Of a stretch of 64,000 bases of DNA, positions 1 through 64,000 are shown piece by piece (position 1 is the first letter of the stretch; the number at the start of each line of letters is the position of its first letter). The translations under genes were made by a program, and so were the position numbers. The notes beneath the pieces were generated by a model. The model worked only from the letters and a program-made list of their open reading frames with translations, did no database searches and was not told the origin of the DNA. This DNA comes from Escherichia phage Ecwhy_1: sequence record MH791411.1. The stretch is one strand, 5' to 3'.

Positions 1-53
1 AGTACTACGTTGTCGTATACGTGTGCATTGATAGTGATTTCGATAGTGTTCAT
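1..53 (-). CDS. hypothetical protein, N-terminal part only (gene runs off window start)
   Basis: ATG at 53 with AGGAG SD upstream; reads MNTIEITINAHVYDNVV; PeSL-like cassette upstream. Confidence 0.4.
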   Translation of the reverse strand, partial: MNTIEITINAHVYDNVV

Positions 54-140
54 GGTGTATCTCCTGGACTTGAGGGGAAACCATTTCCCCCTCTCGATAT
101 AAAACATTATACGTTAATCTAACTACAATGCAAGTACTTT
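54..140 (-). promoter_or_regulatory. PeSL-like cassette: early promoter + stem-loop + SD
   Basis: minus strand TTGCAT/TTGACA -35, TATAAT -10, then GGGGGAAATGGTTTCCCC hairpin just upstream of ATG. Confidence 0.6.
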
Positions 141-332
141 TTAAATTTTATTTCCGATATAGTCCGGCATGTTCTTTTCAGTCATACGCTTTGCTAATGT
201 CTGCATATGGCTTATAGCGTTCAAGGTGTCTTCCTCCAGGGATGAATCGAGATAATCAGGATCATTCTTCACCTTGCAATGATTATGATAGCGTAGTACT
301 GCCAGTACTTTTTTAACTTCTTCTACTGTCAT
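141..332 (-). CDS. hypothetical protein (63 aa)
   Basis: ORF track; ATG overlaps stop of upstream gene (ATGA coupling). Confidence 0.6.
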   Translation of the reverse strand: MTVEEVKKVLAVLRYHNHCKVKNDPDYLDSSLEEDTLNAISHMQTLAKRMTEKNMPDYIGNKI

Positions 333-601
333 AATAAGTACCCCACTTCGTTAGCTTTCAGGTTAGTATCAATCATCAGTGGATTTTTGTAGTTCACAAA
401 ACGAGTAGTTTTCTCGATAGCGAATCCCATATAATCCAGCTTACTAACAGTACATTCATTCTTAAAAACTTCTTTCGCTGCATCGATGGCTGATTGCATG
501 GATAACCGACCATCTAAATTAATGTTTCCAAATGATCCACCAGCAGAAGTAGGATTACCGTTCATATCTTTAATGATCATAGTAGCGGAGTAGCTGGACA
601 T
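329..601 (-). CDS. hypothetical protein (90 aa)
   Basis: ORF track; ATG preceded by AAAGGAAAC SD and PeSL-like cassette. Confidence 0.65.
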   Translation of the reverse strand: MSSYSATMIIKDMNGNPTSAGGSFGNINLDGRLSMQSAIDAAKEVFKNECTVSKLDYMGFAIEKTTRFVNYKNPLMIDTNLKANEVGYLL

Positions 602-690
602 AATTTTGTTTCCTTTTATTGGTGTGGGGAGAACTATTCTCCCCTTGATGTAAACTATTATACAGTACTAAAATACTTTGTCAAATACTT
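602..690 (-). promoter_or_regulatory. PeSL-like cassette
   Basis: TTGACA-17-TATAAT then GGGGAGAATAGTTCTCCCC hairpin (minus strand). Confidence 0.65.
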
Positions 691-1098
691 TTATTCGCCC
701 ATATAGATTAGATTATCATCGCCTACATAGGGATCGCAAACGTTGATTTCTTCACAGTACTTCGTGAATACATCGCCATAGTGACCTAAACCACGATCCC
801 AAAAACCAGTTCCGTGACCTTCGCGGGTAAGGAACAGATCATGACCAGCTTGCTCATAACCGTAATCAATAAACATACCGCGAACTACTTCCAGATCATT
901 ACCGTGTTTCTCAATGAAGCGAGAACATGCAATCACCGCCGCTTGACGTGCTTCATCAGATAACTCATAATCTTCCAGGTAATCGCCGTTATCATTATGT
1001 ACAGTACTGAATTGCATAGCTTCAATGTAAGCTACAACCATTGCAGCATGATTTTTATCGTTAGTGATGTTCCGAGCGAGATTAGTAGTAGTAGACAT
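691..1098 (-). CDS. hypothetical protein (135 aa)
   Basis: ORF track; ATG start; PeSL-like cassette upstream. Confidence 0.65.
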   Translation of the reverse strand: MSTTTNLARNITNDKNHAAMVVAYIEAMQFSTVHNDNGDYLEDYELSDEARQAAVIACSRFIEKHGNDLEVVRGMFIDYGYEQAGHDLFLTREGHGTGFWDRGLGHYGDVFTKYCEEINVCDPYVGDDNLIYMGE

Positions 1099-1181
1099 GA
1101 TTTTATTCCTTATTGTATTGGGGAGAACTATTCTCCCCTTGATGTAAACTATTATACAGTACTGATATACTTTGTCAATAC
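1099..1181 (-). promoter_or_regulatory. PeSL-like cassette
   Basis: TTGACA-17-TATAAT + GGGGAGAA..TTCTCCCC hairpin. Confidence 0.65.
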
Positions 1182-1403
1182 TTAATTACGTTTAAAATGA
1201 TATGTGCCTTTATCATCCTGTACGCCCCATACTGATTTACCATCAACACCAGTGAAGCCGGATTGTAATTCAATATGGAAACCATTATTATCAACTACAA
1301 AAACTTTTTTATTTTCATCCCGATAACATTGATATTCTGAATCAACATTAAAGGCCGCATCATTCAGACGATTGGAAGCGTAAATGCAAGTCATTGTAGT
1401 CAT
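1182..1403 (-). CDS. hypothetical protein (73 aa)
   Basis: track ORF trimmed: first 11 codons are read-through of the hairpin; start MTTMTC after SD. Confidence 0.55.
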   Translation of the reverse strand: MTTMTCIYASNRLNDAAFNVDSEYQCYRDENKKVFVVDNNGFHIELQSGFTGVDGKSVWGVQDDKGTYHFKRN

Positions 1404-1500
1404 GATTTTATTCCTTAATATACCAGGGAGAACCATTCCCCCTCTCGATATAAAACATTATACTTGATTCTAAGTACAATGCAAGTACTTTTTTAAAAAT
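1404..1500 (-). promoter_or_regulatory. PeSL-like cassette
   Basis: TTGCAT-N17-TATAAT + GGGGGAATGGTTCTCCC hairpin. Confidence 0.6.
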
Positions 1501-1504
1501 AGTT

Positions 1505-1627
1505 TTCAGTACTGAATACTTATATAATAGATACACTTCCGCACCCTATGGGTCAGTGAGTTATCTCTCAATGGATATATAATAGCAAAGGGACTGACCG
1601 GAGTCAATCCCTTTTTTTAATCTTTTT
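1505..1627. repeat. conserved ~120-bp intergenic element, copy 1
   Basis: shares AGATACACTnnnGCACCCTRTGGG box and GGGACTGACCGGAGTCAATCCC hairpin + T7 run with copies at 4785 and 8785. Confidence 0.6.
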
Positions 1628-2212
1628 TTATCGTGTTACCTTACTTGCTGCCACATCACGCTTTTTATAGTACTGATTCCAGATATTGCTGGTTAAACCG
1701 TAATCAAGTACTTTAATAAGTCCATTACGATCCTGGCCGATATTCTGTTTTCTGATATCTCTTATCGTTAGTGTTGATAATGTATCATCAACGTGTTGTA
1801 GTGCATCAGCAAAGCGGTGCTGGCGTTCGATTGCATTACGTTTAATATTGTACTTTAATTCATTGCACGCGTTTACGTGCTTCACACTGCCTTTGCTTGC
1901 AGTACTCAACCGATCCATAACGATAAACATATTATCAGGATCGCATAAATGCATATGCACCTTTGCAAAGTACTGTTTCAATTGAGGGCGGTCATAGTCT
2001 AAAAAATTCCATACCTTACATTCAGTTTCATTTTGTTCTACACCCGCATCACAATTCGCGACCTTAATCACTAACCGATCATTTAAAGCGAAAACTATAC
2101 GGGAAGAACCAGCACCGATGATCTCCAGGCCAGCTAACCGACAAGCTGAAAGGATCTCTTTGTTGGTTTCCATTTCTGACAGTGTACGGATGAATTTAGT
2201 ATAATTACGCAT
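1628..2212 (-). CDS. protein kinase-like protein (194 aa)
   Basis: track ORF starts at TTG inside promoter; ATG (MRNYTKF) follows AAGGAG; IGAGSSRIVF..VIKVA and RDIRKQN..VLDYG resemble kinase G-loop/Lys/catalytic loop/DFG. Confidence 0.5.
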   Translation of the reverse strand: MRNYTKFIRTLSEMETNKEILSACRLAGLEIIGAGSSRIVFALNDRLVIKVANCDAGVEQNETECKVWNFLDYDRPQLKQYFAKVHMHLCDPDNMFIVMDRLSTASKGSVKHVNACNELKYNIKRNAIERQHRFADALQHVDDTLSTLTIRDIRKQNIGQDRNGLIKVLDYGLTSNIWNQYYKKRDVAASKVTR

Positions 2213-2243
2213 TGCATGTTCTCCTTGAGTTAATGAAACTATA

Positions 2244-2486
2244 TTACAGTACTTTACTATCAATGGCAACTACTTTTTTAACATTAACGGCGTGGATCAC
2301 TTCCTTCGTGTTTTTAGTACTGAATACTTTCGCCGCTCCTTGTTCGACCGTGATACGATAGCGACCATTAACATCAACCATATTAATAAAGTCCGGCGTG
2401 CTGAATGGTGTTGTTTTACATTTGAGTACTGTTAACAGTTCCACCAGCGATGTAGTTTCTTTGATACGTTTTTCTAAAGTAATCAT
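2244..2486 (-). CDS. hypothetical protein (80 aa)
   Basis: track ORF trimmed to MITLEKR; upstream 19 codons are promoter read-through. Confidence 0.5.
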   Translation of the reverse strand: MITLEKRIKETTSLVELLTVLKCKTTPFSTPDFINMVDVNGRYRITVEQGAAKVFSTKNTKEVIHAVNVKKVVAIDSKVL

Positions 2487-2543
2487 TTTGTTTCCCCCGT
2501 GTTGGTATGTACATATAGTACTAAAACATTTGAGTACTGTCAA

Positions 2544-2762
2544 TTAGATAATATTATATTTCTTAAAATAAAATGCGTCCTGTGTTGGTTGATACTCGAT
2601 ACCGTTACCGTTATTGACTTCAACTAATAAACCTTTGTCAATTAGTTTTTTAATAGTACGATACCCTTGTTGAAAATTGGTAAAATGTGAATCATTACGA
2701 AAGGTATAACCGTGCTTAACTGCTTCATCAATAGTTTTCTTTTCGATTTTAGATAATTTCAT
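2544..2762 (-). CDS. hypothetical protein (72 aa)
   Basis: track ORF trimmed to MKLSKIEK; promoter-leader duplicated from the 2244 gene. Confidence 0.5.
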   Translation of the reverse strand: MKLSKIEKKTIDEAVKHGYTFRNDSHFTNFQQGYRTIKKLIDKGLLVEVNNGNGIEYQPTQDAFYFKKYNII

Positions 2763-2815
2763 TTTGTTTCTCCCGTGTTGGTATGTGTACATAGTACTAA
2801 AACAATTGAGTACTG

Positions 2816-3070
2816 TCAACGTGATATTAGTTTTATTTTCTTATTGTATTGTTGATGCTCATAAAGGTTTATCTTTCCTGTGTTCTCGATTACTATCCTG
2901 TTGTTAGTGTCCACGTCGATTACACGCAGTTTCCCGTTGCTTAACTTCCTAGGTAATAGGTTACCATTAATAAACTCATTAGCAAGCTGTACGGCCTTTG
3001 TGATGATTCTCTGAGGTGCTTTATAGTGTACCCGTAAGATGTTATCTTTATATAGTTGAACCTTAATCAT
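2816..3070 (-). CDS. hypothetical protein (84 aa)
   Basis: ORF track; ATG after AGGACAAACAAA. Confidence 0.55.
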   Translation of the reverse strand: MIKVQLYKDNILRVHYKAPQRIITKAVQLANEFINGNLLPRKLSNGKLRVIDVDTNNRIVIENTGKINLYEHQQYNKKIKLISR

Positions 3071-3084
3071 TTTGTTTGTCCTAT

Positions 3085-3115
3085 AAAAAAGGCGGGAACT
3101 GATCCCGCCGTGTTG
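3085..3115 (-). terminator. rho-independent terminator candidate
   Basis: GGCGGGATCAGTTCCCGCC hairpin followed by TTTTTT on minus strand after stop of 3132 gene. Confidence 0.6.
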
Positions 3116-3131
3116 TTAGTACTGCAAGTTA

Positions 3132-3527
3132 TTAGATAACCTGGCGGCGTTTACTGTATACTGTTACACGATTACCCTTACGATCATGTCGGATCTCTTT
3201 CTGGTTGCGAATCAGTTCACTTGGACGCTTAAGGTTTGCCAGGTGATCCGCGTGAGTCCATGCGGTGTGGTTTACCTGTACTTTGATATCAGAATCAGCG
3301 ATAAACTCATCTTGTGCGTCAAGTATTGCCGCCAGCATATCCGCTCGTTTTAGTTCTGCTGCTGTCAGTACTGGCTCAGGTGAATTCACAATATCAGAGA
3401 TTTCTTTGAACTGTACGGCCCAGCGTTGACCTTTCGTTGCATCTTTGCCCATGTCTTTAAATGCTGCTCCTTCCTCGCGTGCAACAATACGGGCAGCTTC
3501 ACGGGTAGCGTAGAATTTAGTAATCAT
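3132..3527 (-). CDS. hypothetical protein; paralog of 16542-16808
   Basis: shared KYFATREQARIAAR..GATFKDMG..DRKGNRVTVY; start set at MITKF after AGGA. Confidence 0.6.
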   Translation of the reverse strand: MITKFYATREAARIVAREEGAAFKDMGKDATKGQRWAVQFKEISDIVNSPEPVLTAAELKRADMLAAILDAQDEFIADSDIKVQVNHTAWTHADHLANLKRPSELIRNQKEIRHDRKGNRVTVYSKRRQVI

Positions 3528-3622
3528 GGTATACATCCTATTAGTTGAGTTAGTACTACAAGTTAGAGTCTATTATAAAGTACTATCTGGGCAATGTCAA
3601 ATAGTACTTTAAATGGATTCTA

Positions 3623-3946
3623 TTACATGTCTTTCTTACGTTTTACATCGTGGTAGCGAACTGTTATTTCTTTGTTGATCTCTTCCTCGATGCGATGAAT
3701 AACTTTTTCTTTCGGGTTGAAACCTATAACGGTTTCTTTAATGATCTCCAAGCCCGTGTATTCGCCTTGTGTACCGTAACCGTATGTAAAGGTTTCGTGT
3801 CCCAGGTCTTCCCAGCGGTCGCCAATTAACGCAGACACGTAGCAAGAGTGGTAAGTATTGCCGTGTGAATCAGTCCACCGATTAACGTTAATGTCAAAGG
3901 AGGTTACAATTTTCAATTCTACTTTCTGGGCAAGGATCATAGCCAT
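3623..3946 (-). CDS. hypothetical protein; paralog of 10466-10789
   Basis: shared RWTDSxGNTYHSCxVS..TYGY..VKRKKD; ATG start. Confidence 0.65.
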   Translation of the reverse strand: MAMILAQKVELKIVTSFDINVNRWTDSHGNTYHSCYVSALIGDRWEDLGHETFTYGYGTQGEYTGLEIIKETVIGFNPKEKVIHRIEEEINKEITVRYHDVKRKKDM

Positions 3947-4033
3947 TTTTATTTCTCTCTCTTTGTTAGGAGGGGAACCATTCCCCTCGCTTGATGTAAA
4001 CTATTATACAGTACTAAGATACTTTGTCAATAC
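3947..4033 (-). promoter_or_regulatory. PeSL-like cassette
   Basis: TTGACA-17-TATAAT + GGGGAATGGTTCCCC hairpin. Confidence 0.65.
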
Positions 4034-4216
4034 TTATTTTTTGGAAAGTTTACGCATTAATTCTACGCTTTCTTGTGAACGTTTTGCTACCTGGCAAGCT
4101 GTATGGGCAGTAAACATTTTTGTATAGTCTGACGCTTTGCCACCGAACCGAGCGGCACGTTCACGGGCACTTGGAACTAATACTATTTCTTTATTACAGA
4201 TAGTGCACTTAGCCAT
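4034..4216 (-). CDS. hypothetical small Cys-containing protein (60 aa)
   Basis: trimmed to MAKCTICNK; CxxC near N-terminus. Confidence 0.55.
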   Translation of the reverse strand: MAKCTICNKEIVLVPSARERAARFGGKASDYTKMFTAHTACQVAKRSQESVELMRKLSKK

Positions 4217-4304
4217 TTTTATTTCTCTCTCTTTGTTAGGAGGGGAACCGTTTCCCCTCACTTGATGTAAACTATTATACAGTACTAAGATACTTTGTCA
4301 ATAC
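4217..4304 (-). promoter_or_regulatory. PeSL-like cassette
   Basis: TTGACA-17-TATAAT + GGGGAAACGGTTCCCC hairpin. Confidence 0.65.
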
Positions 4305-4580
4305 TTAAGTATTGTAAATGTCGTGAATAGTGATAAAGTTTTTACGACCGTAAACATGTAAATCAGTATCAATGTAGTGCTTATCAAGTACATCCTCGAC
4401 GCTTAAAGACGTGTCGTGAATATCTTCATAAAATTGTGGATCAACAATCGTGCTTAAGTCATCTGGCGTTAACTTATCGTTAAGGCATTGAACCGCCTGG
4501 ATATCTGCTTCACGTTTCCATTGTTCCAGATTAGTAGTCAGTACTTGCTCGATTTCGTTAGCTGTAAGTAAAGTCCGCAT
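4305..4580 (-). CDS. hypothetical protein (91 aa)
   Basis: ORF track; ATG after AAGGAAAC. Confidence 0.6.
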   Translation of the reverse strand: MRTLLTANEIEQVLTTNLEQWKREADIQAVQCLNDKLTPDDLSTIVDPQFYEDIHDTSLSVEDVLDKHYIDTDLHVYGRKNFITIHDIYNT

Positions 4581-4600
4581 TTTAATGTTTCCTTATCAGT

Positions 4601-4740
4601 GGTTGATGTAAGTATTATACTCGTTTACTTTCTATTGTCAAACTATTTTATCAGGGGAGTTTTTCGTATGTCTTACTCCTGGACTACTTAACGGGGTTAC
4701 TTATTTCGTTCCCCGTCCTGATGTAAAACATTATACTTGA
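4601..4740 (-). repeat. duplicated structured leader, copy A (copy B at 15826-15960)
   Basis: ~140 bp near-identical; two hairpins (ACGGGG..CCCCGT; CAGGAGT..ACTCCCCTG) between tandem promoters. Confidence 0.6.
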
Positions 4741-4784
4741 TTCTAAGTACAATGCAAGTACTTTTTTAAAAATAGTTTTCAGTA

Positions 4785-4895
4785 CTAGCCACCAGCAAAC
4801 AATAGATACATTTATGCACCCTGTGGGCTAATTTGTTTCTATGCGTATATAATAGCAAAGGGACTGACCGGAGTCAATCCCTTTTTCAAATATTT
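4785..4895. repeat. conserved ~120-bp intergenic element, copy 2
   Basis: GCACCCTGTGGGC box + GGGACTGACCGGAGTCAATCCC hairpin + T-run. Confidence 0.6.
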
Positions 4896-5045
4896 TTAAA
4901 CTTCTTTCGGGTTGCGATATGTGATAGCGTTCGGGTACATTTGTTTAATGTTATTCCATGCCTGGTTAACATTATAACCACTTGATCGAATCAGTTGGTT
5001 ATTACCGACACCTTGAAACACTACTTCAAATAAGAATTCTTTCAT
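4896..5045 (-). CDS. hypothetical small protein (49 aa; below track cutoff)
   Basis: ATG overlaps stop of 5042 gene (ATGA); reads MKEFLFEVVFQGVGNNQLIR. Confidence 0.4.
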   Translation of the reverse strand: MKEFLFEVVFQGVGNNQLIRSSGYNVNQAWNNIKQMYPNAITYRNPKEV

Positions 5046-5215
5046 GCTTTCACCTCTCGATCTGCTTTGCCTTTACGCCAGGCCGTTGCTAATTGTTCGC
5101 GTTGCCATAAGTCGAGTGATACGTAAAGTTTTGCATTATCACCCTTCGGATATTCGCCAGTAGTACCAATCCGATAAAACAGATCTTTCAGTACTGTTAA
5201 TTCTACCTGGACCAT
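5042..5215 (-). CDS. hypothetical protein (57 aa)
   Basis: trimmed to MVQVELT after hairpin read-through. Confidence 0.5.
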   Translation of the reverse strand: MVQVELTVLKDLFYRIGTTGEYPKGDNAKLYVSLDLWQREQLATAWRKGKADREVKA

Positions 5216-5302
5216 TATACTTTCCTCTTTGTTAGGAGGGGAACTATTCCCCTTCCGATATAAAACATTATACACTTTATTCAGTACTGTGCAAGTACTT
5301 TT
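5216..5302 (-). promoter_or_regulatory. PeSL-like cassette
   Basis: promoter + GGGGAATAGTTCCCC hairpin. Confidence 0.6.
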
Positions 5303-5515
5303 TTAATCTTTCAGCCAATGATCCTGAATGAATTTTTCACCGGAACCTTGCTGCATTGATTGTAACAGACGTTCGCGATGAGCGGCGGCGAATTGCTCAG
5401 TACTATGCGTTACACCTGGTTGATATCTGGATTCACCATTTGGGGCGATGTATTGTACATCCCACGGTTTTTCGTTAGTATCAGACCATTTACGAACGAT
5501 TAGTTGACCTTGCAT
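5303..5515 (-). CDS. hypothetical protein (70 aa)
   Basis: ORF track; ATG start. Confidence 0.6.
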   Translation of the reverse strand: MQGQLIVRKWSDTNEKPWDVQYIAPNGESRYQPGVTHSTEQFAAAHRERLLQSMQQGSGEKFIQDHWLKD

Positions 5516-5598
5516 TTTTCTTTCCTCTTAGTGGGGAGAATCATTTCTCCCCTTCATGTAAACTATTATACAGTACTGGATTGCATTGTCAATAGTTT
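5516..5598 (-). promoter_or_regulatory. PeSL-like cassette
   Basis: TTGACA-17-TATAAT + GGGGAGAAATGATTCTCCCC hairpin. Confidence 0.65.
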
Positions 5599-5922
5599 TT
5601 ATTCACCTTGTTTGAATATAGTTTTCTCCATTGATTCCATGATTGCAACCAATACAGCATGGATCTCACTTAACGCGGCATCACTAAAAGCATTAATGAA
5701 TAGGCAATCATTCTCGCGAATATTTTTAATGTACTTATCAGCAGTGGTTGCGAATTCATTCAACGGCAGATCAAATGCTTTATCCCATAATGGATGGCGT
5801 AACTGTAACAGTACTGGATTATCACGATCACCAGGGGAAAACGTACCAGTGATGAAACATACGCCCGGAATACTTTCGAACTGGCAACGGACTTCCTTTG
5901 TGATAGTAGTATGAATGTACAT
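5599..5922 (-). CDS. hypothetical protein (107 aa)
   Basis: ORF track; GAGGA SD. Confidence 0.6.
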   Translation of the reverse strand: MYIHTTITKEVRCQFESIPGVCFITGTFSPGDRDNPVLLQLRHPLWDKAFDLPLNEFATTADKYIKNIRENDCLFINAFSDAALSEIHAVLVAIMESMEKTIFKQGE

Positions 5923-5949
5923 TTATTGTTATCCTCTATTAAATTAATA

Positions 5950-6138
5950 TTACAGTTTATGAATTAATTCTTTATCTAAGCGATAGCGTACATTATTAAT
6001 GGTAACAGCATTATTTTTAATGCTACGCTGTACGGGTCCACCAGCAATAACAAACGTTGCTTTATTGCCCCGAACAATGATAGCACTTCCAGGATTACCG
6101 AAATCATCTTGTACTAAAATACTTGATAAGTTTTCCAT
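5950..6138 (-). CDS. hypothetical protein (62 aa)
   Basis: ORF track. Confidence 0.55.
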   Translation of the reverse strand: MENLSSILVQDDFGNPGSAIIVRGNKATFVIAGGPVQRSIKNNAVTINNVRYRLDKELIHKL

Positions 6139-6216
6139 TTTTATTTCCTCTTAGTAGGGGAAGATGTTTCCCCTTGATGCAAGTACTATAACAGTACTGA
6201 AAACTAAATGCAAGTA
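6139..6216 (-). promoter_or_regulatory. PeSL-like cassette
   Basis: promoter + GGGGAAACATCTTCCCC hairpin. Confidence 0.6.
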
Positions 6217-6573
6217 CTATGATAAAATCATGATAGGATATTCACTATCTATCAATACCTCGAATCCGAAACCTTCGTACCATTCTTTAAGATTAAAGGC
6301 GTTATCTTCTCCCGTATCGCATTCTAAGATGATACAATCTGAATCATCGGCGGCATCAATAAAGGCATTCATTAATTCGTTACCTTCACCATTGCCCCGA
6401 CTATCAGGATCAACATAAAGAGAATCAATAAACGCTACACGGTCATAATCAAGATCCGGTGCAATGATTCCACGTTTAACAAACCAGTACTGCAATTGTG
6501 CTACTTTGCCCTGTACTTGATAGCCAGTGATCTCGCCATTGTCAGTAGTACGCGTGATATGTTGTATTCCCAT
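6217..6573 (-). CDS. hypothetical protein (118 aa)
   Basis: ORF track; TTGACA-17-TATAAT promoter and GAGGAT SD upstream. Confidence 0.6.
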   Translation of the reverse strand: MGIQHITRTTDNGEITGYQVQGKVAQLQYWFVKRGIIAPDLDYDRVAFIDSLYVDPDSRGNGEGNELMNAFIDAADDSDCIILECDTGEDNAFNLKEWYEGFGFEVLIDSEYPIMILS

Positions 6574-6636
6574 GATTACTATCCTCAGTTAAGATATAAA
6601 ACATTATACACTATCTTTCAGTACTGTCAATACTTT

Positions 6637-6894
6637 TTATCTCATAGATCTATGCCAACAATTACGCGGATCTCTTTTAAAAGTACTATCATGATCCTCC
6701 TGGCAAGTAATACAATACATGCACCCTATAACGGCCTGGCGTCGATTCTCAGGGATTTTATCGCCGCAGTCGAGGCAATGTACAAGTGATTCTCTTTGTG
6801 CGTTAATTTGCTTTCTAGCGTGGTTAACGGCGGCCTGAATCACTGCATGAATCTCGTCTTGTTCGGCCCCGTCTTTCGCGTATCCTACTGCCAT
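6637..6894 (-). CDS. TraR/DksA-family C4 zinc-finger protein (85 aa)
   Basis: CLDCGDKIPENRRQAVIGCMYCITC = CxxC-x17-CxxC with conserved IPxxRR. Confidence 0.65.
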   Translation of the reverse strand: MAVGYAKDGAEQDEIHAVIQAAVNHARKQINAQRESLVHCLDCGDKIPENRRQAVIGCMYCITCQEDHDSTFKRDPRNCWHRSMR

Positions 6895-7056
6895 TATTTT
6901 AACCTCATTATAAAAATACTATAGTACTGTAATGCTACAATAATACTACTAGTGTTTATCTTATTCAAACCATATGATACTACATATCCACCAGCATTAC
7001 CACGAATAGTAACGCCTTTGTACTGTCTATATAAATTCAACTGCGTATATTGCCTT

Positions 7057-7129
7057 TGATCAAGAATTGATCAGAATTATACGCCTTATGCTAAATTGAT
7101 CCAGTACTTTTTTGATCATTTATTGATCG
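7057..7129. promoter_or_regulatory. cluster of five TGATC(A) / GATC sites
   Basis: five GATC within ~73 bp in an intergenic region. Confidence 0.5.
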
Positions 7130-7223
7130 ATATTATATAGTTACATTTGTGCACCCTATGGGTTAGTGACGTTCTCGTCTTGATGTAAGTATTATGCCAG
7201 TACTGGAGGATATTGTCAATAGA

Positions 7224-7421
7224 TTATTTTAATTTTTTTCTGTCATTGATTAATGCTTTCAGTACTATACTAATAACTTGCAATGATTCATCAATGACAA
7301 TGAAATTATTCTCTTTCATTAGATGATAGTTACCATTGATTGTATATTCTAACGAGTACTGTTTACGTTTAATTTTTGATAATGTTTCTATTTGTTTTTG
7401 TACTGATTTCATGCTAATCAT
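7224..7421 (-). CDS. hypothetical protein (65 aa)
   Basis: track ORF starts at TTG; ATG (MISMKS) two codons downstream. Confidence 0.5.
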   Translation of the reverse strand: MISMKSVQKQIETLSKIKRKQYSLEYTINGNYHLMKENNFIVIDESLQVISIVLKALINDRKKLK

Positions 7422-7489
7422 TGTCAAACGTCCTGTAACGCATTCTAACGAGATAAACGGTTTAGTACTGGCATTGTATAGGGTAAATG

Positions 7490-7527
7490 ATTAAAGCCCA
7501 CCAGCGTTAACCAGTGGGCTATAATAT
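7490..7527 (-). terminator. rho-independent terminator candidate
   Basis: AGCCCACTGG..CTGGTGGGCT hairpin + T-run (minus). Confidence 0.5.
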
Positions 7528-8023
7528 TACATCTTGCGGATAATCTTAACAGTATCTTTCACCGATTTACCGTTTTGCTGACATTGCTCGATCATCGCGT
7601 ATTGTTCTGCGGTCAGATCCTCGCCAGTTTTTGCCAGTACTGCGTCGATGAATGAATCCAGTGCGATCATTTTATTTCTCTCTTAGGTTAAGTTAACTAC
7701 TGTTTATAAAACTTATTATACAGTACTATCAATCTATGTCAATAGTACTGGTAATATATTTTAGCGGTAGTCGTCGTATGCTTTATTCACCTGGCGAATA
7801 TAACTTTCAAAGGCTTCGTCTACCGTTTCATACTCCCGAACATAATCACCATATGAAACTACATACATACCTTTTTGATCTTCAAACGTCATGATGATAG
7901 AATCCAGACCAACGATTTCAGTTTTTGCGATGATAGCCATTTTTTAATTCCTTAGTAGTGTAGTTGATAAAAGTTATTATGTCAGTACTATCAAACTATG
8001 TCAATAGTACTGTGATAATATTT

Positions 8024-8236
8024 TTAGTTAATGATAGTCAGTGTAAAATTGTAATCACCGCAGCGATATAGCACGTTATTCCCAAATGTCCCAACTAATC
8101 GCACATCACACAAAACGCCGGTTTTTTCTTTTACTTCCTTGATACTTGTAACTCCTGTAATATCTTTATTAAAGTATTCATGATCTGAAAATAAAACTTG
8201 TTTTGCATTTTTTAATTTCGACCGGATATTAGCCAT
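8024..8236 (-). CDS. hypothetical protein (70 aa)
   Basis: ORF track; PeSL-like cassette upstream. Confidence 0.6.
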   Translation of the reverse strand: MANIRSKLKNAKQVLFSDHEYFNKDITGVTSIKEVKEKTGVLCDVRLVGTFGNNVLYRCGDYNFTLTIIN

Positions 8237-8332
8237 TTTGTTTTCTCTCTCTGTTAGTGGGGAGAAGTTTTTCTCCCCTTGATGTAAACTATTATACAGT
8301 ACTATAATCTATTGTCAAACTATTTTTTTATA
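8237..8332 (-). promoter_or_regulatory. PeSL-like cassette
   Basis: TTGACA-17-TATAAT + GGGGAGAAAAACTTCTCCCC hairpin. Confidence 0.65.
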
Positions 8333-8674
8333 TTATTCGAAATCTTCTGGACCGGACTGATAATCATCTTCACCGTATGCACTTTCTAACCGCTCGCCAG
8401 TGTGATCATCAGTTAGTGAGTCATCCTCATAGTTCACGTCTACGCCAGTGATGTAAAACTGGCTATCGTCTGGATCATTGAAATTAATTTTCTGTATGTT
8501 TACAATAACTGTATTGATGCCCAGGACACCGCCATCAGCCGTTACAAAGTACTGATAGTTTTCGCAACCGCCTGAATTGAAACCGTAATTAATTTCGGCC
8601 CGACCATCATTTAAACGCAGTGCCTGGGCGATGATTTCGTTTTCAAAGTTAGATTGAGCAATTGAGATAGTCAT
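8333..8674 (-). CDS. hypothetical protein (113 aa)
   Basis: trimmed to MTISIAQ after hairpin read-through. Confidence 0.55.
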   Translation of the reverse strand: MTISIAQSNFENEIIAQALRLNDGRAEINYGFNSGGCENYQYFVTADGGVLGINTVIVNIQKINFNDPDDSQFYITGVDVNYEDDSLTDDHTGERLESAYGEDDYQSGPEDFE

Positions 8675-8760
8675 GATTTGTTTCCTTATTACCAGGGGAA
8701 ACCGTTTCCCCCTCTCGATGTAAAACATTATACGCTTATTGAGATAGTTTGCAAGTACTT
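8675..8760 (-). promoter_or_regulatory. PeSL-like cassette
   Basis: promoter + GGGGGAAACGGTTTCCCC hairpin. Confidence 0.6.
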
Positions 8761-8784
8761 TCTACAAATACTTTTAAAATAGTT

Positions 8785-8905
8785 TTCAGTACTCAATACT
8801 CATATAATAGATACACTTATGCACCCTGTGGGCTAGTGAGCTATCTCTCAATGAATATATAATAGCAAAATGGCTGACCGGAGTCAACCACTTTTTTCAT
8901 TTATT
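8785..8905. repeat. conserved ~120-bp intergenic element, copy 3
   Basis: GCACCCTGTGGGC box + TGGCTGACCGGAGTCAACCA hairpin + T6. Confidence 0.6.
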
Positions 8906-9126
8906 TTTAGCTTTTAGAATCGCCGCCTTTCGCGTCATGCCTTGCTTGATGTATTCTTGTACTTTCGCTTTACGTGCATTCGCTTTATTTGCTTTCGTAA
9001 ATGCCGAACAACTTTTATAGTTTAAACCTGTTGGATTCATTTAAATCACCATAAAGAATAGATAGGTTACTAACAACGCCGCGATCAATGCACCGACCAG
9101 GGCCGAACTATAGTAAGCTAATGTTT

Positions 9127-9279
9127 TCATTTTTTAGCCTGAAAGTAATGTTTAATTTGAGCGGCGGTCAGTGCACAATTACGCAGGAAGTTTTCTGTAT
9201 AACTGCGGCGAGTACTGAAAGAGAATTGACCTTTGCCGTTACCGATAGTAACATCAAACCGAGCGTTGTATTGTTTCAT
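9127..9279 (-). CDS. hypothetical protein (50 aa)
   Basis: trimmed to MKQYNARFD. Confidence 0.45.
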   Translation of the reverse strand: MKQYNARFDVTIGNGKGQFSFSTRRSYTENFLRNCALTAAQIKHYFQAKK

Positions 9280-9363
9280 TTTGATTCTCCTGTTATTGGG
9301 GAGAATCATTTCTCCCCTTCATGTAAAACATTATACAGTACTAAAAACTAATTGCAAGTACTA
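9280..9363 (-). promoter_or_regulatory. PeSL-like cassette
   Basis: promoter + GGGGAGAAATGATTCTCCCC hairpin. Confidence 0.6.
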
Positions 9364-9507
9364 TTTTTTAGATTTACGCAAACTTTCTACCATCTCAGGA
9401 GTAAGGCCCGGCGGGTAGGAAACTACTTCATCAACGAAACGTAAAGGGAATACCCCAGCGAAAGGTGAACGTGCTTTCTTAGTATTACTCTTTTTTGATG
9501 CTTTCAT

Positions 9508-9576
9508 TTCATATTCCTTAATTAGTGGGGAGAATCATTTCTCCCCTTCATGTAAAACATTATACGCGTTTAAAAA
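9508..9576 (-). promoter_or_regulatory. PeSL-like cassette
   Basis: same hairpin as 9280 cassette; precedes an unannotated ~48-aa ORF (MKASKKSN..) at ~9364-9507. Confidence 0.5.
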
Positions 9577-9786
9577 CTAATTGCAAGTACTATTTGAAAG
9601 TAAATGCTCATACGCTGCATTAACTACGTTTTCAATAACCGACTGTACAGAAAGATCCCCCACGTCCTGGCTATAGTAGAAATCGCTTACAGTGGTGTCA
9701 TCGTATGCAAATACTTTACCAGGTACTGCATCAATCACATACATATTAACCTTTAAGATGTCGATCTTATCCTGTACAGTAAGCAT
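9577..9786 (-). CDS. hypothetical protein (69 aa)
   Basis: ORF track. Confidence 0.55.
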   Translation of the reverse strand: MLTVQDKIDILKVNMYVIDAVPGKVFAYDDTTVSDFYYSQDVGDLSVQSVIENVVNAAYEHLLSNSTCN

Positions 9787-9791
9787 ATTAA

Positions 9792-10064
9792 TTAACCTTT
9801 TAAGTACTGGCTTAAGTAGTCTTGTTGATCTTCGGTGATTGCAGCCATCTTCCCTAGTACTGGATTAATGATATAATCCCCTGTAACGTCCTGTAACGCA
9901 TTCTCAGGCGGTTTAACGGCTGGGGTAGCCATAGCCATCGCCTGGACTTGTTCGACGCTATAACGCTCATATAGGCGGCATTCTTCCGGTGTTAACATAG
10001 CATCAATGCGTTTCATTGGTTTAATGATGCTTTCAACTTCATTCAGTACTTGATTAACGTTCAT
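9792..10064 (-). CDS. hypothetical protein (90 aa)
   Basis: ORF track; ATG. Confidence 0.6.
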   Translation of the reverse strand: MNVNQVLNEVESIIKPMKRIDAMLTPEECRLYERYSVEQVQAMAMATPAVKPPENALQDVTGDYIINPVLGKMAAITEDQQDYLSQYLKG

Positions 10065-10115
10065 GGTATAATCCCCAATATAAGCGGCCTGAATCGACCG
10101 CTAACGATGTTTTGA

Positions 10116-10385
10116 TTAATAGGTGTATGGTTGACGTTCAAACAATGATTGCACGTTGTACGCCCCACTAATGGGCTTTGCTGGTAAATCAATTTTATAT
10201 TGCTCACGCTTAAAGATAATAAAACGGCAATTGTTTTTAACATCAAAATTGATTGAACGTTCCAGTAGTTTACCATCGTGCACAAATACAAGATAACCGC
10301 TCGCTACTTGTTTTGTAGTACTGGTTGCAACCATAGACCGCCGAACATGTGTACCTGCGTCGATTAAAGTACTGATATTTTTCAT
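10116..10385 (-). CDS. hypothetical protein (89 aa)
   Basis: ORF track; AAGAGGAA SD; preferred over overlapping 10061-10291. Confidence 0.55.
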   Translation of the reverse strand: MKNISTLIDAGTHVRRSMVATSTTKQVASGYLVFVHDGKLLERSINFDVKNNCRFIIFKREQYKIDLPAKPISGAYNVQSLFERQPYTY

Positions 10386-10465
10386 TATACGTTCCTCTTA
10401 AGTTAATTTAATTTCTTTCCCCTATGCAGACACTATATCAAAGTATCTGCATAAAGTAAAGCTAA

Positions 10466-10789
10466 TTAAAGATCTTTTTTGCGTTTAACATTCTGTACAG
10501 TACAATGCAACGGGATATTAAGATCATTGCACAAACGAGTAAGGGAGGTTTCATCAGTATTAAGCCCGTCTACTGATTCCTTTAATAGATCTAACGCCGT
10601 TTGTTGATATGCATCTTCATAGCCATAAGTAAATGATTCAACCGCCAGATCATTCAAACCGTTATCCAGTTCGACGCTTACATGACAAGAATGATAAGTA
10701 TTGCCATATGAATCAGTCCAACGTTTACCGTCAACATTGATTGCACGGATTGCAGCCAGGGAAACGGTGTTAATGATAGTTTTAGCCAT
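10466..10789 (-). CDS. hypothetical protein; paralog of 3623-3946
   Basis: shared RWTDSYGNTYHSC..TYGY..VKRKKD. Confidence 0.65.
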   Translation of the reverse strand: MAKTIINTVSLAAIRAINVDGKRWTDSYGNTYHSCHVSVELDNGLNDLAVESFTYGYEDAYQQTALDLLKESVDGLNTDETSLTRLCNDLNIPLHCTVQNVKRKKDL

Positions 10790-10878
10790 TTTTGTATTCC
10801 TTAAATTAATATGTTGTCTTGATAAAATCTATTATGCCAGTACTATCAAACTATGTCAATAGTACTGTGATAATATTT

Positions 10879-11091
10879 TTACTTACTTTCTTTCGCTGCT
10901 TTGTGCGTTGCCACTGCCATAACCACATCAGCACGAACAAAGTTTTTAACCGTGTCGCTGTAATAATTGATCGCTTCATCAATATCTGCGAACATCCGAT
11001 ACATACCGCACCACGATACTTTATAACCTGCTTTCACTTCTTCCAGCTTAACCAGTGATTTGTTAACTTTGATTTTAGTAATGATAGCCAT
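10879..11091 (-). CDS. hypothetical protein (70 aa)
   Basis: ORF track; upstream promoter cassette identical to the one at 10790-10878. Confidence 0.6.
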   Translation of the reverse strand: MAIITKIKVNKSLVKLEEVKAGYKVSWCGMYRMFADIDEAINYYSDTVKNFVRADVVMAVATHKAAKESK

Positions 11092-11319
11092 TTTATTTTC
11101 CTCAGTTGTCTTGATAAAATCTATTATGCCAGTACTATCAAACTATGTCAATAGCACTGTGATAATATTTTTACTTACTTTTTGCTTTCTTGATTGCTTC
11201 CACCTGGTCGGCCCATTCTTTACCCCATACTTGTAAATTATAATGGTACTGGCAAAGAGCAACGCCCCGCTTTAAACCCGTAATAGATTTCTGACCACAT
11301 TGACAAGTTTTCATTTTAG

Positions 11320-11400
11320 TTTCCTTGTAGTGGGGAGAACCATTTTCTCCCCTTGATGTAATGTATTATACTTTATTCGATTTACTTTGCAAGTACTTTT
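11320..11400 (-). promoter_or_regulatory. PeSL-like cassette
   Basis: promoter + GGGGAGAAAATGGTTCTCCCC hairpin; precedes unannotated ~47-aa Cys-containing ORF (MKTCQCGQK..) at ~11176-11319. Confidence 0.5.
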
Positions 11401-11628
11401 TTAATTTAATTCATCAAGGCAAAGGATACGCTCAACGCCCAAATCAGTTAAACTAATCGACGGCACTTGATAGGTTTCAATGTATGCTACACTTGCCCAC
11501 TGACCGAACTCATTAACGGCCCAGGTATTCATTGCATTTTGCAATTCCGCACCTTCCTTGTTGGTAATGACTGCAACTACTTGTTCGTTGCCAGTAGTAC
11601 CAGATACGCGAGTAATGATAATAGCCAT
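11401..11628 (-). CDS. hypothetical protein (75 aa)
   Basis: trimmed to MAIIITRV. Confidence 0.55.
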   Translation of the reverse strand: MAIIITRVSGTTGNEQVVAVITNKEGAELQNAMNTWAVNEFGQWASVAYIETYQVPSISLTDLGVERILCLDELN

Positions 11629-11720
11629 TGTTTTGATTCCTTTGATTTGGAAGGAGAACCGTTTCCCCCTCTCGATGTAAAACATTATACGCTAATCTCT
11701 TAATCGTGCAAGTACTTTTT
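11629..11720 (-). promoter_or_regulatory. PeSL-like cassette
   Basis: promoter + GGGGGAAACGGTTCTCC hairpin. Confidence 0.6.
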
Positions 11721-11869
11721 ATTACTTTTTGCAAAATACTTTAAACGCTCTCAATCGCGTTCTTACAGCCTTAACGCCACCAGCTAGGGCAATGCATCAG
11801 ATAATCAGTTTAATGCGTTAGAATCGTTTCTAGGCGGTGCTGGTGGCATGGTAAACGATAAACACAAAA

Positions 11870-11913
11870 AAGCCCACCGTTTAAGGTGGGCTAGTGATTC
11901 AGTACTTTAATTG
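11870..11913 (-). terminator. rho-independent terminator
   Basis: GCCCACC-TTAAAC-GGTGGGC hairpin + TTTTTT on minus strand after stop. Confidence 0.7.
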
Positions 11914-12396
11914 TTATGCTTCAACTTTGCGATGAGATTCGATCCATTCCTCGCGAGTCATACCGCTGGCGTTAATCGCGTCCAGTACTACCGCAATGCA
12001 GTTACCACGCACCGGAATCAGATATTCTTCCCCGTTGTCCAGTACTACCGCTACGCGTTCCTGAATCCATTTTTTGGCTTTTACTTCTGGCTTGTCTTCC
12101 CCATACTTAACCGCCAGGGCTTTTTGTGCCATCTCTGTAACTACTTCCAGATCCAATCCAACTACTGCCGCCTGAATACTTTCGATTGTTGCTTGTAGTT
12201 CTGCTTCACGGGCCGCCTTTGCCGCTTCAATTTCTGCCGCTTTATTTGCTTGTAGTTCTTTCGCAGTACTGTACGCGATGTTAAAATTATTGCGTACCGC
12301 TTTCATGGTATCGTTATCCAGTTCAGCCAGGATCTCAGCCGCGACGTTAGTTTCATTTGCTACCAGTGCTTTGATGAATGATTTTACATTAGCCAT
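11914..12396 (-). CDS. hypothetical protein (160 aa), Ala/Glu-rich
   Basis: track ORF starts at TTG; ATG (MANVKSF) follows GAGGA SD. Confidence 0.6.
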   Translation of the reverse strand: MANVKSFIKALVANETNVAAEILAELDNDTMKAVRNNFNIAYSTAKELQANKAAEIEAAKAAREAELQATIESIQAAVVGLDLEVVTEMAQKALAVKYGEDKPEVKAKKWIQERVAVVLDNGEEYLIPVRGNCIAVVLDAINASGMTREEWIESHRKVEA

Positions 12397-12599
12397 TTTA
12401 TAAATCCTCAATTAAAGTTTAGTTTACGTTTATTAGTGTATCAAAGTTTTCTCGACGTGTCCAGTTTTTCGTTCGACTTACTGGCGGTCTACTTAGTGCT
12501 CCCCGTCTTGATGTAATACATTCTACGCTTTTCTGCGGTAATGTCAACTACTTTCTTAAAACTATTTTCAAAGTATCTCAGTACTACGATACTACAAAA

Positions 12600-12629
12600 A
12601 CAAAAAAGCCCACCAGGTGGGCTATGTAC
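12600..12629 (-). terminator. rho-independent terminator
   Basis: GCCCACC-TGGTGGGC hairpin + T-run (minus). Confidence 0.65.
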
Positions 12630-12860
12630 TTAATCAGTGAGTAAAATATTAAACACTTTACCATTTAACGTTATTGGTGCACTGCTACCAGGCACAAGAT
12701 CCGTTAGTATACCTGCAATCGCTTTATCATTGGCTACCTTTCCAGTGTCCAACAGTACTACAGTACTGATAAGATTAACGCTCGTTTCAATATCATAATG
12801 CACGGCGTTAAGTAGTTGTGTAGTACTGCTTTCGTTAAGTAAAACAATTCGCTTAGTCAT
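12630..12860 (-). CDS. hypothetical protein (76 aa)
   Basis: ORF track. Confidence 0.55.
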   Translation of the reverse strand: MTKRIVLLNESSTTQLLNAVHYDIETSVNLISTVVLLDTGKVANDKAIAGILTDLVPGSSAPITLNGKVFNILLTD

Positions 12861-12881
12861 GATGTTACCCCGTAGTATCTA

Positions 12882-13181
12882 TCAACGGCAATTAATAACG
12901 CCGGTATGAGTTACTTTCTCGGTATCCATTACAGTGACCGAACCGCGTTTAGCACTGGCATCATAATAAATTGTCGTGCTACCGTTTTCGTCTTCTTCAT
13001 GGAACGGGCCGTTTTTAAATGCTTCCGGCTGGATCTCTAAATCCTTTAATACAATCTCGCCAGTTCTTTCATCGGTCATTGCAACAGTGCACTGAATGAA
13101 TTTTTCACTACTTACATCTAATGACGCATTAACAGCGAAAGAGGAAACAGATAAAGCCAGGGCGATGATTGCAATTTTCAT
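12882..13181 (-). CDS. secreted hypothetical protein (99 aa)
   Basis: N-terminal signal-peptide-like MKIAIIALALSVSSFAVNAS. Confidence 0.6.
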   Translation of the reverse strand: MKIAIIALALSVSSFAVNASLDVSSEKFIQCTVAMTDERTGEIVLKDLEIQPEAFKNGPFHEEDENGSTTIYYDASAKRGSVTVMDTEKVTHTGVINCR

Positions 13182-13265
13182 TTGATTATCCTTAGTTACC
13201 AGGGGAAACCGTTTCCCCTTGCGATGTAAAATATTATACAGTACTAAAAACTAATTGCAAGTACT
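13182..13265 (-). promoter_or_regulatory. PeSL-like cassette
   Basis: promoter + GGGGAAACGGTTTCCCC hairpin. Confidence 0.6.
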
Positions 13266-13502
13266 TTATGATTTTTTATAAAACATTTCAGCAGTGATAT
13301 TTTTACCCGTTGGCTGTACTTTATCCAGAATTTTTTGATGCCCTGGTCGTCCAAAGGAATATGATCCGTAAACAGTAAACCAGTAGTTACCCTCAGTGTT
13401 TACATGTACAGCACAATAAGGAACACCACGCGATTCATCACTAGTAAAGTGTGATACCGTTCCCGTTACATTCGCAGACGTTGATTTGATTTGTTCGACC
13501 AT
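13266..13502 (-). CDS. hypothetical protein (78 aa)
   Basis: ORF track. Confidence 0.6.
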   Translation of the reverse strand: MVEQIKSTSANVTGTVSHFTSDESRGVPYCAVHVNTEGNYWFTVYGSYSFGRPGHQKILDKVQPTGKNITAEMFYKKS

Positions 13503-13580
13503 TTTCTTATTCCTTAGTTACCAGGGGAACCGCTCCCCCTATGCAAAACATTATACGCGTTTAAAAACTAATTGCAAGTA
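13503..13580 (-). promoter_or_regulatory. PeSL-like cassette
   Basis: promoter + GGGGGAGCGGTTCCCC hairpin. Confidence 0.6.
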
Positions 13581-13610
13581 TTTTAATAAAAAGTATTTGA
13601 AAAATAGTTG

Positions 13611-13680
13611 TTGACAAGTGCATCCAGTACTGGCATAATTACTACATCAAGACGAAACAGTCACTAACCCACCGGGTGCC
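13611..13680 (+). promoter_or_regulatory. plus-strand sigma70-type promoter + conserved box
   Basis: TTGACA-N17-CATAAT on plus strand, ACCCACCGGGTGC box ~30 nt downstream. Confidence 0.5.
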
Positions 13681-13745
13681 GAGATCCGTCTATTAAATGA
13701 TTCAGTACTGAAAAAGTAACGGGGAGTTATTATCTCCCCGTGTTG

Positions 13746-13967
13746 TTATTTTGTAAGGTATAAACAGAAGTCGCCTTTATTTGCTACGCCGCCAGTGTAA
13801 CGCGAGGAATAGTTAGAAACGTCCTGGACTTCTGCTATTACCAGGGTATCATCATTCAATTCGTCGCAGAAGCAAACGGCTGGATCTTGTACGCCGATTT
13901 TGTCGGCATGTTCCCGCATAGATTTAACCAGTGCTTCCAGTTGGGAAAGAGTAGTGATATTAGCCAT
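13746..13967 (-). CDS. hypothetical protein (73 aa)
   Basis: trimmed to MANITTL. Confidence 0.55.
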   Translation of the reverse strand: MANITTLSQLEALVKSMREHADKIGVQDPAVCFCDELNDDTLVIAEVQDVSNYSSRYTGGVANKGDFCLYLTK

Positions 13968-14051
13968 TTTATTTTCCTCATTACCAGGGAGAACCATTTC
14001 TCCCTTTGATGTAAACCATTATACAGTACTGAAAACTAATTGCAAGTACTT
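13968..14051 (-). promoter_or_regulatory. PeSL-like cassette
   Basis: promoter + GGGAGAAATGGTTCTCCC hairpin. Confidence 0.6.
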
Positions 14052-14240
14052 TTAATTAAATTCCATAAAATCATTTTCAACGTGCACAACAATCTGATTA
14101 TTTTTAAAGGACGCAGAAAACTCTATACAATCATAAACCGCTTTTTCTGTTACCAGACTATGAGCACCAATCGGATTAATTGGGGATTGAATTGTTTCAA
14201 TCTCGTTACCTTGTTCATTAACGATTAAAATATTAAACAT
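14052..14240 (-). CDS. hypothetical protein (62 aa)
   Basis: ORF track. Confidence 0.5.
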   Translation of the reverse strand: MFNILIVNEQGNEIETIQSPINPIGAHSLVTEKAVYDCIEFSASFKNNQIVVHVENDFMEFN

Positions 14241-14279
14241 TGCCGTTACTCCTGGATAGTGTTAACTCGATATAAAGTA

Positions 14280-14462
14280 TTATACGCCTTTATTGCTTAG
14301 TGTCCAGTGATCACGCATCATACGCCCCGCACGATCCCAGCTAGTAGGCATGGGTATGCCTTGCAATTCGTTAGGGGAGATCTCGACCTCGATCCCTACA
14401 TCAATAACAGTCATTCCAGCTTTCGCAGCTTGCTCGCGGATAACCTCAGATAATGTTGTCAT
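14280..14462 (-). CDS. hypothetical protein (60 aa)
   Basis: ORF track; leader duplicated from the 14052 gene. Confidence 0.5.
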   Translation of the reverse strand: MTTLSEVIREQAAKAGMTVIDVGIEVEISPNELQGIPMPTSWDRAGRMMRDHWTLSNKGV

Positions 14463-14536
14463 GATTAAAGCTCCTGGATAGTGTTAACTCGATATAAAGT
14501 ATTATACAGTACTGAAAACTAATTGCAAGTACTTTT

Positions 14537-14797
14537 TTAATATTGTTTGTCGTCGTCTTCCTCGATGAATTGACCGACGAAATGATCTACTTTCGCTTTG
14601 AGGCTTTTATAATCTTCTTCTACTTCCGTTAAACGTTCCTGGTAGTATTCCAATGCTTCAAGATACGCCGCCTCAGCAGTTTTTGCACGCATAGCTAAAT
14701 TCATTCCACGCGTTTCATCAAATAGCCAATAACCATCGGTGCACTGGCTAATAGATAATGACTTGCTTAGTACTGTATAGCTAATTACTTTACTCAT
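14537..14797 (-). CDS. hypothetical protein (86 aa)
   Basis: ORF track; GAGGG SD after GGCGGGTAATAGTTCCCGCC hairpin. Confidence 0.6.
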   Translation of the reverse strand: MSKVISYTVLSKSLSISQCTDGYWLFDETRGMNLAMRAKTAEAAYLEALEYYQERLTEVEEDYKSLKAKVDHFVGQFIEEDDDKQY

Positions 14798-14854
14798 TAG
14801 ATAACCCTCAGTAAAGGCGGGAACTATTACCCGCCATTATCTCAGTACTGAATA

Positions 14855-15094
14855 TTACATTCCAACCATTGCAGCACGGATCGCAGTAGTGCTATACTTA
14901 AAGCCGTCCGGCGTTGTAGTAGTACCGTTGGCTTTTAATCTGCGGTACATACATTCCGCAGCAATATCTTTAGTTCTACTTTGTGCGATGCAACTTTGAG
15001 CAAGCCGATACAATGACTCACCGTTATTAATCCAAAGGCTTACATTCCAATGAGTTTTGTTTTTGTGTCCGTTGTAAGTTTTAGTACTAGCCAT
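14855..15094 (-). CDS. hypothetical protein; paralog of 16895-17134
   Basis: shared HKNKTHWNVSLWINN..PDGFKYSTTAIRAAMVGM; trimmed to MASTK. Confidence 0.6.
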   Translation of the reverse strand: MASTKTYNGHKNKTHWNVSLWINNGESLYRLAQSCIAQSRTKDIAAECMYRRLKANGTTTTPDGFKYSTTAIRAAMVGM

Positions 15095-15184
15095 TTTTAA
15101 ATCCTCGTTTGAGCGGGGAACCACTCCCCGCCTCGATATAAAGTATTATACGCTTTTAAACTTAGTTTGCAAGTACTTTTTAAA
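15095..15184 (-). promoter_or_regulatory. PeSL-like cassette
   Basis: promoter + CGGGGAGTGGTTCCCCG hairpin. Confidence 0.6.
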
Positions 15185-15796
15185 TTAATATTCGATTGAT
15201 TCCACTACGCCATCAATAACATTGAATTGATACTCGTTACCCTCAATCAGTGCCGTAATGTTTTCAGTAGTGAATTGATCCTCATATGCATTCTCTAAAT
15301 CACGGTACAACTTGCGGGACAATTCACGAATAGTTTCAGTGAGTAGTTCCTCAAGCTCATTAACTAACGTTTCTTGTTTTGCGGTTAAATCAGTGTAAGC
15401 CGATTCAATGTACCCGCTTACAGTATTCTCATGCGAGTAGTGGGAGTGCGAACGTTTTACACTCATCGCCAAATCATCTTCATTCAGCAAGTGACGGATT
15501 GAGCGATACTTAGTTAATGCTCTTACCTTGCGTAAAAACTTCACTGCGTCAACGTGGTCAGTACTGATTGATGCACCGTCACCCTGGGACCAAAAACCAC
15601 TGAATTGTATTTCAGCGTCATTAATGCCATATTCCGGTAGTACTGTTTCTTTATAGTATTCAATTTCACTTTCAGAAAAATAATTGTCGTTTGAGTTTTT
15701 TTCACGTTCCCGAACCAGTTCGATAGCTGACGTTTGTTGTTCTGCGTTCAATTCAGAAAAAGCCATAACATAAGTAGTAGTAGTGATAGTTTTCAT
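15185..15796 (-). CDS. hypothetical protein (203 aa)
   Basis: ORF track; ATG after GAGGGT SD. Confidence 0.65.
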   Translation of the reverse strand: MKTITTTTYVMAFSELNAEQQTSAIELVREREKNSNDNYFSESEIEYYKETVLPEYGINDAEIQFSGFWSQGDGASISTDHVDAVKFLRKVRALTKYRSIRHLLNEDDLAMSVKRSHSHYSHENTVSGYIESAYTDLTAKQETLVNELEELLTETIRELSRKLYRDLENAYEDQFTTENITALIEGNEYQFNVIDGVVESIEY

Positions 15797-15825
15797 TTTG
15801 TAACCCTCATTCAGTAGTTGATGTA

Positions 15826-15960
15826 AGTATTATACGCTTTTAAAAACATTTGTCAAACTATTTTATCAGGGGAGTTTTTCGTGTGCCTTACTCCTGGGCT
15901 ACTTAACGGGAAGTTACTTATTTCGTTCCCCGTCCTGATGTAAAACATTATACGCCTTTA
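15826..15960 (-). repeat. duplicated structured leader, copy B
   Basis: near-identical to 4601-4740. Confidence 0.6.
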
Positions 15961-16020
15961 AACATAGTTTGCAAGTACTTTTTAAAAATAGTTTTCAGTA
16001 CTGAATAGTAAAAAAAAGTA

Positions 16021-16081
16021 TTGACAGCATTATCAAGTACTGGTATAATATACCCCATGACAACAGCTAACCCACCGGGTG
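16021..16081 (+). promoter_or_regulatory. plus-strand consensus sigma70 promoter + conserved box
   Basis: TTGACA-N17-TATAAT (perfect consensus), ACCCACCGGGTGC box downstream. Confidence 0.6.
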
Positions 16082-16223
16082 CACAATTGTAACTATACTA
16101 AACTAATTTTTCTATAGATACACTCCCGCACCCTATGGGCTACGGCTTATCTGCCAATGAATACATTATGCCAGTACTGACAAAATAAGTCAATACCGGC
16201 AATTGTAAAGATTTGTAAACTGC

Positions 16224-16460
16224 TTATACTGCAATCGCGTCCAGGCTATAATAATAATAAGTGCCGTATTGGTGTACTTTATTACCTTTTATTTCAGTAC
16301 TGAATGAATCCGAACGGTTTGCATATGATGTTAATTTAAAGTACTTTGATTTGCTGATACGTTGCCATACACCACAGATCCGCTGTAAGTAAGTAGTTTT
16401 ATTCGTGGTAGTATCTTTTACGGTTTTAACTTCAGTCATATACATATTAGTCATTTTCAT
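16224..16460 (-). CDS. hypothetical protein (78 aa)
   Basis: ORF track; GGAG SD. Confidence 0.55.
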   Translation of the reverse strand: MKMTNMYMTEVKTVKDTTTNKTTYLQRICGVWQRISKSKYFKLTSYANRSDSFSTEIKGNKVHQYGTYYYYSLDAIAV

Positions 16461-16541
16461 TACTCCAGGTTATAGGCGGGAAGAGTTCCCGCTCTCGATG
16501 TAAAACATTATACGCCATTAAACATAGTTTGCAAGTACTTT
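16461..16541 (-). promoter_or_regulatory. PeSL-like cassette
   Basis: promoter + GCGGGAACTCTTCCCGC hairpin. Confidence 0.6.
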
Positions 16542-16808
16542 TTATTCAAGTACTGCAATCTTTTTAGTACGGTACACGGTCACGCGGTTGCCCTTTCGGT
16601 CGAGCTTTATTTCTACCACTCGACGCGATACACTATCGGGACTTTTTAAGGCCGCTAACCAGTACTGTAATGATCTGGCGGTACTACGCTTTACAATGGC
16701 CCAACGTTTACCACGTTCCGATTGTACGCCCATATCTTTAAACGTTGCCCCGTCCTGGCGTGCGGCGATCCGAGCTTGTTCACGCGTCGCAAAATACTTA
16801 ATTTTCAT
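16542..16808 (-). CDS. hypothetical protein; paralog of 3132-3527
   Basis: trimmed to MKIKYFATREQ. Confidence 0.6.
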   Translation of the reverse strand: MKIKYFATREQARIAARQDGATFKDMGVQSERGKRWAIVKRSTARSLQYWLAALKSPDSVSRRVVEIKLDRKGNRVTVYRTKKIAVLE

Positions 16809-16894
16809 GCTGTTGCCCTTATCGTTGGTGTATGAATAAAACACTATTATAAAGTACTATCGCAAAAAAATGATAGTACTTTAAATAAATTCTA

Positions 16895-17134
16895 TTACAT
16901 TCCAACCATCGCCGCACGGATCGCAGTAGTGCTATATTTGAATCCGTCCGGTGTTTTATCTTGTCCAGTCTGTTCTAAAAATAACATCATATGACGGGCC
17001 GCATCATTGCGATTAGTGCTATCGTTAATAAAGTCCTGGGCCAACCGATACAATCCCTCATCGTTATTAATCCAAAGGCTTACATTCCAATGAGTTTTGT
17101 TTTTGTGACCTAAGAACATTTTTGATTTAGCCAT
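16895..17134 (-). CDS. hypothetical protein; paralog of 14855-15094
   Basis: trimmed to MAKSKMF. Confidence 0.6.
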   Translation of the reverse strand: MAKSKMFLGHKNKTHWNVSLWINNDEGLYRLAQDFINDSTNRNDAARHMMLFLEQTGQDKTPDGFKYSTTAIRAAMVGM

Positions 17135-17227
17135 TTTTTTAATCCTCTTATATAGTGGGGAACTATTCCCCACCTGATGTAAAACATTATACGCCATTAA
17201 ACATAGTTTGCAAGTACTTTATTAAAC
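17135..17227 (-). promoter_or_regulatory. PeSL-like cassette
   Basis: promoter + GGGGAATAGTTCCCC hairpin. Confidence 0.6.
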
Positions 17228-17590
17228 TTATTTGTAAATTTTGCCACTGTCAGCCCATACCAGGAAACGAGGCATATTATCCCATGCATCTTGTTTTAAG
17301 TTTAAGCCGTGCAATTCCTCAGTTGTTGCCATCCCTGGTACTGGCTTACTACACACCGCGAAATTTTCGCCCATATACTGATAAACCATCGTCAAATCAT
17401 TTGAGATCATTATATGGATCATTGAATCCAGCATCAAAGTAGCGGCGTATTGTTCACGCTTAAGCGGCAACATTGCAATAAGTTCCCGATAAGCTGCAAT
17501 GTGAATTTTTACAGTTTCAGCCGGAAGACCTTTCATCTCATCGCGGAAGTTTACCAGGTTAAGCATGATTTTATTGATTTGAGTCGCCAT
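17228..17590 (-). CDS. hypothetical protein (120 aa)
   Basis: trimmed to MATQINK. Confidence 0.6.
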   Translation of the reverse strand: MATQINKIMLNLVNFRDEMKGLPAETVKIHIAAYRELIAMLPLKREQYAATLMLDSMIHIMISNDLTMVYQYMGENFAVCSKPVPGMATTEELHGLNLKQDAWDNMPRFLVWADSGKIYK

Positions 17591-17650
17591 CGTTTTAATC
17601 TCTCTTAATGTGTAGCGGGAAGTGTTCCCGCTCTCGATGTAAAACATTAT
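17591..17650 (-). promoter_or_regulatory. PeSL-like cassette
   Basis: promoter + GCGGGAACACTTCCCGC hairpin. Confidence 0.6.
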
Positions 17651-17702
17651 ACGCTTTTATCAGTACGGTGCAAGTACTTTCTACAAATACTTTTAAAATA
17701 GT

Positions 17703-17795
17703 TTTCTTTCTATATAGGAGTACTATTATTCAGTACTGCAATCATCCAGGGGAACTATCTTTCTATATAGGAGTACTATTATTCAGTACTGAATC
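17703..17795. repeat. two tandem copies of a ~33-bp direct repeat
   Basis: CTTTCTATATAGGAGTACTATTATTCAGTACTG repeated with ~53-bp period. Confidence 0.7.
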
Positions 17796-17953
17796 AATCC
17801 ACTAAATCATCCCTATACCCCGTAAAACGTCCTCAGACGCATTCTAACGCATTAATACACATAAGCTATACATTTGCACCATTCCAATCATTCCAGGGCT
17901 TTACAGGCCGTTTAAACGCGTTAAATTATTTTCAATTATTTTGTTTTTAGGTA

Positions 17954-18025
17954 TTGACTTGATCCTGAAAAAGCGTATAATTACTACATAGACGCGAGAA
18001 AGCGGATACCCCAGGGGGTGGGAAG
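17954..18025 (+). promoter_or_regulatory. plus-strand sigma70-type promoter
   Basis: TTGACT-N16/17-TATAAT. Confidence 0.5.
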
Positions 18026-18169
18026 ATCCGTCCAAAATTCAAGATATAAAAAAAGGATACACTCCCGCACCCTAGCAGGTAAACGCACTTTCTCAGTACT
18101 GAAATATAGTACCATAGTCCGGCCCAGGATAGCAAGCAAATTAATTAAAACTTTTTTGCTTCCAGGGTA

Positions 18170-18237
18170 TTGCTTTATTTTTCCAGTACTGTATAATAGT
18201 TCCATCAAGTCGAGAAAGACTCAAGCCCACCGGGTGC
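18170..18237 (+). promoter_or_regulatory. plus-strand sigma70-type promoter + conserved box
   Basis: TTGCTT-N16-TATAAT, GCCCACCGGGTGC box downstream. Confidence 0.5.
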
Positions 18238-18294
18238 ATAGTTACGCCCAAAATTCAGTACTGAAAAAATTTTTAAAAATATCCGGCCAGGCCG

Positions 18295-18323
18295 TTGACA
18301 TTGCCCCCAGTTTATAAGATAAT
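18295..18323 (+). promoter_or_regulatory. plus-strand sigma70-type promoter
   Basis: TTGACA-N17-GATAAT. Confidence 0.45.
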
Positions 18324-18420
18324 GATTCCAGATTCAGAAAAATCTAACACCAGATACTGCGGGGAAACTATCCCCACGCGGTAGGGGAACTATTGGAAAA
18401 AACAAAATAAAATTTTGATT

Positions 18421-18612
18421 TAGCCGTCTATACTTCCAGACGTGTAACCATCTAGCCGTTTAGCCGTCCAAACGTCTAGCCATCCAGCCATCCAGAAATC
18501 TAGCCGTTTAGCCGTCTAGATGGATAGCCATCTTTACTTCCAGACTTCTGGAGGGCTAGACATATCTACGCCCAAAATCCATCCAGGGTAACTACGCCCA
18601 AAATCCGTCAGT
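18421..18612. repeat. iteron-like array of interleaved short direct repeats
   Basis: TAGCCGT x5, CCATCCAG x3, CTACGCCCAAAATCC x2, ACTTCCAGAC x2; locally GC-richer. Confidence 0.65.
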
Positions 18613-19629
18613 ACTATACCATAGATCTATCTTTTGAAAGGGAGTATTCAGTACTGCCATCATAGCCCTCACTATGTTACCCTAGGAGGATGAAGACCAT
18701 CATGTAGTACTGAATACTGTTAGAGGGAATCCACCAGCTTGTGCTGGTGGCATAATGCTTTAGATTAAAATCAGTACTGACACCATTCTGTTAATATCAG
18801 TACTGTTATTACGATTTTCATATGAGGTTCAAAAAGATGTACCACCACAGGAGGAACTATCTTTTCTGTACTGTCTCACGACAGGAGGTAGAGTAAATGA
18901 ATTGTTCGCAGCAACTCATCACCCTATGTAGAACATTATACAGTACTGAATCATAAAGTCAATAACTTTCTTTCATCTTTCAGTACTGATATTCTTGAGA
19001 ACTACCCGACTACAAACATCATTATATCCCACAAATCATAAACGTCCCAACGTAAATTTCAACTTTCGAAGATCCAACTTTTATTTCATAGGTACTCCAA
19101 AATTTTTAGGATCGAGATTTAGGATGGAGTACTAACCAACTTTTTGCTGGAGCCTCAAGGGGTAATGGAATTTTACCCCGAAGGGTAAAGGGGTAATTGA
19201 AATTAAGGTGAAAGTAATAATTCAGTACTAATCATTGCGTGATTACTTTTGATTACATTTGATGTAATTTGCAAAATGGAAAAGGAGCTTGGAAACTACA
19301 AAGTACGGCAGACTTCCTCTGCCTACTTAGTGGGATATCGCCACCTTCAGTACTGAATACTTTTAGGGCAGTACTGAATCCTTCCCTAGCATTCTTGAGT
19401 AATCTTGTCTATAATAATCAGTACTGAATCATATATAATCATTCTGTGATTCTACGGTGCTCATATAAATGTTTATATATGATTACTTATGACTACATAT
19501 GATTACGGGGTTTAGCCTGGGGAGAATCCTAGTGATCGCATTTGTCCAGGCTGAATTTTAACAATTCTTCTAATTGTTAAAGCCTGTCCAATGCTTTCCC
19601 TGCGGAGCTTCCCCTGTCTATATGTTGAA

Positions 19630-19836
19630 TTACTTCCTATATATAAGCATTAACATATAGTAGTACTGATTATGCTGTACATTCTCTTTAATATTATAAG
19701 GGTCTATAGCAATCTCGGTACATCTGTTAAATGCATATCTATTAAATGCCAGTACTATTATAGATCTAATCCATGCTTGGTCAGTCGGTGGTAGTTTACT
19801 TATATAGTACTCTTTATAGTTTTTTATGTTCTGCAT
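19630..19836 (-). CDS. small paralog family member (68 aa)
   Basis: family: N-term M-N-x-K-E-(F/Y)-Y, C-term hydrophobic ..LIYR-like. Confidence 0.6.
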   Translation of the reverse strand: MQNIKNYKEYYISKLPPTDQAWIRSIIVLAFNRYAFNRCTEIAIDPYNIKENVQHNQYYYMLMLIYRK

Positions 19837-19847
19837 AGTATACCTTA

Positions 19848-20039
19848 TTATTTCAAAGTACCATATAGTACTCTTAATAGGAAGTAGTACGTATTAGAGA
19901 TATCATTAGTAGTTAAAACAATCTTTGTACACATATTAAATTCGTATTGAGTCATTGCCAGGGGGATTAAATTGTTAACCCATGCTTGTTCGTTTTCTTT
20001 TAGTTTACTTATATAGAAATCTTTATGTTCTTTATTCAT
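19848..20039 (-). CDS. small paralog family member (63 aa)
   Basis: MNKEHKDFY..; tightly packed with neighbours. Confidence 0.6.
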   Translation of the reverse strand: MNKEHKDFYISKLKENEQAWVNNLIPLAMTQYEFNMCTKIVLTTNDISNTYYFLLRVLYGTLK

Positions 20040-20241
20040 ATAGGAATAGTATACCTATGATGCCGGAGTACATATTAGTACTGTTATTATTGTCGTTTGC
20101 GTTTAAAGTCATTTGAATACAATTATTGTAGCATACTCTGCCGAAATAAGTATCAGTACTTAAAGGTGCTGTAGTCCTTAGAAACATTTGTTCTGTGGGG
20201 CTGAGGTGTTTGGAGTAGAATTCTTTATGTTCTTTATTCAT
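20032..20241 (-). CDS. small paralog family member (69 aa)
   Basis: MNKEHKEFY.. Confidence 0.6.
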   Translation of the reverse strand: MNKEHKEFYSKHLSPTEQMFLRTTAPLSTDTYFGRVCYNNCIQMTLNANDNNNSTNMYSGIIGILFLYE

Positions 20242-20246
20242 ATTAG

Positions 20247-20432
20247 TTAGTGTCTGTATATAAGTAATAGTAAGAATACGTACTGCACCTGTTCATCTTT
20301 AGTATTGAGTACTGTACGTATTGCGTCATGGAACAAGAATATAGTACTTGGGTCATTAGAATTTAAGGGGTTTACGGGGACGGCGTGTTTGTAGTTCCCT
20401 TTAACAAATTGTGTGTAGTATTCTCTATGCAT
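20247..20432 (-). CDS. small paralog family member (61 aa)
   Basis: MHREYYTQF.. Confidence 0.6.
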   Translation of the reverse strand: MHREYYTQFVKGNYKHAVPVNPLNSNDPSTIFLFHDAIRTVLNTKDEQVQYVFLLLLIYRH

Positions 20433-20433
20433 A

Positions 20434-20622
20434 TCAGTACCTATATATTAGGGCGAGAATGTAGTACAGTTTATATGTATTATAATCTGGGTTGATAGCA
20501 CATAGTGTGTGGTAGTGGAATTGTTTGGTATTTTTCTTATCCTTGATATCTATTGGGTTTAGTGGTATAAGCATTTGGGAGTTTAGTTCCAGATGGTTTA
20601 AGTAGAATTCTTTGTTATTCAT
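20434..20622 (-). CDS. small paralog family member (62 aa)
   Basis: MNNKEFYLNHL.. Confidence 0.6.
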   Translation of the reverse strand: MNNKEFYLNHLELNSQMLIPLNPIDIKDKKNTKQFHYHTLCAINPDYNTYKLYYILALIYRY

Positions 20623-20821
20623 AGAAGAATATTAGTCCCATTACGCCTGAGTACTGAATATTTTTGTTATTGTTTTCTAAAGCTTCTAGAGTAATACGTA
20701 TACAATTATTAAAGCAATCTCTGGCGTGTGGTGTATCTAAACTTAAAGGTGATACACTCCTTAGAAACATTTGTTCTGATGCACTGAGGTGTTTGGTGTA
20801 AAATTCTTTCTGTTCGTTCAT
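20615..20821 (-). CDS. small paralog family member (68 aa)
   Basis: MNEQKEFYTKHL.. close paralog of 20032 gene. Confidence 0.6.
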   Translation of the reverse strand: MNEQKEFYTKHLSASEQMFLRSVSPLSLDTPHARDCFNNCIRITLEALENNNKNIQYSGVMGLIFFYE

Positions 20822-20831
20822 ATTGGCCTCT

Positions 20832-21020
20832 TTAGTACACGAAAGCTAGGTACAGGGTATGATACAGTACTCGATGATAGCTATCAAAATCTAGTATACA
20901 TGCTTTAGTGCACATAGTAAAGTACACTTTATCGTTTTGAGCATTGATACCGCGAGGTTTATCTAATAGATTAGTACTGAGGTACATTGGGAAATATTTT
21001 GTGTAGTATTCTTTATGCAT
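20832..21020 (-). CDS. small paralog family member (62 aa)
   Basis: trimmed to MHKEYYTKYF. Confidence 0.55.
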   Translation of the reverse strand: MHKEYYTKYFPMYLSTNLLDKPRGINAQNDKVYFTMCTKACILDFDSYHRVLYHTLYLAFVY

Positions 21021-21021
21021 A

Positions 21022-21210
21022 TTAGTACCTGAATATAAGTAGGATAGTGTTATATAATTGGTCATAGCTACTACTATTTTCTATACTGCGTTCTATGCAA
21101 TTATTGAATCCCAGTACTGCCAAATCGTTATCCAGGGGGACTTTATATCTGGCGTAGTGTTCAAAAATACTGGGGAGAAATTGTGTGTAGTATTCTTTGT
21201 GGTTGTTCAT
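21022..21210 (-). CDS. small paralog family member (62 aa)
   Basis: MNNHKEYYTQF.. Confidence 0.6.
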   Translation of the reverse strand: MNNHKEYYTQFLPSIFEHYARYKVPLDNDLAVLGFNNCIERSIENSSSYDQLYNTILLIFRY

Positions 21211-21211
21211 A

Positions 21212-21403
21212 TTAGTACTTATATATTAGTAAAAGGATGTGATACAGTACTCTATTATAGTCCTCAATATCTATCGAGGATTTAGTGCACTTAATGAAAT
21301 AGTCTTTTTCGTAGTCTTTTTCTATACTCAATTGTTTTGTTGGTACAAGGTGTTGGAGATACATTGGGAGTTTCTCTATGTAGTATTCTTTGTGGTTATT
21401 CAT
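21212..21403 (-). CDS. small paralog family member (63 aa)
   Basis: MNNHKEYYIEKL.. Confidence 0.6.
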   Translation of the reverse strand: MNNHKEYYIEKLPMYLQHLVPTKQLSIEKDYEKDYFIKCTKSSIDIEDYNRVLYHILLLIYKY

Positions 21404-21411
21404 ATTATGTG

Positions 21412-21585
21412 TTATTTCGTGAAAACAAGGGTTAGTACTGCATAGTACAAGTCATACGTATCTTTAGGGTTAATAGCACCTTTAATACATTCTTTCATTA
21501 CTTCATTATAGATAATTTTAGTACTGAATGTATTGGATGTTACTATATCGGAATTAAGGTACGAGAGGTAGAATTCTTTATACAT
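21412..21585 (-). CDS. small paralog family member (57 aa)
   Basis: trimmed to MYKEFYLSYL. Confidence 0.5.
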   Translation of the reverse strand: MYKEFYLSYLNSDIVTSNTFSTKIIYNEVMKECIKGAINPKDTYDLYYAVLTLVFTK

Positions 21586-22237
21586 AGTTTGTAATATACG
21601 TAATGAGGTGATGAAATTTCTTATCAGTACTGATAAGTTCCTGTACATGTTTTGTTAGTTTGTACGCGTTTTTATAGAGTCCTGGATTATCGATTACAGT
21701 ACTGTACATGAATTCTTCTTCCTCGGATAATTCTTTGTGTTCTAGTTCTTTGAGGAATTGCAGTACTGTATCAGTTTCGTTAGTACGTTGCTTTTGGAAG
21801 AAGTGCATGTTATCGTGTATTTTTTCTGAACCCATGCAGTACATATCGCCGATTTGGAATTGTGCAGTACTGATATCATGGGTGCTATTACAATTCCCGA
21901 AGAAGTATACATTCCCGAAAGATAGAATTATAGTGCACGGGATATTATCCATGTGTATATAGATAGATGCATTCTTTAGTGCTTTTGTGCTGGTATTAGT
22001 ACTCAATACTTTTAAATCAGTATTATAGATATTAATAAAAGCAAGAGCTATATTATTTTTCTTCAAGTACGATTTGAGGTTCTTAGATACGAGAACATTT
22101 CTGGATTTTTTCTTTTTATTTCGTTTCTTTAGTACATTTGGGTCGTAAGTATATACTGGTGTAAAAGATTCTGCTTGAATACTGTTGAGGTATTTAAAGT
22201 GCTTAAGGTATTGTTTACTGTGTGCATTAAGTTTCAT
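21578..22237 (-). CDS. hypothetical protein (219 aa) embedded in small-paralog array
   Basis: ORF track; no recognisable motif. Confidence 0.55.
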   Translation of the reverse strand: MKLNAHSKQYLKHFKYLNSIQAESFTPVYTYDPNVLKKRNKKKKSRNVLVSKNLKSYLKKNNIALAFINIYNTDLKVLSTNTSTKALKNASIYIHMDNIPCTIILSFGNVYFFGNCNSTHDISTAQFQIGDMYCMGSEKIHDNMHFFQKQRTNETDTVLQFLKELEHKELSEEEEFMYSTVIDNPGLYKNAYKLTKHVQELISTDKKFHHLITYITNYV

Positions 22238-22248
22238 TTGGTTTTCCT

Positions 22249-22428
22249 TTATACAGATGCGAGAGCGAGGATTTCCCTGAAGGGATTATCTTTTGTTAGT
22301 GCGTGATGAATGCAGCTATTGAGATTAATATTTTTAGTACTGTTAGTTGCCAGGTTGTAGTACTTCACGAAGGTGTCGTACATGAAACGGTCTTTAATGC
22401 TTATGTGTTCTATATAGTATTCTTGCAT
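22249..22428 (-). CDS. small paralog family member (59 aa; below track cutoff)
   Basis: MQEYYIEHISIKDRF..; AAGGA SD; coordinates anchored to neighbouring ORF. Confidence 0.45.
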   Translation of the reverse strand: MQEYYIEHISIKDRFMYDTFVKYYNLATNSTKNINLNSCIHHALTKDNPFREILALASV

Positions 22429-22436
22429 ATTATTCC

Positions 22437-22625
22437 TTACATAGAGATGAGTTTCAGTACATCAATATACATATAACGTTCAGATGACATTACACGGGTA
22501 GTGATAATCTCAATCGATATATTTTTAATTCCATGTGCAGATGATTGATGGTGCTGAATAAATGAGTTGTGCATACTTTGTTCTATGTGGTTTAGTTTAT
22601 TGAAGTAGTACTCAAAAGTGTTCAT
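22437..22625 (-). CDS. small paralog family member (62 aa)
   Basis: MNTFEYYFNKL..YIDVLKLISM. Confidence 0.6.
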   Translation of the reverse strand: MNTFEYYFNKLNHIEQSMHNSFIQHHQSSAHGIKNISIEIITTRVMSSERYMYIDVLKLISM

Positions 22626-22632
22626 GTCTACC

Positions 22633-22812
22633 TTAGATTGAGATTAGTTTAAGTACTTCTCTGTACGTGTACTTTTCGTTTTGTGCTTCTACTGTACATG
22701 ATAGTAGGTATCGTTTTTTATCTCTTTTGTTCCCGACTGTGTAGTACCTTTGGAATTTATTATAGTTGTATCTATCTTTGTGCTGGAGGTTATAGATATA
22801 GAATTCTTGCAT
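22633..22812 (-). CDS. small paralog family member (59 aa; below track cutoff)
   Basis: MQEFYIYNLQHKDRY..YREVLKLISI. Confidence 0.45.
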   Translation of the reverse strand: MQEFYIYNLQHKDRYNYNKFQRYYTVGNKRDKKRYLLSCTVEAQNEKYTYREVLKLISI

Positions 22813-22820
22813 AGAGTACC

Positions 22821-23006
22821 TTATATTGCTATCAGTTTGAGTACTTCAATATATGTGCGGTACTCTGCTTTAATTAAATTTGTACACACTGTAAGGGAAT
22901 TTCTTTGTATAAGTTTATTGCCGCTTTTATACGCATTTCTCCACACATAGAGATGAGATCTTTCAGGCATAGATAGTTTATTTGTATAGTACTCAAATGT
23001 ATTCAT
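22821..23006 (-). CDS. small paralog family member (61 aa)
   Basis: MNTFEYYTNKL..YIEVLKLIAI. Confidence 0.6.
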   Translation of the reverse strand: MNTFEYYTNKLSMPERSHLYVWRNAYKSGNKLIQRNSLTVCTNLIKAEYRTYIEVLKLIAI

Positions 23007-23014
23007 ATATTACC

Positions 23015-23197
23015 TCAAATAGAGATTAGTTTAAGTACTTCTCTGTATGTGTACTTTTCGTTTTGTGCATCTCTTGTGCTTGTATATAGGTATCCTCGAC
23101 GATATTTGTTGCTCCCGTTCTTGTAGTTGAATTCGAACTTATTGTAGATGAATCTATCGCCAGGCTGTAATTTACTTAAGTACAATTCAATGCTCAT
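23015..23197 (-). CDS. small paralog family member (60 aa)
   Basis: trimmed to MSIELYLSKL; ..YREVLKLISI. Confidence 0.55.
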   Translation of the reverse strand: MSIELYLSKLQPGDRFIYNKFEFNYKNGSNKYRRGYLYTSTRDAQNEKYTYREVLKLISI

Positions 23198-23207
23198 AGT
23201 ATTCTCT

Positions 23208-23393
23208 TTACATATCAATAAGTTTCAGTACTGCTCTGTACGTGTACTTAGTTGTTAGTGCTTCTTTTATAGCAATACAGAAGTAATGTTGTTTGTCTCT
23301 TATACTACCGCGTTTGTAGTACCATACATTGGAGTTGTGGGTGTACTTGTCCCTGTCGGATAGATTTAGGTAATAGTATAATATATGATTCAT
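23208..23393 (-). CDS. small paralog family member (61 aa)
   Basis: ..YTYRAVLKLIDM. Confidence 0.6.
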   Translation of the reverse strand: MNHILYYYLNLSDRDKYTHNSNVWYYKRGSIRDKQHYFCIAIKEALTTKYTYRAVLKLIDM

Positions 23394-23602
23394 GGTAATG
23401 TAATTAGCCTTATTATGTTAAAGTACTCGGTCCCTGGTACACCTTGTAGAATATTATCAACTACATTTTCTTGGTGCAGGATTAATACATTCGGTGCGGT
23501 TCTTTTAAGGTTTTTTAAAGTACTGTATTCTTGTTTAAGGATGAACTGTACATCTTTAGGGAGAATATCTAAGTAGTACTGGTGTATGTTCATAGTTTTC
23601 AT
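23390..23602 (-). CDS. small paralog family member (70 aa)
   Basis: MKTMNIHQYY.. Confidence 0.55.
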   Translation of the reverse strand: MKTMNIHQYYLDILPKDVQFILKQEYSTLKNLKRTAPNVLILHQENVVDNILQGVPGTEYFNIIRLITLP

Positions 23603-23613
23603 ATAGTACTCTT

Positions 23614-23799
23614 TTAGAACTTAAAGATGAGGTTCATGATAGATAAGTACTTAGTTTCAGGAAATTGATGTTCTATTGCATAACGTGTCTCCAGTCTGAA
23701 GTCAAATTTATAAAAGGGACTATTCATATCCATAGGTTCATTGGGAAATGAATCTCTGTATTGTTTGTGCAGCTTACTACAGTAGAATTCTTTATACAT
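23614..23799 (-). CDS. small paralog family member (61 aa)
   Basis: MYKEFYCSKL.. Confidence 0.6.
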   Translation of the reverse strand: MYKEFYCSKLHKQYRDSFPNEPMDMNSPFYKFDFRLETRYAIEHQFPETKYLSIMNLIFKF

Positions 23800-23800
23800 A

Positions 23801-24013
23801 TTAGTGCTCGATTAAAAGGGTTAGGATGTAATAGTATTGCATACTTTCTACCCCTTGTACAGCATTTCTTATTTTATTATTCCTGTACGAGTTCAAGAGT
23901 TTAGGACAATGTTTGAAGTTTATATAATTATTTTGTGTATACAGTAGGCTTTCTCGTAGACCTTTTGTTGGTAGTGCATCGATGTAGTACTGTTCAATGT
24001 TCATAGTGTTCAT
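23801..24013 (-). CDS. small paralog family member (70 aa)
   Basis: MNTMNIEQYY.. Confidence 0.6.
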   Translation of the reverse strand: MNTMNIEQYYIDALPTKGLRESLLYTQNNYINFKHCPKLLNSYRNNKIRNAVQGVESMQYYYILTLLIEH

Positions 24014-24237
24014 AGAGCTACCAGTACTAAGATTTTTGATAATTGTTTGTTTCTATCCCCGCAGATGTTGTTGTGTAAAATGCTCACTACAAGGGTATCA
24101 AGTGCATTGTTCAGCATAAGGTTACATCCAGTACTGTTATATTTTTTTAGCTCAATTAGCCACGAACAATCCGCGAGAAATTTCCCGTACTCTAGTTCAT
24201 TTAGCGTATTAATGTAGTACTTAAGTGTAGTTGTCAT
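24010..24237 (-). CDS. small paralog family member (75 aa), first gene of array
   Basis: MTTTLKYYINTL..; AAGGAG SD; early-type promoter upstream. Confidence 0.6.
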   Translation of the reverse strand: MTTTLKYYINTLNELEYGKFLADCSWLIELKKYNSTGCNLMLNNALDTLVVSILHNNICGDRNKQLSKILVLVAL

Positions 24238-24300
24238 GTGTAGTTCTCCTTATATTCCTTCTATAGTACACCAGTACTGAAAGGATGTCAAGGGTTTTGT
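24238..24300 (-). promoter_or_regulatory. early-type promoter of small-paralog array
   Basis: minus strand TTGACA-N17-TACTAT then AAGGAG. Confidence 0.55.
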
Positions 24301-24343
24301 TTATGGGGTATAAATATGATATAATGAATAAAGGAGAAGAAAT
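24301..24343 (+). promoter_or_regulatory. late-type promoter candidate of RCC1-like array
   Basis: TATAAATA (T4 late -10 consensus) ~28 nt before ATG, then AAGGAG. Confidence 0.5.
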
Positions 24344-25492
24344 ATGTTACCTTTTGTTAGAATGTTTGATTATGGGAATGAAGCACCTACCAACTCTGGG
24401 CGTTTTAAAATATATTCCAGTGATTCTATGTATCTTCATGATACTTATACTGACAAGTTGTATGCATCTTCTGCGACGAATTGGGGTACTGGTACAGGTG
24501 TAGCATCGAGTAAATTTATTCTTTGTGCGGAGAATGTTAAACGAGTTCTATTGGAAGATAACAGTAGTGATTGTCAATTGTATGAAGAGAAAGGTACTGG
24601 AAAAGTTTTTATCACTGGTAACACGAAGGCATTCACTGGTGTAACTGATAGAAAAACTTTGTGGACGGACTGTACTACGTGGATAACATCAAGTGGTATT
24701 AATGTTTCTGATATAAAATACATGAGTAGTTTTTATGATATGAAGGTGAATTTGATAACAAACGATGGTACATTGTATTGTTGTGGAGCTAACAATATAT
24801 CGAACATATCATCATTTGGTGATGGCACAAACATTAATTCTTTTAACACATTCAAAAGAGTAGATACTATAACTTCGGTTAAAAAGGCAGTTGGTAACAT
24901 TTATTTGCGAGAAGATAATACTTTATGGGGTTGTGGTTTTAACTATTACTACCAGTTGGGCACGGGTAATCAAACTTCTATTACTGGGGTGACGATGATT
25001 TCTTCGGATGTTATAGATTTTAATGTAAGTTATCAGAGTACATTTTTTATCAAATCGGATAATAATTTGTACGCTTGTGGTAAACAGTTCGGTGCACAAT
25101 ATGGGAACGAATTTGGTACAGGTGGTACTTCTACATCTACAGATATACAATATAAAACTCCCACATTATTGAGTGCAGGTGTTTATAGTTTATATACTTG
25201 TGTTGGTAACATGGCATCACATATAGTTAAAGGTGATGAAGTACTTTATGCATCTGGAAGCAACTCGTCTGGTCAATTAGGTGTTGGTAATAATAATAAT
25301 CAGTACTCCTATACTCCTTCATATACTTCGTTTAATACCTCTTGTAATTTGGTACGCACCCCATCTGGTTCACTTATACTTACTGATACTGGAAAATTAT
25401 ATTATTGTGGCCTTGCAATAGTAGTAATGGGTGGTATTTCTGGACAGAACGTTCTTAATTATACAGAAGTCGATATGTCATTTTTGCAGTAA
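24344..25492 (+). CDS. RCC1-like beta-propeller repeat protein, array member 1
   Basis: N-term MLPFVRMFDYGN; YYYQLGTGN and GQLGVGNN blade motifs. Confidence 0.85.
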   Translation: MLPFVRMFDYGNEAPTNSGRFKIYSSDSMYLHDTYTDKLYASSATNWGTGTGVASSKFILCAENVKRVLLEDNSSDCQLYEEKGTGKVFITGNTKAFTGVTDRKTLWTDCTTWITSSGINVSDIKYMSSFYDMKVNLITNDGTLYCCGANNISNISSFGDGTNINSFNTFKRVDTITSVKKAVGNIYLREDNTLWGCGFNYYYQLGTGNQTSITGVTMISSDVIDFNVSYQSTFFIKSDNNLYACGKQFGAQYGNEFGTGGTSTSTDIQYKTPTLLSAGVYSLYTCVGNMASHIVKGDEVLYASGSNSSGQLGVGNNNNQYSYTPSYTSFNTSCNLVRTPSGSLILTDTGKLYYCGLAIVVMGGISGQNVLNYTEVDMSFLQ

Positions 25493-25559
25493 ATTAATAT
25501 GCCAGTACTTGATACTGGCTTTTTTGATTAAATATAGTATAATGAATAAAGGAGGAAAT
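25493..25559 (+). promoter_or_regulatory. array intergenic cassette: terminator hairpin + TATAAT + AGGAGG
   Basis: GCCAGTAC-TTGA-TACTGGC + T-run, TTGATTAAATATAGTATAAT, AAAGGAGG. Confidence 0.65.
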
Positions 25560-36577: not shown

Positions 36578-37714
36578 ATGTTACCTTTTGCAAGAATGGT
36601 TAAGTACGGGAATATAAAAGTAAAGAGTACTATACAAAAAGTTATACTTGGTGGTGGTGGTCAATGTGTGGTAACATTACTCAGTGATGGTAGAGTGTAT
36701 GGACGTGGTTACAACACTACACATGGGTTAGGTACTGGTACAACAACATTCGTAAGTGATTGGGTATTAATGGGAGATAATATTGTTGATATCCATTCAA
36801 ATGGTGTTACTGGAACATTCCTTATTACCAAAGAAAATAGAATATTGTATTCTGGTTTTGCGACACCAATCAATGGCACAACATCACATTATACACGTTT
36901 CACTGATTTAACATCAACTGTATTTGCTGCGGTGGATGTTAGTAATATTAAAACAATTACGGGAAATGGTAATGTTACAATGGTTCTTTTGAATGATGGT
37001 TCACTTTATGGGAGTGGTGCAAATATAGGGGTTATAGGTAATGGTAGTAACGTTGCATTATCAACACAAACATATGTGACTAATGATGTGCGTGATGTGA
37101 AAACATATCCATCAATGAACACTATAACAAAAAATAATAATCAAATATTGGCTAGTGGTATTTTATACCAAGGCGTGAACGGTACAAATTCATCAATAAA
37201 CACGTCTTCATATACATTACTGTACACATTACCGAGTTCTGATTGTTTTCAATTTGCATTTGATACATATACATTTGGATATGTTGACCCTAGTACTAAC
37301 ACTTCTTATATAAGAGGTATACCAATAAATGGTTCATTAGGTAATGGCGTTACTAATAATACAGCAGTTACAACATGGGTTACTAAAGTTTGGAATACAC
37401 CAATTGATAGTTCTATACCTAATAAATCATATACAACTAACCATGTCTCCTTGTTCAATGATGGAAACTTATGGACAACTGGTGCATCTAGTGTAGGTTA
37501 TTCCAATGGTACAAATAGCACAACAGCTAATACATGGACCAGTTCATCTAATTTACCATTCAACACTAATAACATAACAGACTATGCTTTTGGTGGTAGT
37601 ATTACTGTAGTGGTAATCGACTACAGGACTATGTACATACTAGCTAACAACGCCATTGCTGGTACTGCTACGACAACTTATAAATTTGAGCCATATAATT
37701 CTCCACCAGTTTAA
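36578..37714 (+). CDS. RCC1-like repeat protein, array member 11
   Basis: MLPFARMVKYGN. Confidence 0.8.
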   Translation: MLPFARMVKYGNIKVKSTIQKVILGGGGQCVVTLLSDGRVYGRGYNTTHGLGTGTTTFVSDWVLMGDNIVDIHSNGVTGTFLITKENRILYSGFATPINGTTSHYTRFTDLTSTVFAAVDVSNIKTITGNGNVTMVLLNDGSLYGSGANIGVIGNGSNVALSTQTYVTNDVRDVKTYPSMNTITKNNNQILASGILYQGVNGTNSSINTSSYTLLYTLPSSDCFQFAFDTYTFGYVDPSTNTSYIRGIPINGSLGNGVTNNTAVTTWVTKVWNTPIDSSIPNKSYTTNHVSLFNDGNLWTTGASSVGYSNGTNSTTANTWTSSSNLPFNTNNITDYAFGGSITVVVIDYRTMYILANNAIAGTATTTYKFEPYNSPPV

Positions 37715-37746
37715 TATAATGCCAGTACTATGTACTGGCTTTTCTT
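37715..37746. terminator. terminator hairpin between convergent genes
   Basis: GCCAGTACTATGTACTGGC + T-run. Confidence 0.6.
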
Positions 37747-38397
37747 TTACATATTATATAATGTGAATGCAGTCACTTTACCAGTTGTTGTTAGTTCATT
37801 ATAAAGATACTCCAAGATTCTCGCACACTCTAAGTATATCTCGATATCATCATGAATAAGTGAGTACTGAAATAGCTGTTCTTCAGGTAATTTGTATTGA
37901 CTTCCTTTTAATGAATTGAGAATATCTTTCACATCATCAAGTACTGGGTAAAGTACGAAATCTTCATCATATTTTGAAGCAATAAATTCAAATCCACCAC
38001 CATCAGTACTAGATATACCAATCAGTACTTTATCAATCAAGTTAATGTTTATATAACGGTTGTGATTTGGGTGAATTGAAATCTCAAACATAAGAGTACT
38101 GTTACAATCAACATCAATATACAAATATACATCATTGAATTTATAAGTTAAGCAACCGTACTCAAGAAAATCAGAGCAAATAATTGATGAGTTTTTTCTC
38201 GTCTCTGCGTAATGCATCTTGATATTCTTTTCACGCATAAGTAATTCGAACTTTGCACTAAACTTGCCACCAGCAAGATAGTTAGTATTAGGACGTTTGT
38301 AACTTGCAACTGGTCGGTGGGATGATGTAAAGTATTTTTTTGTGAATCGTTTATGTTTAGTGAAATATTCTTGATAGAACTTACTTCTTTTATTCAT
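37747..38397 (-). CDS. hypothetical protein (216 aa), opposite strand inside array
   Basis: ORF track; GAGGT SD; divergent from array member 12. Confidence 0.6.
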   Translation of the reverse strand: MNKRSKFYQEYFTKHKRFTKKYFTSSHRPVASYKRPNTNYLAGGKFSAKFELLMREKNIKMHYAETRKNSSIICSDFLEYGCLTYKFNDVYLYIDVDCNSTLMFEISIHPNHNRYININLIDKVLIGISSTDGGGFEFIASKYDEDFVLYPVLDDVKDILNSLKGSQYKLPEEQLFQYSLIHDDIEIYLECARILEYLYNELTTTGKVTAFTLYNM

Positions 38398-38474
38398 GAG
38401 TACCTCAATTAAATCGCTGTAAAATTGTACATTATAAAATGATTAAATAAAGTATAACACAAGGAGATTTTATC

Positions 38475-39599
38475 ATGTTACCTTTCGTATTGTTATTTGA
38501 TTATGGGAACGAAAAACAAGAAAGTTCTTATGATGTTAGTGTATATGGAAACAATAACTACATTTTAAATAAACAAACTGGAAACCTTTTTGCATCCGGT
38601 GCTGCGGCATTCATGGGTGATAACACAGTTAAGTATTATATTACCCAAATAGAATCAAATGTTCATAGCTGTGAGATAGGTTTCCTATCATCATGGATAA
38701 TTAAGAAGGACAAAACTGTTTTCATTTTAGGAAACAAAAGCAGTATAGGATTAACTGGTTCGACAACATCATGGTTCGAAATTACAAATTTATTTTCTGC
38801 TGTTCCTGAAATATGGGACAACCTATTTGAATGTAAAGTTCAATTGGGATATAACTGTATACGTGTTATGACACCACTAGGATCAATCTATGCGATTGGT
38901 ACAAACACTTATGGTGCATTGGGTACTGGTACTACATCCTCATCAACTTCGTTCGTTAAAAGTGGTGCTGTGGATGCTGTACGCATGGAATCAACAGAAC
39001 GTTCAGTGTTCTATCAAAACAGTTCTGGACAATGGTTTGGATGTGGTGATAACACATATGGTATACTAGGTCTAGGAACTACCGCGAGTCGTGTAAACTC
39101 ATACACCGCACCAGTATGGACTAATGCAGAAGCTGTTAGCTTCTCTAACCGTGGGATCATATACAGCCTCAATGGTACTCTATACTCATGTGGTGACAAA
39201 GTTAATGGTCAGCTAGGGGATGGATATACACAAAGCATAGACGCTGCCAGGAGCACACCATACACCATAGGAACCGCATTCCAAATTGGTAAGGCAATAA
39301 CATCAGCTACACAAGCATCAGCCAACGTATTCATTGGTAAAGATAATAAGTTCTATGGTACTGGTAGTATTGCTGCTGGTATAAATGGTAGTGCTAGTGC
39401 TGCATTAAGTAAAGTTACTGCGTTATCAGCATCACTACCACCTGACATTACATACAATGATATTATAACATTTAATACAGGGACCGTAACTTTTATTCAA
39501 GCAAAAGGACAACTATATTATGTTGGTAGAAGAACTTACATAGATAATAGTTCAGACGTTACCACACAGTTCAGTGTAATTGGTGGCTTAGATAATTAA
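38475..39599 (+). CDS. RCC1-like repeat protein, array member 12
   Basis: MLPFVLLFDYGN; NTYGALGTGTT, NTYGILGLGTT, VNGQLGDGY. Confidence 0.85.
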   Translation: MLPFVLLFDYGNEKQESSYDVSVYGNNNYILNKQTGNLFASGAAAFMGDNTVKYYITQIESNVHSCEIGFLSSWIIKKDKTVFILGNKSSIGLTGSTTSWFEITNLFSAVPEIWDNLFECKVQLGYNCIRVMTPLGSIYAIGTNTYGALGTGTTSSSTSFVKSGAVDAVRMESTERSVFYQNSSGQWFGCGDNTYGILGLGTTASRVNSYTAPVWTNAEAVSFSNRGIIYSLNGTLYSCGDKVNGQLGDGYTQSIDAARSTPYTIGTAFQIGKAITSATQASANVFIGKDNKFYGTGSIAAGINGSASAALSKVTALSASLPPDITYNDIITFNTGTVTFIQAKGQLYYVGRRTYIDNSSDVTTQFSVIGGLDN

Positions 39600-39635
39600 A
39601 ATTAATCCAGTACTATTATAGTACTGGATTTTTTA
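39600..39635. terminator. bidirectional terminator candidate
   Basis: TCCAGTACTATTATAGTACTGGA hairpin flanked by T-runs between convergent genes. Confidence 0.6.
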
Positions 39636-40007
39636 TTATAACATACGTTTTTTACGAATAGTATTGTGGATATTTTTTAAGTAGTTCACACCTTTACACA
39701 ACCCATAAAATACACCAGCACATACACCAAATGCAGGTATCATACATGCAAACATCGTTATCAATTCCCACATCTCCATGCCATCTTGATTCGGTCCAAG
39801 GTCAAAGATAACAACCGAAACCAAACCTGTGATACTTAGCATATAATATGCCATGAAGATAATAAAAGAAACAATACCAACGTCAGATTTTACTGAATTT
39901 AGCATATTATATACTGGGGTTACACAGAAGTAATACAATAACCAAATCAAAGAACCTAAACTAAACACAATAATAGTAATGATTGAAAATATTTCACGAT
40001 AACTCAT
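39636..40007 (-). CDS. small polytopic membrane protein family, member (123 aa)
   Basis: 3-4 hydrophobic segments; basic C-terminus. Confidence 0.65.
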   Translation of the reverse strand: MSYREIFSIITIIVFSLGSLIWLLYYFCVTPVYNMLNSVKSDVGIVSFIIFMAYYMLSITGLVSVVIFDLGPNQDGMEMWELITMFACMIPAFGVCAGVFYGLCKGVNYLKNIHNTIRKKRML

Positions 40008-40008
40008 T

Positions 40009-40371
40009 TTAGTCCCTCGTGCCTAAACGCTCATGGATTTCGGAAATCTTATGATACATCCACGCCAGCAACTCAACGGATGCACAGAGAATAACCACAC
40101 ACAGTGTTAGTGAACATACCATAATACCAAATGTTATAAAATTCGAACTCGATGTTAATAATGCAACCAGCATTAGAATAAAACCAAAATTGAATGCTGT
40201 ACTCAACACAGTATATGCTGGACTATATCTCCTTTGTATTACATCATATATATTTGATAATGGTCGCTTATGGAAGTACTTCCCAATGCACACGAATGCA
40301 TTCAGTGAGAAGATAAATGTATACGCCATTACCATTAATTGACCAATAAAAGATAATTCAATATTATTCAT
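40009..40371 (-). CDS. small membrane protein family member (120 aa)
   Basis: hydrophobic segments; tightly coupled. Confidence 0.65.
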   Translation of the reverse strand: MNNIELSFIGQLMVMAYTFIFSLNAFVCIGKYFHKRPLSNIYDVIQRRYSPAYTVLSTAFNFGFILMLVALLTSSSNFITFGIMVCSLTLCVVILCASVELLAWMYHKISEIHERLGTRD

Positions 40372-40372
40372 G

Positions 40373-40744
40373 TTATCCTCGTTTGCGGTATTTGATGCTT
40401 TGGTGCATTCTCTGAAAATGTGGAACTAATACATATTGTACGGTTTGCCAAATTACCATCAGATTATGGACAGCACCACCGAGTAGACCAAACACTACAC
40501 AGATAATTGCCAGTACTGGATCACCATCTACCATACCCCATTTGAATATATGTAAAATCCATACAGTGATAAGTAGTAATAAACTAATCCAATACGTAGT
40601 AAAAAATCCTGCATGTAATTCATAGTCATCAGCAATTTCATCGTATACGGTTTCCAAGAAGGATACACAGAAGAACTTGCCAATAATAACAATTGTACTA
40701 ATAAACAACATAGCAGTTAATATAATAAGTGCAATTTCCATCAC
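40373..40744 (-). CDS. small membrane protein family member (123 aa)
   Basis: hydrophobic segments; tightly coupled. Confidence 0.65.
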   Translation of the reverse strand: MMEIALIILTAMLFISTIVIIGKFFCVSFLETVYDEIADDYELHAGFFTTYWISLLLLITVWILHIFKWGMVDGDPVLAIICVVFGLLGGAVHNLMVIWQTVQYVLVPHFQRMHQSIKYRKRG

Positions 40745-41055
40745 ATCCCTCGTTTACGCTTTTGATTGCGTCTAAATTCGGTTAGCCCACGAGTAATCGG
40801 TGGCATCAGACTACATAAAAAAATAACAGTTGTTGGTAATAACATGAAGTCAATCATTGCTGTATTAACAGGTGGTTCACATATCAAATAATACAAGCAA
40901 GTAATACTAATTATGGTTGACCCAATAAAAGGAATACAAAATTCTTTTATCTGTTTTTCAACATAATCAAACATCTTCAGTACAAATAAAAATCCAACCC
41001 AACACATAATAAAATAGAATGAATAAAGCGTGTAAATCAATGTTACGATATCCAT
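40741..41055 (-). CDS. small membrane protein family member (104 aa)
   Basis: hydrophobic segments; overlapping stop/start. Confidence 0.65.
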   Translation of the reverse strand: MDIVTLIYTLYSFYFIMCWVGFLFVLKMFDYVEKQIKEFCIPFIGSTIISITCLYYLICEPPVNTAMIDFMLLPTTVIFLCSLMPPITRGLTEFRRNQKRKRGM

Positions 41056-41393
41056 TAGTACCTCGCATCAGGAACTTTAGCACGTAATTTATGAACGACT
41101 GGGAACAACAACAAACTTACATATGCAATAGTTGAACCCCAATAGAATACTAATATAATTGGTTCACCATTGGAACGGAACCCTCTACTAATCATTGAGT
41201 AGTGAATAATTGGCATAATCATCGCCATACCAAACCATGCGTGTAATTTTAATTGCAACAGGTGTTCAGAGATGAATACTGAAATTGGTCGTTTGAAGAA
41301 CCACATAAGAAAGTAGAATCCAGCACTAAGAATATAGTACATAATACTAACTTTCATATACCACGGCAGTAAGTGTAAAAAATATTCCATCAT
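41055..41393 (-). CDS. small membrane protein family member (112 aa)
   Basis: C-term LRAKVPDARY. Confidence 0.65.
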   Translation of the reverse strand: MMEYFLHLLPWYMKVSIMYYILSAGFYFLMWFFKRPISVFISEHLLQLKLHAWFGMAMIMPIIHYSMISRGFRSNGEPIILVFYWGSTIAYVSLLLFPVVHKLRAKVPDARY

Positions 41394-41737
41394 TCCTCCG
41401 GTATCTTGTTTCGAAGTTCAATCATAACACAACAAATTTTAATGGTCAAGTAAAAAACTACACATATCATACCCAATGTACCGTAAACTGCGGAGAATGC
41501 TGGCAGTACCTTTCCTGTGAGTGTTGCTACAATACATGCTATCAATGTTGATGCAAACAACGATTGATTAATGAAAGAATTCATAAAATCTTCACCATTA
41601 CGCTTATAGAATTGTCGTTTAAAATACCATCCTAGAAACATAACTACCCAAAATGTTACATAACCTGTTAGAATAATCCCTGCAATTGAATGTGCAACAG
41701 AACTACTCTTTAAAAACTCAAGATAAGATTCAAACAT
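41390..41737 (-). CDS. small membrane protein family member (115 aa)
   Basis: C-term LRNKIPEE. Confidence 0.65.
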   Translation of the reverse strand: MFESYLEFLKSSSVAHSIAGIILTGYVTFWVVMFLGWYFKRQFYKRNGEDFMNSFINQSLFASTLIACIVATLTGKVLPAFSAVYGTLGMICVVFYLTIKICCVMIELRNKIPEE

Positions 41738-42075
41738 TAGAAGTCCCCACGAATTTTTGCTCTACCATTAATGATGAGATTAAACAAGTATATCAGCACC
41801 CAAATTAGTAATCCAAGGAATACAATATATTGTGATATTGAGTTCAACTGTGGATTAGCACAATAAATTAAGTGTGCGATAAGACCAACAATTGCAAACA
41901 TACCTTGGATAATAGTGAAAAGAAGTAGTGAAATGTTTCCATCAGGATACAGTTTGAAAACGATTTTCTTTTTAAAATACCATAGTACTACAACTAGTGC
42001 ATGATAAAAGAAAAAACCAAACAGATAAATCAAAGTAATACTAAGCATTGTATCTGAATTAAAAAACTCAAGCAT
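41737..42075 (-). CDS. small membrane protein family member (112 aa), first of operon
   Basis: AGGAG SD; TTGACA..TATAAC promoter upstream. Confidence 0.65.
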   Translation of the reverse strand: MLEFFNSDTMLSITLIYLFGFFFYHALVVVLWYFKKKIVFKLYPDGNISLLLFTIIQGMFAIVGLIAHLIYCANPQLNSISQYIVFLGLLIWVLIYLFNLIINGRAKIRGDF

Positions 42076-42142
42076 ATCGTATCTCCTGTGGTGAATATTA
42101 AGTTATAGTACTACACTATGGTAGTACTGTCAATACATGTAA
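42076..42142 (-). promoter_or_regulatory. promoter of membrane-protein operon
   Basis: minus strand TTGACA ~N19 TATAAC + AGGAG. Confidence 0.5.
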
Positions 42143-42913
42143 TTAAATTTTCTCAAGGAACAAGTTTTCGCACTGCTCTTCCCAATCATACGGATTGTTG
42201 TTGTATACTGCTGAAATCAACAGAGGCATACGCAGTGAAGGAGCACGAAGTGCATCTTCATGTTTCAGCATCCAATTCAGGATTGCTTTGCTACCATTAC
42301 TATTAACACCTTTAGTTGACAGGATGTTGGTCTTGTTCATTACGTTTTCAATGTGAATCATGATATCGCTTTTAGTCTGGATCTGTAAGTCAACATACAC
42401 AGAGCGAGACATAAGAGCAGCATAGTGAGCAGACATTTTGGTTTTAGCTTTAGCATTCAGTGCTAAATCTTTGTTAGTAATGAATACGATACGACCGTTA
42501 AAATCAAAGCTGTTAGGGATACCGTTGGTAGTTAAGTACTTAGAGCTAGTCATGTAAGACACAGTACGTTTACCGCTGTCCAGTACAGCTTTGAGCAGGT
42601 TCATACCGTCTTCTGAATCAAAGATGCTGTCCATATCATCCAGTACTAATACGTTGGTGCTGTGACGATTCTTGTACAGAACTTCATACAGAGCAAGAGT
42701 AGTCATCTTACCACTGATAGTAGCTACGTTCCATTCTGCTGCGTCATGAGCTTTCTGGAGGCGTTGTGACAGGGTGTAAGTCTTACCAACACCAGGTGCA
42801 CCGCTGACAACCATACTTTTTACAGTACTGTTATCGTCGAGCAAACACTCAAGAGCAACCATCATGGAGTTGAAGTTTTTCTGAATTTGAATGCTACGTG
42901 CTTCTCTGGTCAT
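42143..42913 (-). CDS. P-loop NTPase (AAA-type ATPase-like), 256 aa
   Basis: Walker A GAPGVGKT; Walker B-like VLVLDDMD. Confidence 0.75.
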   Translation of the reverse strand: MTREARSIQIQKNFNSMMVALECLLDDNSTVKSMVVSGAPGVGKTYTLSQRLQKAHDAAEWNVATISGKMTTLALYEVLYKNRHSTNVLVLDDMDSIFDSEDGMNLLKAVLDSGKRTVSYMTSSKYLTTNGIPNSFDFNGRIVFITNKDLALNAKAKTKMSAHYAALMSRSVYVDLQIQTKSDIMIHIENVMNKTNILSTKGVNSNGSKAILNWMLKHEDALRAPSLRMPLLISAVYNNNPYDWEEQCENLFLEKI

Positions 42914-42980
42914 TTCGTTATCCTCATCAATTGATGAAATAATTATAGCAAAAAGGGCTGACCTAAGTCAACCCTTTTGT
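42914..42980 (-). promoter_or_regulatory. class-B cassette: terminator hairpin overlapping promoter
   Basis: GGGTTGAC-loop-GTCAGCCC hairpin + T-run; TTGACT (in stem) ~N18 TATAAT; GAGGA SD. Confidence 0.6.
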
Positions 42981-44324
42981 TTAGTTTTGTTTCACCCCAC
43001 CCCATTTTTCATAGATGGCAATAATTTTATCTATGTTGTTTGGTGTAGTTGTTTCTGTATACCCATCCCCCACCTCTCTTTTAGTGAAGATTGGACAAAA
43101 CTGCCTTTTACATTCATTTTCTGCGTTAGTACAATTTCCAACACTTGGAAAGCGATACGAATACATTGGTTTTATATCAAAAATACTATTCAAATTTTGT
43201 TTTGAAACTCGATTGCCCTTTACTGTTTCTTTTCCATATTTCACACCAACACATACCCCGCTGTCCATTATTACATGAATATATGTATATGTTGCACACT
43301 TTCCGGCATCATATGGGTTACCTTGATGTTTATCTAAAAAGTTCGTTATAGATGTTTTATATGGTAAATTATTACTACTCCCCATCAACATTATGTTAGT
43401 TTTCTGATTTGGTTTTTCTGGATTGTGTTCAAACCCTATAAATTTATCATTTGAATTACGAAATTCTAATTCCTTTTTTATACGATATACATACTGTGAT
43501 TTAGTCCAGTGGAAATTAGTTGAACACCTACACGGTATAATATGTGCAGATGATAAATCATTTAGTGTTGCGTAGAATACACCATCACATACACCAGCTT
43601 GTACATATTCATCATAACTACACTTCGCACACACAAATTTGTATAAACGATAATTTCCCCTCATCTTTTCTGATGGTTGAATTGTAAATTCATTAGTTAA
43701 ATGACCATTATTATTAATTTTATCTATATGATATTGTAGTGGTTTAGAGTTAGTTTTAGTTATTGACTCTTTTTTACATTTCATACAACCAAATGTTTTA
43801 TTTTTTGATGTTAACGTATTAATATTAGAAATCGAACAAAACACATTATGTTTGTTACAATAAATTAGTATCTCAGTGTTGGTAGCATTAATTTTATCAT
43901 AAGAACCAAGACCCAATAATGTATATATCCCACCACTGAATTTTTTGAATTGTTCAATAATAGTCATAATATGTTGTGTATTTGTTTTCTTTGTCCACTT
44001 TGTTGCAGATTTCTTTTTAGTAATATGTATGGAGTTTATTCCCAATCCATATATTAAACCATTCGGGACATCATATTTTTTAAGATAGTGTTTACTATTA
44101 TTGTAAATGAAATATCCCAAAATCGAGTTATCATTATTGGAAAAATCATCTTGGGGTAATTTATTAAAATCCATATGGTTGAAATCTTTTGTTGGATGGC
44201 GTTCTGATAAAATAATACGAGTTATTTTATCAGAATCGACCATTTTTGAACAAATTGTAATTCTAACATCTTGTATGAAATTCAATTTGGTACATTTAAA
44301 AGGTACTTTAATATCAACACGCAT
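42981..44324 (-). CDS. Cys-rich hypothetical protein (447 aa)
   Basis: ORF track; several CxxC/CxC pairs; no confident family assignment. Confidence 0.65.
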   Translation of the reverse strand: MRVDIKVPFKCTKLNFIQDVRITICSKMVDSDKITRIILSERHPTKDFNHMDFNKLPQDDFSNNDNSILGYFIYNNSKHYLKKYDVPNGLIYGLGINSIHITKKKSATKWTKKTNTQHIMTIIEQFKKFSGGIYTLLGLGSYDKINATNTEILIYCNKHNVFCSISNINTLTSKNKTFGCMKCKKESITKTNSKPLQYHIDKINNNGHLTNEFTIQPSEKMRGNYRLYKFVCAKCSYDEYVQAGVCDGVFYATLNDLSSAHIIPCRCSTNFHWTKSQYVYRIKKELEFRNSNDKFIGFEHNPEKPNQKTNIMLMGSSNNLPYKTSITNFLDKHQGNPYDAGKCATYTYIHVIMDSGVCVGVKYGKETVKGNRVSKQNLNSIFDIKPMYSYRFPSVGNCTNAENECKRQFCPIFTKREVGDGYTETTTPNNIDKIIAIYEKWGGVKQN

Positions 44325-44553
44325 TACTTAAAACTCCTTTCCAGTACTGAACCCGTCCAGCACCATTAATCTTAGCTTGAATCTTATCTTTTTCGACAAG
44401 ACCTTCTTTGTAATCGATGGAAGTATTATCGCACTGAATTACATCTAAGTCAAGTACTTCTTGTGTACTTAATGAAGTATTGTCTGCAATTTGTTGTAAT
44501 GTAATGATATCAGTACCGAAGAATTCTGCTAAACGTATAAAAGATAGTTTCAT
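44314..44553 (-). CDS. hypothetical protein (79 aa)
   Basis: ORF track; overlaps start of 447-aa gene. Confidence 0.55.
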   Translation of the reverse strand: MKLSFIRLAEFFGTDIITLQQIADNTSLSTQEVLDLDVIQCDNTSIDYKEGLVEKDKIQAKINGAGRVQYWKGVLSNAC

Positions 44554-44673
44554 GTATTGCCTCTTGAGATGATGAAATAATTATAGCAAAAAGGGCTGAC
44601 CTAAGTCAACCCTGTTTTAAAGTTTTTTTAATATGTTGATAACGACGGTATGTATTCACCATCTGTCATCATT
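44554..44673 (-). promoter_or_regulatory. class-B cassette
   Basis: same ~45 bp as 42925-42975. Confidence 0.6.
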
Positions 44674-45411
44674 TCACACGATATCCCCATATGGTTTAAT
44701 TGTTTTTAGACACCAAGGAATAGGAATCCCATATTCAGAACCCCATAAATCTGAATAAGAATTATAGAGTTCACCAAGTTCTTTCATCTGTTCATAGTTG
44801 TTCAACAACTGATATTGAAAGTCTAAGCCTTCATCCCCAACTGGTACAAACTTATTACCAAGTAGGTTATTTTTTACTTTACCTATATGTATGCCATGTG
44901 TCGCATCAGATATCGTCCCATCACTTTCTAACCAAAACGATCCATCATATGATCCACTACCTCTACGAATATAAATTCTTTCTCCATATGGAACAATAGC
45001 TGGAGTTGTCATATCATGCAATGCATTATTGTACTTATTATCTTTATCAAAAGTATTAATACTACCTTCAGAAAAAGATTTATTATTAGAAAGAATAAAG
45101 TATGCCATATCATTTATTAATTGTGATGGAACCCATCCATGCGAATCACCATCAGAACCTACGTTGTAATAAGTAATTTCGTTTCCTAATTTATCAACTG
45201 TAATATCAATATCATATACAGGAAATGACCCACTATAACGTTCATAACCATGAGCATCGAATGTTAAATATCCATTATTATCTAATATCATACTATAAGT
45301 ACTATTATTAATAACAATAGTAAGTTCTTTTTGTTTTCCACATTTTAAGGTAGTTCGCGAATAAGTTAATTCATAATATGTTTTGTATAAGTAATGTTCT
45401 TCTATCAACAT
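44674..45411 (-). CDS. hypothetical protein (245 aa)
   Basis: ORF track. Confidence 0.6.
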   Translation of the reverse strand: MLIEEHYLYKTYYELTYSRTTLKCGKQKELTIVINNSTYSMILDNNGYLTFDAHGYERYSGSFPVYDIDITVDKLGNEITYYNVGSDGDSHGWVPSQLINDMAYFILSNNKSFSEGSINTFDKDNKYNNALHDMTTPAIVPYGERIYIRRGSGSYDGSFWLESDGTISDATHGIHIGKVKNNLLGNKFVPVGDEGLDFQYQLLNNYEQMKELGELYNSYSDLWGSEYGIPIPWCLKTIKPYGDIV

Positions 45412-45609
45412 TTAAATATCCTTGTTGGATAATCATAACGTTAGTTCGTTAATGATTATTATATAAAGGATGATAACTAACTATTTTTCAAGTTAATATA
45501 TTCACCCCATAAATTATATATATTGTTTTCAACACAATCATCATCGCTTAATTCTATCATTGACGATATAAGTACTGAATAGTTCATTACACATCTGTCA
45601 CTACATCAA

Positions 45610-45804
45610 CTAATCCTCACTGAAAACAACAATAAGGAATGACACGAACAATGCCGCATAACAAGGAGCTATCTTCATGTACCACGGGACTTCATAATAC
45701 CATGTACCCAATTCATCCCACGAAAAGAGTATACTCACACCGAAGCCGATTAGCGATAGTACAATAAAAGAAATCCAGAAACGCTTTGAATATACTAATA
45801 ACAT
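45610..45804 (-). CDS. small membrane peptide (64 aa)
   Basis: two hydrophobic segments. Confidence 0.5.
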   Translation of the reverse strand: MLLVYSKRFWISFIVLSLIGFGVSILFSWDELGTWYYEVPWYMKIAPCYAALFVSFLIVVFSED

Positions 45805-45842
45805 GTTATGTTCCTTTGTGTGACCGAAGTTAACCCTTACCT

Positions 45843-46358
45843 TTAATAATTATTCATTTCATCTTTGATTTGTTCTTCAATTTCGTCGAACATATCAGTA
45901 CTAGATTCTATATTACTACTTACGTCCTGCATATCTTTAACGTACTGTGGGCGTTCAACGTCAGTAAATTTATACCACATAGGCTTCATATGGAGCTTCT
46001 CAATCAAACGCTCACGAGACATTTTAATCTCTGACTCCGATGGTACGTAGTCATTACAAAACTCAGCAGGGAAGCCGCTAATGTCGTTTACTTCAGTGTT
46101 TTGAATCTTCATCCCACGACGCAAACATTCGTTAACAATATCAATATGACGCTTCTGTAAGTACAATAACTTGTTGTAGAAGAATGTTACATGACCTGAA
46201 CCTAACAGGTAAGTACTGTTAATTTTGAAATCACGGACTCGCTTACGTGCTTGAACATGTTTTTGTACAGCACCAAACACACGTGGGAGTTCACGATATT
46301 CAGCCATCAGATGTTGGTCAGCAAGTTCTTTAACGTGTACTAAGTTAATGCGTGTCAT
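45843..46358 (-). CDS. denV: endonuclease V (pyrimidine-dimer DNA glycosylase), T4 DenV homolog
   Basis: [42 protein letters not shown] recalled T4 DenV signature; extra ~33-aa acidic C-terminus. Confidence 0.85.
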
Positions 46359-46430
46359 GTATTCATCCTCTCGTTTCGATGAAATGATTATAGCAAAAAG
46401 GGCTGACCGAAGTCAACCCGTTTTGAAAGG
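46359..46430 (-). promoter_or_regulatory. class-B cassette
   Basis: GGGTTGACTTCGGTCAGCCC hairpin + T-run + TATAAT. Confidence 0.6.
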
Positions 46431-46700
46431 ATTTTTTAATGGTTTTCGTACTGTATGTATTTTGCTTTGTAGTTCTTCTTCCCACAAAACATTTATATTA
46501 TAAACTAAATCATTGTAGTCACTGTTCACAAAGATAAAATCATACTTCTCATTAAAAGTATGAGAAATCAATTGCATTTTCATAAGTATTATTGAACTTT
46601 TAAATTTATATGTTTCTTTTTCTTCTCCAGTTTTTGAACTTTGTATATTTTTTATAAATTCCATGAATTCATCATTGGTCATTGTTTCAGCATCCAACAA
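46413..46700 (-). CDS. hypothetical protein (95 aa)
   Basis: ORF track; 3-prime end runs into cassette hairpin. Confidence 0.5.
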   Translation of the reverse strand: MLDAETMTNDEFMEFIKNIQSSKTGEEKETYKFKSSIILMKMQLISHTFNEKYDFIFVNSDYNDLVYNINVLWEEELQSKIHTVRKPLKNPFKTG

Positions 46701-46977
46701 TACCCAACTTCACAATCTCATACCCATCCAAATATCCATATGAACACTCAGGCGTTTCATAAGATGAACCATCATGGATGCCCTGGCATTGACTTTTGGA
46801 ATTCTCAAGCAATCGTTGCAGTACTGATACGTCATCAAGAACGTAATACAAGTTAGCATATAGGTCCGTTACAATACAGTACTCCAACATGTCAAATGTA
46901 TCAATCGAAATTTCAACCTTAGCAAATTGTTTCTTTTCTTTATTATACAGTGCGTACATATTAATCTCCATAATCAA
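46687..46977 (-). CDS. hypothetical protein (96 aa)
   Basis: ORF track. Confidence 0.5.
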   Translation of the reverse strand: MIMEINMYALYNKEKKQFAKVEISIDTFDMLEYCIVTDLYANLYYVLDDVSVLQRLLENSKSQCQGIHDGSSYETPECSYGYLDGYEIVKLGIVGC

Positions 46978-47332
46978 GTTTAACTAACTTACCACCCAGA
47001 TACCCAAAGTTTTCTGGCTTCGCATCTGAATAGAAGAAGTCAGTACTCAACTCTGAATCCAATGCTAAAGCACACAACTCCACCCAAAATAAACCCCTAT
47101 GTTGTACTGGCTTACAACGTTTCTGTACAGTTACTAGTCCAGTACATGATGACCACAACGTAGGGCAGATACCACTATCACTACGCTTGGAGTACTGCAT
47201 CCAAGAACGTTCATTGAGGTTAGCTATCATCCCTGTTAAGAATAGCTTCCAACTTTTAAAGGTTGGAATCTTGATAGCATATTCCCCAATGAGTATGACA
47301 GTTCGTGTTGCACCTTTCAAATCTATATTCAT
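46961..47332 (-). CDS. hypothetical protein with kinase-like catalytic motifs (123 aa)
   Basis: DAKPENFGY..KLVKLDYGD resembles kinase catalytic loop + DFG; too short for full kinase. Confidence 0.45.
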   Translation of the reverse strand: MNIDLKGATRTVILIGEYAIKIPTFKSWKLFLTGMIANLNERSWMQYSKRSDSGICPTLWSSCTGLVTVQKRCKPVQHRGLFWVELCALALDSELSTDFFYSDAKPENFGYLGGKLVKLDYGD

Positions 47333-47341
47333 ATTTTTTAA

Positions 47342-47593
47342 TTAGAAGAACACAAACCAAGTCCAGAATAAATTCCACACTACAAATAAAGACATAGTGG
47401 TTTTATGTACAATATCAGCAGTACTGGTCCATCCTCCACCGTGTCCTATTCCATTTATGAATAGAACTAAGAACAAGATACCATTTACTACAATAGTACA
47501 TAGTAAGTACACAAACACATTCCATGCAAGTTCAGGGGATACTAACGTAAATGGTAAAACAATTAGTAGTATTAGAACTAATAAAATTTTCAT
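47342..47593 (-). CDS. small membrane protein (83 aa)
   Basis: hydrophobic throughout. Confidence 0.55.
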   Translation of the reverse strand: MKILLVLILLIVLPFTLVSPELAWNVFVYLLCTIVVNGILFLVLFINGIGHGGGWTSTADIVHKTTMSLFVVWNLFWTWFVFF

Positions 47594-47809
47594 TTATCGC
47601 CTCACTTAATTAACGTGACAATTAGTACGAATCAGATTCCCAGTACTCGATTGCTTCTTTCAGCAATTCTTTAGCACGTTGTTTTGCAATGCGAGCGGGT
47701 AACAGATATGTGTACATTAACTGACGCTTCACTTCATTCAGTGAAAGCTGTTCATGGTACAGTGCATCCATCAGTCGATTACGAGTACGTAGTTTCATAT
47801 AAGTTATCC

Positions 47810-48364
47810 TTATTTCAAAGAATCATAGTAAGCAGTGTCAAAGATTGGAGTCATAATAACATAGTCAATACGGTCAATGTAAGTTGAACTCCACATTTCT
47901 GGTTTGTCATAAAATTGACGCTCGCGTTCATTCATACGAGTCAGTACTTCTTCCAATTTACTACGTGAAGCCATCAATGTATTACGCGATCCATAAGTGA
48001 AGTACTCAGTCCATTGATATTCATATTCAGTACTGATAGATTGAATAGTACCATCTTTGAAATGAGCTAAGGCATATCCTTTCTCTACAAAGTTATCAGG
48101 TGGAAGAACACTATCTGGATTAGTTTTCAATGCTTTGGTTAACTTTTCTTTAATTTCAGTTAACGTGCATACTGAACGAATGTTCTTCAGGTTTGATACT
48201 TGAAAATCACTGTACTTTCCAAAGAAAAATACACGCCAATCTTTAGGTTCATTATCAGATACGGTAATATTCGGATGATGGGCGAGTAAACGAAGAAGGC
48301 CAGCTTTGTGACCGTTAATGTAGATCTCATGGATGTGGTTAGCAGTTTTCTTAAAAGTAATCAT
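47810..48364 (-). CDS. hypothetical protein (184 aa)
   Basis: ORF track. Confidence 0.6.
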   Translation of the reverse strand: MITFKKTANHIHEIYINGHKAGLLRLLAHHPNITVSDNEPKDWRVFFFGKYSDFQVSNLKNIRSVCTLTEIKEKLTKALKTNPDSVLPPDNFVEKGYALAHFKDGTIQSISTEYEYQWTEYFTYGSRNTLMASRSKLEEVLTRMNERERQFYDKPEMWSSTYIDRIDYVIMTPIFDTAYYDSLK

Positions 48365-48440
48365 GACAATTCCTCGATTGTGGGGATGAGAAGTTCATCC
48401 CCTTGATAAACATTATACAGTACTGAATGAGTTTGTCAAC

Positions 48441-48821
48441 TCAAAATAAATTCATTTCATGTGCGTATTGTGGTTCAAGATGCGATAAGTTTTTGAAGCT
48501 TTCTTTCAACTCAGCATCATCTACATACACCGTGCCTGGTACATTCCCCATAGTGAAACCTACCCACACAGTCATGTCACCAGTCCCTAAGCGTGGCATT
48601 GATAGCGAACCATCAGGTGAAACATCAAACGCTACACTGAAGTCATCAGTAACAACGTCAGAACCATTTTCGAGAATAATACATCCACTATCTTTAAGCT
48701 TCTGAATGTGGATAGCAGCCTCTACAGCACGTTTGAAGTTATAGTAAGACTCTTTATCCTCAAACATTGATTGTTTAATCAGACGCTTGTTTAGCTCGGT
48801 TACTTTGTGCATTTGACGCAT
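48441..48821 (-). CDS. hypothetical protein (126 aa)
   Basis: ORF track. Confidence 0.55.
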   Translation of the reverse strand: MRQMHKVTELNKRLIKQSMFEDKESYYNFKRAVEAAIHIQKLKDSGCIILENGSDVVTDDFSVAFDVSPDGSLSMPRLGTGDMTVWVGFTMGNVPGTVYVDDAELKESFKNLSHLEPQYAHEMNLF

Positions 48822-49078
48822 TACTTATCCATCTCCCACAGTTGTAGAATTTCATAAGAGCCTGGTGGTGCAGGATTCCTGATCTCAGGGAATTGAGTAC
48901 TTTTAGGATTTCCACCAGCATTAAATTCGTCAAGTAATGATTCCAGTTCGCGACGATCCTGAACAACATAAACACAATCACCTGAACCTTCTTCGAGAAT
49001 CATTTCACTTCCTGCACAATCCCATACTATTGAGATACATAGAATCTCTTTTGTATTTTTATTACGCAATGCAAACAT
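48821..49078 (-). CDS. hypothetical protein (85 aa)
   Basis: ORF track. Confidence 0.55.
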   Translation of the reverse strand: MFALRNKNTKEILCISIVWDCAGSEMILEEGSGDCVYVVQDRRELESLLDEFNAGGNPKSTQFPEIRNPAPPGSYEILQLWEMDK

Positions 49079-49087
49079 AGCAATCCC

Positions 49088-49456
49088 CTATCGATTTGGC
49101 ATTTTATCTCGTAATTTCACAAGATAATCAATCACGGTACATCCTGAAATAAAGGTAATATAAGTACTGAAAAATCCTACCAGAATAAAGGCAACAAGCG
49201 TACTCCCATTTGGTTCTTCAGCTTTAATACCAATGATACCATCAGATGCAGTGAAAAATGTAGACATAAACGTTAGACAGATGTACATCACTAATAAGAA
49301 TTCATGTTCTAATGACGGATAAAAACGGTCAAAGAGTTTATAAAATTTAAAGTACAGTAGGAGTATACCAACAAAGGCATAGAAAGTAAACAGTGTTGTT
49401 ATGATATATGATATTAAATTTAAATTATACATCTCAACGCTCCGGTAGATTATCAC
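49088..49456 (-). CDS. small membrane protein family member (122 aa)
   Basis: same family as 39636-42075; C-term LRDKMPNR. Confidence 0.65.
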   Translation of the reverse strand: MIIYRSVEMYNLNLISYIITTLFTFYAFVGILLLYFKFYKLFDRFYPSLEHEFLLVMYICLTFMSTFFTASDGIIGIKAEEPNGSTLVAFILVGFFSTYITFISGCTVIDYLVKLRDKMPNR

Positions 49457-49781
49457 GTAATGTTTTGATTCGATTATACAATTTCATTGCTACATTTCCA
49501 AATAAACCAAAACCCATTACTAAAATGTATGCGATGAACATAGTAATAATCACAATAGTACCTAGACTGTAATGTACTGCACTAATACCCATTATTGTTT
49601 CTACAATGATGTGAGCAACAGAAATAATCAAAAGTACTACTACAATTGGATGATTTGGATACATTCGGTTAAACAATGTTTTGTACTTAAAGAAGTACAG
49701 TACTCCACCAAATAAGAAGTACACAATGTAGATTGATGCAATAGCATAAGCAAAAGCATTAGTGTAGAAAATCATTATCAA
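49434..49781 (-). CDS. small membrane protein family member (115 aa)
   Basis: C-term LRDNLPER. Confidence 0.65.
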   Translation of the reverse strand: MIMIFYTNAFAYAIASIYIVYFLFGGVLYFFKYKTLFNRMYPNHPIVVVLLIISVAHIIVETIMGISAVHYSLGTIVIITMFIAYILVMGFGLFGNVAMKLYNRIKTLRDNLPER

Positions 49782-49784
49782 TCC

Positions 49785-50123
49785 TTACTTTTCAGGGATT
49801 TTATCACGCCACTCATCAATACGATGAAGCAGTTTAAAGAGCAAAAATATCGGAACAGTAGCTATCATAATGGCAATTGTTAGTAATGTCAACCCCGATA
49901 CGAGATTTAATTCGTCAGTACTATATCCACATACCAGTGCTTCAATTATCCCCCACGTACATGCACAGAACATCATAAATGAAATGGGTGCATCGTAGTA
50001 TATGCGTTGATACAAGGTTGTGTATCGGAAGAATGCAATAATGTAACAAAACATGTAATACACCCAAATTAACGATACTACATAAAATGATACCTTATTA
50101 ATTAATTCAAAATGTTGTTCCAT
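49785..50123 (-). CDS. small membrane protein family member (112 aa)
   Basis: C-term WRDKIPEK. Confidence 0.65.
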   Translation of the reverse strand: MEQHFELINKVSFYVVSLIWVYYMFCYIIAFFRYTTLYQRIYYDAPISFMMFCACTWGIIEALVCGYSTDELNLVSGLTLLTIAIMIATVPIFLLFKLLHRIDEWRDKIPEK

Positions 50124-50133
50124 TTTTTTACCC

Positions 50134-50436
50134 CTACATATATTCTAAGAATAATGTATTAGCTTCGTCTATGTTCTTAAGATAATACATGTAATACAGA
50201 TTTGGTTGTCCGTCTTTTGAACTCAAATCAAAGTACTTTAAACTATGCACCTTCATGACAAAAACAAATAATGACTTAAAACCAATCTCACCGTACTTAA
50301 TAAACAGTTCATCTAAATGAATGTAACTCTTAGTTTCAGATAATTCCTTCACATCAGCTTCAATTTCTTGTAAGCGAAGTTTACCGATTAAGTTTTCAAA
50401 TGAACGCATGATGTTGTTCCTTATGCTGGTACACAA
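50134..50436 (-). CDS. hypothetical protein (100 aa)
   Basis: ORF track. Confidence 0.55.
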   Translation of the reverse strand: MCTSIRNNIMRSFENLIGKLRLQEIEADVKELSETKSYIHLDELFIKYGEIGFKSLFVFVMKVHSLKYFDLSSKDGQPNLYYMYYLKNIDEANTLFLEYM

Positions 50437-50834
50437 TTTTTTATAATGAATACACGTTTCATGAATGAACTTTCATATACGTACTTCAGTTTACCATTTT
50501 CACGCATACGATGAAACACATCTTTACCACTAGTACTCCATGTTGAACCAGTCTCTGCATCAACATTGTTCATTACACCAGATGTTACGTTCACCCCGTA
50601 CTTGAAGCTAAAGGTACTGCCTTCTTCTACTAGAGGGATTGGTGTACTACGTTCATGTTCCAGTACAAGTTTACTGCCGATGATGTTGTACGAAGTTAGC
50701 TTGCATTTTAAAACACCCATCTCTTGTGCAGTTGGGTAATTCTTCTCAAATAAATCAGATACTTCATTTGCATAACAAACTGAACTAATCATAAGAAGTA
50801 ATGAACTGATAGAACGGAAAATAACTTTTAACAT
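50421..50834 (-). CDS. secreted hypothetical protein (137 aa)
   Basis: signal-peptide-like N-terminus. Confidence 0.6.
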   Translation of the reverse strand: MLKVIFRSISSLLLMISSVCYANEVSDLFEKNYPTAQEMGVLKCKLTSYNIIGSKLVLEHERSTPIPLVEEGSTFSFKYGVNVTSGVMNNVDAETGSTWSTSGKDVFHRMRENGKLKYVYESSFMKRVFIIKNCVPA

Positions 50835-50900
50835 GTTTGCCTCCAGTAGTTGATGAAATGATTATAGCAAAAAGGGCCGACCGAAGTCAACCCTTTTCTT
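50835..50900 (-). promoter_or_regulatory. class-B cassette
   Basis: GGGTTGACTTCGGTCGGCCC hairpin + T-run + TATAAT. Confidence 0.6.
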
Positions 50901-51251
50901 TTATATTTTACATGTCATGTCTGGTTTTGGCTTTTCATTCTTTGGCTTTTCAAATGGATTTGGCTTAGGGGACTTTTTATCTTTGTCATCTTTAGCTTTC
51001 TTTTTGTTTTCTTTTTTATCCGATTTGTCAGCTTTGTCTTTCTTATCTTTTGAATCTTTGTCAGCTTTAGATTGTGGTTCCTCACATACAGCAGTTTTTG
51101 GCTCCGGCATATCACATGAGTTATCCACAGGTTTAATGAACTCTTTACAGTTGTAGAAGTATAAACTTTCATTGGTAGTAAGATTGTGGAATCTAAAAGT
51201 ATTTTCACCATTAGTATATACTTTCTTAGTACTCTCAATATCATTACACAT
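50901..51251 (-). CDS. Lys/Asp-rich Cys-containing protein; possibly C-terminal part of a frameshifted secreted protein
   Basis: track ORF starts at GTG; first ATG at 51251; no own signal peptide; upstream ORF with signal peptide ends 13 nt away in another frame. Confidence 0.4.
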   Translation of the reverse strand: MCNDIESTKKVYTNGENTFRFHNLTTNESLYFYNCKEFIKPVDNSCDMPEPKTAVCEEPQSKADKDSKDKKDKADKSDKKENKKKAKDDKDKKSPKPNPFEKPKNEKPKPDMTCKI

Positions 51252-51261
51252 TGCAACCGTG

Positions 51262-51513
51262 TCACCGGAATTCACGCTCGATACCTAGTATATCCGACTT
51301 ACGTTCAGATAGTATTCCAGACGTATATCGATCTTTGTTATCAAATGCATTGAACCCTATAGTTTTATAATTGTCATGTACCAATCCTCTAGTGTAAGAC
51401 TTGGTATAGAACTCACCGTTTCTAAACTCCTGTCTAGCAATGGAGCACTGGTATTCAGTACTATAAACTATATCAGTAAACAATACAAGTGAAAATAAAA
51501 CATATTTAAACAT
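51262..51513 (-). CDS. secreted hypothetical protein (83 aa)
   Basis: signal peptide MFKYVLFSLVLFTDIVYS. Confidence 0.55.
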   Translation of the reverse strand: MFKYVLFSLVLFTDIVYSTEYQCSIARQEFRNGEFYTKSYTRGLVHDNYKTIGFNAFDNKDRYTSGILSERKSDILGIEREFR

Positions 51514-51584
51514 TGCATTACCTCTTATAAAACCCTCTACAATATTTACAAAAAAAGGTTGACCGAAGTCAACCTTTTAAATGT
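51514..51584 (-). promoter_or_regulatory. class-B cassette
   Basis: perfect GGTTGAC-TTCG-GTCAACC hairpin + T7. Confidence 0.6.
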
Positions 51585-53096
51585 TTATTTTTTATCCTTT
51601 CCAACACCACGGTCGTACTCTTTGAATGAGTTATCAAGTGTAGTTAGTGCATACTCATATGCTTCTGGTGATTCAATGTCAACATCATCTGCACCATTTA
51701 CTAAATCAGCCCAAGCCTTTTGAAGTTTACGAGCATTGTTACCAACATTATCTTTAATCCAACTAATGTTTTTGTTGATACTTTTACTATCAGCACCTGC
51801 TTTTTTACCAATCTCGGATATCCACATCATTAGCTTTTGAAGTTCATGAATTGATTTATCGGTCATTTCAAGATGTTCTTCTTCCATACCTTCGGAATCA
51901 GATGAACCAACGTCAATTCCATGTTTAGCTAATAGTTTACCAAGTTCAAAGAATGCAGCTTCAGCAGGGAAGTCATAACCTTTGTCTTTATAGTTATTCC
52001 ATGCACTATCAAACTCGTCAACAAAACGGTTAGCATAATCTGGATTTTTAACTAATGCTTTATATACTGCCATTGCATGTTCAAAACCTTCTTTATCTGA
52101 CCCAAACTCTTCCATCTCAGGACGATGAATGTATCCATCCATATCAACGGTATCAGGTAGATCTTCTTGCTCAGGCTCAACATCTTTCTGTTCAACTGCA
52201 CCTTCTTCATCTTTACGTAGTAGATATCCATCAGGTGTCACTTTCTCACCATGTTCTGCTTCATACTTTTTCATAGTGTTGAATGCAGCATCCATAGCTG
52301 TTACGAAGCGACTTTTCTCACCTTGTACATAAGATTTAAGTGCACTGTTAACTGCATCTGATACGAGCTTAACCTTATCATCTTTACCTTCTAAACGGTT
52401 TTCAAGTTTAGCCAGTACATTCTTGACTTGCTGGGCATTAGCACGTTCTGCTTTACCAATACTATCAAAAATTTTAAGAATACCATCAAGACTTGCTTCA
52501 CCCTGTTCAGGTTCTTTGGAATCTTCTTTGTGTGTACCTTCAAGTGCACGCATGATAGTACTGAATACTTCAGTAGGTTCAGTGCTCTTATTACCTTTCA
52601 TTGCATCAAGTACAGCTTGTGCTTTACCTTTGAGTTCTTCTTTAGGAACTGCCTGTAGTGCTTTGACAATACCCTGAATCAACTGTGGTTTGTTAGCAAA
52701 GATCTTACCTAAGTTATCAGATAACTCTTTAACAGGGTTAGCAGCTTTAGGAGCTTCTGGTTTTGGTTCTTCTTTAGGAACTGCTTGTTCTTTCTCAGCA
52801 CGTTCCATATCAGCAAGGCGTTGTTTCTGTGTTGCGTTAAGAAGACCTAATGAGTTAACATAACGTAGCTTTTCTAGCTCAGTCATGTTCTCAGTACTCT
52901 TAACTTCACCTGCTTCTGCGTTTGCCTTACCAGCTAAACCTGTCCCTTGATTACGTGAACCACGTGACCCCTGTCCTGCTTGGTAGCTATTTTGACGACG
53001 ATTGCGTTCACTCCATTTATCAGAGTGACCTGCCATGTTCCCGCCATTTTTATCAGTAAATTGACCTGGCATTTGATTTCTCTCCATAGATTTCAT
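51585..53096 (-). CDS. hypothetical 503-aa protein, candidate late/virion protein
   Basis: TATAAATA ~27 nt upstream; shares N-terminal domain with 53944-54327. Confidence 0.7.
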   Translation of the reverse strand: MKSMERNQMPGQFTDKNGGNMAGHSDKWSERNRRQNSYQAGQGSRGSRNQGTGLAGKANAEAGEVKSTENMTELEKLRYVNSLGLLNATQKQRLADMERAEKEQAVPKEEPKPEAPKAANPVKELSDNLGKIFANKPQLIQGIVKALQAVPKEELKGKAQAVLDAMKGNKSTEPTEVFSTIMRALEGTHKEDSKEPEQGEASLDGILKIFDSIGKAERANAQQVKNVLAKLENRLEGKDDKVKLVSDAVNSALKSYVQGEKSRFVTAMDAAFNTMKKYEAEHGEKVTPDGYLLRKDEEGAVEQKDVEPEQEDLPDTVDMDGYIHRPEMEEFGSDKEGFEHAMAVYKALVKNPDYANRFVDEFDSAWNNYKDKGYDFPAEAAFFELGKLLAKHGIDVGSSDSEGMEEEHLEMTDKSIHELQKLMMWISEIGKKAGADSKSINKNISWIKDNVGNNARKLQKAWADLVNGADDVDIESPEAYEYALTTLDNSFKEYDRGVGKDKK

Positions 53097-53177
53097 ATTG
53101 TTTATTCTCTATGACTATATTTATAGTATAAAGAAAAGGTTGACCGAAGTCAACCCTATTTTCACTGTACTATACCA
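53097..53177 (-). promoter_or_regulatory. class-B hairpin + late-type promoter
   Basis: GGGTTGACTTCGGTCAACC hairpin then TATAAATA on minus strand. Confidence 0.6.
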
Positions 53178-53474
53178 TTAGTAGTTACAGTCAGCTTTCG
53201 CTGTGAATGTTTTACTTTCACCTCGTTGTGTGGTGATTCGTCCGAGTAAAGTAGTTTTGTCAATAGTCATTGTAGTTAGTACTGGAACATTACCTTCAAA
53301 GTCAATAGCTTTGAAATTGTAGGTGGTTTCATTCTCCACTACACTTGGACCAAAGAGTTCATATGTGTTGATTTCAAGTGTGTCACCATCTGAACGCAAC
53401 AGTGTGCAGTCCAGATTAGGAGTAGCCAGTACTGGGAAAGCCAAAAACATCATCATTACAATAATTAATTTCAT
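53178..53474 (-). CDS. secreted hypothetical protein (98 aa)
   Basis: signal peptide MKLIIVMMMFLAFPVLATP. Confidence 0.6.
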   Translation of the reverse strand: MKLIIVMMMFLAFPVLATPNLDCTLLRSDGDTLEINTYELFGPSVVENETTYNFKAIDFEGNVPVLTTMTIDKTTLLGRITTQRGESKTFTAKADCNY

Positions 53475-53734
53475 TTCACTTCTCCTGTTTTTTTCTTAGG
53501 ATCAACCAATGACCAAATGAAGAATCCGAGAATTACAAGTACCCACAGAATCATGATAAAGAAAGCGAACAGTACAATAGTGTTTGTCAAAAAGAAATAC
53601 AATAGAATGTTCGACCCAATACTACATACAATCAATGCAGCTTCATGTTTAACAACACGAATGGCTGTAATGAGTGCAGGAAGAAATCCGACAAATAACA
53701 GTACTAACGCATATAGTGATAATGTTTCAGCCAT
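53471..53734 (-). CDS. small membrane protein (87 aa)
   Basis: two hydrophobic segments. Confidence 0.6.
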   Translation of the reverse strand: MAETLSLYALVLLFVGFLPALITAIRVVKHEAALIVCSIGSNILLYFFLTNTIVLFAFFIMILWVLVILGFFIWSLVDPKKKTGEVK

Positions 53735-53860
53735 GATATCCCTTATTTGGTTTGTTCAAAACTAGGTGTATTGATATAGGTGTCAATTGAATAACATACT
53801 GTACCCACTACAACAGCAGCGATTAGGGCAGCGATGATGAATTTAGTACCTTGCATAATT

Positions 53861-53943
53861 TAATACCTCACGTTGTTTGTATTTTGTATCACTTGATGAA
53901 AATATTATACGACAAAGGGCTGACTGAAGTCAACCCCTTTTAA
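53861..53943 (-). promoter_or_regulatory. class-B cassette
   Basis: GGGGTTGACTTCAGTCAGCCC hairpin + TATAAT. Confidence 0.6.
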
Positions 53944-54327
53944 TTATTTTTTAAACTTATGTTTTTCGCCTTCAATAGAGTTCACGATGTCATCATGAAT
54001 CTTGCGAAGGTTATGAGTTTTCTTTAGTGCTTCATGTAGTGCACGGAATGCTGCGTGTACTGTTGCCTTGAAGTGCTCTTTAGGAGTCACTTTAAGTTTC
54101 TCAATGATATCACGTACATAAATTGGATGATCTTCAAATACACGATTCAATTCATGGCCTAGTGATTCTAAACTGAAAGCTTTTTCGCGTGAAGGACGAT
54201 CATGTGCAAGACTTTGGTCAGGCTTTAGTAGACCTAGTGAATCAAGATACTTATGCTTATGTGCATTATCAATTCCAGAAATATCCACATCATGCGATGG
54301 ATCTTTCTTATTCCATTTATCAACCAT
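53944..54327 (-). CDS. hypothetical 127-aa protein, paralog of N-terminal part of 503-aa protein
   Basis: KYLDSLGLLKPDQS vs RYVNSLGLLNATQK; TATAAATA + AAGGAG upstream. Confidence 0.65.
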   Translation of the reverse strand: MVDKWNKKDPSHDVDISGIDNAHKHKYLDSLGLLKPDQSLAHDRPSREKAFSLESLGHELNRVFEDHPIYVRDIIEKLKVTPKEHFKATVHAAFRALHEALKKTHNLRKIHDDIVNSIEGEKHKFKK

Positions 54328-54375
54328 TTCATACTCCTTAAAGAGATAAATTACTTTAATATTTATACTTCATGT
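54328..54375 (-). promoter_or_regulatory. late-type promoter candidate
   Basis: TATAAATA ~30 nt upstream of ATG on minus strand. Confidence 0.5.
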
Positions 54376-54438
54376 GCTGTTTATTTCAACAGACACTTAA
54401 GATTATATCACATATGAAATGGTTGTTCCAAAGTCAAA

Positions 54439-54882
54439 TCAGTACTGTTTAAGTTCTGAACTGAAGATAAAGGAATCCATATCTTCTAGTGTTAACTTCA
54501 AGTTCGGTGTGTACTTTAATATCACACATTCAGGTTTCTTAATGGCAGCTTGATAGGCAGCAATTGCCAACTGTTGAAGCTGCTCTGGTGTGTAGTTCAT
54601 GCGTTCTGCATTGAATACGATGTTCTTAATATCACCACCTGGCAGCTTCTCAAACTCACGCATAACAGCAGCCATCACATCATCAGATGTATTCTTATAA
54701 GCCCAATGAGGTAGTTGCATAACGTCATAAATCTCGCCATTGTCGTTCATAAGAGAGATCCATTTTTTACCGTCCGATGAACTAAACAGACGACCTTTAA
54801 TAGCAATGTTCTCTACCAAATTAACAAAGGCAAATATGTCTTGCTCATTTAGTTCAATGCTATTAACGTTAATCCAACCCAT
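54439..54882 (-). CDS. hypothetical protein (147 aa)
   Basis: trimmed to MGWINVN after GGAG SD. Confidence 0.55.
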   Translation of the reverse strand: MGWINVNSIELNEQDIFAFVNLVENIAIKGRLFSSSDGKKWISLMNDNGEIYDVMQLPHWAYKNTSDDVMAAVMREFEKLPGGDIKNIVFNAERMNYTPEQLQQLAIAAYQAAIKKPECVILKYTPNLKLTLEDMDSFIFSSELKQY

Positions 54883-54895
54883 ACTACATCTCCAG

Positions 54896-55468
54896 TTATA
54901 AATCACGAACGACATTCATTAAACACAATTTGGGCTTTATCGCATTCAAAACCCATATGCATTCTTTGTAAGTTGCTATTATAGCATCTAAATGCTCAGT
55001 TACAATGCTTTCTTGAAAATATTCTTCTTCATTGAGCTTTGCTAAATTAGTCACATCACATGTAGGTACTATAGGTCTGGATTGTACACCCATTCCATTA
55101 TTGATATTGGTAAAATGTAAAAAATTGTACTTCACCACACCGTTATCTACACTTATGATACATGTCAAATGTTCCAACTCAGTTAGTTCGGTATTACAAG
55201 TGACATGAATGAATCCAGCATTATAGGCTCTATAATCATCTACTAATATCTCAAAATCATTACGTTTAAATATAAGTGAAATGAGTTTGTCTTGTGGTTT
55301 AACCTTCTGAAATTTTACCGAATTTACGTATGATACTTTAATCTTAGATGAAATTATCTTTTTACTAAGTGCAGTTAATTCTTCTTTAGCCTTAAAAGTT
55401 AAAGTTATAGGTCTAAATCTAGAACTTTTGTTCTTCTTTGATACTTTGAACTTACCTTTTCTATTCAT
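54896..55468 (-). CDS. hypothetical protein (190 aa)
   Basis: ORF track. Confidence 0.6.
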   Translation of the reverse strand: MNRKGKFKVSKKNKSSRFRPITLTFKAKEELTALSKKIISSKIKVSYVNSVKFQKVKPQDKLISLIFKRNDFEILVDDYRAYNAGFIHVTCNTELTELEHLTCIISVDNGVVKYNFLHFTNINNGMGVQSRPIVPTCDVTNLAKLNEEEYFQESIVTEHLDAIIATYKECIWVLNAIKPKLCLMNVVRDL

Positions 55469-55522
55469 TAATTAAACCCCACATAAAGTAAAAGGGTTGG
55501 AATAATACCAACCCTATATCTT

Positions 55523-55759
55523 TTATTTTTTAATAGATTCATAAAGCAGAAACAACCAAATAAACATTGATGAACAAACTACTACTGGGATTAATGTAAA
55601 TTCAGTAAAGAATAAAAGTATTCCATAAGTTAGTATGCAACATAAGTTTACGTACATAATTGCTTCTGCATTTTTATTTTTCATTTTATATGCAATGAAT
55701 GTTGGTGACCACATTACCAAAAATGCAAACAACGCACATATGATGATTATAGTTTCCAT
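55523..55759 (-). CDS. small membrane protein (78 aa)
   Basis: hydrophobic segments. Confidence 0.55.
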   Translation of the reverse strand: METIIIICALFAFLVMWSPTFIAYKMKNKNAEAIMYVNLCCILTYGILLFFTEFTLIPVVVCSSMFIWLFLLYESIKK

Positions 55760-55829
55760 ATTACACCTCCGTAAAATAATGTTCTGTACTGCTATTATTT
55801 ACAGAGAATATCTGAAAAATTGATCTAGA

Positions 55830-56054
55830 TCAATTTTTAGTCACTTTACAATTTGAATCTTTTTTGTACTGAACAATCACATTGTTCTTAAGGAAGATGA
55901 TGGTCCCATAGGAACCTTGGGCTGCAACTTCAACAATATGGTTCTTATATGTTTCAGTATATCCTTCCATCTCGTTGATACACACTACATGATACTTTGG
56001 TTTAGCACATACAACAGTACTCAAGAATAGCAGTACTAGTACTAGATATTTCAT
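55830..56054 (-). CDS. secreted hypothetical protein (74 aa)
   Basis: signal peptide MKYLVLVLLFLSTVVCA. Confidence 0.6.
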   Translation of the reverse strand: MKYLVLVLLFLSTVVCAKPKYHVVCINEMEGYTETYKNHIVEVAAQGSYGTIIFLKNNVIVQYKKDSNCKVTKN

Positions 56055-56104
56055 TTTATTACCTTATAAACAAGAACAGGAATCCTTTTACGGATTCCTA
56101 TAAT

Positions 56105-56398
56105 TTAGTCCTTTAATGTACCATTGTGTAAACGATTATACACATCATTGCGACGCAACTCAACAATATCTTCAGCGTACTTCATTGTAAACGCCCATGC
56201 TTTTGGATGCACATTAAGCTTCATACGAATGCGATTCTTCATCAATTCACCGCTTAGGCGAACAAACTCATGAACACCACGACTTCCGTACTCTGAAATC
56301 AAATCATTGATGTACATGTTGCGAAGGGTTTCGTCTGTACATTCTTTAACCATTTCTACGTCTGCCACGATGCTTGCATTTACTGAAGTACTGATCAT
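56105..56398 (-). CDS. hypothetical protein (97 aa)
   Basis: ORF track. Confidence 0.55.
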   Translation of the reverse strand: MISTSVNASIVADVEMVKECTDETLRNMYINDLISEYGSRGVHEFVRLSGELMKNRIRMKLNVHPKAWAFTMKYAEDIVELRRNDVYNRLHNGTLKD

Positions 56399-56409
56399 TT
56401 TAAGTTACC

Positions 56410-56676
56410 TTATTTGAATTGGACTGTAATTTTATCACCTTCAACTACGAACTTACAGTCGTAGCGACGGGCCATATCCATATACATATGCTCAGAATAC
56501 CACGGAACATCAATAACTGGATGCTCTGCGTATTGTAGCACTTCACGGTCACCAACAGTAGTGATGACGAAAGGAATGTTCATCTCTCGCAAAAACAACT
56601 CGGCACCTGGTGAACGATTGACAAACTCAGTGTCGTTACGCAAAGTAAAACCATTGTATTGTAATTTAAGCTTCAT
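56410..56676 (-). CDS. hypothetical protein (88 aa)
   Basis: ORF track. Confidence 0.55.
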   Translation of the reverse strand: MKLKLQYNGFTLRNDTEFVNRSPGAELFLREMNIPFVITTVGDREVLQYAEHPVIDVPWYSEHMYMDMARRYDCKFVVEGDKITVQFK

Positions 56677-56690
56677 GATTATCCTCTAAG

Positions 56691-57047
56691 TTAATACCAT
56701 TCTTTTAAACCATCAAGTTCGGCTATGTGAGTAATTATAACACAGATAACACTCAGGTCAAGCATTATTTGCTCATAATTTAATTTTATTCTATCATCAC
56801 TGTATGCTCTAAAAACAACATCAAAGTCAAAGTAGTTATCGTTTTCATCATTCATTGGAATGATTCTATATCTACGTCTACCATCATCATTGAATACAGT
56901 CAAACATTGTTTGAATTTCTTCATTAACTGTGTAGTCAATGCATTGTAATATGCAACATCATATTGTGTACAACGTGGGTCATTGGGTAGATAAAACGAT
57001 ACAAATTTTTTTAATTCTATTTGAGTCTTATCCATATACAGCCTCAT
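56691..57047 (-). CDS. hypothetical protein (118 aa)
   Basis: ORF track. Confidence 0.55.
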   Translation of the reverse strand: MRLYMDKTQIELKKFVSFYLPNDPRCTQYDVAYYNALTTQLMKKFKQCLTVFNDDGRRRYRIIPMNDENDNYFDFDVVFRAYSDDRIKLNYEQIMLDLSVICVIITHIAELDGLKEWY

Positions 57048-57468
57048 GTATTACTCTTTTACTTTGGCGGTACTCATCCTTTGCTTCTCTCACTGACATG
57101 ATACGAACCAGATTGGCACTACCACAATAGTACTGAACCTGACTACGACCAATGTCAACATGATTATCAGGAACTTCATATACTGATACAGCAAACCCTG
57201 CACGATGTAATTTACCCAAGTCCATAGTAAAGAACTTAAACAAATCATTCAAACTCTGACAGCCAAATGCCCAGCCACGTTTGATTGAATAGATTCCATC
57301 TTCAGTTGGTTCTGGTTGGAATTGCGAAGGCGTGGTCATGCACAAACGGTCAAATCCATTTTTAGTACTGTATCGTGAAGAGTACCGTGCGAACGGCCCT
57401 ACTGTTTTTGCTGGATCTAAGTTAGGTTCAATATAACTGAATTTAAGTTCAAAACGATATACGTACAT
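57028..57468 (-). CDS. hypothetical protein (146 aa)
   Basis: ORF track. Confidence 0.6.
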   Translation of the reverse strand: MYVYRFELKFSYIEPNLDPAKTVGPFARYSSRYSTKNGFDRLCMTTPSQFQPEPTEDGIYSIKRGWAFGCQSLNDLFKFFTMDLGKLHRAGFAVSVYEVPDNHVDIGRSQVQYYCGSANLVRIMSVREAKDEYRQSKRVIHEAVYG

Positions 57469-57523
57469 AATTAAAATCCCCAGTAGTTGATGAAATAATT
57501 ATAACAAAAAAGGTTGACCGAAG
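57469..57523 (-). promoter_or_regulatory. class-B cassette
   Basis: GGTTGACTTCGGTCAACC hairpin + T7 + TATAAT. Confidence 0.6.
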
Positions 57524-57745
57524 TCAACCTTTATTTTGAAGTTCTTGAACTAATTGTCGTACTTCTTTGATGTTATGACACTGCTTTACAGTGAAGTAAT
57601 CATACTTACGACCATAGGTTCTTGGATCATCACCTTCCATATACTGCTGCACATCAAAGATTTGTAAGTAGGGATGCTGCATAACACGAATGTTACCACA
57701 TTGATAAATCAACATATGTTTAGTCCTCATATTTACACAAGCCAC
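57524..57745 (-). CDS. hypothetical protein (73 aa)
   Basis: ORF track. Confidence 0.5.
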   Translation of the reverse strand: MACVNMRTKHMLIYQCGNIRVMQHPYLQIFDVQQYMEGDDPRTYGRKYDYFTVKQCHNIKEVRQLVQELQNKG

Positions 57746-58070
57746 CGAATGTTGCCTGTTTTGCTGCCTTACGCATCATCACAAGTTTAACATACTGTTC
57801 GCCATTACTTTCTTCATATACATCAACTTGAAGAAATGCAAGCATATTGGGATCAGTATCGTTCGAGTACTGCGTAAAACTAATGTCACCTACAGTATGT
57901 TCTTTAACAAAATTATACACTTCACCATCGATATAAACGATAGTATGGTCATCGCTATCACCTTGGTAAATGTGTTTAATATCACCTTCAGTACAGACTA
58001 GTCCAGGTAATGGTTCTGCATAAGACATACCACATATAATCATACAAACAAAAAACAAAATTACTTTCAT
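57720..58070 (-). CDS. secreted hypothetical protein (116 aa)
   Basis: signal peptide MKVILFFVCMIICGMSYA. Confidence 0.6.
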   Translation of the reverse strand: MKVILFFVCMIICGMSYAEPLPGLVCTEGDIKHIYQGDSDDHTIVYIDGEVYNFVKEHTVGDISFTQYSNDTDPNMLAFLQVDVYEESNGEQYVKLVMMRKAAKQATFGGLCKYED

Positions 58071-58450
58071 GATTTGTTTCCTTTGGATAAAATGGATTTC
58101 TTCACTTTGTACTGCTTGTAGTTATTATACCAAACATCGATTACATAAATCAAGTACCAAAGTGATGGATATAATGATAGACCAATAAAAACTGAAAAAA
58201 TACTTGTATTAATAAAACCAATACAGTGCAGTGTAAATGCAACGATTAGAATACCAATCGTAATCATACTAGCTGAATATGGTACGCTATCAGATGCGAA
58301 CCATGAATCAACCTTACTAATTAAAGTATACTTCCCAGTACTAACAGCATAAACAATTGCTACTATACCAAATAATGCCATTGAAATAGTTATTACTGAG
58401 TTAATAAGAATCGGAGTAATTAATACATAAAGCATTACATCGTTTATCAT
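58067..58450 (-). CDS. membrane protein (127 aa)
   Basis: multiple hydrophobic segments. Confidence 0.6.
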   Translation of the reverse strand: MINDVMLYVLITPILINSVITISMALFGIVAIVYAVSTGKYTLISKVDSWFASDSVPYSASMITIGILIVAFTLHCIGFINTSIFSVFIGLSLYPSLWYLIYVIDVWYNNYKQYKVKKSILSKGNKS

Positions 58451-58460
58451 TTGTTATACC

Positions 58461-58826
58461 TTAAAGTTCACAATGAATATTCAATTTATCAATATCCTGA
58501 TCGCGTTTGTTCGACGAATCTTGATAAATGACTATGTAAATATCCCCATCCTTTGTCTTGGGGTCCACTATCAATATTACATTTGCTATTATACCAGCAT
58601 CTGATTTATATGTCGATACCTTTTTATTCCCAATCAAACTCTCGGCCCTGAAACGGTAAACCTCATTATCTACGACAATATTGTTTCCATTTTGTGGGTC
58701 ATTAGAAAGTACATGCCATGTTCCATCGTTTCCCATACAATCAAGGTAAGCAGGTACGGCTGTACTGAACCTTGAATAAAGCATGAATACTACAAACACC
58801 ATTATCATTCTTATATATTTTTTCAT
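58461..58826 (-). CDS. secreted hypothetical protein (121 aa)
   Basis: trimmed to MKKYIRMIMVFVVFML after AGAGG SD. Confidence 0.55.
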   Translation of the reverse strand: MKKYIRMIMVFVVFMLYSRFSTAVPAYLDCMGNDGTWHVLSNDPQNGNNIVVDNEVYRFRAESLIGNKKVSTYKSDAGIIANVILIVDPKTKDGDIYIVIYQDSSNKRDQDIDKLNIHCEL

Positions 58827-58904
58827 TATAACCTCTAACGAGCAATACTTCTGCACATATTATTTGTACAGAAGTATTTAATACTATTAGAGACTTTTTG
58901 AACG

Positions 58905-59231
58905 TTACTTCTTACTAGTTAGTTTATCTTTCAAGATATCAAACCAAATGGAAACTTTACCAGCAAACAATGCATTAGTAAACCACACAATACCAACAAT
59001 GTTCTCAACTAAATTCATAATTGAAACAAATGGTCCAATTGGTAATACAAAACTTACTAACCATGACAGTACTGAAATAAGTACTACAACGAAGAAGATT
59101 CGTACAATGGGTGAGTCTAACATAAACAACTCACGAAACTCATCACGCTCGGTTTCGTCTTTAATGAAGAATTCGAAAACCATAACCCATAACAGAATTA
59201 GAGCAGGAATTGAAATTAGAACTGATAACAT
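58905..59231 (-). CDS. membrane protein (108 aa)
   Basis: hydrophobic segments. Confidence 0.6.
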   Translation of the reverse strand: MLSVLISIPALILLWVMVFEFFIKDETERDEFRELFMLDSPIVRIFFVVVLISVLSWLVSFVLPIGPFVSIMNLVENIVGIVWFTNALFAGKVSIWFDILKDKLTSKK

Positions 59232-59289
59232 GTTTTATATCCTCAAGTTTAAGTGTTAAGTTTCAGACTACAAGAACCATTATACAGTA

Positions 59290-59532
59290 CTACAAACGTT
59301 TGTCAACAGGTTTTTCTTCAATAAGCATAAGATAACTGAAGACGAATAGTAATACAGATGCCATATCAATAACCGTAAAGCTCACGGGAATGATAATAGA
59401 CACTAGAATGAGTGCCACGTTTAGCAAGAATACAGTAGTGATATCCACCAGCTTTCGTTTAGTGGCTACTGCTACTAGTGTAGGGTAGAACATAAACAAT
59501 AATGCAACTACAAAACTCAATACTAGATACAT
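59290..59532 (-). CDS. small membrane protein (80 aa)
   Basis: hydrophobic segments. Confidence 0.55.
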   Translation of the reverse strand: MYLVLSFVVALLFMFYPTLVAVATKRKLVDITTVFLLNVALILVSIIIPVSFTVIDMASVLLFVFSYLMLIEEKPVDKRL

Positions 59533-60185
59533 TTCTTTTTCACCTTAAGAAAATTATAACATAAAACAACCTCAACATCTGGCTCATCATACAAGTACTC
59601 AAAGCGTTCTTTACTACGCTTAGTACCGATGTACTCACCATTCTTATGCCAACGCCACCCACCACTCTCTGGTTGGTCAGACTTCAGTACTGGATGATAG
59701 CACATGACAATTTCTTCTGGACCTTCAATAAGGTTCTTGTACTTCGTCAAAATCTGTTCAAGCGTATCTGCTACACCATAAGACGAGTGCATAAGATAAG
59801 ACTCAGGACGTGGACGACCACTTGGTAGAATGTCATCAGTACTATTAAAGATAGCACGGAAGTCTTCTGACGTGTATAAACTTCCATCTTCATGGATCAT
59901 TGGATACTCATCTACTACATCATAATCAGTGAAGTGTTCAATCGCATGTCCTGGTCTGTAACCTGCGAGGATACCTGTATGTTTCGTCTGTACAATAGTC
60001 ATAACAGATGTACTATTGTTTACATTAGGATCATGAATTTCAGCCCAAAAAGGATGATGAGGATCAAATTTAGCATTAACTAAAGTACAATCACCAATGT
60101 AGTCGAAATTAGTTTCTTTAAAGTTCAAAGAAACACCACGCAATGCCCAATCAGGAGAAGTGATGAAATTAAGATTAACTAACAT
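59523..60185 (-). CDS. hypothetical protein (220 aa)
   Basis: ORF track; ATG verified. Confidence 0.65.
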   Translation of the reverse strand: MLVNLNFITSPDWALRGVSLNFKETNFDYIGDCTLVNAKFDPHHPFWAEIHDPNVNNSTSVMTIVQTKHTGILAGYRPGHAIEHFTDYDVVDEYPMIHEDGSLYTSEDFRAIFNSTDDILPSGRPRPESYLMHSSYGVADTLEQILTKYKNLIEGPEEIVMCYHPVLKSDQPESGGWRWHKNGEYIGTKRSKERFEYLYDEPDVEVVLCYNFLKVKKKCI

Positions 60186-60219
60186 AGTATCCTCAGTTGC
60201 GGTTGTTTTGATACAGTTA

Positions 60220-60540
60220 TTATATCAAAGACGTGTCAATTTGTACAACATTTATTGTAACTATTTCGTACATAAAATCAATTGCATTGAACTCTGCATA
60301 CCACTCTACAATCTCACAAGCAGCATCAACTTGGTTTTTCGCATTAACACGTCTGGCATAGGTGCTGCTCATTTTGAATCTACCATATTCATAGACATTG
60401 TAGACACCATGACACCACCACATCTTAGTCATTAATGCTAGGCCATACAGTGAATTGTAAGTCTTGGTATTCAAATTTACCAATATCATTCTTCTTACGG
60501 AATGATTCTTCAACCTGAATTTCTGCGTCGTACTGACCAT
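60220..60540 (-). CDS. hypothetical protein; start uncertain
   Basis: overlaps 60425-60643 in another frame; internal ATGs at 60432/60423 possible. Confidence 0.35.
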   Translation of the reverse strand: MVSTTQKFRLKNHSVRRMILVNLNTKTYNSLYGLALMTKMWWCHGVYNVYEYGRFKMSSTYARRVNAKNQVDAACEIVEWYAEFNAIDFMYEIVTINVVQIDTSLI

Positions 60541-60643
60541 CGGCCTTTACTACGTACTTAAAATATTCTACATGTGAAAAACGATACCCTTCTCCGTCTT
60601 GCTTGGATACTTGTACTGACCCTTCAACTAGATATAAATTCAT
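60425..60643 (-). CDS. hypothetical protein (72 aa)
   Basis: ORF track. Confidence 0.5.
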   Translation of the reverse strand: MNLYLVEGSVQVSKQDGEGYRFSHVEYFKYVVKADGQYDAEIQVEESFRKKNDIGKFEYQDLQFTVWPSIND

Positions 60644-60646
60644 TTG

Positions 60647-60868
60647 TCATTCTCCATCATATTCAGTGAGTATTACACTATGTACTGTTTCAATATAGCG
60701 TTGTGTTTTTGGTGTGTTGTACTTAGTTACTTCATCAAACAATTTAAATAGTGCATGTGTTGGACTTAATGCACGAACAAATACATCAATCTTCTGTACT
60801 TCTTTCTTATAACCACGTACATTATTAAACTCAGATACATGCTCATACACAATGTAGTAACGATTCAT
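60647..60868 (-). CDS. hypothetical protein (73 aa)
   Basis: ORF track. Confidence 0.55.
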   Translation of the reverse strand: MNRYYIVYEHVSEFNNVRGYKKEVQKIDVFVRALSPTHALFKLFDEVTKYNTPKTQRYIETVHSVILTEYDGE

Positions 60869-61380
60869 ATATTAAGTAGTTCCATAAATTCATCGATCAA
60901 GGAAGTTCTAATGCACATAACAAATTCAAAATCAACATCGATAGTATCGAGTAGTTTGAACAACTTTGGTACATTTGGATCATTCAACTGGAAGTTATGA
61001 ATCAAGCTCTGTTGAAACACACTTTCTTCAGTACTGTAATCAATAACAAAATATTCAGCTACACCTGGAGGTGAATAAACATCATATAATATCTGACGTT
61101 TATTGTGTGTTTCTGAACCAGGACAATATATAAGTTCTATTTCATACGAACCTGCCGAGGATCTATCATAAAACACAATCTCAGTACTAGTTATTTCACT
61201 ACCATCACTTCTTTCATAAAAACATACATCGGCATATCGTTTACCATTGGGCTTCAAGATCTCATGAGTTGTTTTACCATAACATTTATCAGTTTCAATG
61301 TGTACTTTGCCTTGATATTCAGAACGTCTTACATCATTTCCACGATTAAACAATATGTTCAACAACTCATTAATATCCAT
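60865..61380 (-). CDS. hypothetical protein (171 aa)
   Basis: ORF track. Confidence 0.6.
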   Translation of the reverse strand: MDINELLNILFNRGNDVRRSEYQGKVHIETDKCYGKTTHEILKPNGKRYADVCFYERSDGSEITSTEIVFYDRSSAGSYEIELIYCPGSETHNKRQILYDVYSPPGVAEYFVIDYSTEESVFQQSLIHNFQLNDPNVPKLFKLLDTIDVDFEFVMCIRTSLIDEFMELLNI

Positions 61381-61619
61381 TATTTCGCCTCGATAACCTT
61401 AAGGTTAACAAAATCACCTTTTACTTTCATACATTTGAATTCAGTGCGTGTTTCATCACCACTATCACGAGGCCAATGAGTTGCAGAGTAGCACTGGTCT
61501 GGTGTTTTATATACACCTTCACCAATAGTACGAATGATTTCACCATTCGTGAGAACTACTGCAAGATATAAAGTAAACATGATATTCGCCTCAGAATAAT
61601 TTATTAATAATAATAGCAC
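61380..61619 (-). CDS. hypothetical protein (79 aa)
   Basis: ORF track. Confidence 0.55.
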   Translation of the reverse strand: MLLLLINYSEANIMFTLYLAVVLTNGEIIRTIGEGVYKTPDQCYSATHWPRDSGDETRTEFKCMKVKGDFVNLKVIEAK

Positions 61620-61733
61620 CTAACGCAAGAACTGCAATAATTACAGATACCCACATTACTGCATTCACTGTACCAGTTAGTTCTTTATCAAACTCCCTGC
61701 ACTTCTTACGGTACTCTTCCCACTCTTTGTTAT

Positions 61734-61949
61734 TCACACTGCCGCTCCTAATAGGTCGGTAGCTTTCTTCAGTACTACGTCAATTGTTTCCAGTACTGCA
61801 CCTTTGTGTTCAATTGATACAATATTATTATAAGTATCAAGGTCCAAGTACTCCATATATTCAGTTTTGAATACACGAACATCAGTACTGGTGATTTTAA
61901 GATCGCAACCTTTATCCCAAATAACCTGCATCATTTCATTGGTAGTCAT
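61734..61949 (-). CDS. hypothetical protein (71 aa)
   Basis: ORF track. Confidence 0.55.
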   Translation of the reverse strand: MTTNEMMQVIWDKGCDLKITSTDVRVFKTEYMEYLDLDTYNNIVSIEHKGAVLETIDVVLKKATDLLGAAV

Positions 61950-62224
61950 TATTCAACCTTATCATAAACAAGTTTGTGTGTGCTTAGTACTTTGTTGAGA
62001 TGACCAGGGCATTCATATACATACAATCGCTCCTGACGTTTTTCCCAACCACCACAGATACGGCCTGATTGTGTACATACCTCATACTCGTTAATAAAAG
62101 ACTTACCTGTGAATGTACAATCCTGACGAACTAAGTCTTTTGCACTAAACCTGCCGTCATCATTACATGCTGTAAGAAACATTGTACAGAATACAAAGAC
62201 AACTGTCAATAGTTTTTTAATCAT
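61949..62224 (-). CDS. putative lipoprotein (91 aa)
   Basis: signal peptide with LTAC lipobox-like motif. Confidence 0.6.
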   Translation of the reverse strand: MIKKLLTVVFVFCTMFLTACNDDGRFSAKDLVRQDCTFTGKSFINEYEVCTQSGRICGGWEKRQERLYVYECPGHLNKVLSTHKLVYDKVE

Positions 62225-62589
62225 TTAACATCACCCCAACGGAAACCTTTCATATAATTCAAATTCACCTCAACGAGTTCATGTGTTTTTGTACACCAAA
62301 TGGAGAGAGTTTTTGTAACATCACCAGGTTCAGATTCATAATTCACACAATAACCTTCAATGCGTAGAGTTTTGTTAGTCCATGACTCCCACTCAATCCA
62401 AATTTCATTTGGATAATAAACCATATCTTCGTTGAACGTATGGAATTGGTCCATTGGTAAGTGACCTTCAACTTCAATTACTTCAGCACTTCGTGCCAGT
62501 TTTTCAAGCTTGTACTTTATTTCAGCAAGAAATTCTTCATTATTCATACGAGTTAATAAATCTGTTGCACGGGTTGTATCAAGGCTCAT
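62221..62589 (-). CDS. hypothetical protein (122 aa)
   Basis: ORF track. Confidence 0.6.
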   Translation of the reverse strand: MSLDTTRATDLLTRMNNEEFLAEIKYKLEKLARSAEVIEVEGHLPMDQFHTFNEDMVYYPNEIWIEWESWTNKTLRIEGYCVNYESEPGDVTKTLSIWCTKTHELVEVNLNYMKGFRWGDVK

Positions 62590-62837
62590 TGTTGTACTCC
62601 ATTAATCACTGAAGTATTGATTCGTGTTTTACCGCTGCTGTATCCAGTACTGGTATTTGCATTAGGGCAATAAACTGTATACAAGGTTACACCAGCACCG
62701 TCCTTTTGCATACGATAAATCTTACATCCTGCTTCTTGTAATTCAATAGGGAGAATAAAATCACTTGTGCGTTCTTTTGTTGAAGCGTCACATGCAGTGA
62801 GTAAAAATGCAACGAGTACTGCTACGATATATTTCAT
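62586..62837 (-). CDS. putative lipoprotein (83 aa)
   Basis: MKYIVAVLVAFLLTAC lipobox-like. Confidence 0.6.
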   Translation of the reverse strand: MKYIVAVLVAFLLTACDASTKERTSDFILPIELQEAGCKIYRMQKDGAGVTLYTVYCPNANTSTGYSSGKTRINTSVINGVQQ

Positions 62838-63145
62838 TAACGAACCTCCACTTCTTGAGAAAGAGCATGAGTCAGTGCATTTGAATTCGAACTATTCATT
62901 TCACGCTGACATACAAACATAATGGCATCTTGTACTGAACCTGCGATTTCATACTCACGACCTTCTGGATCAGTTACCAGATGTTCAACGATACAACCAC
63001 CACGCAGTACAGAAGCACCAGTACTTACACTAATCCTGTAACCTAAAAAATCAAACTGCATACATGCGTCAGTAGGTTTCATCCAATAACCGCTGTTTTG
63101 GTTCAAATCGATGATTACAAAACCTTGAGTGTTAGTTTGAAACAT
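62837..63145 (-). CDS. hypothetical protein (102 aa)
   Basis: ORF track. Confidence 0.55.
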   Translation of the reverse strand: MFQTNTQGFVIIDLNQNSGYWMKPTDACMQFDFLGYRISVSTGASVLRGGCIVEHLVTDPEGREYEIAGSVQDAIMFVCQREMNSSNSNALTHALSQEVEVR

Positions 63146-63363
63146 AGTTAATTCCTCATTTAATTTAAAAGGGTGGAAACGCAGTGACGAGTACGATTAT
63201 GCTGTCTTTCCTTTCACTGCATTCCCTTTTATATAAAACATAATACAGTACTGATATCTTATGTCAAGTATTAATCACCAAAAATCATCAGATACCCAAA
63301 CCAACCCACACAGACGACTAAGCTAACAATACCAAAGACAATCTCTAAAGTCATGTTGCATCC

Positions 63364-63564
63364 TTAATCAATGATTTTATATTCACGATGACCATAGAAT
63401 CCAGCCTCAAGGATGCGATTACCATCAGCATCTTCCAAATCCCACCCACGGGATGTTTCGGCAATAATAGTCATGATGTGACCTCTTGGGAAAATTCCAC
63501 TCAAGGTGGATACATCCTCAAGTAATTGAACCTTCTTACCAACATTTGTATTTGATTTAAACAT
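63364..63564 (-). CDS. hypothetical protein (66 aa)
   Basis: ORF track. Confidence 0.5.
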   Translation of the reverse strand: MFKSNTNVGKKVQLLEDVSTLSGIFPRGHIMTIIAETSRGWDLEDADGNRILEAGFYGHREYKIID

Positions 63565-63573
63565 ACTTTACCC

Positions 63574-63756
63574 TTATTCGTTGATTACGTCAAGTACTTT
63601 GTCCAGTTTCTTACCAATACTATCCTTTGGTTTCTCACCATTCTGGAATACATTAGTACTGCAATACTCAGGACGGGTATTAGGGAACTTCTCGTTCATC
63701 CAGGAGTGACCATATACACCAAGAATGATACCTACGATAAGAATGATGATTTGCAT
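63574..63756 (-). CDS. small membrane protein (60 aa)
   Basis: N-terminal hydrophobic segment. Confidence 0.5.
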   Translation of the reverse strand: MQIIILIVGIILGVYGHSWMNEKFPNTRPEYCSTNVFQNGEKPKDSIGKKLDKVLDVINE

Positions 63757-63770
63757 GATATATCCTCTAA

Positions 63771-63980
63771 TTAAATTACATATGGTTTATAGTAATGAAT
63801 CTCGTTTGATATTACAGCGAAGACTTTGTTATTAAATCTTTCACCATAATCACGAAGAGATTCACCTTCTTCGCTTTCAATAAAGTAATTATATACTGGT
63901 AGACGTGCGGTGTCAACACCTACAAATGATTTCATGTAAATTTGTACTAAACGATTCATTCCTTCATTTAAGCATTGCAC
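63771..63980 (-). CDS. hypothetical protein (69 aa or longer; start near window end)
   Basis: ORF track. Confidence 0.45.
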   Translation of the reverse strand: MQCLNEGMNRLVQIYMKSFVGVDTARLPVYNYFIESEEGESLRDYGERFNNKVFAVISNEIHYYKPYVI

Positions 63981-64000
63981 CTCAAAGTGCTTGATACCTT

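Follow-up and report, generated by a model that had tools for sequence, protein, structure and literature searches.

In the 64,000-nt stretch of MH791411.1 (Escherichia phage Ecwhy_1) that we analysed, hereafter called the window, strong sigma-70 promoters on the plus strand point against the surrounding genes. What do these promoters transcribe, and why does the same short box stand behind them? The window belongs to an Asteriusvirus-like, RaK2-like jumbo coliphage, and its first part (~1-19.5 kb) lies within the direct terminal repeat. The initial annotation had listed five such promoters, with a box behind three of them that recurs elsewhere in the other orientation, and had proposed antisense or non-coding transcripts or a binding or processing site. 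All five promoters are present. The site at 16021-16049 scores 12/12 in the promoter scan and those at 13611-13639, 17954-17981 and 18295-18323 score 11/12 each; the site at 18170 has a weak -35 and falls under the scan threshold, yet a unit of the kind described below does follow it. Plus-strand sites of at least 11/12 are over-represented in positions 1-21000 (5 observed vs 0.55 expected, with a maximum of 3 in 200 dinucleotide shuffles). As annotated, the promoters oppose the genes, since the PHROG-supported ORFs at 12.8-17.7 kb are all on the minus strand. The box, on the other hand, follows four of the five promoters and not three: a variant, ACCCCAGGGGGTGG, is found at 17954, and only the 18295 site has none.

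The box ACCCACCGGGTGC, allowing at most two mismatches, was found at seven sites in the window (13667, 16070 and 18225 on the plus strand; 1541, 4816, 7151 and 8821 on the minus strand). This compares to 0.37 expected, and none of 100 shuffles reached seven, which bears out the enrichment over shuffled sequence. A looser pattern, CCC-N2-4-GGGTG, adds 18009 (+) and 16139 (-). The distance from the same-strand -10 to the box is 21-28 nt in all nine unit boxes, and the box occupies about +22 to +35 of the predicted RNA. Sigma-70-like promoters also precede the minus-strand boxes (at 1607, 4877, 7219, 8887 and 16193). Since each of these boxes has its own promoter at the same distance, the repeated object is promoter plus box in either orientation; the recurrence was confirmed, the initial annotation having missed the promoters of the reversed boxes. 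The box is asymmetric, and its orientation relative to its own promoter is constant. Across the family alignment CCC, A61 and GGGUGC are 95-100% invariant, and where the loop of the box is enlarged (CCC-UCAA-GGG, CCC-UAGA-GGG) the CCC and GGG arms stay intact. The box may still be a binding or processing site, but it belongs to a more extensive conserved RNA domain and is not a free-standing DNA motif.

The units share one order: sigma-70 promoter, start, 5′-terminal hairpin (P1), linker, the box RCCC-AYA-GGGUGC and a YRYYY tract (Table 1). Their promoters score 10-12/12 with A/T-rich sequence upstream. The start is predicted at C-1/A+1, 7 nt past the -10, with P1 beginning at +4; this is a textbook start context. 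Many units are flanked by CAGTACTG palindromes, and AGTACT lies in the promoter spacer of 14 of 20 antisense units from six genomes. In the same number of genomes a terminator is nested in the promoter of 24 of 33 lone gene-sense units. Such stem-loops are found in the window at 1614-1587, 4884-4857 and 8894-8867 (minus strand), whereas the plus-strand units lack them and have a CAGTACTG palindrome there instead. When searching for ORFs, none was found in any unit, and no conserved ORF follows the units.

Table 1. Units of the family and one promoter-like site in the window, with E-values of covariance model R1.
Feature	Coordinates	Strand	Setting	Promoter	P1	Box	Other parts	R1 E-value
Unit A	1510..1614	-	gene-sense	TTGACT-17-TATTAT	UGAG-AGAUAA-CUCA	1553-1541	terminator hairpin 1614-1587 over -35 and spacer; next gene promoter ~98 nt on	2e-17
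Unit B	4785..4884	-	gene-sense	nested terminator/promoter 4884-4849	no P1 stem	4828-4816		5.1e-7
Unit C	7120..7219	-	gene-sense	TTGACA-17-CATAAT, CAGTACTG in spacer	GACG-AGAA-CGUC	7163-7151		2.6e-7
Unit D	8790..8894	-	gene-sense	nested terminator/promoter 8894-8859	UGAG-AGAUAG-CUCA	8833-8821		1.4e-16
Unit E	13611..13752	+	lone, antisense to genes	TTGACA-17-CATAAT (13611-13639), CAGTACTG in spacer	GAC/GUC 13651-13662	13667-13679	start ~13646; P3 3′ arm CCGUCU 13686-13691; bidirectional terminator 13719-13741 plus U-rich tail; predicted RNA ~105 nt	2.5e-5
Unit F	16021..16113	+	antisense member of convergent pair	TTGACA-17-TATAAT (perfect)	no P1 stem; A-rich single-stranded stretch	16070-16082		3.1e-5
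Unit G	16097..16193	-	gene-sense partner of unit F	TTGACT-17-CATAAT (16193-16165)	UGGC-AGAUAA-GCCG	16140-16128		1.5e-10
Unit H	17954..18052	+	antisense to genes	TTGACT-16-TATAAT	CGC-GAGAAA-GCG	variant ACCCCAGGGGGUGG 18008-18021		7.8e-5
Unit I	18036..18135	-	degenerate partner of unit H	TTGCTA-18-TACTAT (weak)		CCC lost	P3-like hairpin 18073-18054, then U7	0.77 (weak)
Unit J	18170..18268	+	antisense to genes	TTGCTT-16-TATAAT, CAGTACTG in spacer	AGUC-GAGAAA-GACU	18225-18237		2.5e-11
Promoter-like site	18295..18323	+	not a family member	TTGACA-17-GATAAT	none	none		no match

Covariance model R1 finds 10 good copies (E < 1e-4) and a degenerate eleventh in the window; all fall within 1-18.3 kb, and 18.4-64 kb has none. 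Among the good copies, five lie on the minus strand, and four are the plus-strand ones of the initial annotation. About 90 further copies were found in RaK2, GAP32, CBB, Munch, Hallingskeid and uncultured relatives; the family occurs in jumbo phages of E. coli, Klebsiella, Cronobacter, Pectobacterium, Salmonella and Erwinia. The variant box of the unit at 17954 is also present in Munch, Hallingskeid and RaK2. In the relatives the units are located within annotated terminal repeats, and there are 10-14 copies per genome. Matches to R1 in IMG/VR came only from contigs of 345-378 kb, and a search of 185,579 bacterial and archaeal genomes gave only two matches, both at chance level and without P1. 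The family is restricted to the RaK2-like clade and to the terminal repeat. We also searched Rfam 15, including C4 antisense RNA, riboswitches and ribozymes, but no gathering-score match was obtained in the whole window and only chance-level matches in 15990-18330 (E >= 0.96). A tRNA/tmRNA scan found none. The RNA family has no match in Rfam, the other databases or the literature searched, and the units are best read as a hitherto undescribed family of structured RNAs, either small RNAs or leaders, that would be made immediately early.

To what extent the RNA itself matters can be judged from its predicted structure, a conserved domain of ~55-60 nt at the 5′ end. P1 has a variable stem and a purine- or A-rich loop, and the 4-nt linker YUAR joins it to the box, with a spacing of 3-5 nt across copies. 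Two further pairings are possible and compete for the same GGG: in P2 the CCC and GGG of the box can fold on themselves, and in P3 (GGGUGC/GYRYCY) GGGUGC can pair with the YRYYY tract, 6 nt downstream of the box. Compensatory changes were observed in all four P1 pairs, with 94% of cells paired vs 18-57% when the partners were slid. Moreover, when column pairs are ranked by mutual information among 99 distinct sequences, the four P1 pairs, 87-100% paired, take the top four places. For P3, 90.5% of cells are paired vs 34-64% when slid; its partner positions change only Y-to-Y or R-to-R, and on one side only. P2 never varies, and covariation is therefore unable to prove it. Single-sequence folding energies are unremarkable (z +0.27 to -1.9), and the mean predicted probabilities are 0.52 for P1, 0.46 for P2 and 0.22 for P3. 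P1 subtypes are conserved across host genera. The RaK2 counterpart of the 13611 unit has a different P1 stem, AGC/GCU. The strong compensatory covariation in P1 indicates that selection acts on the transcript and not on the DNA alone; the RNA strand of the unit is under selection.

These results speak to the possibility that the box acts as a DNA-level site, either an operator past early promoters or a recombination substrate. The model for the latter are the PeSLs of T4-type phages, ~100-bp early promoter/stem-loop cassettes among small genes that mediate recombination, shuffling and the formation of mini-circles (PMC2839356, PMC4122927). Like PeSLs, the units are repeated ~100-bp cassettes in regions of small, function-unassigned genes and carry a consensus sigma-70 early promoter with AT-rich sequence upstream. 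The terminators nested in the minus-strand units at 1614-1579, 4884-4849 and 8894-8859 reproduce exactly the PeSL promoter design; the gene-sense promoters are composite terminator/promoter cassettes. In addition, the 12 invariant bp contain a CCC-N3-GGG inverted repeat, CAGTACTG palindromes lie beside many units, and the stretch that follows the box of the 17954 unit is not the same in the window as in phage G17, as though units had exchanged it. PeSLs, however, are closed by the Shine-Dalgarno sequence and start codon of the following gene, whereas the units go on to a structured RNA domain without an ORF, and the plus-strand units have the CAGTACTG palindrome in place of the nested stem-loop. 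A DNA site also fits poorly with P1 covariation and with G-U pairs confined to the promoter-sense strand, which are RNA properties, as well as with an asymmetric box in a single orientation relative to the promoter and with arm-preserving loop insertions that would disrupt a fixed-spacing half-site. We consider this explanation very unlikely.

Next to the structure, the position of the units relative to genes is informative. About two thirds of the family members in six genomes are gene-sense, and for these an ordinary gene promoter follows 70-105 nt downstream; 20 of 62 units, about one third, have no gene downstream. The next feature after a unit is another promoter at +77 to +116, a terminator or a convergent unit. 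Nine convergent pairs occur in the six genomes, two of them in the window (16021(+)/16193(-) and 17954(+)/~18135(-)). Strong terminator hairpins were found ~95-105 nt downstream of the 13611 unit and of the lone antisense units of RaK2, Munch and Hallingskeid, but no recognisable terminator within 330 nt of gene-sense and paired units. For that reason most copies may be leaders and not discrete small RNAs.

The initial suggestion of antisense transcripts would imply classical cis-antisense RNAs that silence the minus-strand genes by pairing. The plus-strand units do lie opposite all genes at about 12.6-17.7 kb, and a transcript that escaped the 13719-13741 terminator would extend across ORF 13746-13997. 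However, if it stops there, the predicted 13611 RNA shares with this ORF no more than its 3′ end (stop codon and terminator), the units at 16021, 17954 and 18170 are in intergenic or non-coding DNA, and two thirds of the copies of the domain stand at the front of gene-sense units. Silencing by pairing is hardly credible, even less so than a DNA site. The alternative suggestion of non-coding transcripts fares better: the lack of an ORF, the start context and the covarying hairpin agree with it, and from these we infer transcription.

Another explanation is that the firing of the promoter itself matters, the RNA domain stabilising the transcript or being incidental. By interference or insulation, the units would stop read-through, block converging polymerases or yield double-stranded RNA in pairs. 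Such a role would suit the antisense units, which sit at gene 3′ ends or opposite a gene-sense unit, as in the nine pairs. The gene-sense promoters contain the terminator of the upstream gene, so all units mark operon boundaries, and no terminator separates paired units. It leaves unexplained, though, why a 12-nt box should be invariant across six host genera and why P1 subtypes should be shared between genera, and intrinsic terminators, which the phage has at its disposal, serve at other places in the region. We therefore regard interference as improbable.

A further candidate is a cis-acting control of transcription elongation, in which the polymerase would be influenced by the P1 and the box that it has just transcribed. 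It might take the form of a hairpin-assisted pause with factor loading, of antitermination as by HK022 put or lambda nut sites, or of a P2/P3 attenuator. HK022 putL/putR and the lambda nut boxA/boxB are short RNA elements with hairpins, transcribed immediately past early promoters, of which more than one carries them. The units resemble them in having a promoter-proximal hairpin RNA at early promoters, with P1 from +4, and the P1 loops GAGAAA and GCGAAA recall the purine-rich loops of the boxB type; the units are not known to be related to put or nut in sequence. In line with elongation control, the domain always opens the predicted RNA, its distance from the start being constant, P1 keeps its structure and the box its sequence at a fixed spacing of 3-5 nt, P2 and P3 compete for GGG, and gene-sense units enter gene blocks containing terminators. 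A U-run directly follows P3 in a few copies (18073-18054 in the window, where the hairpin and U7 therefore resemble a terminator, and copies in GAP32 and CBB), but this tract is absent after most P3 hairpins. Furthermore, the one third of units without a downstream gene have nothing to antiterminate, lone antisense units meet a strong terminator directly, and the units occur in far more copies than put or nut. By eye the box does not match the G-10/Y-1/G+1 elemental pause consensus, and no Rfam cis-regulatory family was matched. Elongation control is on balance unlikely, though the most likely of the alternatives.

We favour, with a probability of roughly 0.45, the reading in which function resides in the RNA domain itself and the units encode multi-copy immediate-early regulatory or decoy small RNAs. 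The plus-strand promoters would then be the gene-antisense members of a clade-specific set of ORF-less, sigma-70-driven units. The terminal repeat would represent the early region, in which host RNA polymerase may transcribe the units right after DNA entry. Lone antisense units, such as that at 13611, would stop at the bidirectional terminator that they share with a neighbouring gene, yielding discrete RNAs of ~100 nt, gene-sense units would provide a structured leader ahead of the gene promoter, and paired units would face one another. P1 may shield the 5′ end of the RNA, and the invariant box could be what a conserved partner recognises in trans; an RNA-binding protein of the host or the phage is the most likely candidate, a host RNA a less likely one. 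Searches for complementarity to the box gave no target in the 64-kb window and none above chance among E. coli rRNA, three tRNAs, RNase P RNA, the ssrA region, 6S RNA and 4.5S RNA.

Enterobacterial sibling small RNAs act in trans and combine a conserved 5′ part with a Rho-independent terminator. Their features recur in the 13611 unit and in its lone antisense counterparts from the relatives, namely a sigma-70 promoter of their own, a predicted length of ~100 nt, a conserved 5′ element, an AU-rich linker and a U-tailed terminator; the family as a whole resembles them in its several paralogous copies with one invariant segment. In contrast to sibling small RNAs, the units lack target complementarity in the window or the tested E. 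coli stable RNAs, most are without a terminator, and there are 10-14 copies per genome.

ORF-less loci in a long direct terminal repeat are also known from the Pseudomonas jumbo phage PA5oct, a distant relative that likewise depends on host RNA polymerase. Its ncRNA001 and ncRNA002 (236 and 451 nt) are abundant from early infection, each with 2.4-5% of phage reads (PMC7318152). They are longer than the units and are not a repeated family, and when compared with model R1 they gave no convincing match (best E=0.075) and are not homologous. Within the window, the 18295 site, which is outside the family, faces an array of 8-bp repeats at 18441-18530.

The initial annotation had described plus-strand sigma-70 promoters inside a minus-strand gene block, each followed by a conserved box. 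This observation is real and highly non-random. In our scan the promoter at 16021 scored 12/12 and those at 13611, 17954 and 18295 scored 11/12 each, and the promoter at 18170 has a weak -35 (TTGCTT). Five plus-strand sites of at least 11/12 were found in 1-21000, compared to 0.55 expected from shuffles. The box (ACCCACCGGGTGC, at most two mismatches) was found seven times compared to 0.37 expected in shuffled sequence, and the relaxed pattern CCC-N2-4-GGGTG contributes two further boxes. Read in its own orientation, each box is located 21-28 nt 3' of a same-strand sigma-70-like -10. The box had also been reported to recur in the other orientation; the recurrence was confirmed, but there is no separate inverted box, since each of these copies is preceded by its own minus-strand promoter (see table). 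What recurs is therefore a unit of promoter plus leader, present in both orientations, and the plus-strand promoters are clearly the unit members facing against the genes. In the window, 16021/16193 and 17954/~18135 form convergent pairs.

To describe the unit, 63 copies from the window and from RaK2, GAP32, CBB, Munch and Hallingskeid were aligned, followed by a hairpin search. In the RNA sense, the -10 is followed after 7 nt by a C-1/A+1 start, 2-3 nt, a 5'-terminal hairpin (P1), a YUAR linker, the box (RCCC-AYA-GGGUGC), 6 nt (GGAGRU or AUAARU), a GYRYCY tract and AU-rich sequence. The box is a conserved element, as had been described, but it is not free-standing and forms part of a larger RNA domain. 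P1 has a stem of 3-5 bp and a loop of 6-8 nt (for instance AGAUAA, GAGAAA, GCGAAA or AGAACAA); a minority of units keep the A-rich stretch and lack the P1 stem. A covariance model of the RNA domain (R1), built from 18 in-register units, detected 10 units in the window with E<1e-4 and one degenerate copy with E=0.77. The window units are confined to 1-18.3 kb, with none in the other 46 kb. Across 16 sources R1 detected 102 units, 99 of them distinct. The post-box segment of the 17954-type unit differs between the window (GGGTGGGAAGATCCGTCC, 18009) and its close relative G17 (GGGTGCGGAATTACGCCC, 7290) and seems to have been exchanged with the 18170-type unit, a hint that gene conversion may occur between units.

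P1 shows compensatory changes in all four pairs, more than 15 different stems, and pairing in 94% of cells compared to 18-57% with slid partners. When all column pairs were ranked by mutual information in an unbiased scan, the top four were exactly the P1 pairs, and no other long-range pair emerged. The RaK2 counterpart of the 13611 unit (BLAST, 71% identity) has AGC/GCU instead of GAC/GUC in P1, so that complementarity is kept. CCC, the loop A and GGGUGC are 95-100% invariant, and for this reason the self-pairing of the box (CCC/GGG; P2) is outside the reach of a covariation test; insertions in the box loop (such as CCC-UCAA-GGG and CCC-UAGA-GGG) retain both arms. The five GYRYCY positions that face GGGUG are 92-100% Y, Y, Y, R and Y, and vary by transitions only, which retain G-C/G-U or U-A/U-G pairs. 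This helix (P3) is paired in 90.5% of cells compared to 34-64% when slid. Because GGG is common to P2 and P3, the two helices are mutually exclusive. Folding of single sequences was unremarkable: z ranged from +0.27 to -1.9, and P1, P2 and P3 had mean pair probabilities of 0.52, 0.46 and 0.22, respectively. The case for the predicted structure stands on comparative evidence. Further pairings were rejected: for a long-range helix joining the 5' region to GYRYCY, segments of the same unit paired only marginally more stably than segments swapped among units (-4.32 and -3.87 kcal/mol, P=0.006), a comparison confounded by relatedness, and the complementarity of the AGAUAA loop to GUAUCU, which a pseudoknot would need, was limited to one P1 subtype. 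We conclude firmly that the ORF-less promoter units form one family and that purifying selection acts on their transcribed 5' domain as RNA. Owing to G-U pairs in all three helices, the structure is specific to the promoter-sense strand; a DNA operator or a recombination cassette, the reading in which the repeats would work as DNA, appears very unlikely.

Genomic context was determined for 62 units in six genomes with known gene direction: 33 were lone and gene-sense, 11 lone and antisense, and 18, in either orientation, formed nine convergent pairs. In 24 of the 33 lone gene-sense units a terminator hairpin is nested over the unit's own -35 and spacer, and an ordinary gene promoter follows 77-116 nt downstream of these lone units. 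Their promoter half resembles the PeSLs of T4-type phages, which combine a sigma-70 promoter with a nested terminator stem-loop. However, PeSLs end in a ribosome-binding site and start codon, both of which are absent from the units, and the conserved RNA domain has no PeSL counterpart. Antisense units usually carry an AGTACT(G) palindrome in the spacer (14/20). When lone, they adjoin the neighbouring gene's bidirectional terminator, and the predicted RNA is ~95-105 nt long. No terminator was found between paired units, and their predicted transcripts are mutually complementary over ~130 nt. Transcriptional interference or insulation, in which the act of transcription itself would matter, is less well supported and in our view unlikely. 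The initial annotation had suggested antisense or non-coding transcripts. The non-coding part is likely correct, as the units are ORF-less; classical antisense is unlikely, and true silencing in cis of the opposing gene is the least probable of all readings considered here.

Features in the window and in related phages
Feature	Genome	Position	Strand	Remark
Unit promoter, box	Window	1607, 1541	-	
Unit promoter, box	Window	4877, 4816	-	
Unit promoter, box	Window	7219, 7151	-	
Unit promoter, box	Window	8887, 8821	-	
Unit promoter, box	Window	16193, 16128	-	
Further box	Window	18009	+	relaxed pattern
Further box	Window	16139	-	relaxed pattern; box of the 16193 unit
Nested terminator hairpin	Window	1614-1587		
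Nested terminator hairpin	Window	4884-4857		
Nested terminator hairpin	Window	8894-8867		
Lone antisense unit with terminator	Window	13646 to ~13752		
Lone antisense unit with terminator	RaK2	14696		
Lone antisense unit with terminator	RaK2	21759		
Lone antisense unit with terminator	Munch	11983		
Annotated direct terminal repeat	vB_Ec-M-J	1-21525		
Annotated direct terminal repeat	Muenster	1-20030		
Annotated direct terminal repeat	CBB	1-22456		
Per-gene promoter cassettes	Window	13550-13577, 14018-14045, 14501-14528, 15145-15172, 15947-15974, 16507-16534, 17186-17213	-	TTGCAA-16-TATAAT
AGTACT palindromes	Window	13625, 13703, 16172, 18184, 18256		examples
Chi sites	Window	537, 2441, 4789, 6038, 6988, 7498, 11777, 18731	-	GCTGGTGG
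Chi sites	Window	11839, 18743, 25776	+	GCTGGTGG

Several candidate functions were tried and rejected. A small peptide is not supported, as the 11-codon ORF (ATG at 16058) that follows the 16021 promoter is unconserved among units; the same holds for mini-ORFs such as AUG-UAU-CUA-UAG. Wobble-tolerant complements of the box occur in the window at the units themselves only, apart from a handful of weak sites attributable to chance. No significant identity or complementarity was found to E. coli 16S, 23S and 5S rRNA, three tRNAs, the rrn leader, rnpB, the ssrA region, 6S or 4.5S. Mimicry of or pairing with stable RNAs was rejected since the longest exact match of any unit core was 11 nt and shuffles gave 10-15, and a resemblance to RNase P RNA (CCAUAGGG, CAGGGUGC, AGGGUGCGG) was equalled in 1.9% of shuffles, uncorrected, and is not significant.

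The downstream gene is absent for one third of units, and lone units have the classic small-RNA layout of promoter, conserved 5' region, AU-rich linker and terminator. In addition, the 12-nt box is invariant among phages infecting six host genera, which implies that a conserved partner recognises it. For these reasons we favour, at a probability of roughly 45%, a trans-acting RNA that would serve as a protein-binding decoy or regulator. A stem-loop a few nucleotides from the 5' end shields E. coli RNAs from 5'-end-dependent decay, and P1 plausibly shields the unit RNA in this way. A cis-acting role in pausing, antitermination or attenuation is kept in play by the fixed position close to the promoter, the constant distance between P1 and the box, and the competition of P2 with P3; we consider such a role possible but clearly less probable than a trans-acting RNA. 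Equally tentative is the proposal of a new phage takeover RNA, either a multi-copy decoy for a conserved enterobacterial RNA-binding protein or nuclease or a put-like RNA that would reprogramme the RNA polymerase of the host; convergent pairs close to the genome end would have a separate role in end protection or replication. In this scenario 10-14 strong host-type promoters would fire on the first DNA entering the cell, and the invariant box with its two competing helices would be placed 3' of the covarying 5' hairpin. The terminal repeat of PA5oct, a distantly related phage, gives rise to two ORF-less RNAs that rank among its most abundant transcripts (PMC7318152), which shows that such loci are capable of strong expression; these ncRNAs have no homology to the units.

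Units are conserved among phages that infect E. coli, Klebsiella, Cronobacter, Pectobacterium, Salmonella and Erwinia. In CBB, every exact match to a 16-nt core pattern lies within the two copies of the 22.4-kb terminal repeat, as judged from locus offsets, and the 333 kb between the copies contain none. The 16-nt pattern also gave many matches on small IMG/VR contigs; R1 matches only loci on contigs of 345-378 kb, and the small-contig matches were rejected as chance. A host origin was likewise rejected: a strict 24-nt pattern was found in 2 bacterial MAGs among 185,579 genomes, about the chance expectation, both without P1. Rfam scans (gathering and E-value) and ARAGORN gave no match to a known RNA family, the CBB genome paper lists RpoD-like promoters but does not mention the element, and searches of the literature for the motif strings and for promoter discussions of RaK2, GAP32 and CBB found the element nowhere described. 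No transcriptome for the clade was found. We consider the structured RNA family new, riding on PeSL-like and palindrome-type early promoters. It was assigned to no named family; small-RNA, antisense-RNA, put/nut and attenuator definitions apply in part.

RaK2-like jumbo phages (Asteriusvirus, Alcyoneusvirus, Mimasvirus and relatives) are studied and used therapeutically, and their terminal repeats of roughly 20 kb are annotated only as strings of hypothetical proteins. An undescribed, deeply conserved multi-copy RNA element in the first-entering DNA of this clade, under clear selection in ~10 intergenic gaps per genome, opens the earliest minutes of infection to testing: one can ask which host factor or which state of the polymerase the RNA addresses, and how early transcription is punctuated. 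Why one third of units are directed against genes, toward the genome end, is likewise testable. R1 can be used to annotate the element in new genomes, and annotators should be cautious, as small 'hypothetical proteins' called across units are probably spurious.

By megablast, 13500-18500 matched 198 phage records, best among them Escherichia jumbo phages of 350-385 kb from the genus Asteriusvirus (WPEC3, phAPEC6, G17, PBECO4, 121Q). In relatives, the matching DNA falls within annotated direct terminal repeats. Window 16010-16200 and 13600-13745 map to vB_Ec-M-J 3469-3657 and 5503-5648, respectively, both on the minus strand. By this mapping, the physical left end of the genome falls near window 19.3-19.7 kb. 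Window 1 to ~19.5 kb is therefore terminal-repeat DNA, and the plus strand of the window points toward the genome end. The ORFs in 12.6-17.7 kb lie on the minus strand; of ten that were tested, nine fall into PHROG families of unknown function, and searches of the neighbouring genes in Pfam and PHROGs returned 'unknown function' families only.

Further observations were made in the same DNA. The site at 18295-18323 (+) is promoter-like, has neither P1 nor box downstream, and aims into an array of 8-bp repeats toward the genome end; its predicted transcript starts with a GCGGGGAAACUAUCCCCACGC hairpin. Throughout the window AGTACT occurs 279 times (~22 expected) and CAGTACTG 66 times (~1 expected). 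In promoter spacers AGTACT provides the TG of an extended -10; it is also found directly 3' of the TTGCAA -35-like element in per-gene promoters and ~20 nt downstream of units, and may be the site for a phage transcription regulator. These per-gene cassettes (TTGCAAGTACTTTTTAA..TATAAT) are present at almost every small gene and are followed by a GGGGAA..UUCCCC-type 5' UTR hairpin right before the ribosome-binding site, so that early transcripts all seem to start with a 5' hairpin. At 12411-12547 (-), a TTGACA-16-TAGAAT promoter precedes a ~130-nt untranslated leader starting ACAUCAAGACGGGGAGC, which shares its ACAUCAAGAC start with several box units and has no box.

The ~3 kb of 17650-20830 contain no convincing ORF, and the corresponding G17 stretch has no annotated ORF. 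This stretch holds the 8-bp repeat array (TAGCCGTN/CATCCAGC, 18441-18530), three copies of ACGCCCAAAATYC (18239, 18563, 18589), a direct repeat of 44 nt (17705/17758) and 204-nt repeats (20032 and 20615), and is a candidate region for packaging, replication or injection control. In the terminal-repeat part, Chi sites are overrepresented and unevenly divided between the strands, with 8 copies on the minus strand in 19 kb compared to ~0.3 expected. The inferred genome end is roughly 0.6-1 kb away from an inverted pair at 18731/18743; the orientation of the Chi sites would suit the attenuation of RecBCD entering from either terminus. Finally, 24344-39599 (+) contains a dozen tandem ORFs of 358-414 aa, and at the matching position relatives have ORFs annotated as RCC1-like 'regulator of chromosome condensation' proteins.

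Follow-up and report, generated by a model that had tools for sequence, protein, structure and literature searches.

A conserved non-coding stretch at the chromosome end of an Asteriusvirus jumbo coliphage contains an array of predicted MetJ boxes

Coding status and position of the stretch

We analyzed 64,000 nucleotides of the genome of Escherichia phage Ecwhy_1 (MH791411.1; this whole stretch of DNA is referred to here as the window) and focused on positions 17651 to 19629, a 2-kb stretch lying between genes for which Pfam and PHROGs yielded only families of unknown function. The window phage belongs to Asteriusvirus (i.e., the PBECO4/121Q-like jumbo coliphages), and the whole stretch was matched by 41 Asteriusvirus records at 94 to 99% identity. 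The features identified are listed in Table 1.

Table 1. Features in and around positions 17651 to 19629 of the window
Feature	Position	Strand	Description
ORF	17608-17805	+	65 aa
Promoter of first repeat gene, sigma-70 type	17647-17674	-	TTGCAC, 16-nt spacer, TATAAT; read from sequence
Two 44-nt direct repeats	17705-17801		Copies at 17705-17748 and 17758-17801; two AGTACT cores in each
ORF	17947-18135	-	62 aa
Convergent promoter pair with inverted leader cassettes	17954-18140		No ORF behind either promoter
ORF	17984-18208	-	74 aa
ORF	18018-18317	+	99 aa
Promoter, sigma-70 type	18170-18197	+	TTGCTT, 16-nt spacer, TATAAT; 9/12 matches
Outward promoter, sigma-70 type	18295-18323	+	TTGACA, 17-nt spacer, GATAAT; 11/12 matches
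MetJ-type met-box array	18422-18565		8-bp units in one phase; consensus AGCCGTCT versus AGACGTCT
Two copies of CTACGCCCAAAATCC	18566-18606	+	Directly after array; third related copy at 18243
Inverted Chi octamer pair	18731-18750		CCACCAGC-ttgt-GCTGGTGG; 20-bp palindrome
Inward promoter, sigma-70 type	18935-18962	-	TTGACT, 16-nt spacer, TATAAT; 11/12 matches; CAGTACTG in spacer
Conserved terminal element	19090-19133		Inverted repeat AGGTACTCC...GGAGTACT around 13-bp tandem TTTAGGATSGAG; TRF
TGATTACwTT units	19240-19273	+	10-bp period; within repeat, 55-90 bp from end; TRF
Hairpin	19307-19327		GGCAGA-cttcc-TCTGCC, then TACT; cut-site context conserved
Physical end (inner boundary of terminal repeat)	Between 19327 and 19328		GCCTACT/TAGTGG; from record termini
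Unique non-coding DNA	19328-19629		302 bp; three CAGTACTGAAT sites, second TGATTAC set, imperfect inverted repeat

The initial annotation described the stretch as free of ORFs of 60 aa or more. Taken literally this is wrong, as the ORF listing gives four of 62 to 99 aa. These four carry stops or frameshifts in most of seven relatives, and third-position bias is absent from all of them in the alignment with these relatives, whereas the flanking 139-aa gene shows such a bias (variable columns, 28/34/67 by codon position). Hidden small genes were rejected, given that a 52-aa ORF is broken in relatives along with the four longer ones. A pair of very small coupled ORFs, found by eye at approximately 18823 to 18957 and having a good ribosome-binding site, was dropped because an 8-nt insertion in G17 shifts the frame of the second. 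The curated records 121Q, PBECO4, and A4 have no annotation within the stretch. Because its 62- to 99-aa ORFs are not conserved, the stretch is effectively non-coding and should not be filled with spurious "hypothetical proteins" of the kind annotated in several deposited records.

The left gene truly starts at 17590, so that the non-coding region runs from 17591; the PHROG match of this gene spans residues 18 to 139 of the 139-aa ORF, and its homologue is annotated as 363 nt in related records. Identity across the seven relatives is 0.8 to 0.97, which equals or exceeds that of the flanking genes, and falls just beyond the chromosome end. Non-coding blocks are also kept across genera, at matching distances from the end.

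Chromosome ends were taken from database records and two papers. In the G17 record, positions 1 to 20,668 are repeated at 350,150 to 370,817, giving a direct terminal repeat (DTR) of 20,668 bp, the right copy of which terminates at ...TCTGCCTACT, i.e., at window position 19327. Five independent GenBank records share this terminus: fEgEco12, CRJP21, and BF17 start there, and WPEC3 and G17 stop there. In E9.1, the distance from the 8-bp array described below to the record start is as predicted from a terminus at 19327. In the literature, PhageTerm gave a repeat length of 20,668 bp for Sharanji, and read coverage of G17 gave a terminal redundancy of approximately 20 kb. Because five records begin or stop at 19327, the stretch is, judging from record termini, the last ~1.7 kb of the 20,668-bp DTR followed by the physical chromosome end and unique DNA (1,677 bp inside the repeat and 302 bp beyond). 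Every virion DNA carries the region twice, once internally in the genome and once at its extreme end.

Conservation is highest (0.96) at 19050 to 19150 and lowest (0.47 to 0.67) at 19300 to 19450. The conserved terminal element, which is 91% identical over 44 nt in XbC2 and also occurs in pEa_SNUABM_12, lies approximately 70 to 135 bp from the record starts in these two phages; the packaging enzyme is a candidate for recognizing it. The GATTAC repeats noted initially were recovered as four copies (19241, 19251, 19481, and 19501), and the second TGATTAC set (19469 to 19506) lies in unique DNA, so that there is one set on either side of the cut site. Also noted initially, the inverted repeat TTAACAATT/AATTGTTAA is present at 19558 and 19572 and forms the tip of a longer imperfect inverted repeat at 19518 to 19614. 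This tip is a different palindrome in G17, A4, and UE-S1. We rejected a terminator at this site, where no U-run follows and the tip is lost in 121Q and PBECO4.

Promoters, leaders, and palindromes

Consensus-grade sigma-70-type promoters in the region point both inward and outward. The first repeat gene has a leader with a stem-loop at 17591 to 17640, directly before its real ATG at 17590. A tandem repeat of 33 bp had been noted at 17703 to 17795; a repeat is indeed present, but it consists of two 44-nt copies that are 53 bp apart and 91% alike. Several relatives have a single copy, with a one-copy deletion in the alignment of G17, A4, and EJP2.

In the convergent pair, the plus-strand promoter (17954 to 17981) consists of TTGACT, a 16-nt spacer, and TATAAT, and the motif ACCCnnnnGGGTG at 18008 recurs as its reverse complement at approximately 18067 to 18082. 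The pair is approximately 70% identical in Klebsiella Alcyoneusvirus, where its distance from the end also matches (1156 to 1383 bp versus 1130 to 1352 bp), and 89% identical over 65 nt in XbC2. The next plus-strand promoter (18170) has CAGTACTG in its spacer, abutting the -10 box, and precedes a leader that belongs to the repeated CATCAAG..ACCCACCGGGTGC type. The outward promoter at 18295 points into the 8-bp array; its leader motif CGCGGnAGGGGAnCTAnTGGAAAA (18376 to 18400) has a 92% match over 25 nt in pEa_SNUABM_12, and the order of promoter, leader, and array is common to pEa_SNUABM_12, XbC2, GAP32, and two jumbo contigs from IMG/VR. The inward promoter at 18935 is the first encountered going from the chromosome end toward the repeat genes and is 94% identical over 33 nt in Klebsiella phage Muenster.

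Such ORF-less promoters might have small regulatory RNAs as the main products of the region, with sense and antisense RNAs from the convergent pair and a leader RNA from the promoter at 18295. The promoter-leader cassettes are conserved across four genera, and a long hairpin is predicted in the window (minimum free energy [MFE], -39.2 kcal/mol) and in seven relatives (-27.0 to -35.7 kcal/mol). One stem pair is changed on both sides relative to the Erwinia phage (GAGAAAG/CTTTCTC versus GAGAAAT/ATTTCTC), in a set with too few divergent sequences for covariation. The outer stem, however, is not kept in the Klebsiella phage, clear terminators do not follow, and at other places in the repeat these cassettes stand in front of ordinary genes. 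Because promoter-plus-leader modules also precede ordinary genes, the conserved blocks can be explained without RNA products. The covariance-model and tRNA scan proposed in the initial annotation returned nothing: ARAGORN found no tRNA, and Rfam gave no family in the window at the gathering threshold and a single spurious plant microRNA model at an E value of <5 (19.7 bits against a cutoff of 60). A cluster of tRNAs or known RNAs was rejected on these grounds. The initial suggestion of a cluster of non-coding RNAs retains the ORF-less promoters and the cross-genus leader cassettes in its favor, and we consider it quite unlikely that small RNAs are the main products.

The initial count of at least 12 copies of CAGTACTGAA applies to the 8-mer CAGTACTG, which occurs 13 times; only 7 of these copies are followed by AA. 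There are 67 copies of CAGTACTG in the window versus 0.83 expected, and its density is 6.6 per kb in the region versus 1.4 per kb in the remaining repeat, with several of the palindromes lying inside promoter spacers. LexA and TrpR were rejected as readers of this palindrome because the half-site spacing (21, 26, 40, and 53 bp observed) does not fit. No description of an AGTACT bias in jumbo phages was found in the literature searched.

Chi is 23-fold over-represented, with 14 sites in the window versus 0.61 expected. The rule relating Chi orientation to the direction of RecBCD travel is well established; by this rule, the plus-strand Chi (18743 to 18750; 577 bp from the physical end) is in the orientation predicted to be recognized by RecBCD entering at the nearby end. 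The inverted pair is kept in five of eight Asteriusvirus records, with TTGT or ACAA as the loop; the Klebsiella relatives lack it. We rejected the "terminator" called by ARNOLD in the G17 annotation, as the feature is this Chi palindrome and no T-run follows it.

The 8-bp array and its distribution

The interleaved repeats of the initial annotation were confirmed: TAGCCGT five times (18421, 18453, 18461, 18501, and 18509), CCATCCAG three times where it had been placed, and CTACGCCCAAAATCC twice (18566 and 18592). According to TRF, the repeats at 18421 to 18519 form an array with an 8-bp period. We scanned the window with the MetJ matrix of Augustus and Spicer and the thresholds given in PMC3228920, under which a site comprises at least two adjacent in-phase 8-bp boxes, each scoring at least one-quarter of the consensus score and together at least the consensus score. 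The array was the sole site in the 64-kb window, with 14 contiguous boxes at 18422 to 18533 (102.8 bits), or 16 of 18 slots (120 bits) when single weak slots were allowed. A control scan of 8.5 kb of Escherichia coli DNA detected only the metJ/metB (31.2 bits) and metF (24.9 bits) operators, each with four boxes, and 200 dinucleotide shuffles reached a maximum of three boxes and 23 bits. The array is kept, with 14 to 21 boxes, in every Asteriusvirus record checked. Its boxes have the composition A1, G2, A/C3, C4, G/A5, T6, C7, T8; position 3 is C in about half of them, whereas C is a minority base (10%) there in host operators. A sequence similar to CTACGCCCAAAATCC, CACCCAAAATTC, follows the array in Erwinia and Cronobacter phages.

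We found no methionine gene or overlapping promoter near the array, which starts approximately 95 nt downstream of an ORF-less promoter rather than over it. Because no methionine-gene promoter is overlapped or adjoined, the array should be set outside the host met regulon and counted only as a sequence predicted to bind MetJ. A phage-encoded MetJ was rejected: in a tblastn search of 50,697 phage records, no MetJ homologue was found, and the only matches were host contamination. We likewise rejected a host copy of the array, as 5,426 complete E. coli genomes gave no match.

Jumbo phages of Erwinia, Cronobacter, Yersinia, and Serratia have equivalent arrays close to their ends, and T5-like phages that infect Providencia, Aeromonas, and Vibrio have them in the non-coding region of the terminal repeat. 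Array-like matches were obtained in 83 phage records, 82 of which have hosts in MetJ-bearing orders; the exception, XbC2, is labeled as a phage of Xanthomonas, the order of which lacks MetJ. In Providencia phage PR1, a nine-box array (9620 to 9691; 88.5 bits) adjoins paired DnaA boxes (TGTGGATAActtcTGTGGATAA) within an ORF-free interval (9366 to 10551) that spans the end of the 10,461-bp repeat. Aeromonas phage AhSzq-1 has 28 boxes (221 bits) near its A1/A2 genes, and Vibrio phages Pontus and pVp-1 also carry arrays. The matrix scan detected no array in the Klebsiella relatives or T5, although their hosts have MetJ. In PGT2 and L037, the array units belong to the GGATGGCT type and have G at position 6, a poor fit to MetJ.

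The binder might instead be a phage protein with a role in packaging or end handling, such as the small subunit of terminase or a centromere-like protein of the ribbon-helix-helix class. Members of this class, e.g., omega and ParR, bind short repeats in tandem. Consistent with such a role, arrays lie approximately 0.1 to 0.9 kb from record starts or repeat boundaries in many terminal-repeat phages; the C bias at position 3, the poorly fitting arrays of PGT2 and L037, and the Xanthomonas label of one carrier also agree with a binder other than MetJ. However, the carriers include jumbo myoviruses, T5-like siphoviruses, and phiKT-like podoviruses, and no protein is common to the window and the T5-like loci compared. 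A binder shared by jumbo and T5-like carriers was rejected on this ground; the only cross-match among carrier loci was a DUF7249 gene shared with PGT2. Further points against a phage protein are that the matrix, derived solely from host operators, has the array as its single match in 64 kb, that all but one of the carrier records come from MetJ-bearing host orders, and that the phage collection searched yielded no MetJ homologue. We therefore regard a phage binder as unlikely.

Binding by MetJ could also have another role, if the array is a decoy that titrates the repressor as copies of the phage DNA accumulate by replication and de-represses methionine and S-adenosylmethionine synthesis to the benefit of the phage, its position near the end being incidental. 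The excess of boxes (16 per copy, with two copies per genome, versus 4 in the host operators scanned) and the lack of a nearby methionine gene or overlapping promoter to regulate agree with titration. A pure decoy, however, would need neither the similar end distance in several genera nor the fixed order of promoter, leader, and array, and de-repression would be pointless in the T5-like carriers, whose group degrades host DNA early. We doubt that titration is the role of the array.

An origin of replication, as raised in the initial annotation, would account for strong promoters without a gene behind them and for dense repeats. On this reading, transcripts from the ORF-less promoters would act as primers or form R-loops, comparable to those of T4 oriF/oriG or the T7 primary origin, and an initiator would use the array as its iterons. 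GC skew changes from approximately -0.1 to +0.2 at ~20 kb, though the genes on both sides are on the minus strand; the cumulative skew minimum falls in the 18- to 20-kb bin, and such phages have a T4-like replisome (CBB paper). The switch in skew, however, coincides with the boundary between repeat and unique DNA and with a change in gene family (phrog_11711 paralogues), and can therefore be explained by composition alone. The supposed iterons match the MetJ matrix and are found again in unrelated phage families whose replication machinery differs, no DnaA box (TTATCCACA) was found at one or no mismatch in 17651 to 19629, and the origins of T5 map to the genome center and not to the equivalent region (bioRxiv 10.1101/866236). 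We consider an origin here quite unlikely.

Working model and comparison with known systems

Position, conservation, non-coding status, and motif statistics are direct observations, and the reading that we favor is that the stretch is a non-coding terminal control region of the jumbo coliphage chromosome (probability, roughly 0.6). The "protein-binding hub" of the initial annotation survives as a prediction from sequence, with 14 to 16 MetJ-type boxes, 13 CAGTACTG palindromes, the Chi pair, and the conserved elements adjacent to the end as putative binding sites.

We infer each binding event and functional step of the following model. Host proteins would load on the region after DNA entry, ahead of any phage protein. 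RNA polymerase would begin early transcription at the inward promoters, and Chi would halt degradation by RecBCD from the chromosome end. MetJ with S-adenosylmethionine would coat approximately 140 bp directly downstream of the outward promoter and form a cofactor-dependent nucleoprotein block approximately 0.8 to 0.9 kb from the end. At a later stage, cutting by the packaging enzyme at 19327 would be directed by the conserved elements near the terminus. The order of these events is conjecture, and the model does not fix which chromosome end enters first.

The entry of T5 DNA stops after 8% of the genome, and how it does so has been a question since the 1960s. To our knowledge, the cis-acting site of this stop has been narrowed only to a repeat-rich untranslated region, and we know of no host partner that has been shown. 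The region in question, Repeat Region 3, is regarded as the injection stop signal region and extends from 9194 to 10409, mostly within the repeat and 270 bp into unique DNA (Davison, bioRxiv 10.1101/866236). It appears to be the closest analogue of the present stretch, which would be its counterpart in position and make-up. Each is a large untranslated region that closes a long terminal repeat on its inner side and overruns into unique DNA, by 270 bp in T5 and 302 bp here. Direct repeats, inverted repeats, and palindromes are dense in both; each is no less conserved than the neighboring genes and has clustered matches to sites of host DNA-binding proteins. The T5-family phages PR1, AhSzq-1, Pontus, and pVp-1 have the same kind of met-box array in the corresponding region.

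There are also differences. T5 itself has no met-box array and carries DnaA-box pairs and Fur-box-like repeats instead. The T5-type DnaA-box pairs (3 bp apart, in large inverted repeats) are absent from this stretch, and Fur-like boxes, present in T5 and the Klebsiella relatives, were rejected for the window, where none reached at least 15 of 19 matches. No window ORF matched the PR1 and AhSzq-1 loci that hold A1/A2; this comparison covered truncated A1 genes and a window that begins 2.6 kb into the repeat. Moreover, the window phage is a jumbo myovirus with no relation to T5, and a two-step entry of its DNA would be hypothetical.

More tentatively, long arrays of sites for a cofactor-dependent host repressor within ~1 kb of a chromosome end or inner repeat boundary (MetJ boxes here and Fur- or DnaA-like boxes in other members) might be bound by the host protein as the long-sought trans-acting part of a stop or checkpoint in early DNA entry or end handling, which in T5 would be the injection stop signal. 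This proposal, which covers at least two unrelated lineages of terminal-repeat phages (T5-like siphoviruses and the Rak2-like jumbo myoviruses) and, less strongly, phiKT-like podoviruses, is possible but well short of probable; if true, this step would be sensitive to the metabolic state of the host. MetJ-type arrays of 9 to 28 boxes occur in or near the corresponding region in the T5 relatives of Providencia, Aeromonas, and Vibrio, and unrelated jumbo phages carry a similar array, several at a similar end distance; these arrays offer a concrete and cheap test of the T5-type stop.

In the literature searched, no paper connects MetJ or its boxes to the terminal repeats of phages, to T5-like phages, or to jumbo phages. 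If MetJ binds, a virulent phage would clearly be employing a metabolic repressor of its host in a structural or sensing capacity, and the array could serve as a recognizable landmark when chromosome ends are assigned in the genomes of enterobacterial, Vibrio, and Aeromonas phages. If it does not, the array remains a conserved, cross-family terminal element that needs a binder.

Like the MetJ operators of E. coli, the array consists of 8-bp units in strict phase, with T-A steps at most box junctions and the same preferred base at seven of eight positions. It differs from them in length (14 to 16 boxes here and up to 28 in AhSzq-1, versus 4 in the operators scanned), in being rich in C at position 3, in lying away from a promoter overlap and a methionine gene, and in its place on a virulent phage chromosome approximately 0.8 kb from the end. 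In comparison with the protection of linear DNA from RecBCD by Chi, the exact octamer GCTGGTGG is shared in the predicted active orientation, whereas here two opposed Chi sites form a 20-bp palindrome. T7-type ends are likewise non-coding, with strong inward sigma-70 promoters to early genes and short periodic repeats near the cut; the T7 repeat is 160 bp versus 20.7 kb here, and the present region also has outward promoters, host-repressor boxes, and Chi.

Non-coding DNA at the boundary of the terminal repeat

The 1,979-bp stretch (window 17651-19629) matched 41 phage records over its full length at 94 to 99% identity, all of them jumbo coliphages and Salmonella phages of the PBECO4/121Q group (Asteriusvirus). 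Curated records leave it without annotation, and several automatic annotations place 5 to 8 "hypothetical proteins" in it. The initial annotation described it as lacking any ORF of at least 60 aa, which is not literally true; the ORF listing contains four (62 to 99 aa). We aligned the stretch with seven relatives (G17, 121Q, CMSTMSU, A4, EJP2, UE-S1, and PBECO4). Each of the four ORFs was broken by stops or frameshifts in most aligned sequences, and their variable columns displayed no third-position excess; the flanking gene in the same alignment had 28, 34, and 67 variable columns at the three codon positions. PHROG coverage placed the true start of the left gene at 17590, and the non-coding stretch thus spans 17591-19629.

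The short repeats reported initially were all recovered at the same positions. The supposed 33-bp tandem repeat consists of two 44-nt copies 53 bp apart. The motif put at 12 or more copies in the initial annotation is the palindromic 8-mer CAGTACTG, counted 13 times in the region (7 of them directly followed by AA) and 67 times in the whole window (0.83 expected). Neither tRNAs nor Rfam families at curated thresholds were found in the whole window, and the sole match in a permissive Rfam scan of 17400-19900 was a spurious plant microRNA (19.7 bits versus a cut-off of 60); a cluster of non-coding RNAs appears to be a weak reading. The original observation was largely right.

In the record of the relative G17 (370,817 bp), one set of genes is present at both ends. 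Given that its right copy begins at 350,150, the repeat is 20,668 bp long. In the literature, a repeat of exactly 20,668 bp has been reported for Sharanji (PhageTerm), as has a terminal redundancy of ~20 kb from G17 read coverage. The last bases of G17 (...GGCAGACTTCCTCTGCCTACT) correspond to window 19307-19327, and exactly the same base is the record start in fEgEco12, CRJP21, and BF17 and the record stop in WPEC3, all from other laboratories. Window position 1 is G17 position 2628; by this mapping, window 1-19327 is terminal repeat and the sequence from 19328 onward is unique. With the boundary at 19327, the region takes in the final 1,677 bp of the repeat and the physical end and extends 302 bp past that end. 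The neighboring genes are all on the minus strand. In the right-hand repeat copy, the non-coding stretch is the extreme tip of the chromosome, from which the repeat genes read inward. We conclude that the stretch represents the boundary of the terminal repeat together with the chromosome end. The end position is implicit in database records; the content of the region is previously undescribed. Directly past it (window 19630-21065) lie tandem paralogous genes of about 61 to 77 aa (MNKEHKEFY...; phrog_11711), and the gene content of this segment varies among relatives.

Within Asteriusvirus, identity in the non-coding part inside the repeat was 0.8 to 0.97, equal to or above that of the flanking genes, and fell to 0.47 to 0.67 at 19300-19450, just beyond the end. 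Sensitive BLAST revealed blocks kept in other genera. Window 17975-18197 is ~70% identical in Klebsiella Alcyoneusvirus, and this block lies 1156-1383 bp from the end in phage Muenster (repeat, 20,030 bp by PhageTerm) versus 1130-1352 bp here. The block at 19090-19133 has a 91% identical counterpart in XbC2 and a partial one in Erwinia phage pEa_SNUABM_12, both about 70 to 135 bp from the record starts. A 13-nt exact match, CGCATTCTAACGC, links window 17838-17850 to Repeat Region 3 of T5 (471-483 in the T5 locus L020; opposite strand) and may be due to chance, given its E-value of 0.27; related motifs (ACGCATT) are present as well at the opposite end of the repeat in G17.

A predicted met-box array near the physical end

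TRF detected an 8-bp period across 18421-18519. The in-register units (AGCCGTCT, AGACGTGT, AAACGTCT, AGCCATCT, etc.) are one base off AGACGTCT, the consensus of the met boxes of the host repressor MetJ. Scoring was based on the symmetrised met-box matrix and thresholds of Augustus and Spicer (PMC3228920). A control scan of 8.5 kb of E. coli K-12 around metJ-metB-metL-metF recovered two operators and nothing more (metJ/metB, 4 boxes, 31.2 bits; metF, 4 boxes, 24.9 bits). The 64-kb window yielded a single site of 14 contiguous boxes (18422-18533; 102.8 bits), or 16 of 18 slots (18422-18565; 120 bits) if single weak slots were allowed. The maximum was 3 boxes and 23.2 bits in 200 dinucleotide-preserving shuffles of the window, and 2 boxes in 2,000 shuffles of the array segment alone. 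Among the 18 units, the predominant bases were A1 (16), G2 (14), A or C at position 3, C4 (15), G or A at position 5, T6 (16), C7 (13), and T8 (13). The frequent C at position 3 is the main departure from host MetJ operators, from which the phage array also differs in its odd placement; both features speak against the MetJ reading.

Every Asteriusvirus record examined contained the array (14 to 21 boxes), and arrays of this kind also occur in jumbo phages of other genera and in unrelated T5-family phages (see the table). That of AhSzq-1 lies ~2.8 kb away from the DNA-transfer genes A2 and A1. The PR1 array sits 770-841 bp short of the point where the annotated 10,461-bp repeat ends, inside an ORF-free segment (9366-10551) that spans this end. 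It is preceded by two DnaA boxes separated by 4 bp, TGTGGATAActtcTGTGGATAA, close to the paired arrangement (3 bp apart) described for T5 by Davison; boxes and array together span PR1 about 9530-9691 (about 6640-6800 in the PR1 locus L038).

Predicted features of the region and met-box arrays in other phages
Source	Feature	Position	Strand	Score or remark
Window	Sigma-70-type promoter, predicted	17954-17981	+	11/12
Window	Sigma-70-type promoter, predicted	18295-18323	+	11/12
Window	Sigma-70-type promoter, predicted	18962-18935	-	11/12
Window	Further predicted promoter	18170-18197	+	
Window	Further predicted promoter	17674-17647	-	
Window	Conserved element	19090-19133		Further in from cut site
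Window	TGATTAC units, 10-bp period	19240-19273 and 19469-19506		Both sides of cut site
Window	Hairpin, 6-bp stem	4 nt from physical end		
Erwinia pEa_SNUABM_12 (jumbo)	Array	673-808 bp from record start		14/17 slots
XbC2 (jumbo)	Array			14/16 slots
GAP32 (jumbo)	Array			13/15 slots
Yersinia fHe-Yen9-04 (jumbo)	Array			11/12 slots
Two IMG/VR contigs, about 371 kb each	Array			Carried
Serratia phage BF	BLAST match to array	726-797 bp from record start		
Aeromonas AhSzq-1 (T5 family)	Array	In 950-bp ORF-free gap		28 boxes, 221 bits
Providencia PR1 (T5 family)	Array	9620-9691		9 near-consensus boxes, 88.5 bits
Vibrio Pontus (T5 family)	Array	Record 468-603		16/17 slots
pVp-1 (T5 family)	Array	In ORF-free gap		9 boxes
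phiKT/PGT2-like podoviruses	GGATGGCT-type array	38-109		Weaker; not relied on

A search with the array alone, which is biased to relatives of the query, matched 83 of 50,697 phage records; the phages of Vibrio, Aeromonas, and Providencia otherwise share nothing with the query. The hosts were Escherichia (36), Vibrio (18), Erwinia (7), Aeromonas (5), Salmonella (4), Yersinia (4), Serratia, Cronobacter, Klebsiella, and Providencia (2 each), and Xanthomonas (1). Hosts in MetJ-bearing orders accounted for 82 of the 83 carrier records; the carrier XbC2, labeled a Xanthomonas phage, was counted against the MetJ reading. No MetJ homolog was encoded in the phage records searched, no comparable array was present in complete E. 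coli genomes, and our literature search returned no paper linking MetJ to phage ends, T5-like phages, or jumbo phages. As far as the searched literature shows, a met-box array across phage families is new.

Two further IMG/VR observations concern contigs L035, with 36 near-perfect AGATGTCY units (7257-7560; 360 bits on the met-box matrix), and L037, with 13 near-perfect GGATGGCT units (8201-8304). These may be ordinary tandem repeats that pass the matrix by accident. The L035 terminase has distant kinship to those of Achromobacter and Pseudoalteromonas phages. Separately, two small repeat genes, the DUF7249 (phrog_871) paralogs at window 16895-17197 and 14855-15124, share 83% and 63% protein identity with an early gene (2123-2362) of the T7-like phage PGT2, which also has a terminal 8-bp array. 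This similarity indicates early-gene exchange between very different phages.

Promoters, palindromes, and Chi sites

In all the jumbo genera that carry the array, a predicted promoter about 95 nt upstream reads into it via a conserved leader, CGCGGnAGGGGAnCTAnTGGAAAA. The segment 17954-18140, kept across genera, combines two convergent promoters with a leader cassette, ACCCnnnnGGGTG, present in inverted copies; the cassette also stands ahead of ordinary genes elsewhere in the repeat. In the leader ahead of the array (window 18383-18410; also in XbC2, GAP32, and pEa_SNUABM_12), a Shine-Dalgarno-like AGGGGA stands 5 nt before an ATG or TTG, which is succeeded by GAA and a very short frame. The frame has 3 codons in XbC2 and GAP32, 5 in this phage, and 14 in pEa_SNUABM_12, in which it enters the array; it could be a start-stop mini-ORF or a coincidence.

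At ~13 of the 67 CAGTACTG sites, the palindrome occupies the 3' end of the promoter spacer and abuts the -10 box (CAGTACTG directly followed by TATAAT); at the remaining sites, flanking T-rich and A-rich arms extend the palindrome. This arrangement suggests that a dimeric protein may use CAGTACTG as its operator. A repeated promoter module (TTGACA or TTGCAA, 8 to 9 nt, CAGTACTG, TATAAT), whose downstream leader carries either a GGGGAGA...TCTCCCC-type hairpin or a ACCCnnnGGGTGC motif, is scattered through the repeat on both strands (window 1157, 5571, 7198, 13625, 14024, 14507, 16020-16180, 48418, and 63246). The units at 13625-13760 and 16020-16180 are plus-strand or convergent and lack an ORF. 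ARNOLD "terminators" of identical energy in G17 probably mark these module hairpins.

The hexamer AGTACT is also abundant, with 280 copies in 64 kb versus about 22 expected from base composition. Inside long ORFs, it occurs at 2.6 per kb (0.34 expected) in all three frames, frame 0 being favored (45 of 78). The bias is common to Klebsiella, Erwinia, and GAP32-like jumbo phages and is not seen in T5-like loci. We know of no binder or modification of AGTACT, and the searched literature did not mention the bias.

The Chi octamer GCTGGTGG was present 14 times in the window (537-59452; 0.61 expected), with ten copies in the 19.3 kb of terminal repeat. The G17 repeat (1-20668) has nine on the minus strand and one on the plus strand. 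By the established orientation rule for RecBCD, minus-strand copies are active for entry at the left end. The plus-strand copy, which belongs to a palindrome, CCACCAGCttgtGCTGGTGG (18731-18750; 577 bp from the right end), is active for RecBCD entering that end. Correctly oriented Chi sites therefore lie within 0.6 to 1.4 kb of both physical ends. Coding-strand composition could be partly behind the strand bias. Of 8 relatives, 5 retain the palindrome. Its 4-nt loop is TTGT in the window and PBECO4 and ACAA in G17, 121Q, and UE-S1; the 20-bp element thus occurs in both orientations among close relatives.

At the repeat/unique boundary, GC content changes from 0.38 to 0.33 and GC skew switches sign, going from about -0.1 to about +0.2 (window about 19500-20500), with genes on both sides on the minus strand. 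A skew sign change at about 20 kb without a change of gene orientation would fit a replication origin in this region, but it coincides with a change of gene family. No DnaA boxes were found in the region.

Proposed working and comparison with T5

The position, duplication, conservation, absence of coding, and motif statistics of the region are matters of observation. Judged by motif content (met-box scoring, CAGTACTG palindromes, promoters, and Chi), the protein-binding hub proposed in the initial annotation remains the apt description. Because the region is the chromosome tip and has sites for proteins that predate phage gene expression, host RNA polymerase, RecBCD, and MetJ with S-adenosylmethionine would engage it. 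The array might serve as a transcription or replication block, a DNA-entry stop or anchor, a metabolic sensor, or a decoy. We favor a positional role over a pure decoy, since both the spacing to the end and the order of promoter, leader, and array are conserved.

The closest analog is Repeat Region 3 of T5, an untranslated segment of 1.2 kb, most of it inside the repeat with an overrun of 270 bp, and the presumed site of the injection stop signal (10.1101/866236). The analogy is more than positional because T5-family members have the same array type there. T5 also has DnaA boxes, as described by Davison (10.1101/866236). Counting against the proposed reading, the region has no DnaA boxes, and a limited test found no A1/A2 homologs in the window. 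In contrast to this phage, no met boxes are present in T5 itself or in the Klebsiella jumbo phages. They carry instead several copies of AAATGAGAATCATTATCATT (T5, 3; Muenster, 7; phiKp_21, 5), which matches the Fur-box consensus at 15 to 16 of 19 positions; no such Fur-like unit occurs in the window. In T5 Repeat Region 3, the units of direct repeat C and of palindromes G-I are AAATGAGAATCATTATCATT (L020 775-835; T5 9574-9634) and sit at the calculated shear point of first-step transfer, and the Klebsiella units are in the terminal non-coding region (L008 1938-3600; L009 2463-3010). The theme common to these phages would be arrays of cofactor-dependent host-repressor sites near the repeat boundary.

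Follow-up and report, generated by a model that had tools for sequence, protein, structure and literature searches.

The 216-aa minus-strand gene that lies between members 11 and 12 of the RCC1-like array of Escherichia phage Ecwhy_1 is probably a vertically inherited resident, marking the distal array boundary in all Asteriusvirus, and the window (the whole 64-kb stretch of DNA analysed here) would differ from other genomes by an indel of member 12. According to this reading, the gene would always run antiparallel to the array and in the same direction as the minus-strand genome backbone, and the lineage of the window would possess an extra RCC1 paralog (member 12, with its degenerate half-cassette) between the 216-aa gene and a terminal hairpin. 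Because member 12 lies beyond it, the gene looks like an insert that splits a cassette, and a preliminary description had presented it as an insertion into the array. What appears to be inserted would instead be a conserved boundary gene, and the lineage-variable part would be the RCC1 copy behind it.

Genome context and features of the locus

The window belongs to Asteriusvirus and comes from a 121Q/PBECO4-like jumbo coliphage. A megablast search with positions 36500-39700 returned 34 phage records, all from Escherichia or Salmonella jumbo phages of the 121Q/PBECO4 group; nine of these, the closest being WPEC3, were collinear with the window across the whole 3.2 kb, with identities of 95.7-99.2%. 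Twelve RCC1-like genes, all co-oriented, were found in the window, the remainder of which is occupied almost wholly by minus-strand genes. Neither tRNAs nor, at gathering score, Rfam families were detected anywhere in it. Paralog pairs within the array are about 25% identical, and orthologs from different phages 72-100%. Orthologous members are ordered differently in the window, PBECO4 and JNE01, array content varies even among phages at least 98% identical, and the last RCC1 member is decayed in phAPEC6, G17 and JP4. The ortholog of member 11 was confined to the clade of the window (best match elsewhere, 28%), and no orthologs of members 11 and 12 were found in PBECO4 or JNE01. The features of the locus are listed in Table 1.

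Table 1. Coordinates of the features discussed (positions in the window; a dot in the strand column marks features given without a strand).
Feature	Position	Strand	Remarks
RCC1-like members 1-6, true starts (ATGTTACC, MLPF...)	24344, 25560, 26741, 27999, 29201, 30381	+	
RCC1-like members 7-12, true starts (ATGTTACC, MLPF...)	31631, 32853, 34116, 35356, 36578, 38475	+	
RCC1-like member 11, 378 aa	36578..37714	+	starts MLPFARMVKYGN; Pfam RCC1-like domain match; last member before the break
Left half of split cassette	37721..37748	.	palindromic hairpin GCCAGTACTATGTACTGGC (37721-37739) and T-run TTTTCTTTT
216-aa gene, PHROG 34359	37747..38397	-	ATG start; ortholog of 121Q gp233, PBECO4 gp297, phAPEC6 gp011c
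Unique 5' region of the 216-aa gene, 43 bp	38398..38440	-	RBS, left direct repeat AATTAAATC, TATAAT-like hexamer
Left direct repeat AATTAAATC	38407..38415		within the 5' region of the 216-aa gene
Right half of split cassette	38441..38474	+	degenerate promoter-like box GATTAAATAAAGTATAAC and RBS AAGGAG, for member 12
RCC1-like member 12, 374 aa	38475..39599	+	Pfam RCC1, E 3.8e-13
Right direct repeat AATTAATCC	39600..39608	.	bounds the 1.19-kb member 12 segment
Terminal array-type hairpin AATCCAGTACTATTATAGTACTGGATT and T-run	39604..39637	.	terminator scan; 121Q DNA homology resumes here
Seven tandem small hydrophobic protein genes	39636..42075	-	same orientation as the 216-aa gene

The 216-codon reading frame was exactly as previously described, and it was rightly called the sole break in the co-oriented array: no other credible gene is encoded on the minus strand from 24344 to 39599, where the remaining ORFs of that strand lie inside RCC1 genes. 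At about 31% GC, an open frame of this length would be expected by chance with a probability of roughly 1e-8 (a rough estimate). The start codon is conserved, with a GAGGT Shine-Dalgarno sequence (ACCTC on the plus strand, 38402-38406) located 4 nt upstream of the ATG, and the frame is open across the 34 phage records, at 29-99% amino-acid identity. A further form of the protein, 72% identical, was found on a 169-kb metagenome contig (lineage L008), and comparison of the two genes gave a dN/dS of 0.20 and a dS of 0.77. This is a genuine gene under purifying selection. Its GC content of 31.2%, versus 33-37% in its neighbours, constitutes no compositional anomaly. It is already annotated as 'hypothetical protein' in every relative; the literature reports multicopy RCC1-like genes and differences between close phages, and does not discuss the 216-aa gene.

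The intergenic cassette and its hairpins

Members of the array are separated by a standard cassette, with the order stop codon, hairpin (A/G)TGCCAGTACnnnGTACTGGC, TTTTCTTTTT, GATTAAATATAGTATAAT, GAATAAAGGAGG and ATG (MLPF...). The hairpin motif was observed 12 times in the 64-kb window versus 0.03 expected, always within the array (11 of the 12 copies immediately after array members, and one inside member 4). Likewise, the promoter-like GATTAAAT box was observed nine times versus 0.28 expected and was confined to the array. When IMG/VR was scanned for the hairpin, chance singletons were returned, and the sole exception was 121Q itself, one contig of which carried five sites.

The gene was said to occupy the place of such a cassette, and the cassette proved to be real and cleanly split, with the hairpin and T-run on the left and the GATTAAAT half on the right. 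The left hairpin is the same element as that found after other array members; it resembles an intrinsic terminator for member 11, was flagged on both strands by the terminator scan and, on the minus strand, directly follows the stop codon of the 216-aa gene, which overlaps the end of the T-run (the last T's and an A). The right half, in which GATTAAATAAAGTATAAcacAAGGAG (38441-38466) precedes member 12, is indeed diverged, as had been noted for the region upstream of this member: its box is the sole copy with an A in place of a T, and compared with the standard cassette it shows TATAAC instead of TATAAT and a 3-nt deletion. Between the two halves, there is nothing but the ORF and its unique 5' sequence of 43 bp.

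The left and terminal hairpins (folding energies of -12.4 kcal/mol, z -4.6, and -15.7 kcal/mol, z -6, respectively) both have, with their T-runs, the form of a plus-strand intrinsic terminator, i.e., a G+C-rich stem-loop and a U-run, and are predicted as such. The proximal, array-side hairpin is present in most lineages and missing from the 121Q/PBECO4 form. The terminal hairpin is kept directly upstream of the homolog in 121Q, PBECO4, ph0011 and three loci from metagenomes and IMG/VR, with a variant form in JNE01. In 121Q, PBECO4 and ph0011, it consists of AATCCAGTACT...AGTACTGGATT and a T-run, 14-18 nt upstream of the start codon of the homolog; in the three 121Q-type loci from IMG/VR and JGI metagenomes, its distance to the homolog downstream is about 40 bp, the same arrangement as in 121Q. 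The plus-strand T-run is present even in genomes in which no plus-strand gene precedes it, so the 216-aa gene could have been embedded between RCC1 members in an ancestor.

An ancient insertion might account for this anatomy. In a common ancestor, the gene, or a small minus-strand block, would have entered the cassette between the last two RCC1 members, at the boundary between the T-run and GATTAAAT. We regard such an event as possible, though unlikely. The two cassette halves are complementary, with only one T missing, as a clean insertion would leave them, which speaks against residence from the outset; every lineage also has an array-type hairpin beyond the gene, with its T-run on the plus strand, and this terminal hairpin may once have served as the terminator of an RCC1 gene that was lost. 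On the other side, the gene shares the orientation of the minus-strand backbone as well as its pattern of divergence. An ancient insertion would be compatible with long-term residence and would not change the present nature of the locus.

Distribution and position of the gene in Asteriusvirus

Exactly one homolog of the 216-aa protein was found by tblastn in each of the 34 Asteriusvirus records, with an identity of 94-99% in nine records, 43-46% in the 121Q/PBECO4 clade, and 29% in JNE01 and Turkey5. In SD-1_S14 the gene may be naturally truncated. In the lineages compared, the homolog stands at the distal edge of the array and antiparallel to it, with a terminal CCAGTAC hairpin beyond. With respect to the small-gene cluster and the end of the array, it occupies the same place in 121Q, PBECO4, ph0011, phAPEC6, G17, JP4 and SD-15_S21, with no RCC1 gene behind it. 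In 121Q, gp233 comes directly after the small minus-strand genes gp224-232, with which it is co-oriented, and is convergent with the last RCC1 gene, gp234; in both 121Q and PBECO4 the last RCC1 gene and the homolog overlap by 20 nt. In JNE01 and Turkey5, the homolog lies within a minus-strand block of three genes, beside two unrelated ORFans (118 and 69 aa); this block ends the array, again with no RCC1 gene behind the homolog. An RCC1 gene beyond the homolog was observed only in the nine close relatives of the window and in metagenome lineage L008/L009. fEgEco12, WPEC3 and EC.P1 count as type A phages, and 121Q and phAPEC6 as type B. The junction strings checked were identical in WPEC3 and EC.P1. 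In L008 the array-side RCC1 gene is a different paralog, yet the junction sequences are near-identical to those of the window. No empty site was found in the 34 records or in the metagenomic loci, and a search for more lineages of the gene in IMG/VR and JGI metagenomes returned 121Q-type loci only.

Since every Asteriusvirus carries one homolog at the array edge, the gene appears to be an old resident and not a recent insertion. Its divergence is in keeping with this. Identity to 121Q drops stepwise towards the 216-aa gene, from 96% (a 256-aa ATPase-like gene) through 81-92, 83, 73 and 63 to 45%. All genes of the neighbourhood are far from JNE01 (31-59% for the neighbouring minus-strand genes and 29% for the 216-aa gene), which is the most distant genome for each of them and serves as the local outgroup. 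Judging by these identities, the divergence of the gene tracks that of the adjacent minus-strand genes, a pattern that is backbone-like, not cargo-like.

The preliminary description had proposed a homology search of the protein and a comparison of the junction in relatives, and neither turned out in favour of a recent insertion. Homologs were found only in Asteriusvirus, within PHROG 34359, with no foreign source: among 5.8 billion protein clusters, none lay beyond Asteriusvirus (seven clusters found), and an exhaustive profile search of 1.84 billion representatives returned only the three known types and one spurious repeat protein. The latter, the giant repeat protein P0009, reached an E-value of 1.5e-9 summed over 14 repeats, and was rejected as an uninformative, low-complexity beta-repeat likeness to residues 101-156. 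As for the junction, relatives have the same gene at the array end, and the element that varies is member 12.

We therefore consider it extremely unlikely that the gene is a recent insertion into the array in the lineage of the window, foreign or mobile in origin and moron-like in bringing its own promoter and terminator, as a strict reading of the preliminary description would have it. Such an event would fit the opposite strand of the gene, the hairpin terminator on one side and the spacer with promoter-like hexamers on the other, and the fact that the nearest relatives outside the clade are just 45% identical. It is contradicted by the single copy at the same boundary in 34 of 34 relatives, by ordinary GC content and purifying selection, by the lack of homologs outside Asteriusvirus in the searches above, and by the age of the pair formed by the 216-aa gene and member 12, which is older than the split from L008 (dS of about 0.77). 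Moreover, no mobility gene or target-site duplication was found beside the gene, the flanks being complementary cassette halves without a repeat, and no transposase, integrase or recombinase is annotated near the array in the 35-kb WPEC3 locus. The closely related fEgEco12 is reported to have neither lysogeny-associated proteins nor transposases (PMC13070987). Of the earlier claim, the split-cassette anatomy stands as fitting an insertion; a recent or lineage-specific one does not hold.

Member 12 as the lineage-variable segment

Member 12 was found by tblastn (E <= 1e-10) in nine phage records only; it has an ortholog, 88% identical, in L008 and shares about 25% identity with each of the other array members. 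At the locus of the homolog it is missing from the 121Q, PBECO4, ph0011 and JNE01 types. DNA homology between the window and 121Q includes member 10 (93%), is lost at 36619 and starts again exactly at 39601, at the hairpin that follows member 12 (84% onward). Relative to L008, dS is 0.78 for member 12 and 0.77 for the 216-aa gene; given these equal values, the two have been together since the split from that lineage.

The extra segment measures 1.19 kb (about 38416-39607) and comprises the rest of the spacer, the half-cassette and member 12. A direct repeat of 8 bp, AATTAA(A)TC, flanks it, and joining the repeat copies yields the junction and length of the ph0011/121Q type, CAT-RBS-(A/T)ATTAATCC-hairpin; the stretch from the RBS to the repeat can be aligned to the 5' UTRs of the homologs in ph0011 and 121Q. 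As read from these alignments, what distinguishes the lineages is the presence or absence of this 1.19-kb segment with member 12, and the 216-aa gene itself is not part of the indel. We also considered whether the 25 nt between the left repeat and GATTAAAT (38416-38440) are a decayed copy of the terminal hairpin, an origin that would have implied a hairpin-mediated insertion of member 12; the alignment was no better than those of shuffled sequences (p about 0.5), and this candidate was rejected.

A short direct repeat may be the footprint of a repeat-mediated deletion as well as of an insertion duplication, and a gain of member 12 here and its loss in the 121Q and JNE01 types are close to equally probable. 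A gain is the more parsimonious history on the local tree, JNE01 being both the most distant genome and one without member 12. Conversely, the direct repeat and the lack of any transposase favour a loss, as does the plus-strand terminator that stands orphaned in genomes of types B and C.

The same evidence bears on an ancient insertion of the 216-aa gene, under which the arrangement in the window would be ancestral and the distal RCC1 gene would have been deleted in the 121Q/PBECO4 and JNE01 lineages, with the terminator hairpin left behind. The 8-bp repeat around member 12 is the usual footprint of a repeat-mediated deletion, no duplication-making transposase having been seen, and RCC1 members are easily lost, as indicated by the variable content at >= 98% identity and by the decayed last members mentioned above. 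However, two independent losses of member 12 would be needed versus one gain, with the local outgroup lacking this member, and no GATTAAAT or member 12 remnant was found at the type B and type C junctions. Vertical inheritance of a boundary gene remains the reading that we prefer.

Transcription of the locus

The own divergent promoter attributed to the gene is a candidate at the level of a consensus. A TATAAT -10-like hexamer is indeed present on the minus strand at 38436-38431; it is a consensus match, not conserved in L008 (72% identical), a caveat that also applies to the resident reading, and sigma-70-like sites are not enriched in the region (17 found versus 25 expected).

The sequence TATAAATA, the T4-type late-promoter consensus, is strongly under-represented in the window (3 sites versus 13.7 expected). 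The sites are located just upstream of genes, namely member 1 (24309) and genes annotated in WPEC3 as virion structural genes (53118 and 54360). In the virion proteome of phAPEC6, six RCC1-like proteins were detected, and gp011c is not in the list (PMC7247149, Table 1). The siting of TATAAATA and this list suggest that the array is probably late and virion-associated, and that the 216-aa gene is not.

The array would be transcribed late, starting at the TATAAATA promoter that precedes member 1 and at the cassettes within the array. The hairpin at 37721-37739 would stop the member 11 transcript and also end the convergent 216-aa mRNA. In the window, the upstream minus-strand operon would be separated from the 216-aa gene by the terminal hairpin and member 12, and transcription of the gene would have to start within the 77-bp divergent spacer or close to it. 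In genomes of the 121Q type, where the terminal hairpin lacks a minus-strand U-run, read-through from the small-gene operon can reach the homolog.

The 216-aa protein

The protein matched the PHROG 34359 profile over its full length (E 2.4e-55; residues 3-216 versus profile positions 5-214 of 220), a family annotated as 'hypothetical protein'. No Pfam family was found at E <= 0.1, including RCC1 (PF00415, PF13540 and PF25390) and MAM33; members 11 and 12, unlike this protein, do match Pfam RCC1. NCBIfam, PADLOC and PDB gave no sequence match.

Residues 1-70 are strongly basic (18 K/R, pI 10.4), and residues 121-216 are acidic (pI 4.2). The AlphaFold2 model, built with nine sequences, had a mean pLDDT of 70.6 and a pTM of 0.71. 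It showed a helix (residues 48-56), seven consecutive strands (59-151) and four C-terminal helices, with low confidence for residues 25-39; the predicted fold is one sheet with helices, not a propeller. Homeodomain matches obtained with a first, poorer model did not persist, and a BFVD fold search returned only the protein's own fragment. The product is predicted to be a non-virion protein with a basic, poorly modelled N-terminal segment of 70 residues and an acidic domain of seven beta-strands and helices. With low confidence, we suggest that it adopts an acidic fold resembling p32/MAM33 and acts inside the cell as a binding or regulatory protein. The p32/gC1qBP/MAM33 fold has an acidic surface, an N-terminal helix, a seven-stranded antiparallel sheet and C-terminal helices, and its members are trimeric, multi-ligand binders.

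Significance

The value of these observations is mild: the expansion, contraction and shuffling of the array gain an indel mapped to the base pair, an 8-bp repeat and a fixed landmark. The 216-aa gene emerges as a genus-specific, fast-diverging and probably non-virion ORFan tied to the array edge, and as a candidate for functional work. No long-standing question is opened by them.

Comparison with known systems

Phage morons are autonomous units of promoter, gene and terminator located between the genes of phage operons, a concept that arose from lambdoid phage genomics. The 216-aa gene is similar in being a single gene between co-oriented members, preceded by promoter-like hexamers and followed by a terminator hairpin. 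Unlike morons, it is genus-wide and not patchy, shows no compositional difference, and belongs to a lytic jumbo phage, and its promoter is putative.

Integron cassette arrays, in which each ORF is associated with a palindromic attC site, resemble the RCC1-like array in that co-oriented single-gene units each carry a palindrome, order and content vary, and one unit is inverted. Seen in this light, the CCAGTAC/GTACTGG palindromes might be sites at which RCC1 units are exchanged, with the minus-strand block, of one gene in the window and three in JNE01, as a captured non-RCC1 cassette. The sequence of the stem, beyond its structure, is invariant in all copies, including terminal hairpins with differing flanks, while the loops vary; RCC1 orthologs differ in order among the window, PBECO4 and JNE01; and in JNE01 two hairpins bracket the three-gene block, including its two unrelated ORFans. 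Nevertheless, we judge such a capture very unlikely. No integrase or other recombinase is annotated near the array (no tyrosine recombinase in the 35-kb WPEC3 locus) or reported in fEgEco12. The palindromes are short, perfect stems with a T-run, in the form of intrinsic terminators, and each RCC1 unit has a promoter-like box. The conserved 70-bp spacers and the conserved first 36 nt of each gene offer sufficient homology for ordinary homologous recombination. Finally, the only indel mapped, that of member 12, has its breakpoints beside the hairpin and not inside it. It is a long shot, barely less improbable, that the palindromes serve cassette shuffling that diversifies a virion-associated RCC1-like repertoire, with the captured 216-aa block encoding a product that might act on the array or its products; if true, a lytic jumbo phage would possess a cassette-shuffling system, and the palindromes would be more than terminators.

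The protein itself is not a member of the RCC1-like family, with neither a Pfam RCC1 match nor a propeller in the model. With p32/gC1qBP/MAM33 there is no profile match at E <= 0.1, and a possible likeness would lie in the modelled helix, seven strands and C-terminal helices. As a boundary gene, it resembles 121Q gp233, PBECO4 gp297, phAPEC6 gp011c and G17_00082 in length, in strand relative to the array, in distal-edge position and in the terminal hairpin upstream; the 121Q-type genomes differ from the window in that the homolog comes immediately after the genes for small membrane proteins and has no RCC1 gene behind it.

Order of the RCC1-like genes

Between phages, orthologous RCC1-like genes were 72–100% identical, and paralogs shared about 25–30% identity. 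The order and number of orthologous members differed among the window, WPEC3, PBECO4 and JNE01 (loci L005 and L006 listed): the fourth member in PBECO4 corresponded to member 1 of the window, and members 9 and 10 had traded places. This variation in otherwise orthologous genes implies that the array shuffles, most probably at its conserved 70-bp intergenic cassettes.

Member 6 exhibited a frame break, with codons 1–59 (MLPF...LYMRG) in one frame and the remainder (GNQSAKMGVTG...) in the +1 frame, with a single surplus base. The same break was present in PBECO4, the JNE01 ortholog was annotated without its N-terminus, and the protein was otherwise 97–100% identical. Taken together, these observations speak against a decaying pseudogene and favour either putative programmed +1 frameshifting or initiation at an internal start.

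Features and their coordinates in the window, unless a relative is named
Feature	Position	Strand	Description
TAGCCGTC tandem repeat	18421–18519		8-bp unit, about 12 copies, 64–72% matches
Small-ORF run	19630–24237	-	about twenty contiguous ORFs, 59–78 aa
TATAAATA sites	24309, 53118, 54360		each just upstream of a gene
RCC1-like array	24344–39599	+	members 1–12
RCC1 member 6	30381–31560	+	surplus base near 30505–30512
Hairpin sites	25502–39627		CCAGTAC...GTACTGG
Seven-gene run	39636–42075	-	back-to-back genes, 104–123 aa each
ORFan, JNE01 (L003)	8636–8989		118 aa, flanking the homolog
ORFan, JNE01 (L003)	9629–9838		69 aa, flanking the homolog
Gap, phAPEC6 (L010) and G17 (L007)			unannotated, 430–480 bp, at the RCC1 gene adjoining the homolog
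Fragments, JP4 (L011)			at the RCC1 gene adjoining the homolog

Hairpin stems

The stem sequence of the terminator-like hairpin was invariant across almost every copy and lineage, even where the flanks of terminal hairpins differed, and the loops were variable. No compensatory changes were detected in the stems of the window's 12 sites or of loci L002, L003, L005 and L012 of related phages, so the stem would be kept either by homogenisation or by sequence-specific recognition.

Locus of the 216-aa gene in related phages

The RCC1 gene adjoining the homolog of the minus-strand 216-aa gene was decayed or missing in several 121Q-type genomes. In Salmonella phage SD-1_S14, the homolog itself retained only about the first 110 residues; either it may be dispensable in this phage, or the truncation is an assembly error. 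Both ORFans were located beside the homolog, inside a hairpin-bracketed block, in JNE01 and Turkey5; no relatives of either were detectable in the window or in 121Q.

Flanking gene runs and late-promoter-like sites

Each protein of the seven-gene run contained about three hydrophobic helices, with mutual similarity barely present, and identity to 121Q dropped stepwise from 92 to 63% toward the RCC1 array. The small-ORF run, whose sole interruption was a 219-aa ORF (PHROG 29152), ended where it met the first RCC1 gene in divergent orientation. The surroundings of the TAGCCGTC repeat were otherwise ORF-poor.

Finally, TATAAATA, the T4-type late-promoter consensus, was strongly avoided in the window (3 sites versus 13.7 expected). 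Of the genes following these sites, one was the first RCC1 member, and the other two carry a virion structural protein annotation in WPEC3.

Follow-up and report, generated by a model that had tools for sequence, protein, structure and literature searches.

The T4 proteins Imm and Sp, which serve superinfection immunity and exclusion in T-even phages, are small inner-membrane proteins expressed early from host-type promoters and belong to the accessory, non-essential gene set of the T4 superfamily; Imm has two transmembrane (TM) segments, and Sp has one TM segment and a periplasmic domain. Immunity proteins against pore-forming colicins have three to four TM segments in ~110–180 aa, act inside the bilayer and occur in many specificity variants, and class I holins (lambda S105 type) are ~105-aa proteins with three TM segments, an N-out/C-in topology and a charged C-terminus. 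At the level of gene organisation, T4-like phages carry ORFan cassettes flanked by PeSLs (PMC2839356, Arbiol et al. 2010; PMC4122927, Comeau et al. 2014), in which small non-essential genes are combined with repeated stem-loops and sigma-70-like early promoters and by which close relatives differ through insertion, deletion and replacement; experiments on RB49 and phi1 established that their PeSLs act as early promoters and terminators (PMC2839356).

Here we describe an array family of small membrane proteins in a 64,000-nucleotide stretch of DNA (the window) from Escherichia phage Ecwhy_1. The locus was originally set beside T4-type phages, but it is not T4-type in the strict sense: it belongs to an Asteriusvirus jumbo phage (~350–385 kb) and shares 98% identity with EC.P1 and fEgEco12. 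The family resembles Imm and Sp in comprising small phage inner-membrane proteins with early host-type promoters and an accessory character (traits predicted for the arrays), but it differs from both in having three TM segments and hardly any mass in the periplasm, in forming 10–12 paralogs instead of single copies and in lacking sequence or profile similarity to them.

Gene content and membrane topology of the two clusters

Ten ORFs encoding proteins of 104–123 aa were predicted, and all ten exist on the minus strand, seven in cluster A (m1–m7, 39636–42075) and three in cluster B (m8–m10, 49088–50123); when the 64-kb window was scanned with a family model, no further ORF matched. Cluster A begins with m7 (41737–42075; 112 aa, ending ...GRAKIRGDF), followed by m6 (41390–41737; 115 aa, ...LRNKIPEE), m5 (41055–41393; 112 aa, ...LRAKVPDARY), m4 (40741–41055; 104 aa, ...FRRNQKRKRGM), m3 (40373–40741; 122 aa, ...MHQSIKYRKRG), m2 (40009–40371; 120 aa, ...IHERLGTRD) and m1 (39636–40007; 123 aa, ...IHNTIRKKRML). 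Cluster B consists of m10 (49785–50123; 112 aa, ...WRDKIPEK), m9 (49434–49775; 113 aa, ...LRDNLPER, with a 113-aa ortholog in P0035) and m8 (49088–49432; 114 aa, ...LRDKMPNR). Each gene has a Shine–Dalgarno-like motif 5–10 nt 5' of its ATG, and the position of this motif, together with the annotation of fEgEco12 and 121Q, led us to correct four starts: m8 to ATG 49432 (not GTG 49456), m9 to ATG 49775 (not TTG 49781), m3 to ATG 40741 (the alternative being GTG 40744) and m5, which may start at 41390 and then encode 111 aa. The genes are tightly packed, with four junctions overlapping by 1–4 nt and two separated by 1-nt gaps, and the overlapping stop and start codons suggest coupled, roughly equimolar translation of the array genes. 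Orthologs of all ten genes are under purifying selection (omega 0.1–0.55).

Every copy has three hydrophobic segments, at approximately residues 13, 48 and 82 (the second segment of m5 being the weakest in the family), so that of the "3–4" first proposed, three holds for all ten and four for none. Across 91 members, mean K+R counts were high in loop 1 (2.9) and the C-tail (4.4) and low in the N-terminus (0.45) and loop 2 (0.46), from which an N-out/C-in topology follows. These data show m1–m10 to be inner-membrane proteins with a periplasmic N-terminus and loop 2 and a basic, cytoplasmic loop 1 and C-tail, leaving little exposed to the periplasm (~11 aa of N-terminus and ~12 aa of loop 2). Topology was one feature whose disagreement between copies was to count against the original prediction, and it agreed in all ten and in 91 relatives. 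TMHMM notes in the record of Klebsiella phage Muenster give the same three-TM, N-out/C-in arrangement for five of eight members, with two of the others N-in/C-out and one having 2 TMDs. For m6, an AlphaFold2 model (pLDDT 73.7) placed helices at residues 2–11, 13–38, 42–52, 55–73 and 80–110.

The C-terminal motif R-x-K-[IVM]-P-[EDN], said to be frequent in the family, occurs exactly in m5, m6, m8 and m10 and in near-exact form in m9 (RDNLPE) and m7 (RAKIRG); it is absent from m1–m4, whose C-termini instead carry [HR]-x-x-[IL] and then a tail rich in K and R. Other short motifs outside the TM segments are common to the paralogs, namely an N-terminal M-x-E, [YF]F[KR][KR] after TM1 and a C-terminal [LI][RH]xx[ILVM].

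Relatedness and distribution of the family

Pairwise BLAST among the ten proteins detected clear likeness only within m8, m9 and m10 (E 1e-13 and 1e-8), with most pairs at E >0.01. Profile–profile comparison of the ortholog groups with hhalign joined all ten: m1–m4 were connected at 86% (m1–m3), 97% (m3–m2) and 73% (m2–m4); m5–m10 at 97% (m6–m5), 88% (m6–m7), 92% (m6–m10) and 98–99% (m8, m9 and m10); and the two sets were bridged by m2–m6 (64%) and m4–m6 (50%). The hub of the homology network is m6. Five unrelated families of small membrane proteins from the same loci, used as controls, scored 0–1% with each of the family groups and at most 6% with one another. On this profile evidence m1–m10 are shown to be one family, as first proposed, and an anciently duplicated one, with m4 the least securely linked member.

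The opposing view, that these are unrelated or convergent short hydrophobic ORFs alike only through membrane-protein composition, could draw on the weak pairwise E-values, on the division of the ten genes among eight PHROGs families and on the dependence of the bridge between m1–m4 and m5–m10 on hhalign values of 50–73%. We regard it as highly improbable, since the profile alignments are full-length and collinear while the controls stay near zero, the short motifs outside the TM segments are shared, the proteins agree in length, TM spacing and topology, and the paralog types recur, largely in the same order, in a second genus. The larger claim, of ten paralogous small polytopic membrane proteins with basic C-terminal tails in two operon-like clusters, was thus borne out by ORFs, TM segments and profiles.

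PHROGs 27618, 26405, 33258, 27396, 19046, 19454 and 19285 correspond to the window genes as ortholog groups (E 1e-46 to 1e-60; for example, m1 in phrog_27618, m3 in phrog_26405, m4 in phrog_33258, m6 in phrog_19046 and m8 in phrog_19285) and, like PHROG 16874, are kept there as separate families of unknown function. PHROGs has no record of their shared origin, of their organisation in arrays or of their replacement as cassettes. Cross-matches link several of them, with m1 also matching phrog_26405 (the m3 group), m6 matching phrog_16874 (E 3e-6), phrog_19454 and phrog_27396, and m4 matching phrog_16874 (E 0.009). PHROG 16874 is the sole annotated family touched; its label is 'membrane protein' and its category is 'moron, auxiliary metabolic gene and host takeover'. 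No family match was found in Pfam, NCBIfam, PADLOC or PDB sequences or folds. An exhaustive search of 1.84 billion representative proteins returned 23 matches, 22 with the three-TM family architecture and one repetitive junk sequence, and word-indexed searches found the family in jumbo-phage contigs only. The family is therefore shown to be restricted to Rak2-like jumbo phages.

Within these phages, each paralog has a 1:1 ortholog across Asteriusvirus and, in Alcyoneusvirus, for seven of the eight Muenster genes (groups m1 and m3–m7); for example, the m1 ortholog, found at every one of the 9 Asteriusvirus loci, is gene 560 in Muenster (42% identical), and that of m3 is gene 559 in Muenster. 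The m5 protein shares 36–37% identity with proteins of Klebsiella RaK2, K64-1 and Muenster, and m7 aligns along its entire length with RaK2-group proteins at 27.6% identity. A tblastn search with m10 matched 35 jumbo-phage records and nothing else, all from Escherichia or Salmonella phages. The 1:1 orthology makes the repertoire an old and stable one, without the turnover typical of many arms-race loci.

Promoters, the adjacent NTPase gene and array exchange

A PeSL-like composite hairpin with a sigma-70-type promoter (GGGTTGACTTAGGTCAGCCCTTTTTGCTATAAT; 42942–42974, minus strand) heads a unit running from an NTPase gene through m7 to m1, and a second such element (50861–50893, minus strand) heads the unit containing m10, m9 and m8. 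The hairpin/TTGACT-N18-TGnTATAAT element occurs in four copies in the window against 0 expected by chance, two of them heading the array units, and PeSL-like elements are kept in relatives, including 5' of the NTPase gene. The locus resembles the hyperplastic regions of T4-like phages in that such elements recur through a stretch of small accessory genes and that close relatives differ by cassettes inserted, deleted or replaced; it differs from them in that the hairpin stem contains the −35 hexamer and that the phage is a Rak2-like jumbo phage. A possible weaker internal promoter, a match to consensus only (TTGACA-17-TACTAT; 42105–42133, minus strand), lies in the 67 bp that separate the NTPase gene from m7, and a bidirectional terminator hairpin with a 12-bp stem (39604–39630) separates the end of m1 from that of a convergent RCC1-like gene. 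The cluster-B unit (48441–50834, minus strand) comprises seven genes, with a 137-aa protein bearing a signal-peptide-like N-terminus (50421–50834) and a 100-aa protein (50134–50436) encoded before m10, and an 85-aa protein (48821–49078) and a 126-aa protein (48441–48821) after m8; a promoter matching the sigma-70 consensus at 12 of 12 positions lies at its end (48412–48439).

The late motif TATAAATA was absent near both arrays, and its only same-strand copies in the window, at 53125 and 54367, stand ~40–55 nt 5' of the starts (window coordinates inferred by offset) of two virion structural genes annotated in fEgEco12. These are probably phAPEC6 gp035c and gp037c, which were detected in the virion by mass spectrometry; no virion protein was detected between gp010 and gp035c, an interval that by gene order should hold the arrays, and m1–m10 are thus presumably not virion components. 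From the promoter consensus and by analogy with other phages, we infer that host RNA polymerase transcribes the arrays early from the PeSL-like promoters.

This arrangement bears on the suggestion that the proteins are holin/antiholin-type regulators of lysis timing. They do fit the class I description in size (~105–120 aa), in the number of TM segments (three), in being N-out/C-in and in their charged, basic cytoplasmic C-tail, but the arrays lie outside a lysis cassette, with no endolysin, spanin or holin annotated in the 39 kb of fEgEco12 around them (its holin and lysozyme genes are evidently elsewhere in the record), their promoters are of the sigma-70/PeSL early type with the late motif absent, no holin family in Pfam or PHROGs was matched, and ten or more early holins would be lethal to the infection. 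A role in lysis timing is accordingly disfavoured and very unlikely.

Immediately 5' of the seven-gene array lies a P-loop NTPase gene (42143–42913, minus strand; 256 aa; phrog_1250) whose product is a homolog of T4 NrdC.10 (38% identical, E 1e-56), with Pfam matches to AAA and STAND NTPases, of which only PF00004 (AAA) reaches the curated cut-off. The order NTPase–array is kept in four lineages: Asteriusvirus, Alcyoneusvirus (Muenster), Salmonella phage Munch and Eneladusvirus (fHe-Yen9-04). Such conservation, together with the suggested coupled translation and the retention of each paralog across Asteriusvirus, could point to a hetero-oligomeric membrane complex working with the NTPase as an ATP-driven membrane machine or anchor. 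We consider this improbable. The A4 NTPase is 96% identical to that of the window but its array proteins only 29–63%, whereas the ph0011 NTPase is 59% identical but its array 60–88%, so that NTPase and array alleles recombine independently; the NTPase is carried by ~1,300 phage records, against ~45 Escherichia, Salmonella and Klebsiella jumbo-phage records plus Munch and fHe-Yen9-04 for the family, and in T4 the NTPase gene is present, with no array in the flanks that were examined; arrays range in size between 3 and 8 members, and individual members have been lost or carry frameshifts. The shared order is itself weak functional evidence because Rak2-like genomes are reported to be broadly collinear (fEgEco12 paper).

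Comparison with A4 and JNE01 showed family proteins to be only 26–63% identical, with dS saturated, while flanking genes (the NTPase in the A4 comparison, denV and three other neighbours) were 93–100% identical (dS 0.01–0.4). Nucleotide similarity ends at the array edges, one replacement breakpoint coinciding with the end of the NTPase gene, and gene order is unchanged inside the diverged arrays. From these alignments, near-identical relatives evidently exchange arrays as whole cassettes, in deeply diverged but collinear versions. The T4-like ORFan cassettes differ in that single ORFans, not whole collinear paralog arrays, are replaced there, and the breakpoint at the NTPase gene end differs from theirs in not being a PeSL. 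Copy number also varies: Asteriusvirus phages carry six to eight members in cluster A, Munch 3, Yersinia phage fHe-Yen9-04 4–5 and Muenster 8; cluster B has three in the window and most relatives and one in A4, which has no nucleotide match from window position 48440 to ~50140. The m7 group is duplicated in 121Q, ph0011 and UB, m4 is split by a frameshift in 121Q (genes 228/229), and no intact m6 was found in Salmonella phage SD-1_S14. Other small membrane proteins of the same region are equally divergent between relatives, so the divergence may be regional and not specific to the family.

Candidate functions at the inner membrane

Whole-cassette swapping between close relatives is suggestive of a part in cell-membrane conflicts, and it lends indirect support to superinfection exclusion or immunity, the most plausible of the three roles first proposed. 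Our best, if tentative, reading is that m1–m10 are early inner-membrane conflict factors acting in this way. Under such a scheme, host RNA polymerase would transcribe the arrays early from the PeSL-like promoters, the products would act as conflict factors at the inner membrane of the infected cell, and each paralog would block a distinct membrane-level attack, for example the DNA entry of competing phages; conserved cytoplasmic features may set topology or a common contact, the more variable TM2–loop 2–TM3 half may confer specificity, and whole arrays would pass between phages as cassettes. No homology links the family to exclusion or to another function, and several observations weigh against the reading: the old, stable 1:1 repertoire is unlike many arms-race loci, the paralog-conserved features are cytoplasmic and periplasmic exposure is tiny, where a surface that blocks ejection would predict otherwise, differences in conservation between regions are modest within ortholog groups (56–75%, TM2–TM3 being the most variable), and the neighbouring small membrane proteins have diverged as much.

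Variability in TM2–TM3 would also fit a counter-defence or immunity set, in which each paralog neutralises a different membrane-acting killer in the infected cell, such as pore-forming abortive-infection effectors (Rex, Pif and the TM effectors of CBASS, retrons and Pycsar) or pore-forming bacteriocins, by intercepting pore domains within the bilayer as colicin immunity proteins do. The anatomy of the family (small and polytopic in the inner membrane, like the E1- and A-type immunity proteins, and largely embedded in the bilayer), cassette-type allelic replacement with variable copy number, and promoters of the early class are all compatible with this idea. However, neither sequences nor profiles match colicin immunity families or anything in PADLOC, the genes belong to a lytic phage where those for colicin immunity lie on bacteriocin plasmids, no gene for a cognate toxin was seen near the arrays, and long-term 1:1 paralog orthology argues for conserved targets. 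We judge it unlikely.

Another reading is host takeover, with the paralogs binding and modulating different host inner-membrane machines (such as transporters, respiration, division or secretion) so that the cell is reconditioned for the long jumbo-phage cycle, and this is in keeping with early-region placement among many small envelope-directed ORFs, with the long conservation of each paralog and with the host takeover category of PHROG 16874, matched by m6 and m4. Conserved host targets do not predict deeply diverged cassettes in phages that share a host species and whose flanks are 93–100% identical, nor the loss of single members in isolates, and we rate this reading as rather unlikely.

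The arrays are shown to sit in a hyperplastic, accessory part of the genome. Ten paralogs had been called unusual for a phage, a view at odds with the Asteriusvirus clade, where paralog arrays are common: ~13 RCC1-like genes are annotated adjoining the membrane-protein arrays in the fEgEco12 record, and eleven were reported in phAPEC6. A membrane partnership with these diversified large proteins was another of the roles first proposed; in phAPEC6 the RCC1-like proteins are virion-associated, whereas no small membrane protein of the array region is. The membrane array is likewise a conserved feature of the clade, its products already labelled 'putative membrane protein' in one record.

A single family of three-pass membrane proteins

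The ten small membrane-protein genes of the window belong to one ancient family of three-pass, N-out/C-in inner-membrane proteins, which is specific to Rak2-like phages, lies in translationally coupled arrays in an accessory region and is exchanged as cassettes. The ten ORFs that were originally predicted are all present, on the minus strand, seven back-to-back at 39636–42075 (m1–m7; array A) and three at 49088–50123 (m8–m10; array B). In all ten, a ribosome-binding site of the GAGG, GGAG or AGGA type precedes the ATG start, and the array genes are under purifying selection. Better starts, slightly downstream of the mechanical ORF starts and in agreement with the annotations of phages fEgEco12 and 121Q, were found for m3 (40741), m8 (49432) and m9 (49775), and possibly for m5 (41390). 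The genes had been described as overlapping, which holds for four junctions (stop/start overlaps of 1–4 nt) but not for two others, where the spacing is 1 nt.

That all ten are paralogs of one protein, as had been proposed, could be recovered from hhalign profile comparisons but not from BLAST alone: pairwise BLAST among the ten gave significant matches for m8, m9 and m10 only, and the genes fall into eight PHROG families with a few weak cross-hits. For the kinship test, pairwise BLAST was replaced by profiles of ortholog groups built from the corresponding loci of eight other Asteriusviruses, most or all of which contribute to a separate ortholog group for every window gene, with gene order retained, and these profiles were enriched with database and Klebsiella-phage orthologs before comparison. 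The ten groups were joined in a spanning tree by hhalign links of 64–99%, with links among m1–m4 of 86% (m1–m3), 97% (m3–m2) and 73% (m2–m4), and among m5–m10 of 97% (m6–m5), 88% (m6–m7), 83% (m6–m8), 92% (m6–m10) and 98–99% (m8, m9 and m10 with one another). The bridge between the two halves was moderate (m2–m6, 64%; m4–m6, 50%; plus PHROG 16874) and is the weakest point of the single-family case. Five unrelated small-membrane-protein families of the same loci, used as controls, scored 0–1% against every family group, and the best control-versus-control score was 6%. Profile alignments between family groups were full-length, and the groups have short motifs in common beyond the membrane segments: M-x-E at the N-terminus, [YF]F[KR][KR] after the first transmembrane segment (TM1) and [LI][RH]xx[ILVM] at the C-terminus. 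Judged from these profiles, common ancestry is detectable for all members; the family model found no further match among the remaining ORFs of the 64-kb window.

Three hydrophobic segments, at approximately residues 13, 48 and 82, were present in all ten proteins and a fourth in none, which narrows the three to four of the original prediction. The same layout, at 100–130 aa, was seen in members from 121Q, A4, JNE01, Turkey5, SD-1_S14, ph0011 and UB, as well as in those from Klebsiella phage Muenster, Salmonella phage Munch and Yersinia phage fHe-Yen9-04. Among 91 members, mean K+R per region was 0.45 in the N-terminus, 2.9 in loop 1, 0.46 in loop 2 and 4.4 in the C-tail (the basic tail that had been anticipated), with acidic residues favoured in the N-terminus and loop 2. 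The charge pattern therefore indicates a three-pass, N-out/C-in topology, and this pattern is common to the copies; of the eight Muenster members, five carry a TMHMM note of 'N-out, C-in' in the record and three carry other calls. The C-terminal motif R-x-K-[IVM]-P-[EDN] was exact in m5, m6, m8 and m10 and close in m7 and m9, but m1–m4 have a different common ending, in which a K/R-rich tail comes after [HR]-x-x-[IL]. For m6, AlphaFold2 gave a model (pLDDT 73.7, pTM 0.52) in which a short helix at the N-terminus is followed by TM1, a loop-1 helix in the cytoplasm, TM2 and a long TM3 running into the tail. Foldseek matched this model to nothing in the PDB and to one entry in BFVD, a 111-aa viral protein (E 0.18, TM 0.61) that is possibly itself a family member. 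Within ortholog groups, the N-terminal half was 74–75% conserved, and TM2, loop 2, TM3 and the tail 56–67%.

Early-type promoter elements at the arrays

The minus strand of the window has four copies of a composite element of 33 bp, GGGTTGACTTNGGTCRGCCCTTTTTGCTATAAT (42942–42974, 44580–44612, 46387–46419 and 50861–50893; zero copies expected by chance), and the element is conserved at the same places in seven of nine related loci. It consists of a hairpin with a −35 hexamer inside the stem, then a T-run and an extended −10 (TGnTATAAT); as a promoter it scores 11/12, and it also scores as a terminator. The element resembles the promoter-early stem-loop (PeSL) of T4-like phages, defined as a repeated stem-loop with a sigma-70 consensus early promoter, intergenic and in a variable region (PMC2839356), and at the sequence level the window copies have each of these features. 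PeSL elements of RB49 and phi1 have promoter and terminator activity and recombine with one another by experiment (PMC2839356), and those of T4-like hyperplastic regions were found experimentally to be early promoters and terminators that mediate cassette exchange (PMC2839356, PMC4122927). Two of the window copies, at 42942–42974 and 50861–50893, head the two array-containing units. To our knowledge, PeSL elements have not been described before in Rak2-like jumbo phages.

The T4-type late motif TATAAATA was absent from the array region and was found on the minus strand only at 53125 and 54367, approximately 40–55 nt upstream of the inferred starts of two genes annotated in fEgEco12 as virion structural genes (minus strand, ~51584–53071 and ~53943–54326, coordinates by offset from the fEgEco12 locus). 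These are probably the counterparts of phAPEC6 gp035c and gp037c, both detected in virions by mass spectrometry. Late motifs upstream of virion-gene starts therefore point to late genes embedded in an otherwise early-type region and are a useful internal control on the assignment of promoter class. From the PeSL-type promoters and the lack of a late motif near the arrays, we infer that the arrays are transcribed early by host RNA polymerase, in line with arguments made about the early regions of two related phages, CBB and PA5oct. In phAPEC6, the interval between gp010 and gp035c, which would hold the arrays, yielded no virion protein by mass spectrometry, a method that detects small membrane proteins poorly. 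The family is predicted to be non-structural and to act at the host inner membrane. A bidirectional terminator with a 12-bp stem (39604–39630) closes array A. The array B unit opens with a gene (50421–50834, minus strand) whose 137-aa product has an N-terminus like a signal peptide (MLKVIFRSISSLLLMISSVCYA/NE) and was assigned to no family; it too is envelope-directed and is co-transcribed with m8–m10.

A holin or antiholin role, one of the functions first proposed, fits the shape of the proteins alone and appears very improbable. The family and class I holins are alike in having three transmembrane segments, an N-out/C-in topology, small size and a charged C-terminus, but are unlike in gene neighbourhood and family membership: in the 39 kb of the fEgEco12 record that surround the arrays, not one of the 75 annotated genes is labelled a lysis gene, the neighbours that we scanned have no lysozyme domain, and no holin family was among the Pfam and PHROG matches at E ≤ 1. 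As to the lateness of class I holins, the motifs at the array units are of sigma-70/PeSL type and the late motif is absent nearby, a comparison of motifs only.

Distribution and cassette exchange

The interval 39000–51000 was 97–98% identical to Escherichia phages EC.P1, fEgEco12, CMSTMSU and WPEC3, and 88–91% identical to 121Q, PBECO4, phAPEC6 and UB. These relatives are Asteriusvirus jumbo phages of ~350–385 kb, distant members of the T4 superfamily and not, strictly, of the T4 type with which the family was first compared. No family match was found in Pfam, NCBIfam, PADLOC or PDB sequences; sub-threshold matches in the first three (DUF973, EI24, SdhC, EmrD and a 2TM effector) and PDB sequence matches to SemiSWEET (E 0.33) and MscS (E 0.95) were rejected as noise. 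Distant relatives outside jumbo-phage contigs were found neither in two word-indexed searches, of which one used a cross-genus profile of 48 sequences, nor in an exhaustive HMM search of 1.84 billion representative proteins. The exhaustive search returned 23 matches, one of them repetitive junk and the others proteins of 89–125 aa, all assignable to known paralog groups or Klebsiella-phage counterparts; database entries labelled 'Escherichia coli' are phage genomes, on contigs of ~350 kb. By tblastn, m10 was found in 35 Escherichia and Salmonella records, and m7 and m5 additionally in nine Klebsiella RaK2-group records, such that members were seen in ~45 records plus Munch and fHe-Yen9-04. Ten previously unassigned genes here, and 3–11 per genome across four phage lineages (by the exhaustive search and tblastn counts of matching places per record), are thereby gathered into one family.

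In the window and in the four phage lineages, array A is a tandem array downstream of a gene for a P-loop NTPase resembling T4 NrdC.10; array B is a second site, seen in Asteriusvirus only. Muenster has eight members after the NTPase, with two small unrelated genes between, and seven of them correspond one-to-one to window paralog types (in the order m6, m6', m7, m5, m4, m3, m1), the eighth (gene 561) having weak matches to m10 and m2 alone. After the NTPase, Munch has three members and fHe-Yen9-04 (an Eneladusvirus) four to five, and both arrays end, like that of the window, at a convergent RCC1-like block; no RCC1-like genes were seen downstream of the array in the stretch of the Muenster genome analysed. 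The array is shared across genera and is therefore older than they are. Following the Muenster array in the RaK2 group are genes for a putative outer-membrane lipoprotein and a ClpP-like protease (11104–12341 of the Muenster locus), which have no counterpart at that position in the Asteriusvirus locus. The genes have been deposited as 'hypothetical' or 'putative membrane' proteins, and our literature search found no paper describing the family, its function, the cross-genus array or cassette replacement. Accessory early cassettes of membrane-protein genes are known from hyperplastic regions of the T4 superfamily; what sets the present case apart is a conserved array of many paralogs, in jumbo phages.

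The NTPase gene lies just upstream of m7 (42143–42913, minus strand), is homologous to T4 NrdC.10 (38% identity, E 1e-56) and is present in ~1,300 phage records. T4 NrdC.11 was rejected as its counterpart, and NrdC.4 and NrdC.5 gave no match. Within Asteriusvirus the NTPase has two deeply diverged alleles (96% versus 59–60% protein identity to the window, dS ~2), the more distant one being that of ph0011 and JNE01. NrdC.7, a 'predicted membrane protein' near NrdC.10, was likewise discarded as a relative of the family (two transmembrane segments, a large intervening domain and no HMM score), and none of six T4 genes tested in the nrdC.10–rI region was a family member. The shared gene order and translational coupling would suit a hetero-oligomeric complex of the paralogs with the NTPase, but such a complex seems decidedly unlikely, as the alleles of the NTPase assort independently of those of the array (in A4 a foreign array accompanies a window-like NTPase, and in ph0011 a window-like array (60–88%) accompanies a foreign NTPase (59%)), single members have been lost and the NTPase is widespread without the array.

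Compared with A4 and JNE01, the family proteins were 26–63% identical, with saturated dS (1.3–2.9) and omega of 0.2–0.55, while the NTPase (versus A4), denV and three other neighbours were 93–100% identical (dS 0.01–0.4). At the nucleotide level, the window and A4 were 91–95% identical over the NTPase gene and 44.3–48.4 kb, but had no detectable match at 39636–42075, except 250 bp at 71%, or at 48440–50140. Internal gene order is kept in the diverged arrays, which are old allelic cassettes and not new insertions. Copy number also varies at the margins: 121Q, ph0011 and UB each have a second gene of the m7 type, JNE01 and Turkey5 each have a second one of the m4 type, m4 is frameshifted in 121Q, no intact m6 was found in one Salmonella phage, and the A4 array B has one member.

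Candidate functions and neighbouring genes

Deeply diverged cassettes beside 93–100% identical flanks are a pattern typical of phage–phage or phage–host conflict loci. Because their accessory status, cassette allelic diversity and variable copy number match such loci, we favour, tentatively and at less than even odds, the reading that the proteins are a set of exclusion- or immunity-type factors. The main rival, closely related to exclusion, is that they target host or bacteriocin membrane effectors, which we consider fairly unlikely; against both readings stand the long-term 1:1 retention of each paralog and a very small periplasmic exposure. Homology to known factors was not detectable: no Pfam, PHROG or NCBIfam match linked the family to T4 Imm or Sp, the single-copy factors of T4, and no Pfam or NCBIfam match linked it to immunity proteins of pore-forming colicins (the only 'immunity' match, NF053812 at E 0.6, was noise). 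A further, unlikely proposal is that the arrays form a membrane immunity set, in which each diverged three-helix paralog would intercept a different pore-forming or depolarising effector in the bilayer (host abortive-infection transmembrane effectors, bacteriocin pore domains or membrane-attack proteins of rival phages would be candidates) and whole arrays would be swapped as specificity cassettes; if so, the genes would represent a new anti-defence class, whose site of action is the membrane interior and not cytoplasmic sensors or signals.

Jumbo phages carry hundreds of unassigned genes; for this family, topology and expression context are now defined and the evolutionary signature is clear. 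Several Asteriusvirus and RaK2-type phages are under development for therapy. If the favoured exclusion reading holds, or if the proteins disarm membrane defences, the combination of these phages in therapeutic cocktails would be affected, and the arrays would offer a new source of small inhibitors that act on membranes. Being short, the genes are expressible singly or as arrays, and natural allelic cassettes exist. Even if the function is mundane, the family would be a useful marker of the Rak2-like clade, and PeSL-type cassette exchange would be extended to jumbo phages.

On the minus strand, small genes run from ~64 kb down to 39.6 kb, where plus-strand RCC1-like paralogs converge on them. 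This array of RCC1-repeat ('DNA condensation') paralogs occupies ~20000–39599 (last gene, 38475–39599); ~13 such genes are annotated in fEgEco12, many copies are fragmented in 121Q, UB and SD-1_S14, and mass spectrometry of phAPEC6 virions detected several RCC1-repeat proteins (gp003, 005, 006, 007, 009 and 010). A block of ~2.9 kb between denV and the NTPase unit (42981–45804, minus strand) is missing in fEgEco12 and differs in content between relatives, in which the site is occupied by HNH genes or a methyltransferase. The block looks like a mobile or homing-endonuclease insertion site and accounts for gaps in megablast coverage. Within it, the 447-aa product of 42981–44324 (minus strand) has a CapR domain and matches a PHROG of endonuclease type, and two identical PeSL-like copies bracket the variable stretch 42981–44553. 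Three genes of the fEgEco12 record are called 'lytic conversion lipoprotein'; for 51262–51513 (minus strand), which has no Pfam match, no lipobox and a PHROG without assigned function, this label looks unsupported. Seven other small membrane ORFs, outside the family and with two to three predicted transmembrane segments, lie on the minus strand at 45610–45804, 47342–47593, 53471–53734, 55523–55759, 58067–58450, 58905–59231 and 59290–59532. Distant paralogy is possible between those at 55523–55759 and 59290–59532 (hhalign 24% in local and 6% in global mode), and those at 58067–58450 and 58905–59231 are as divergent as the family genes (27–59% identity between relatives).
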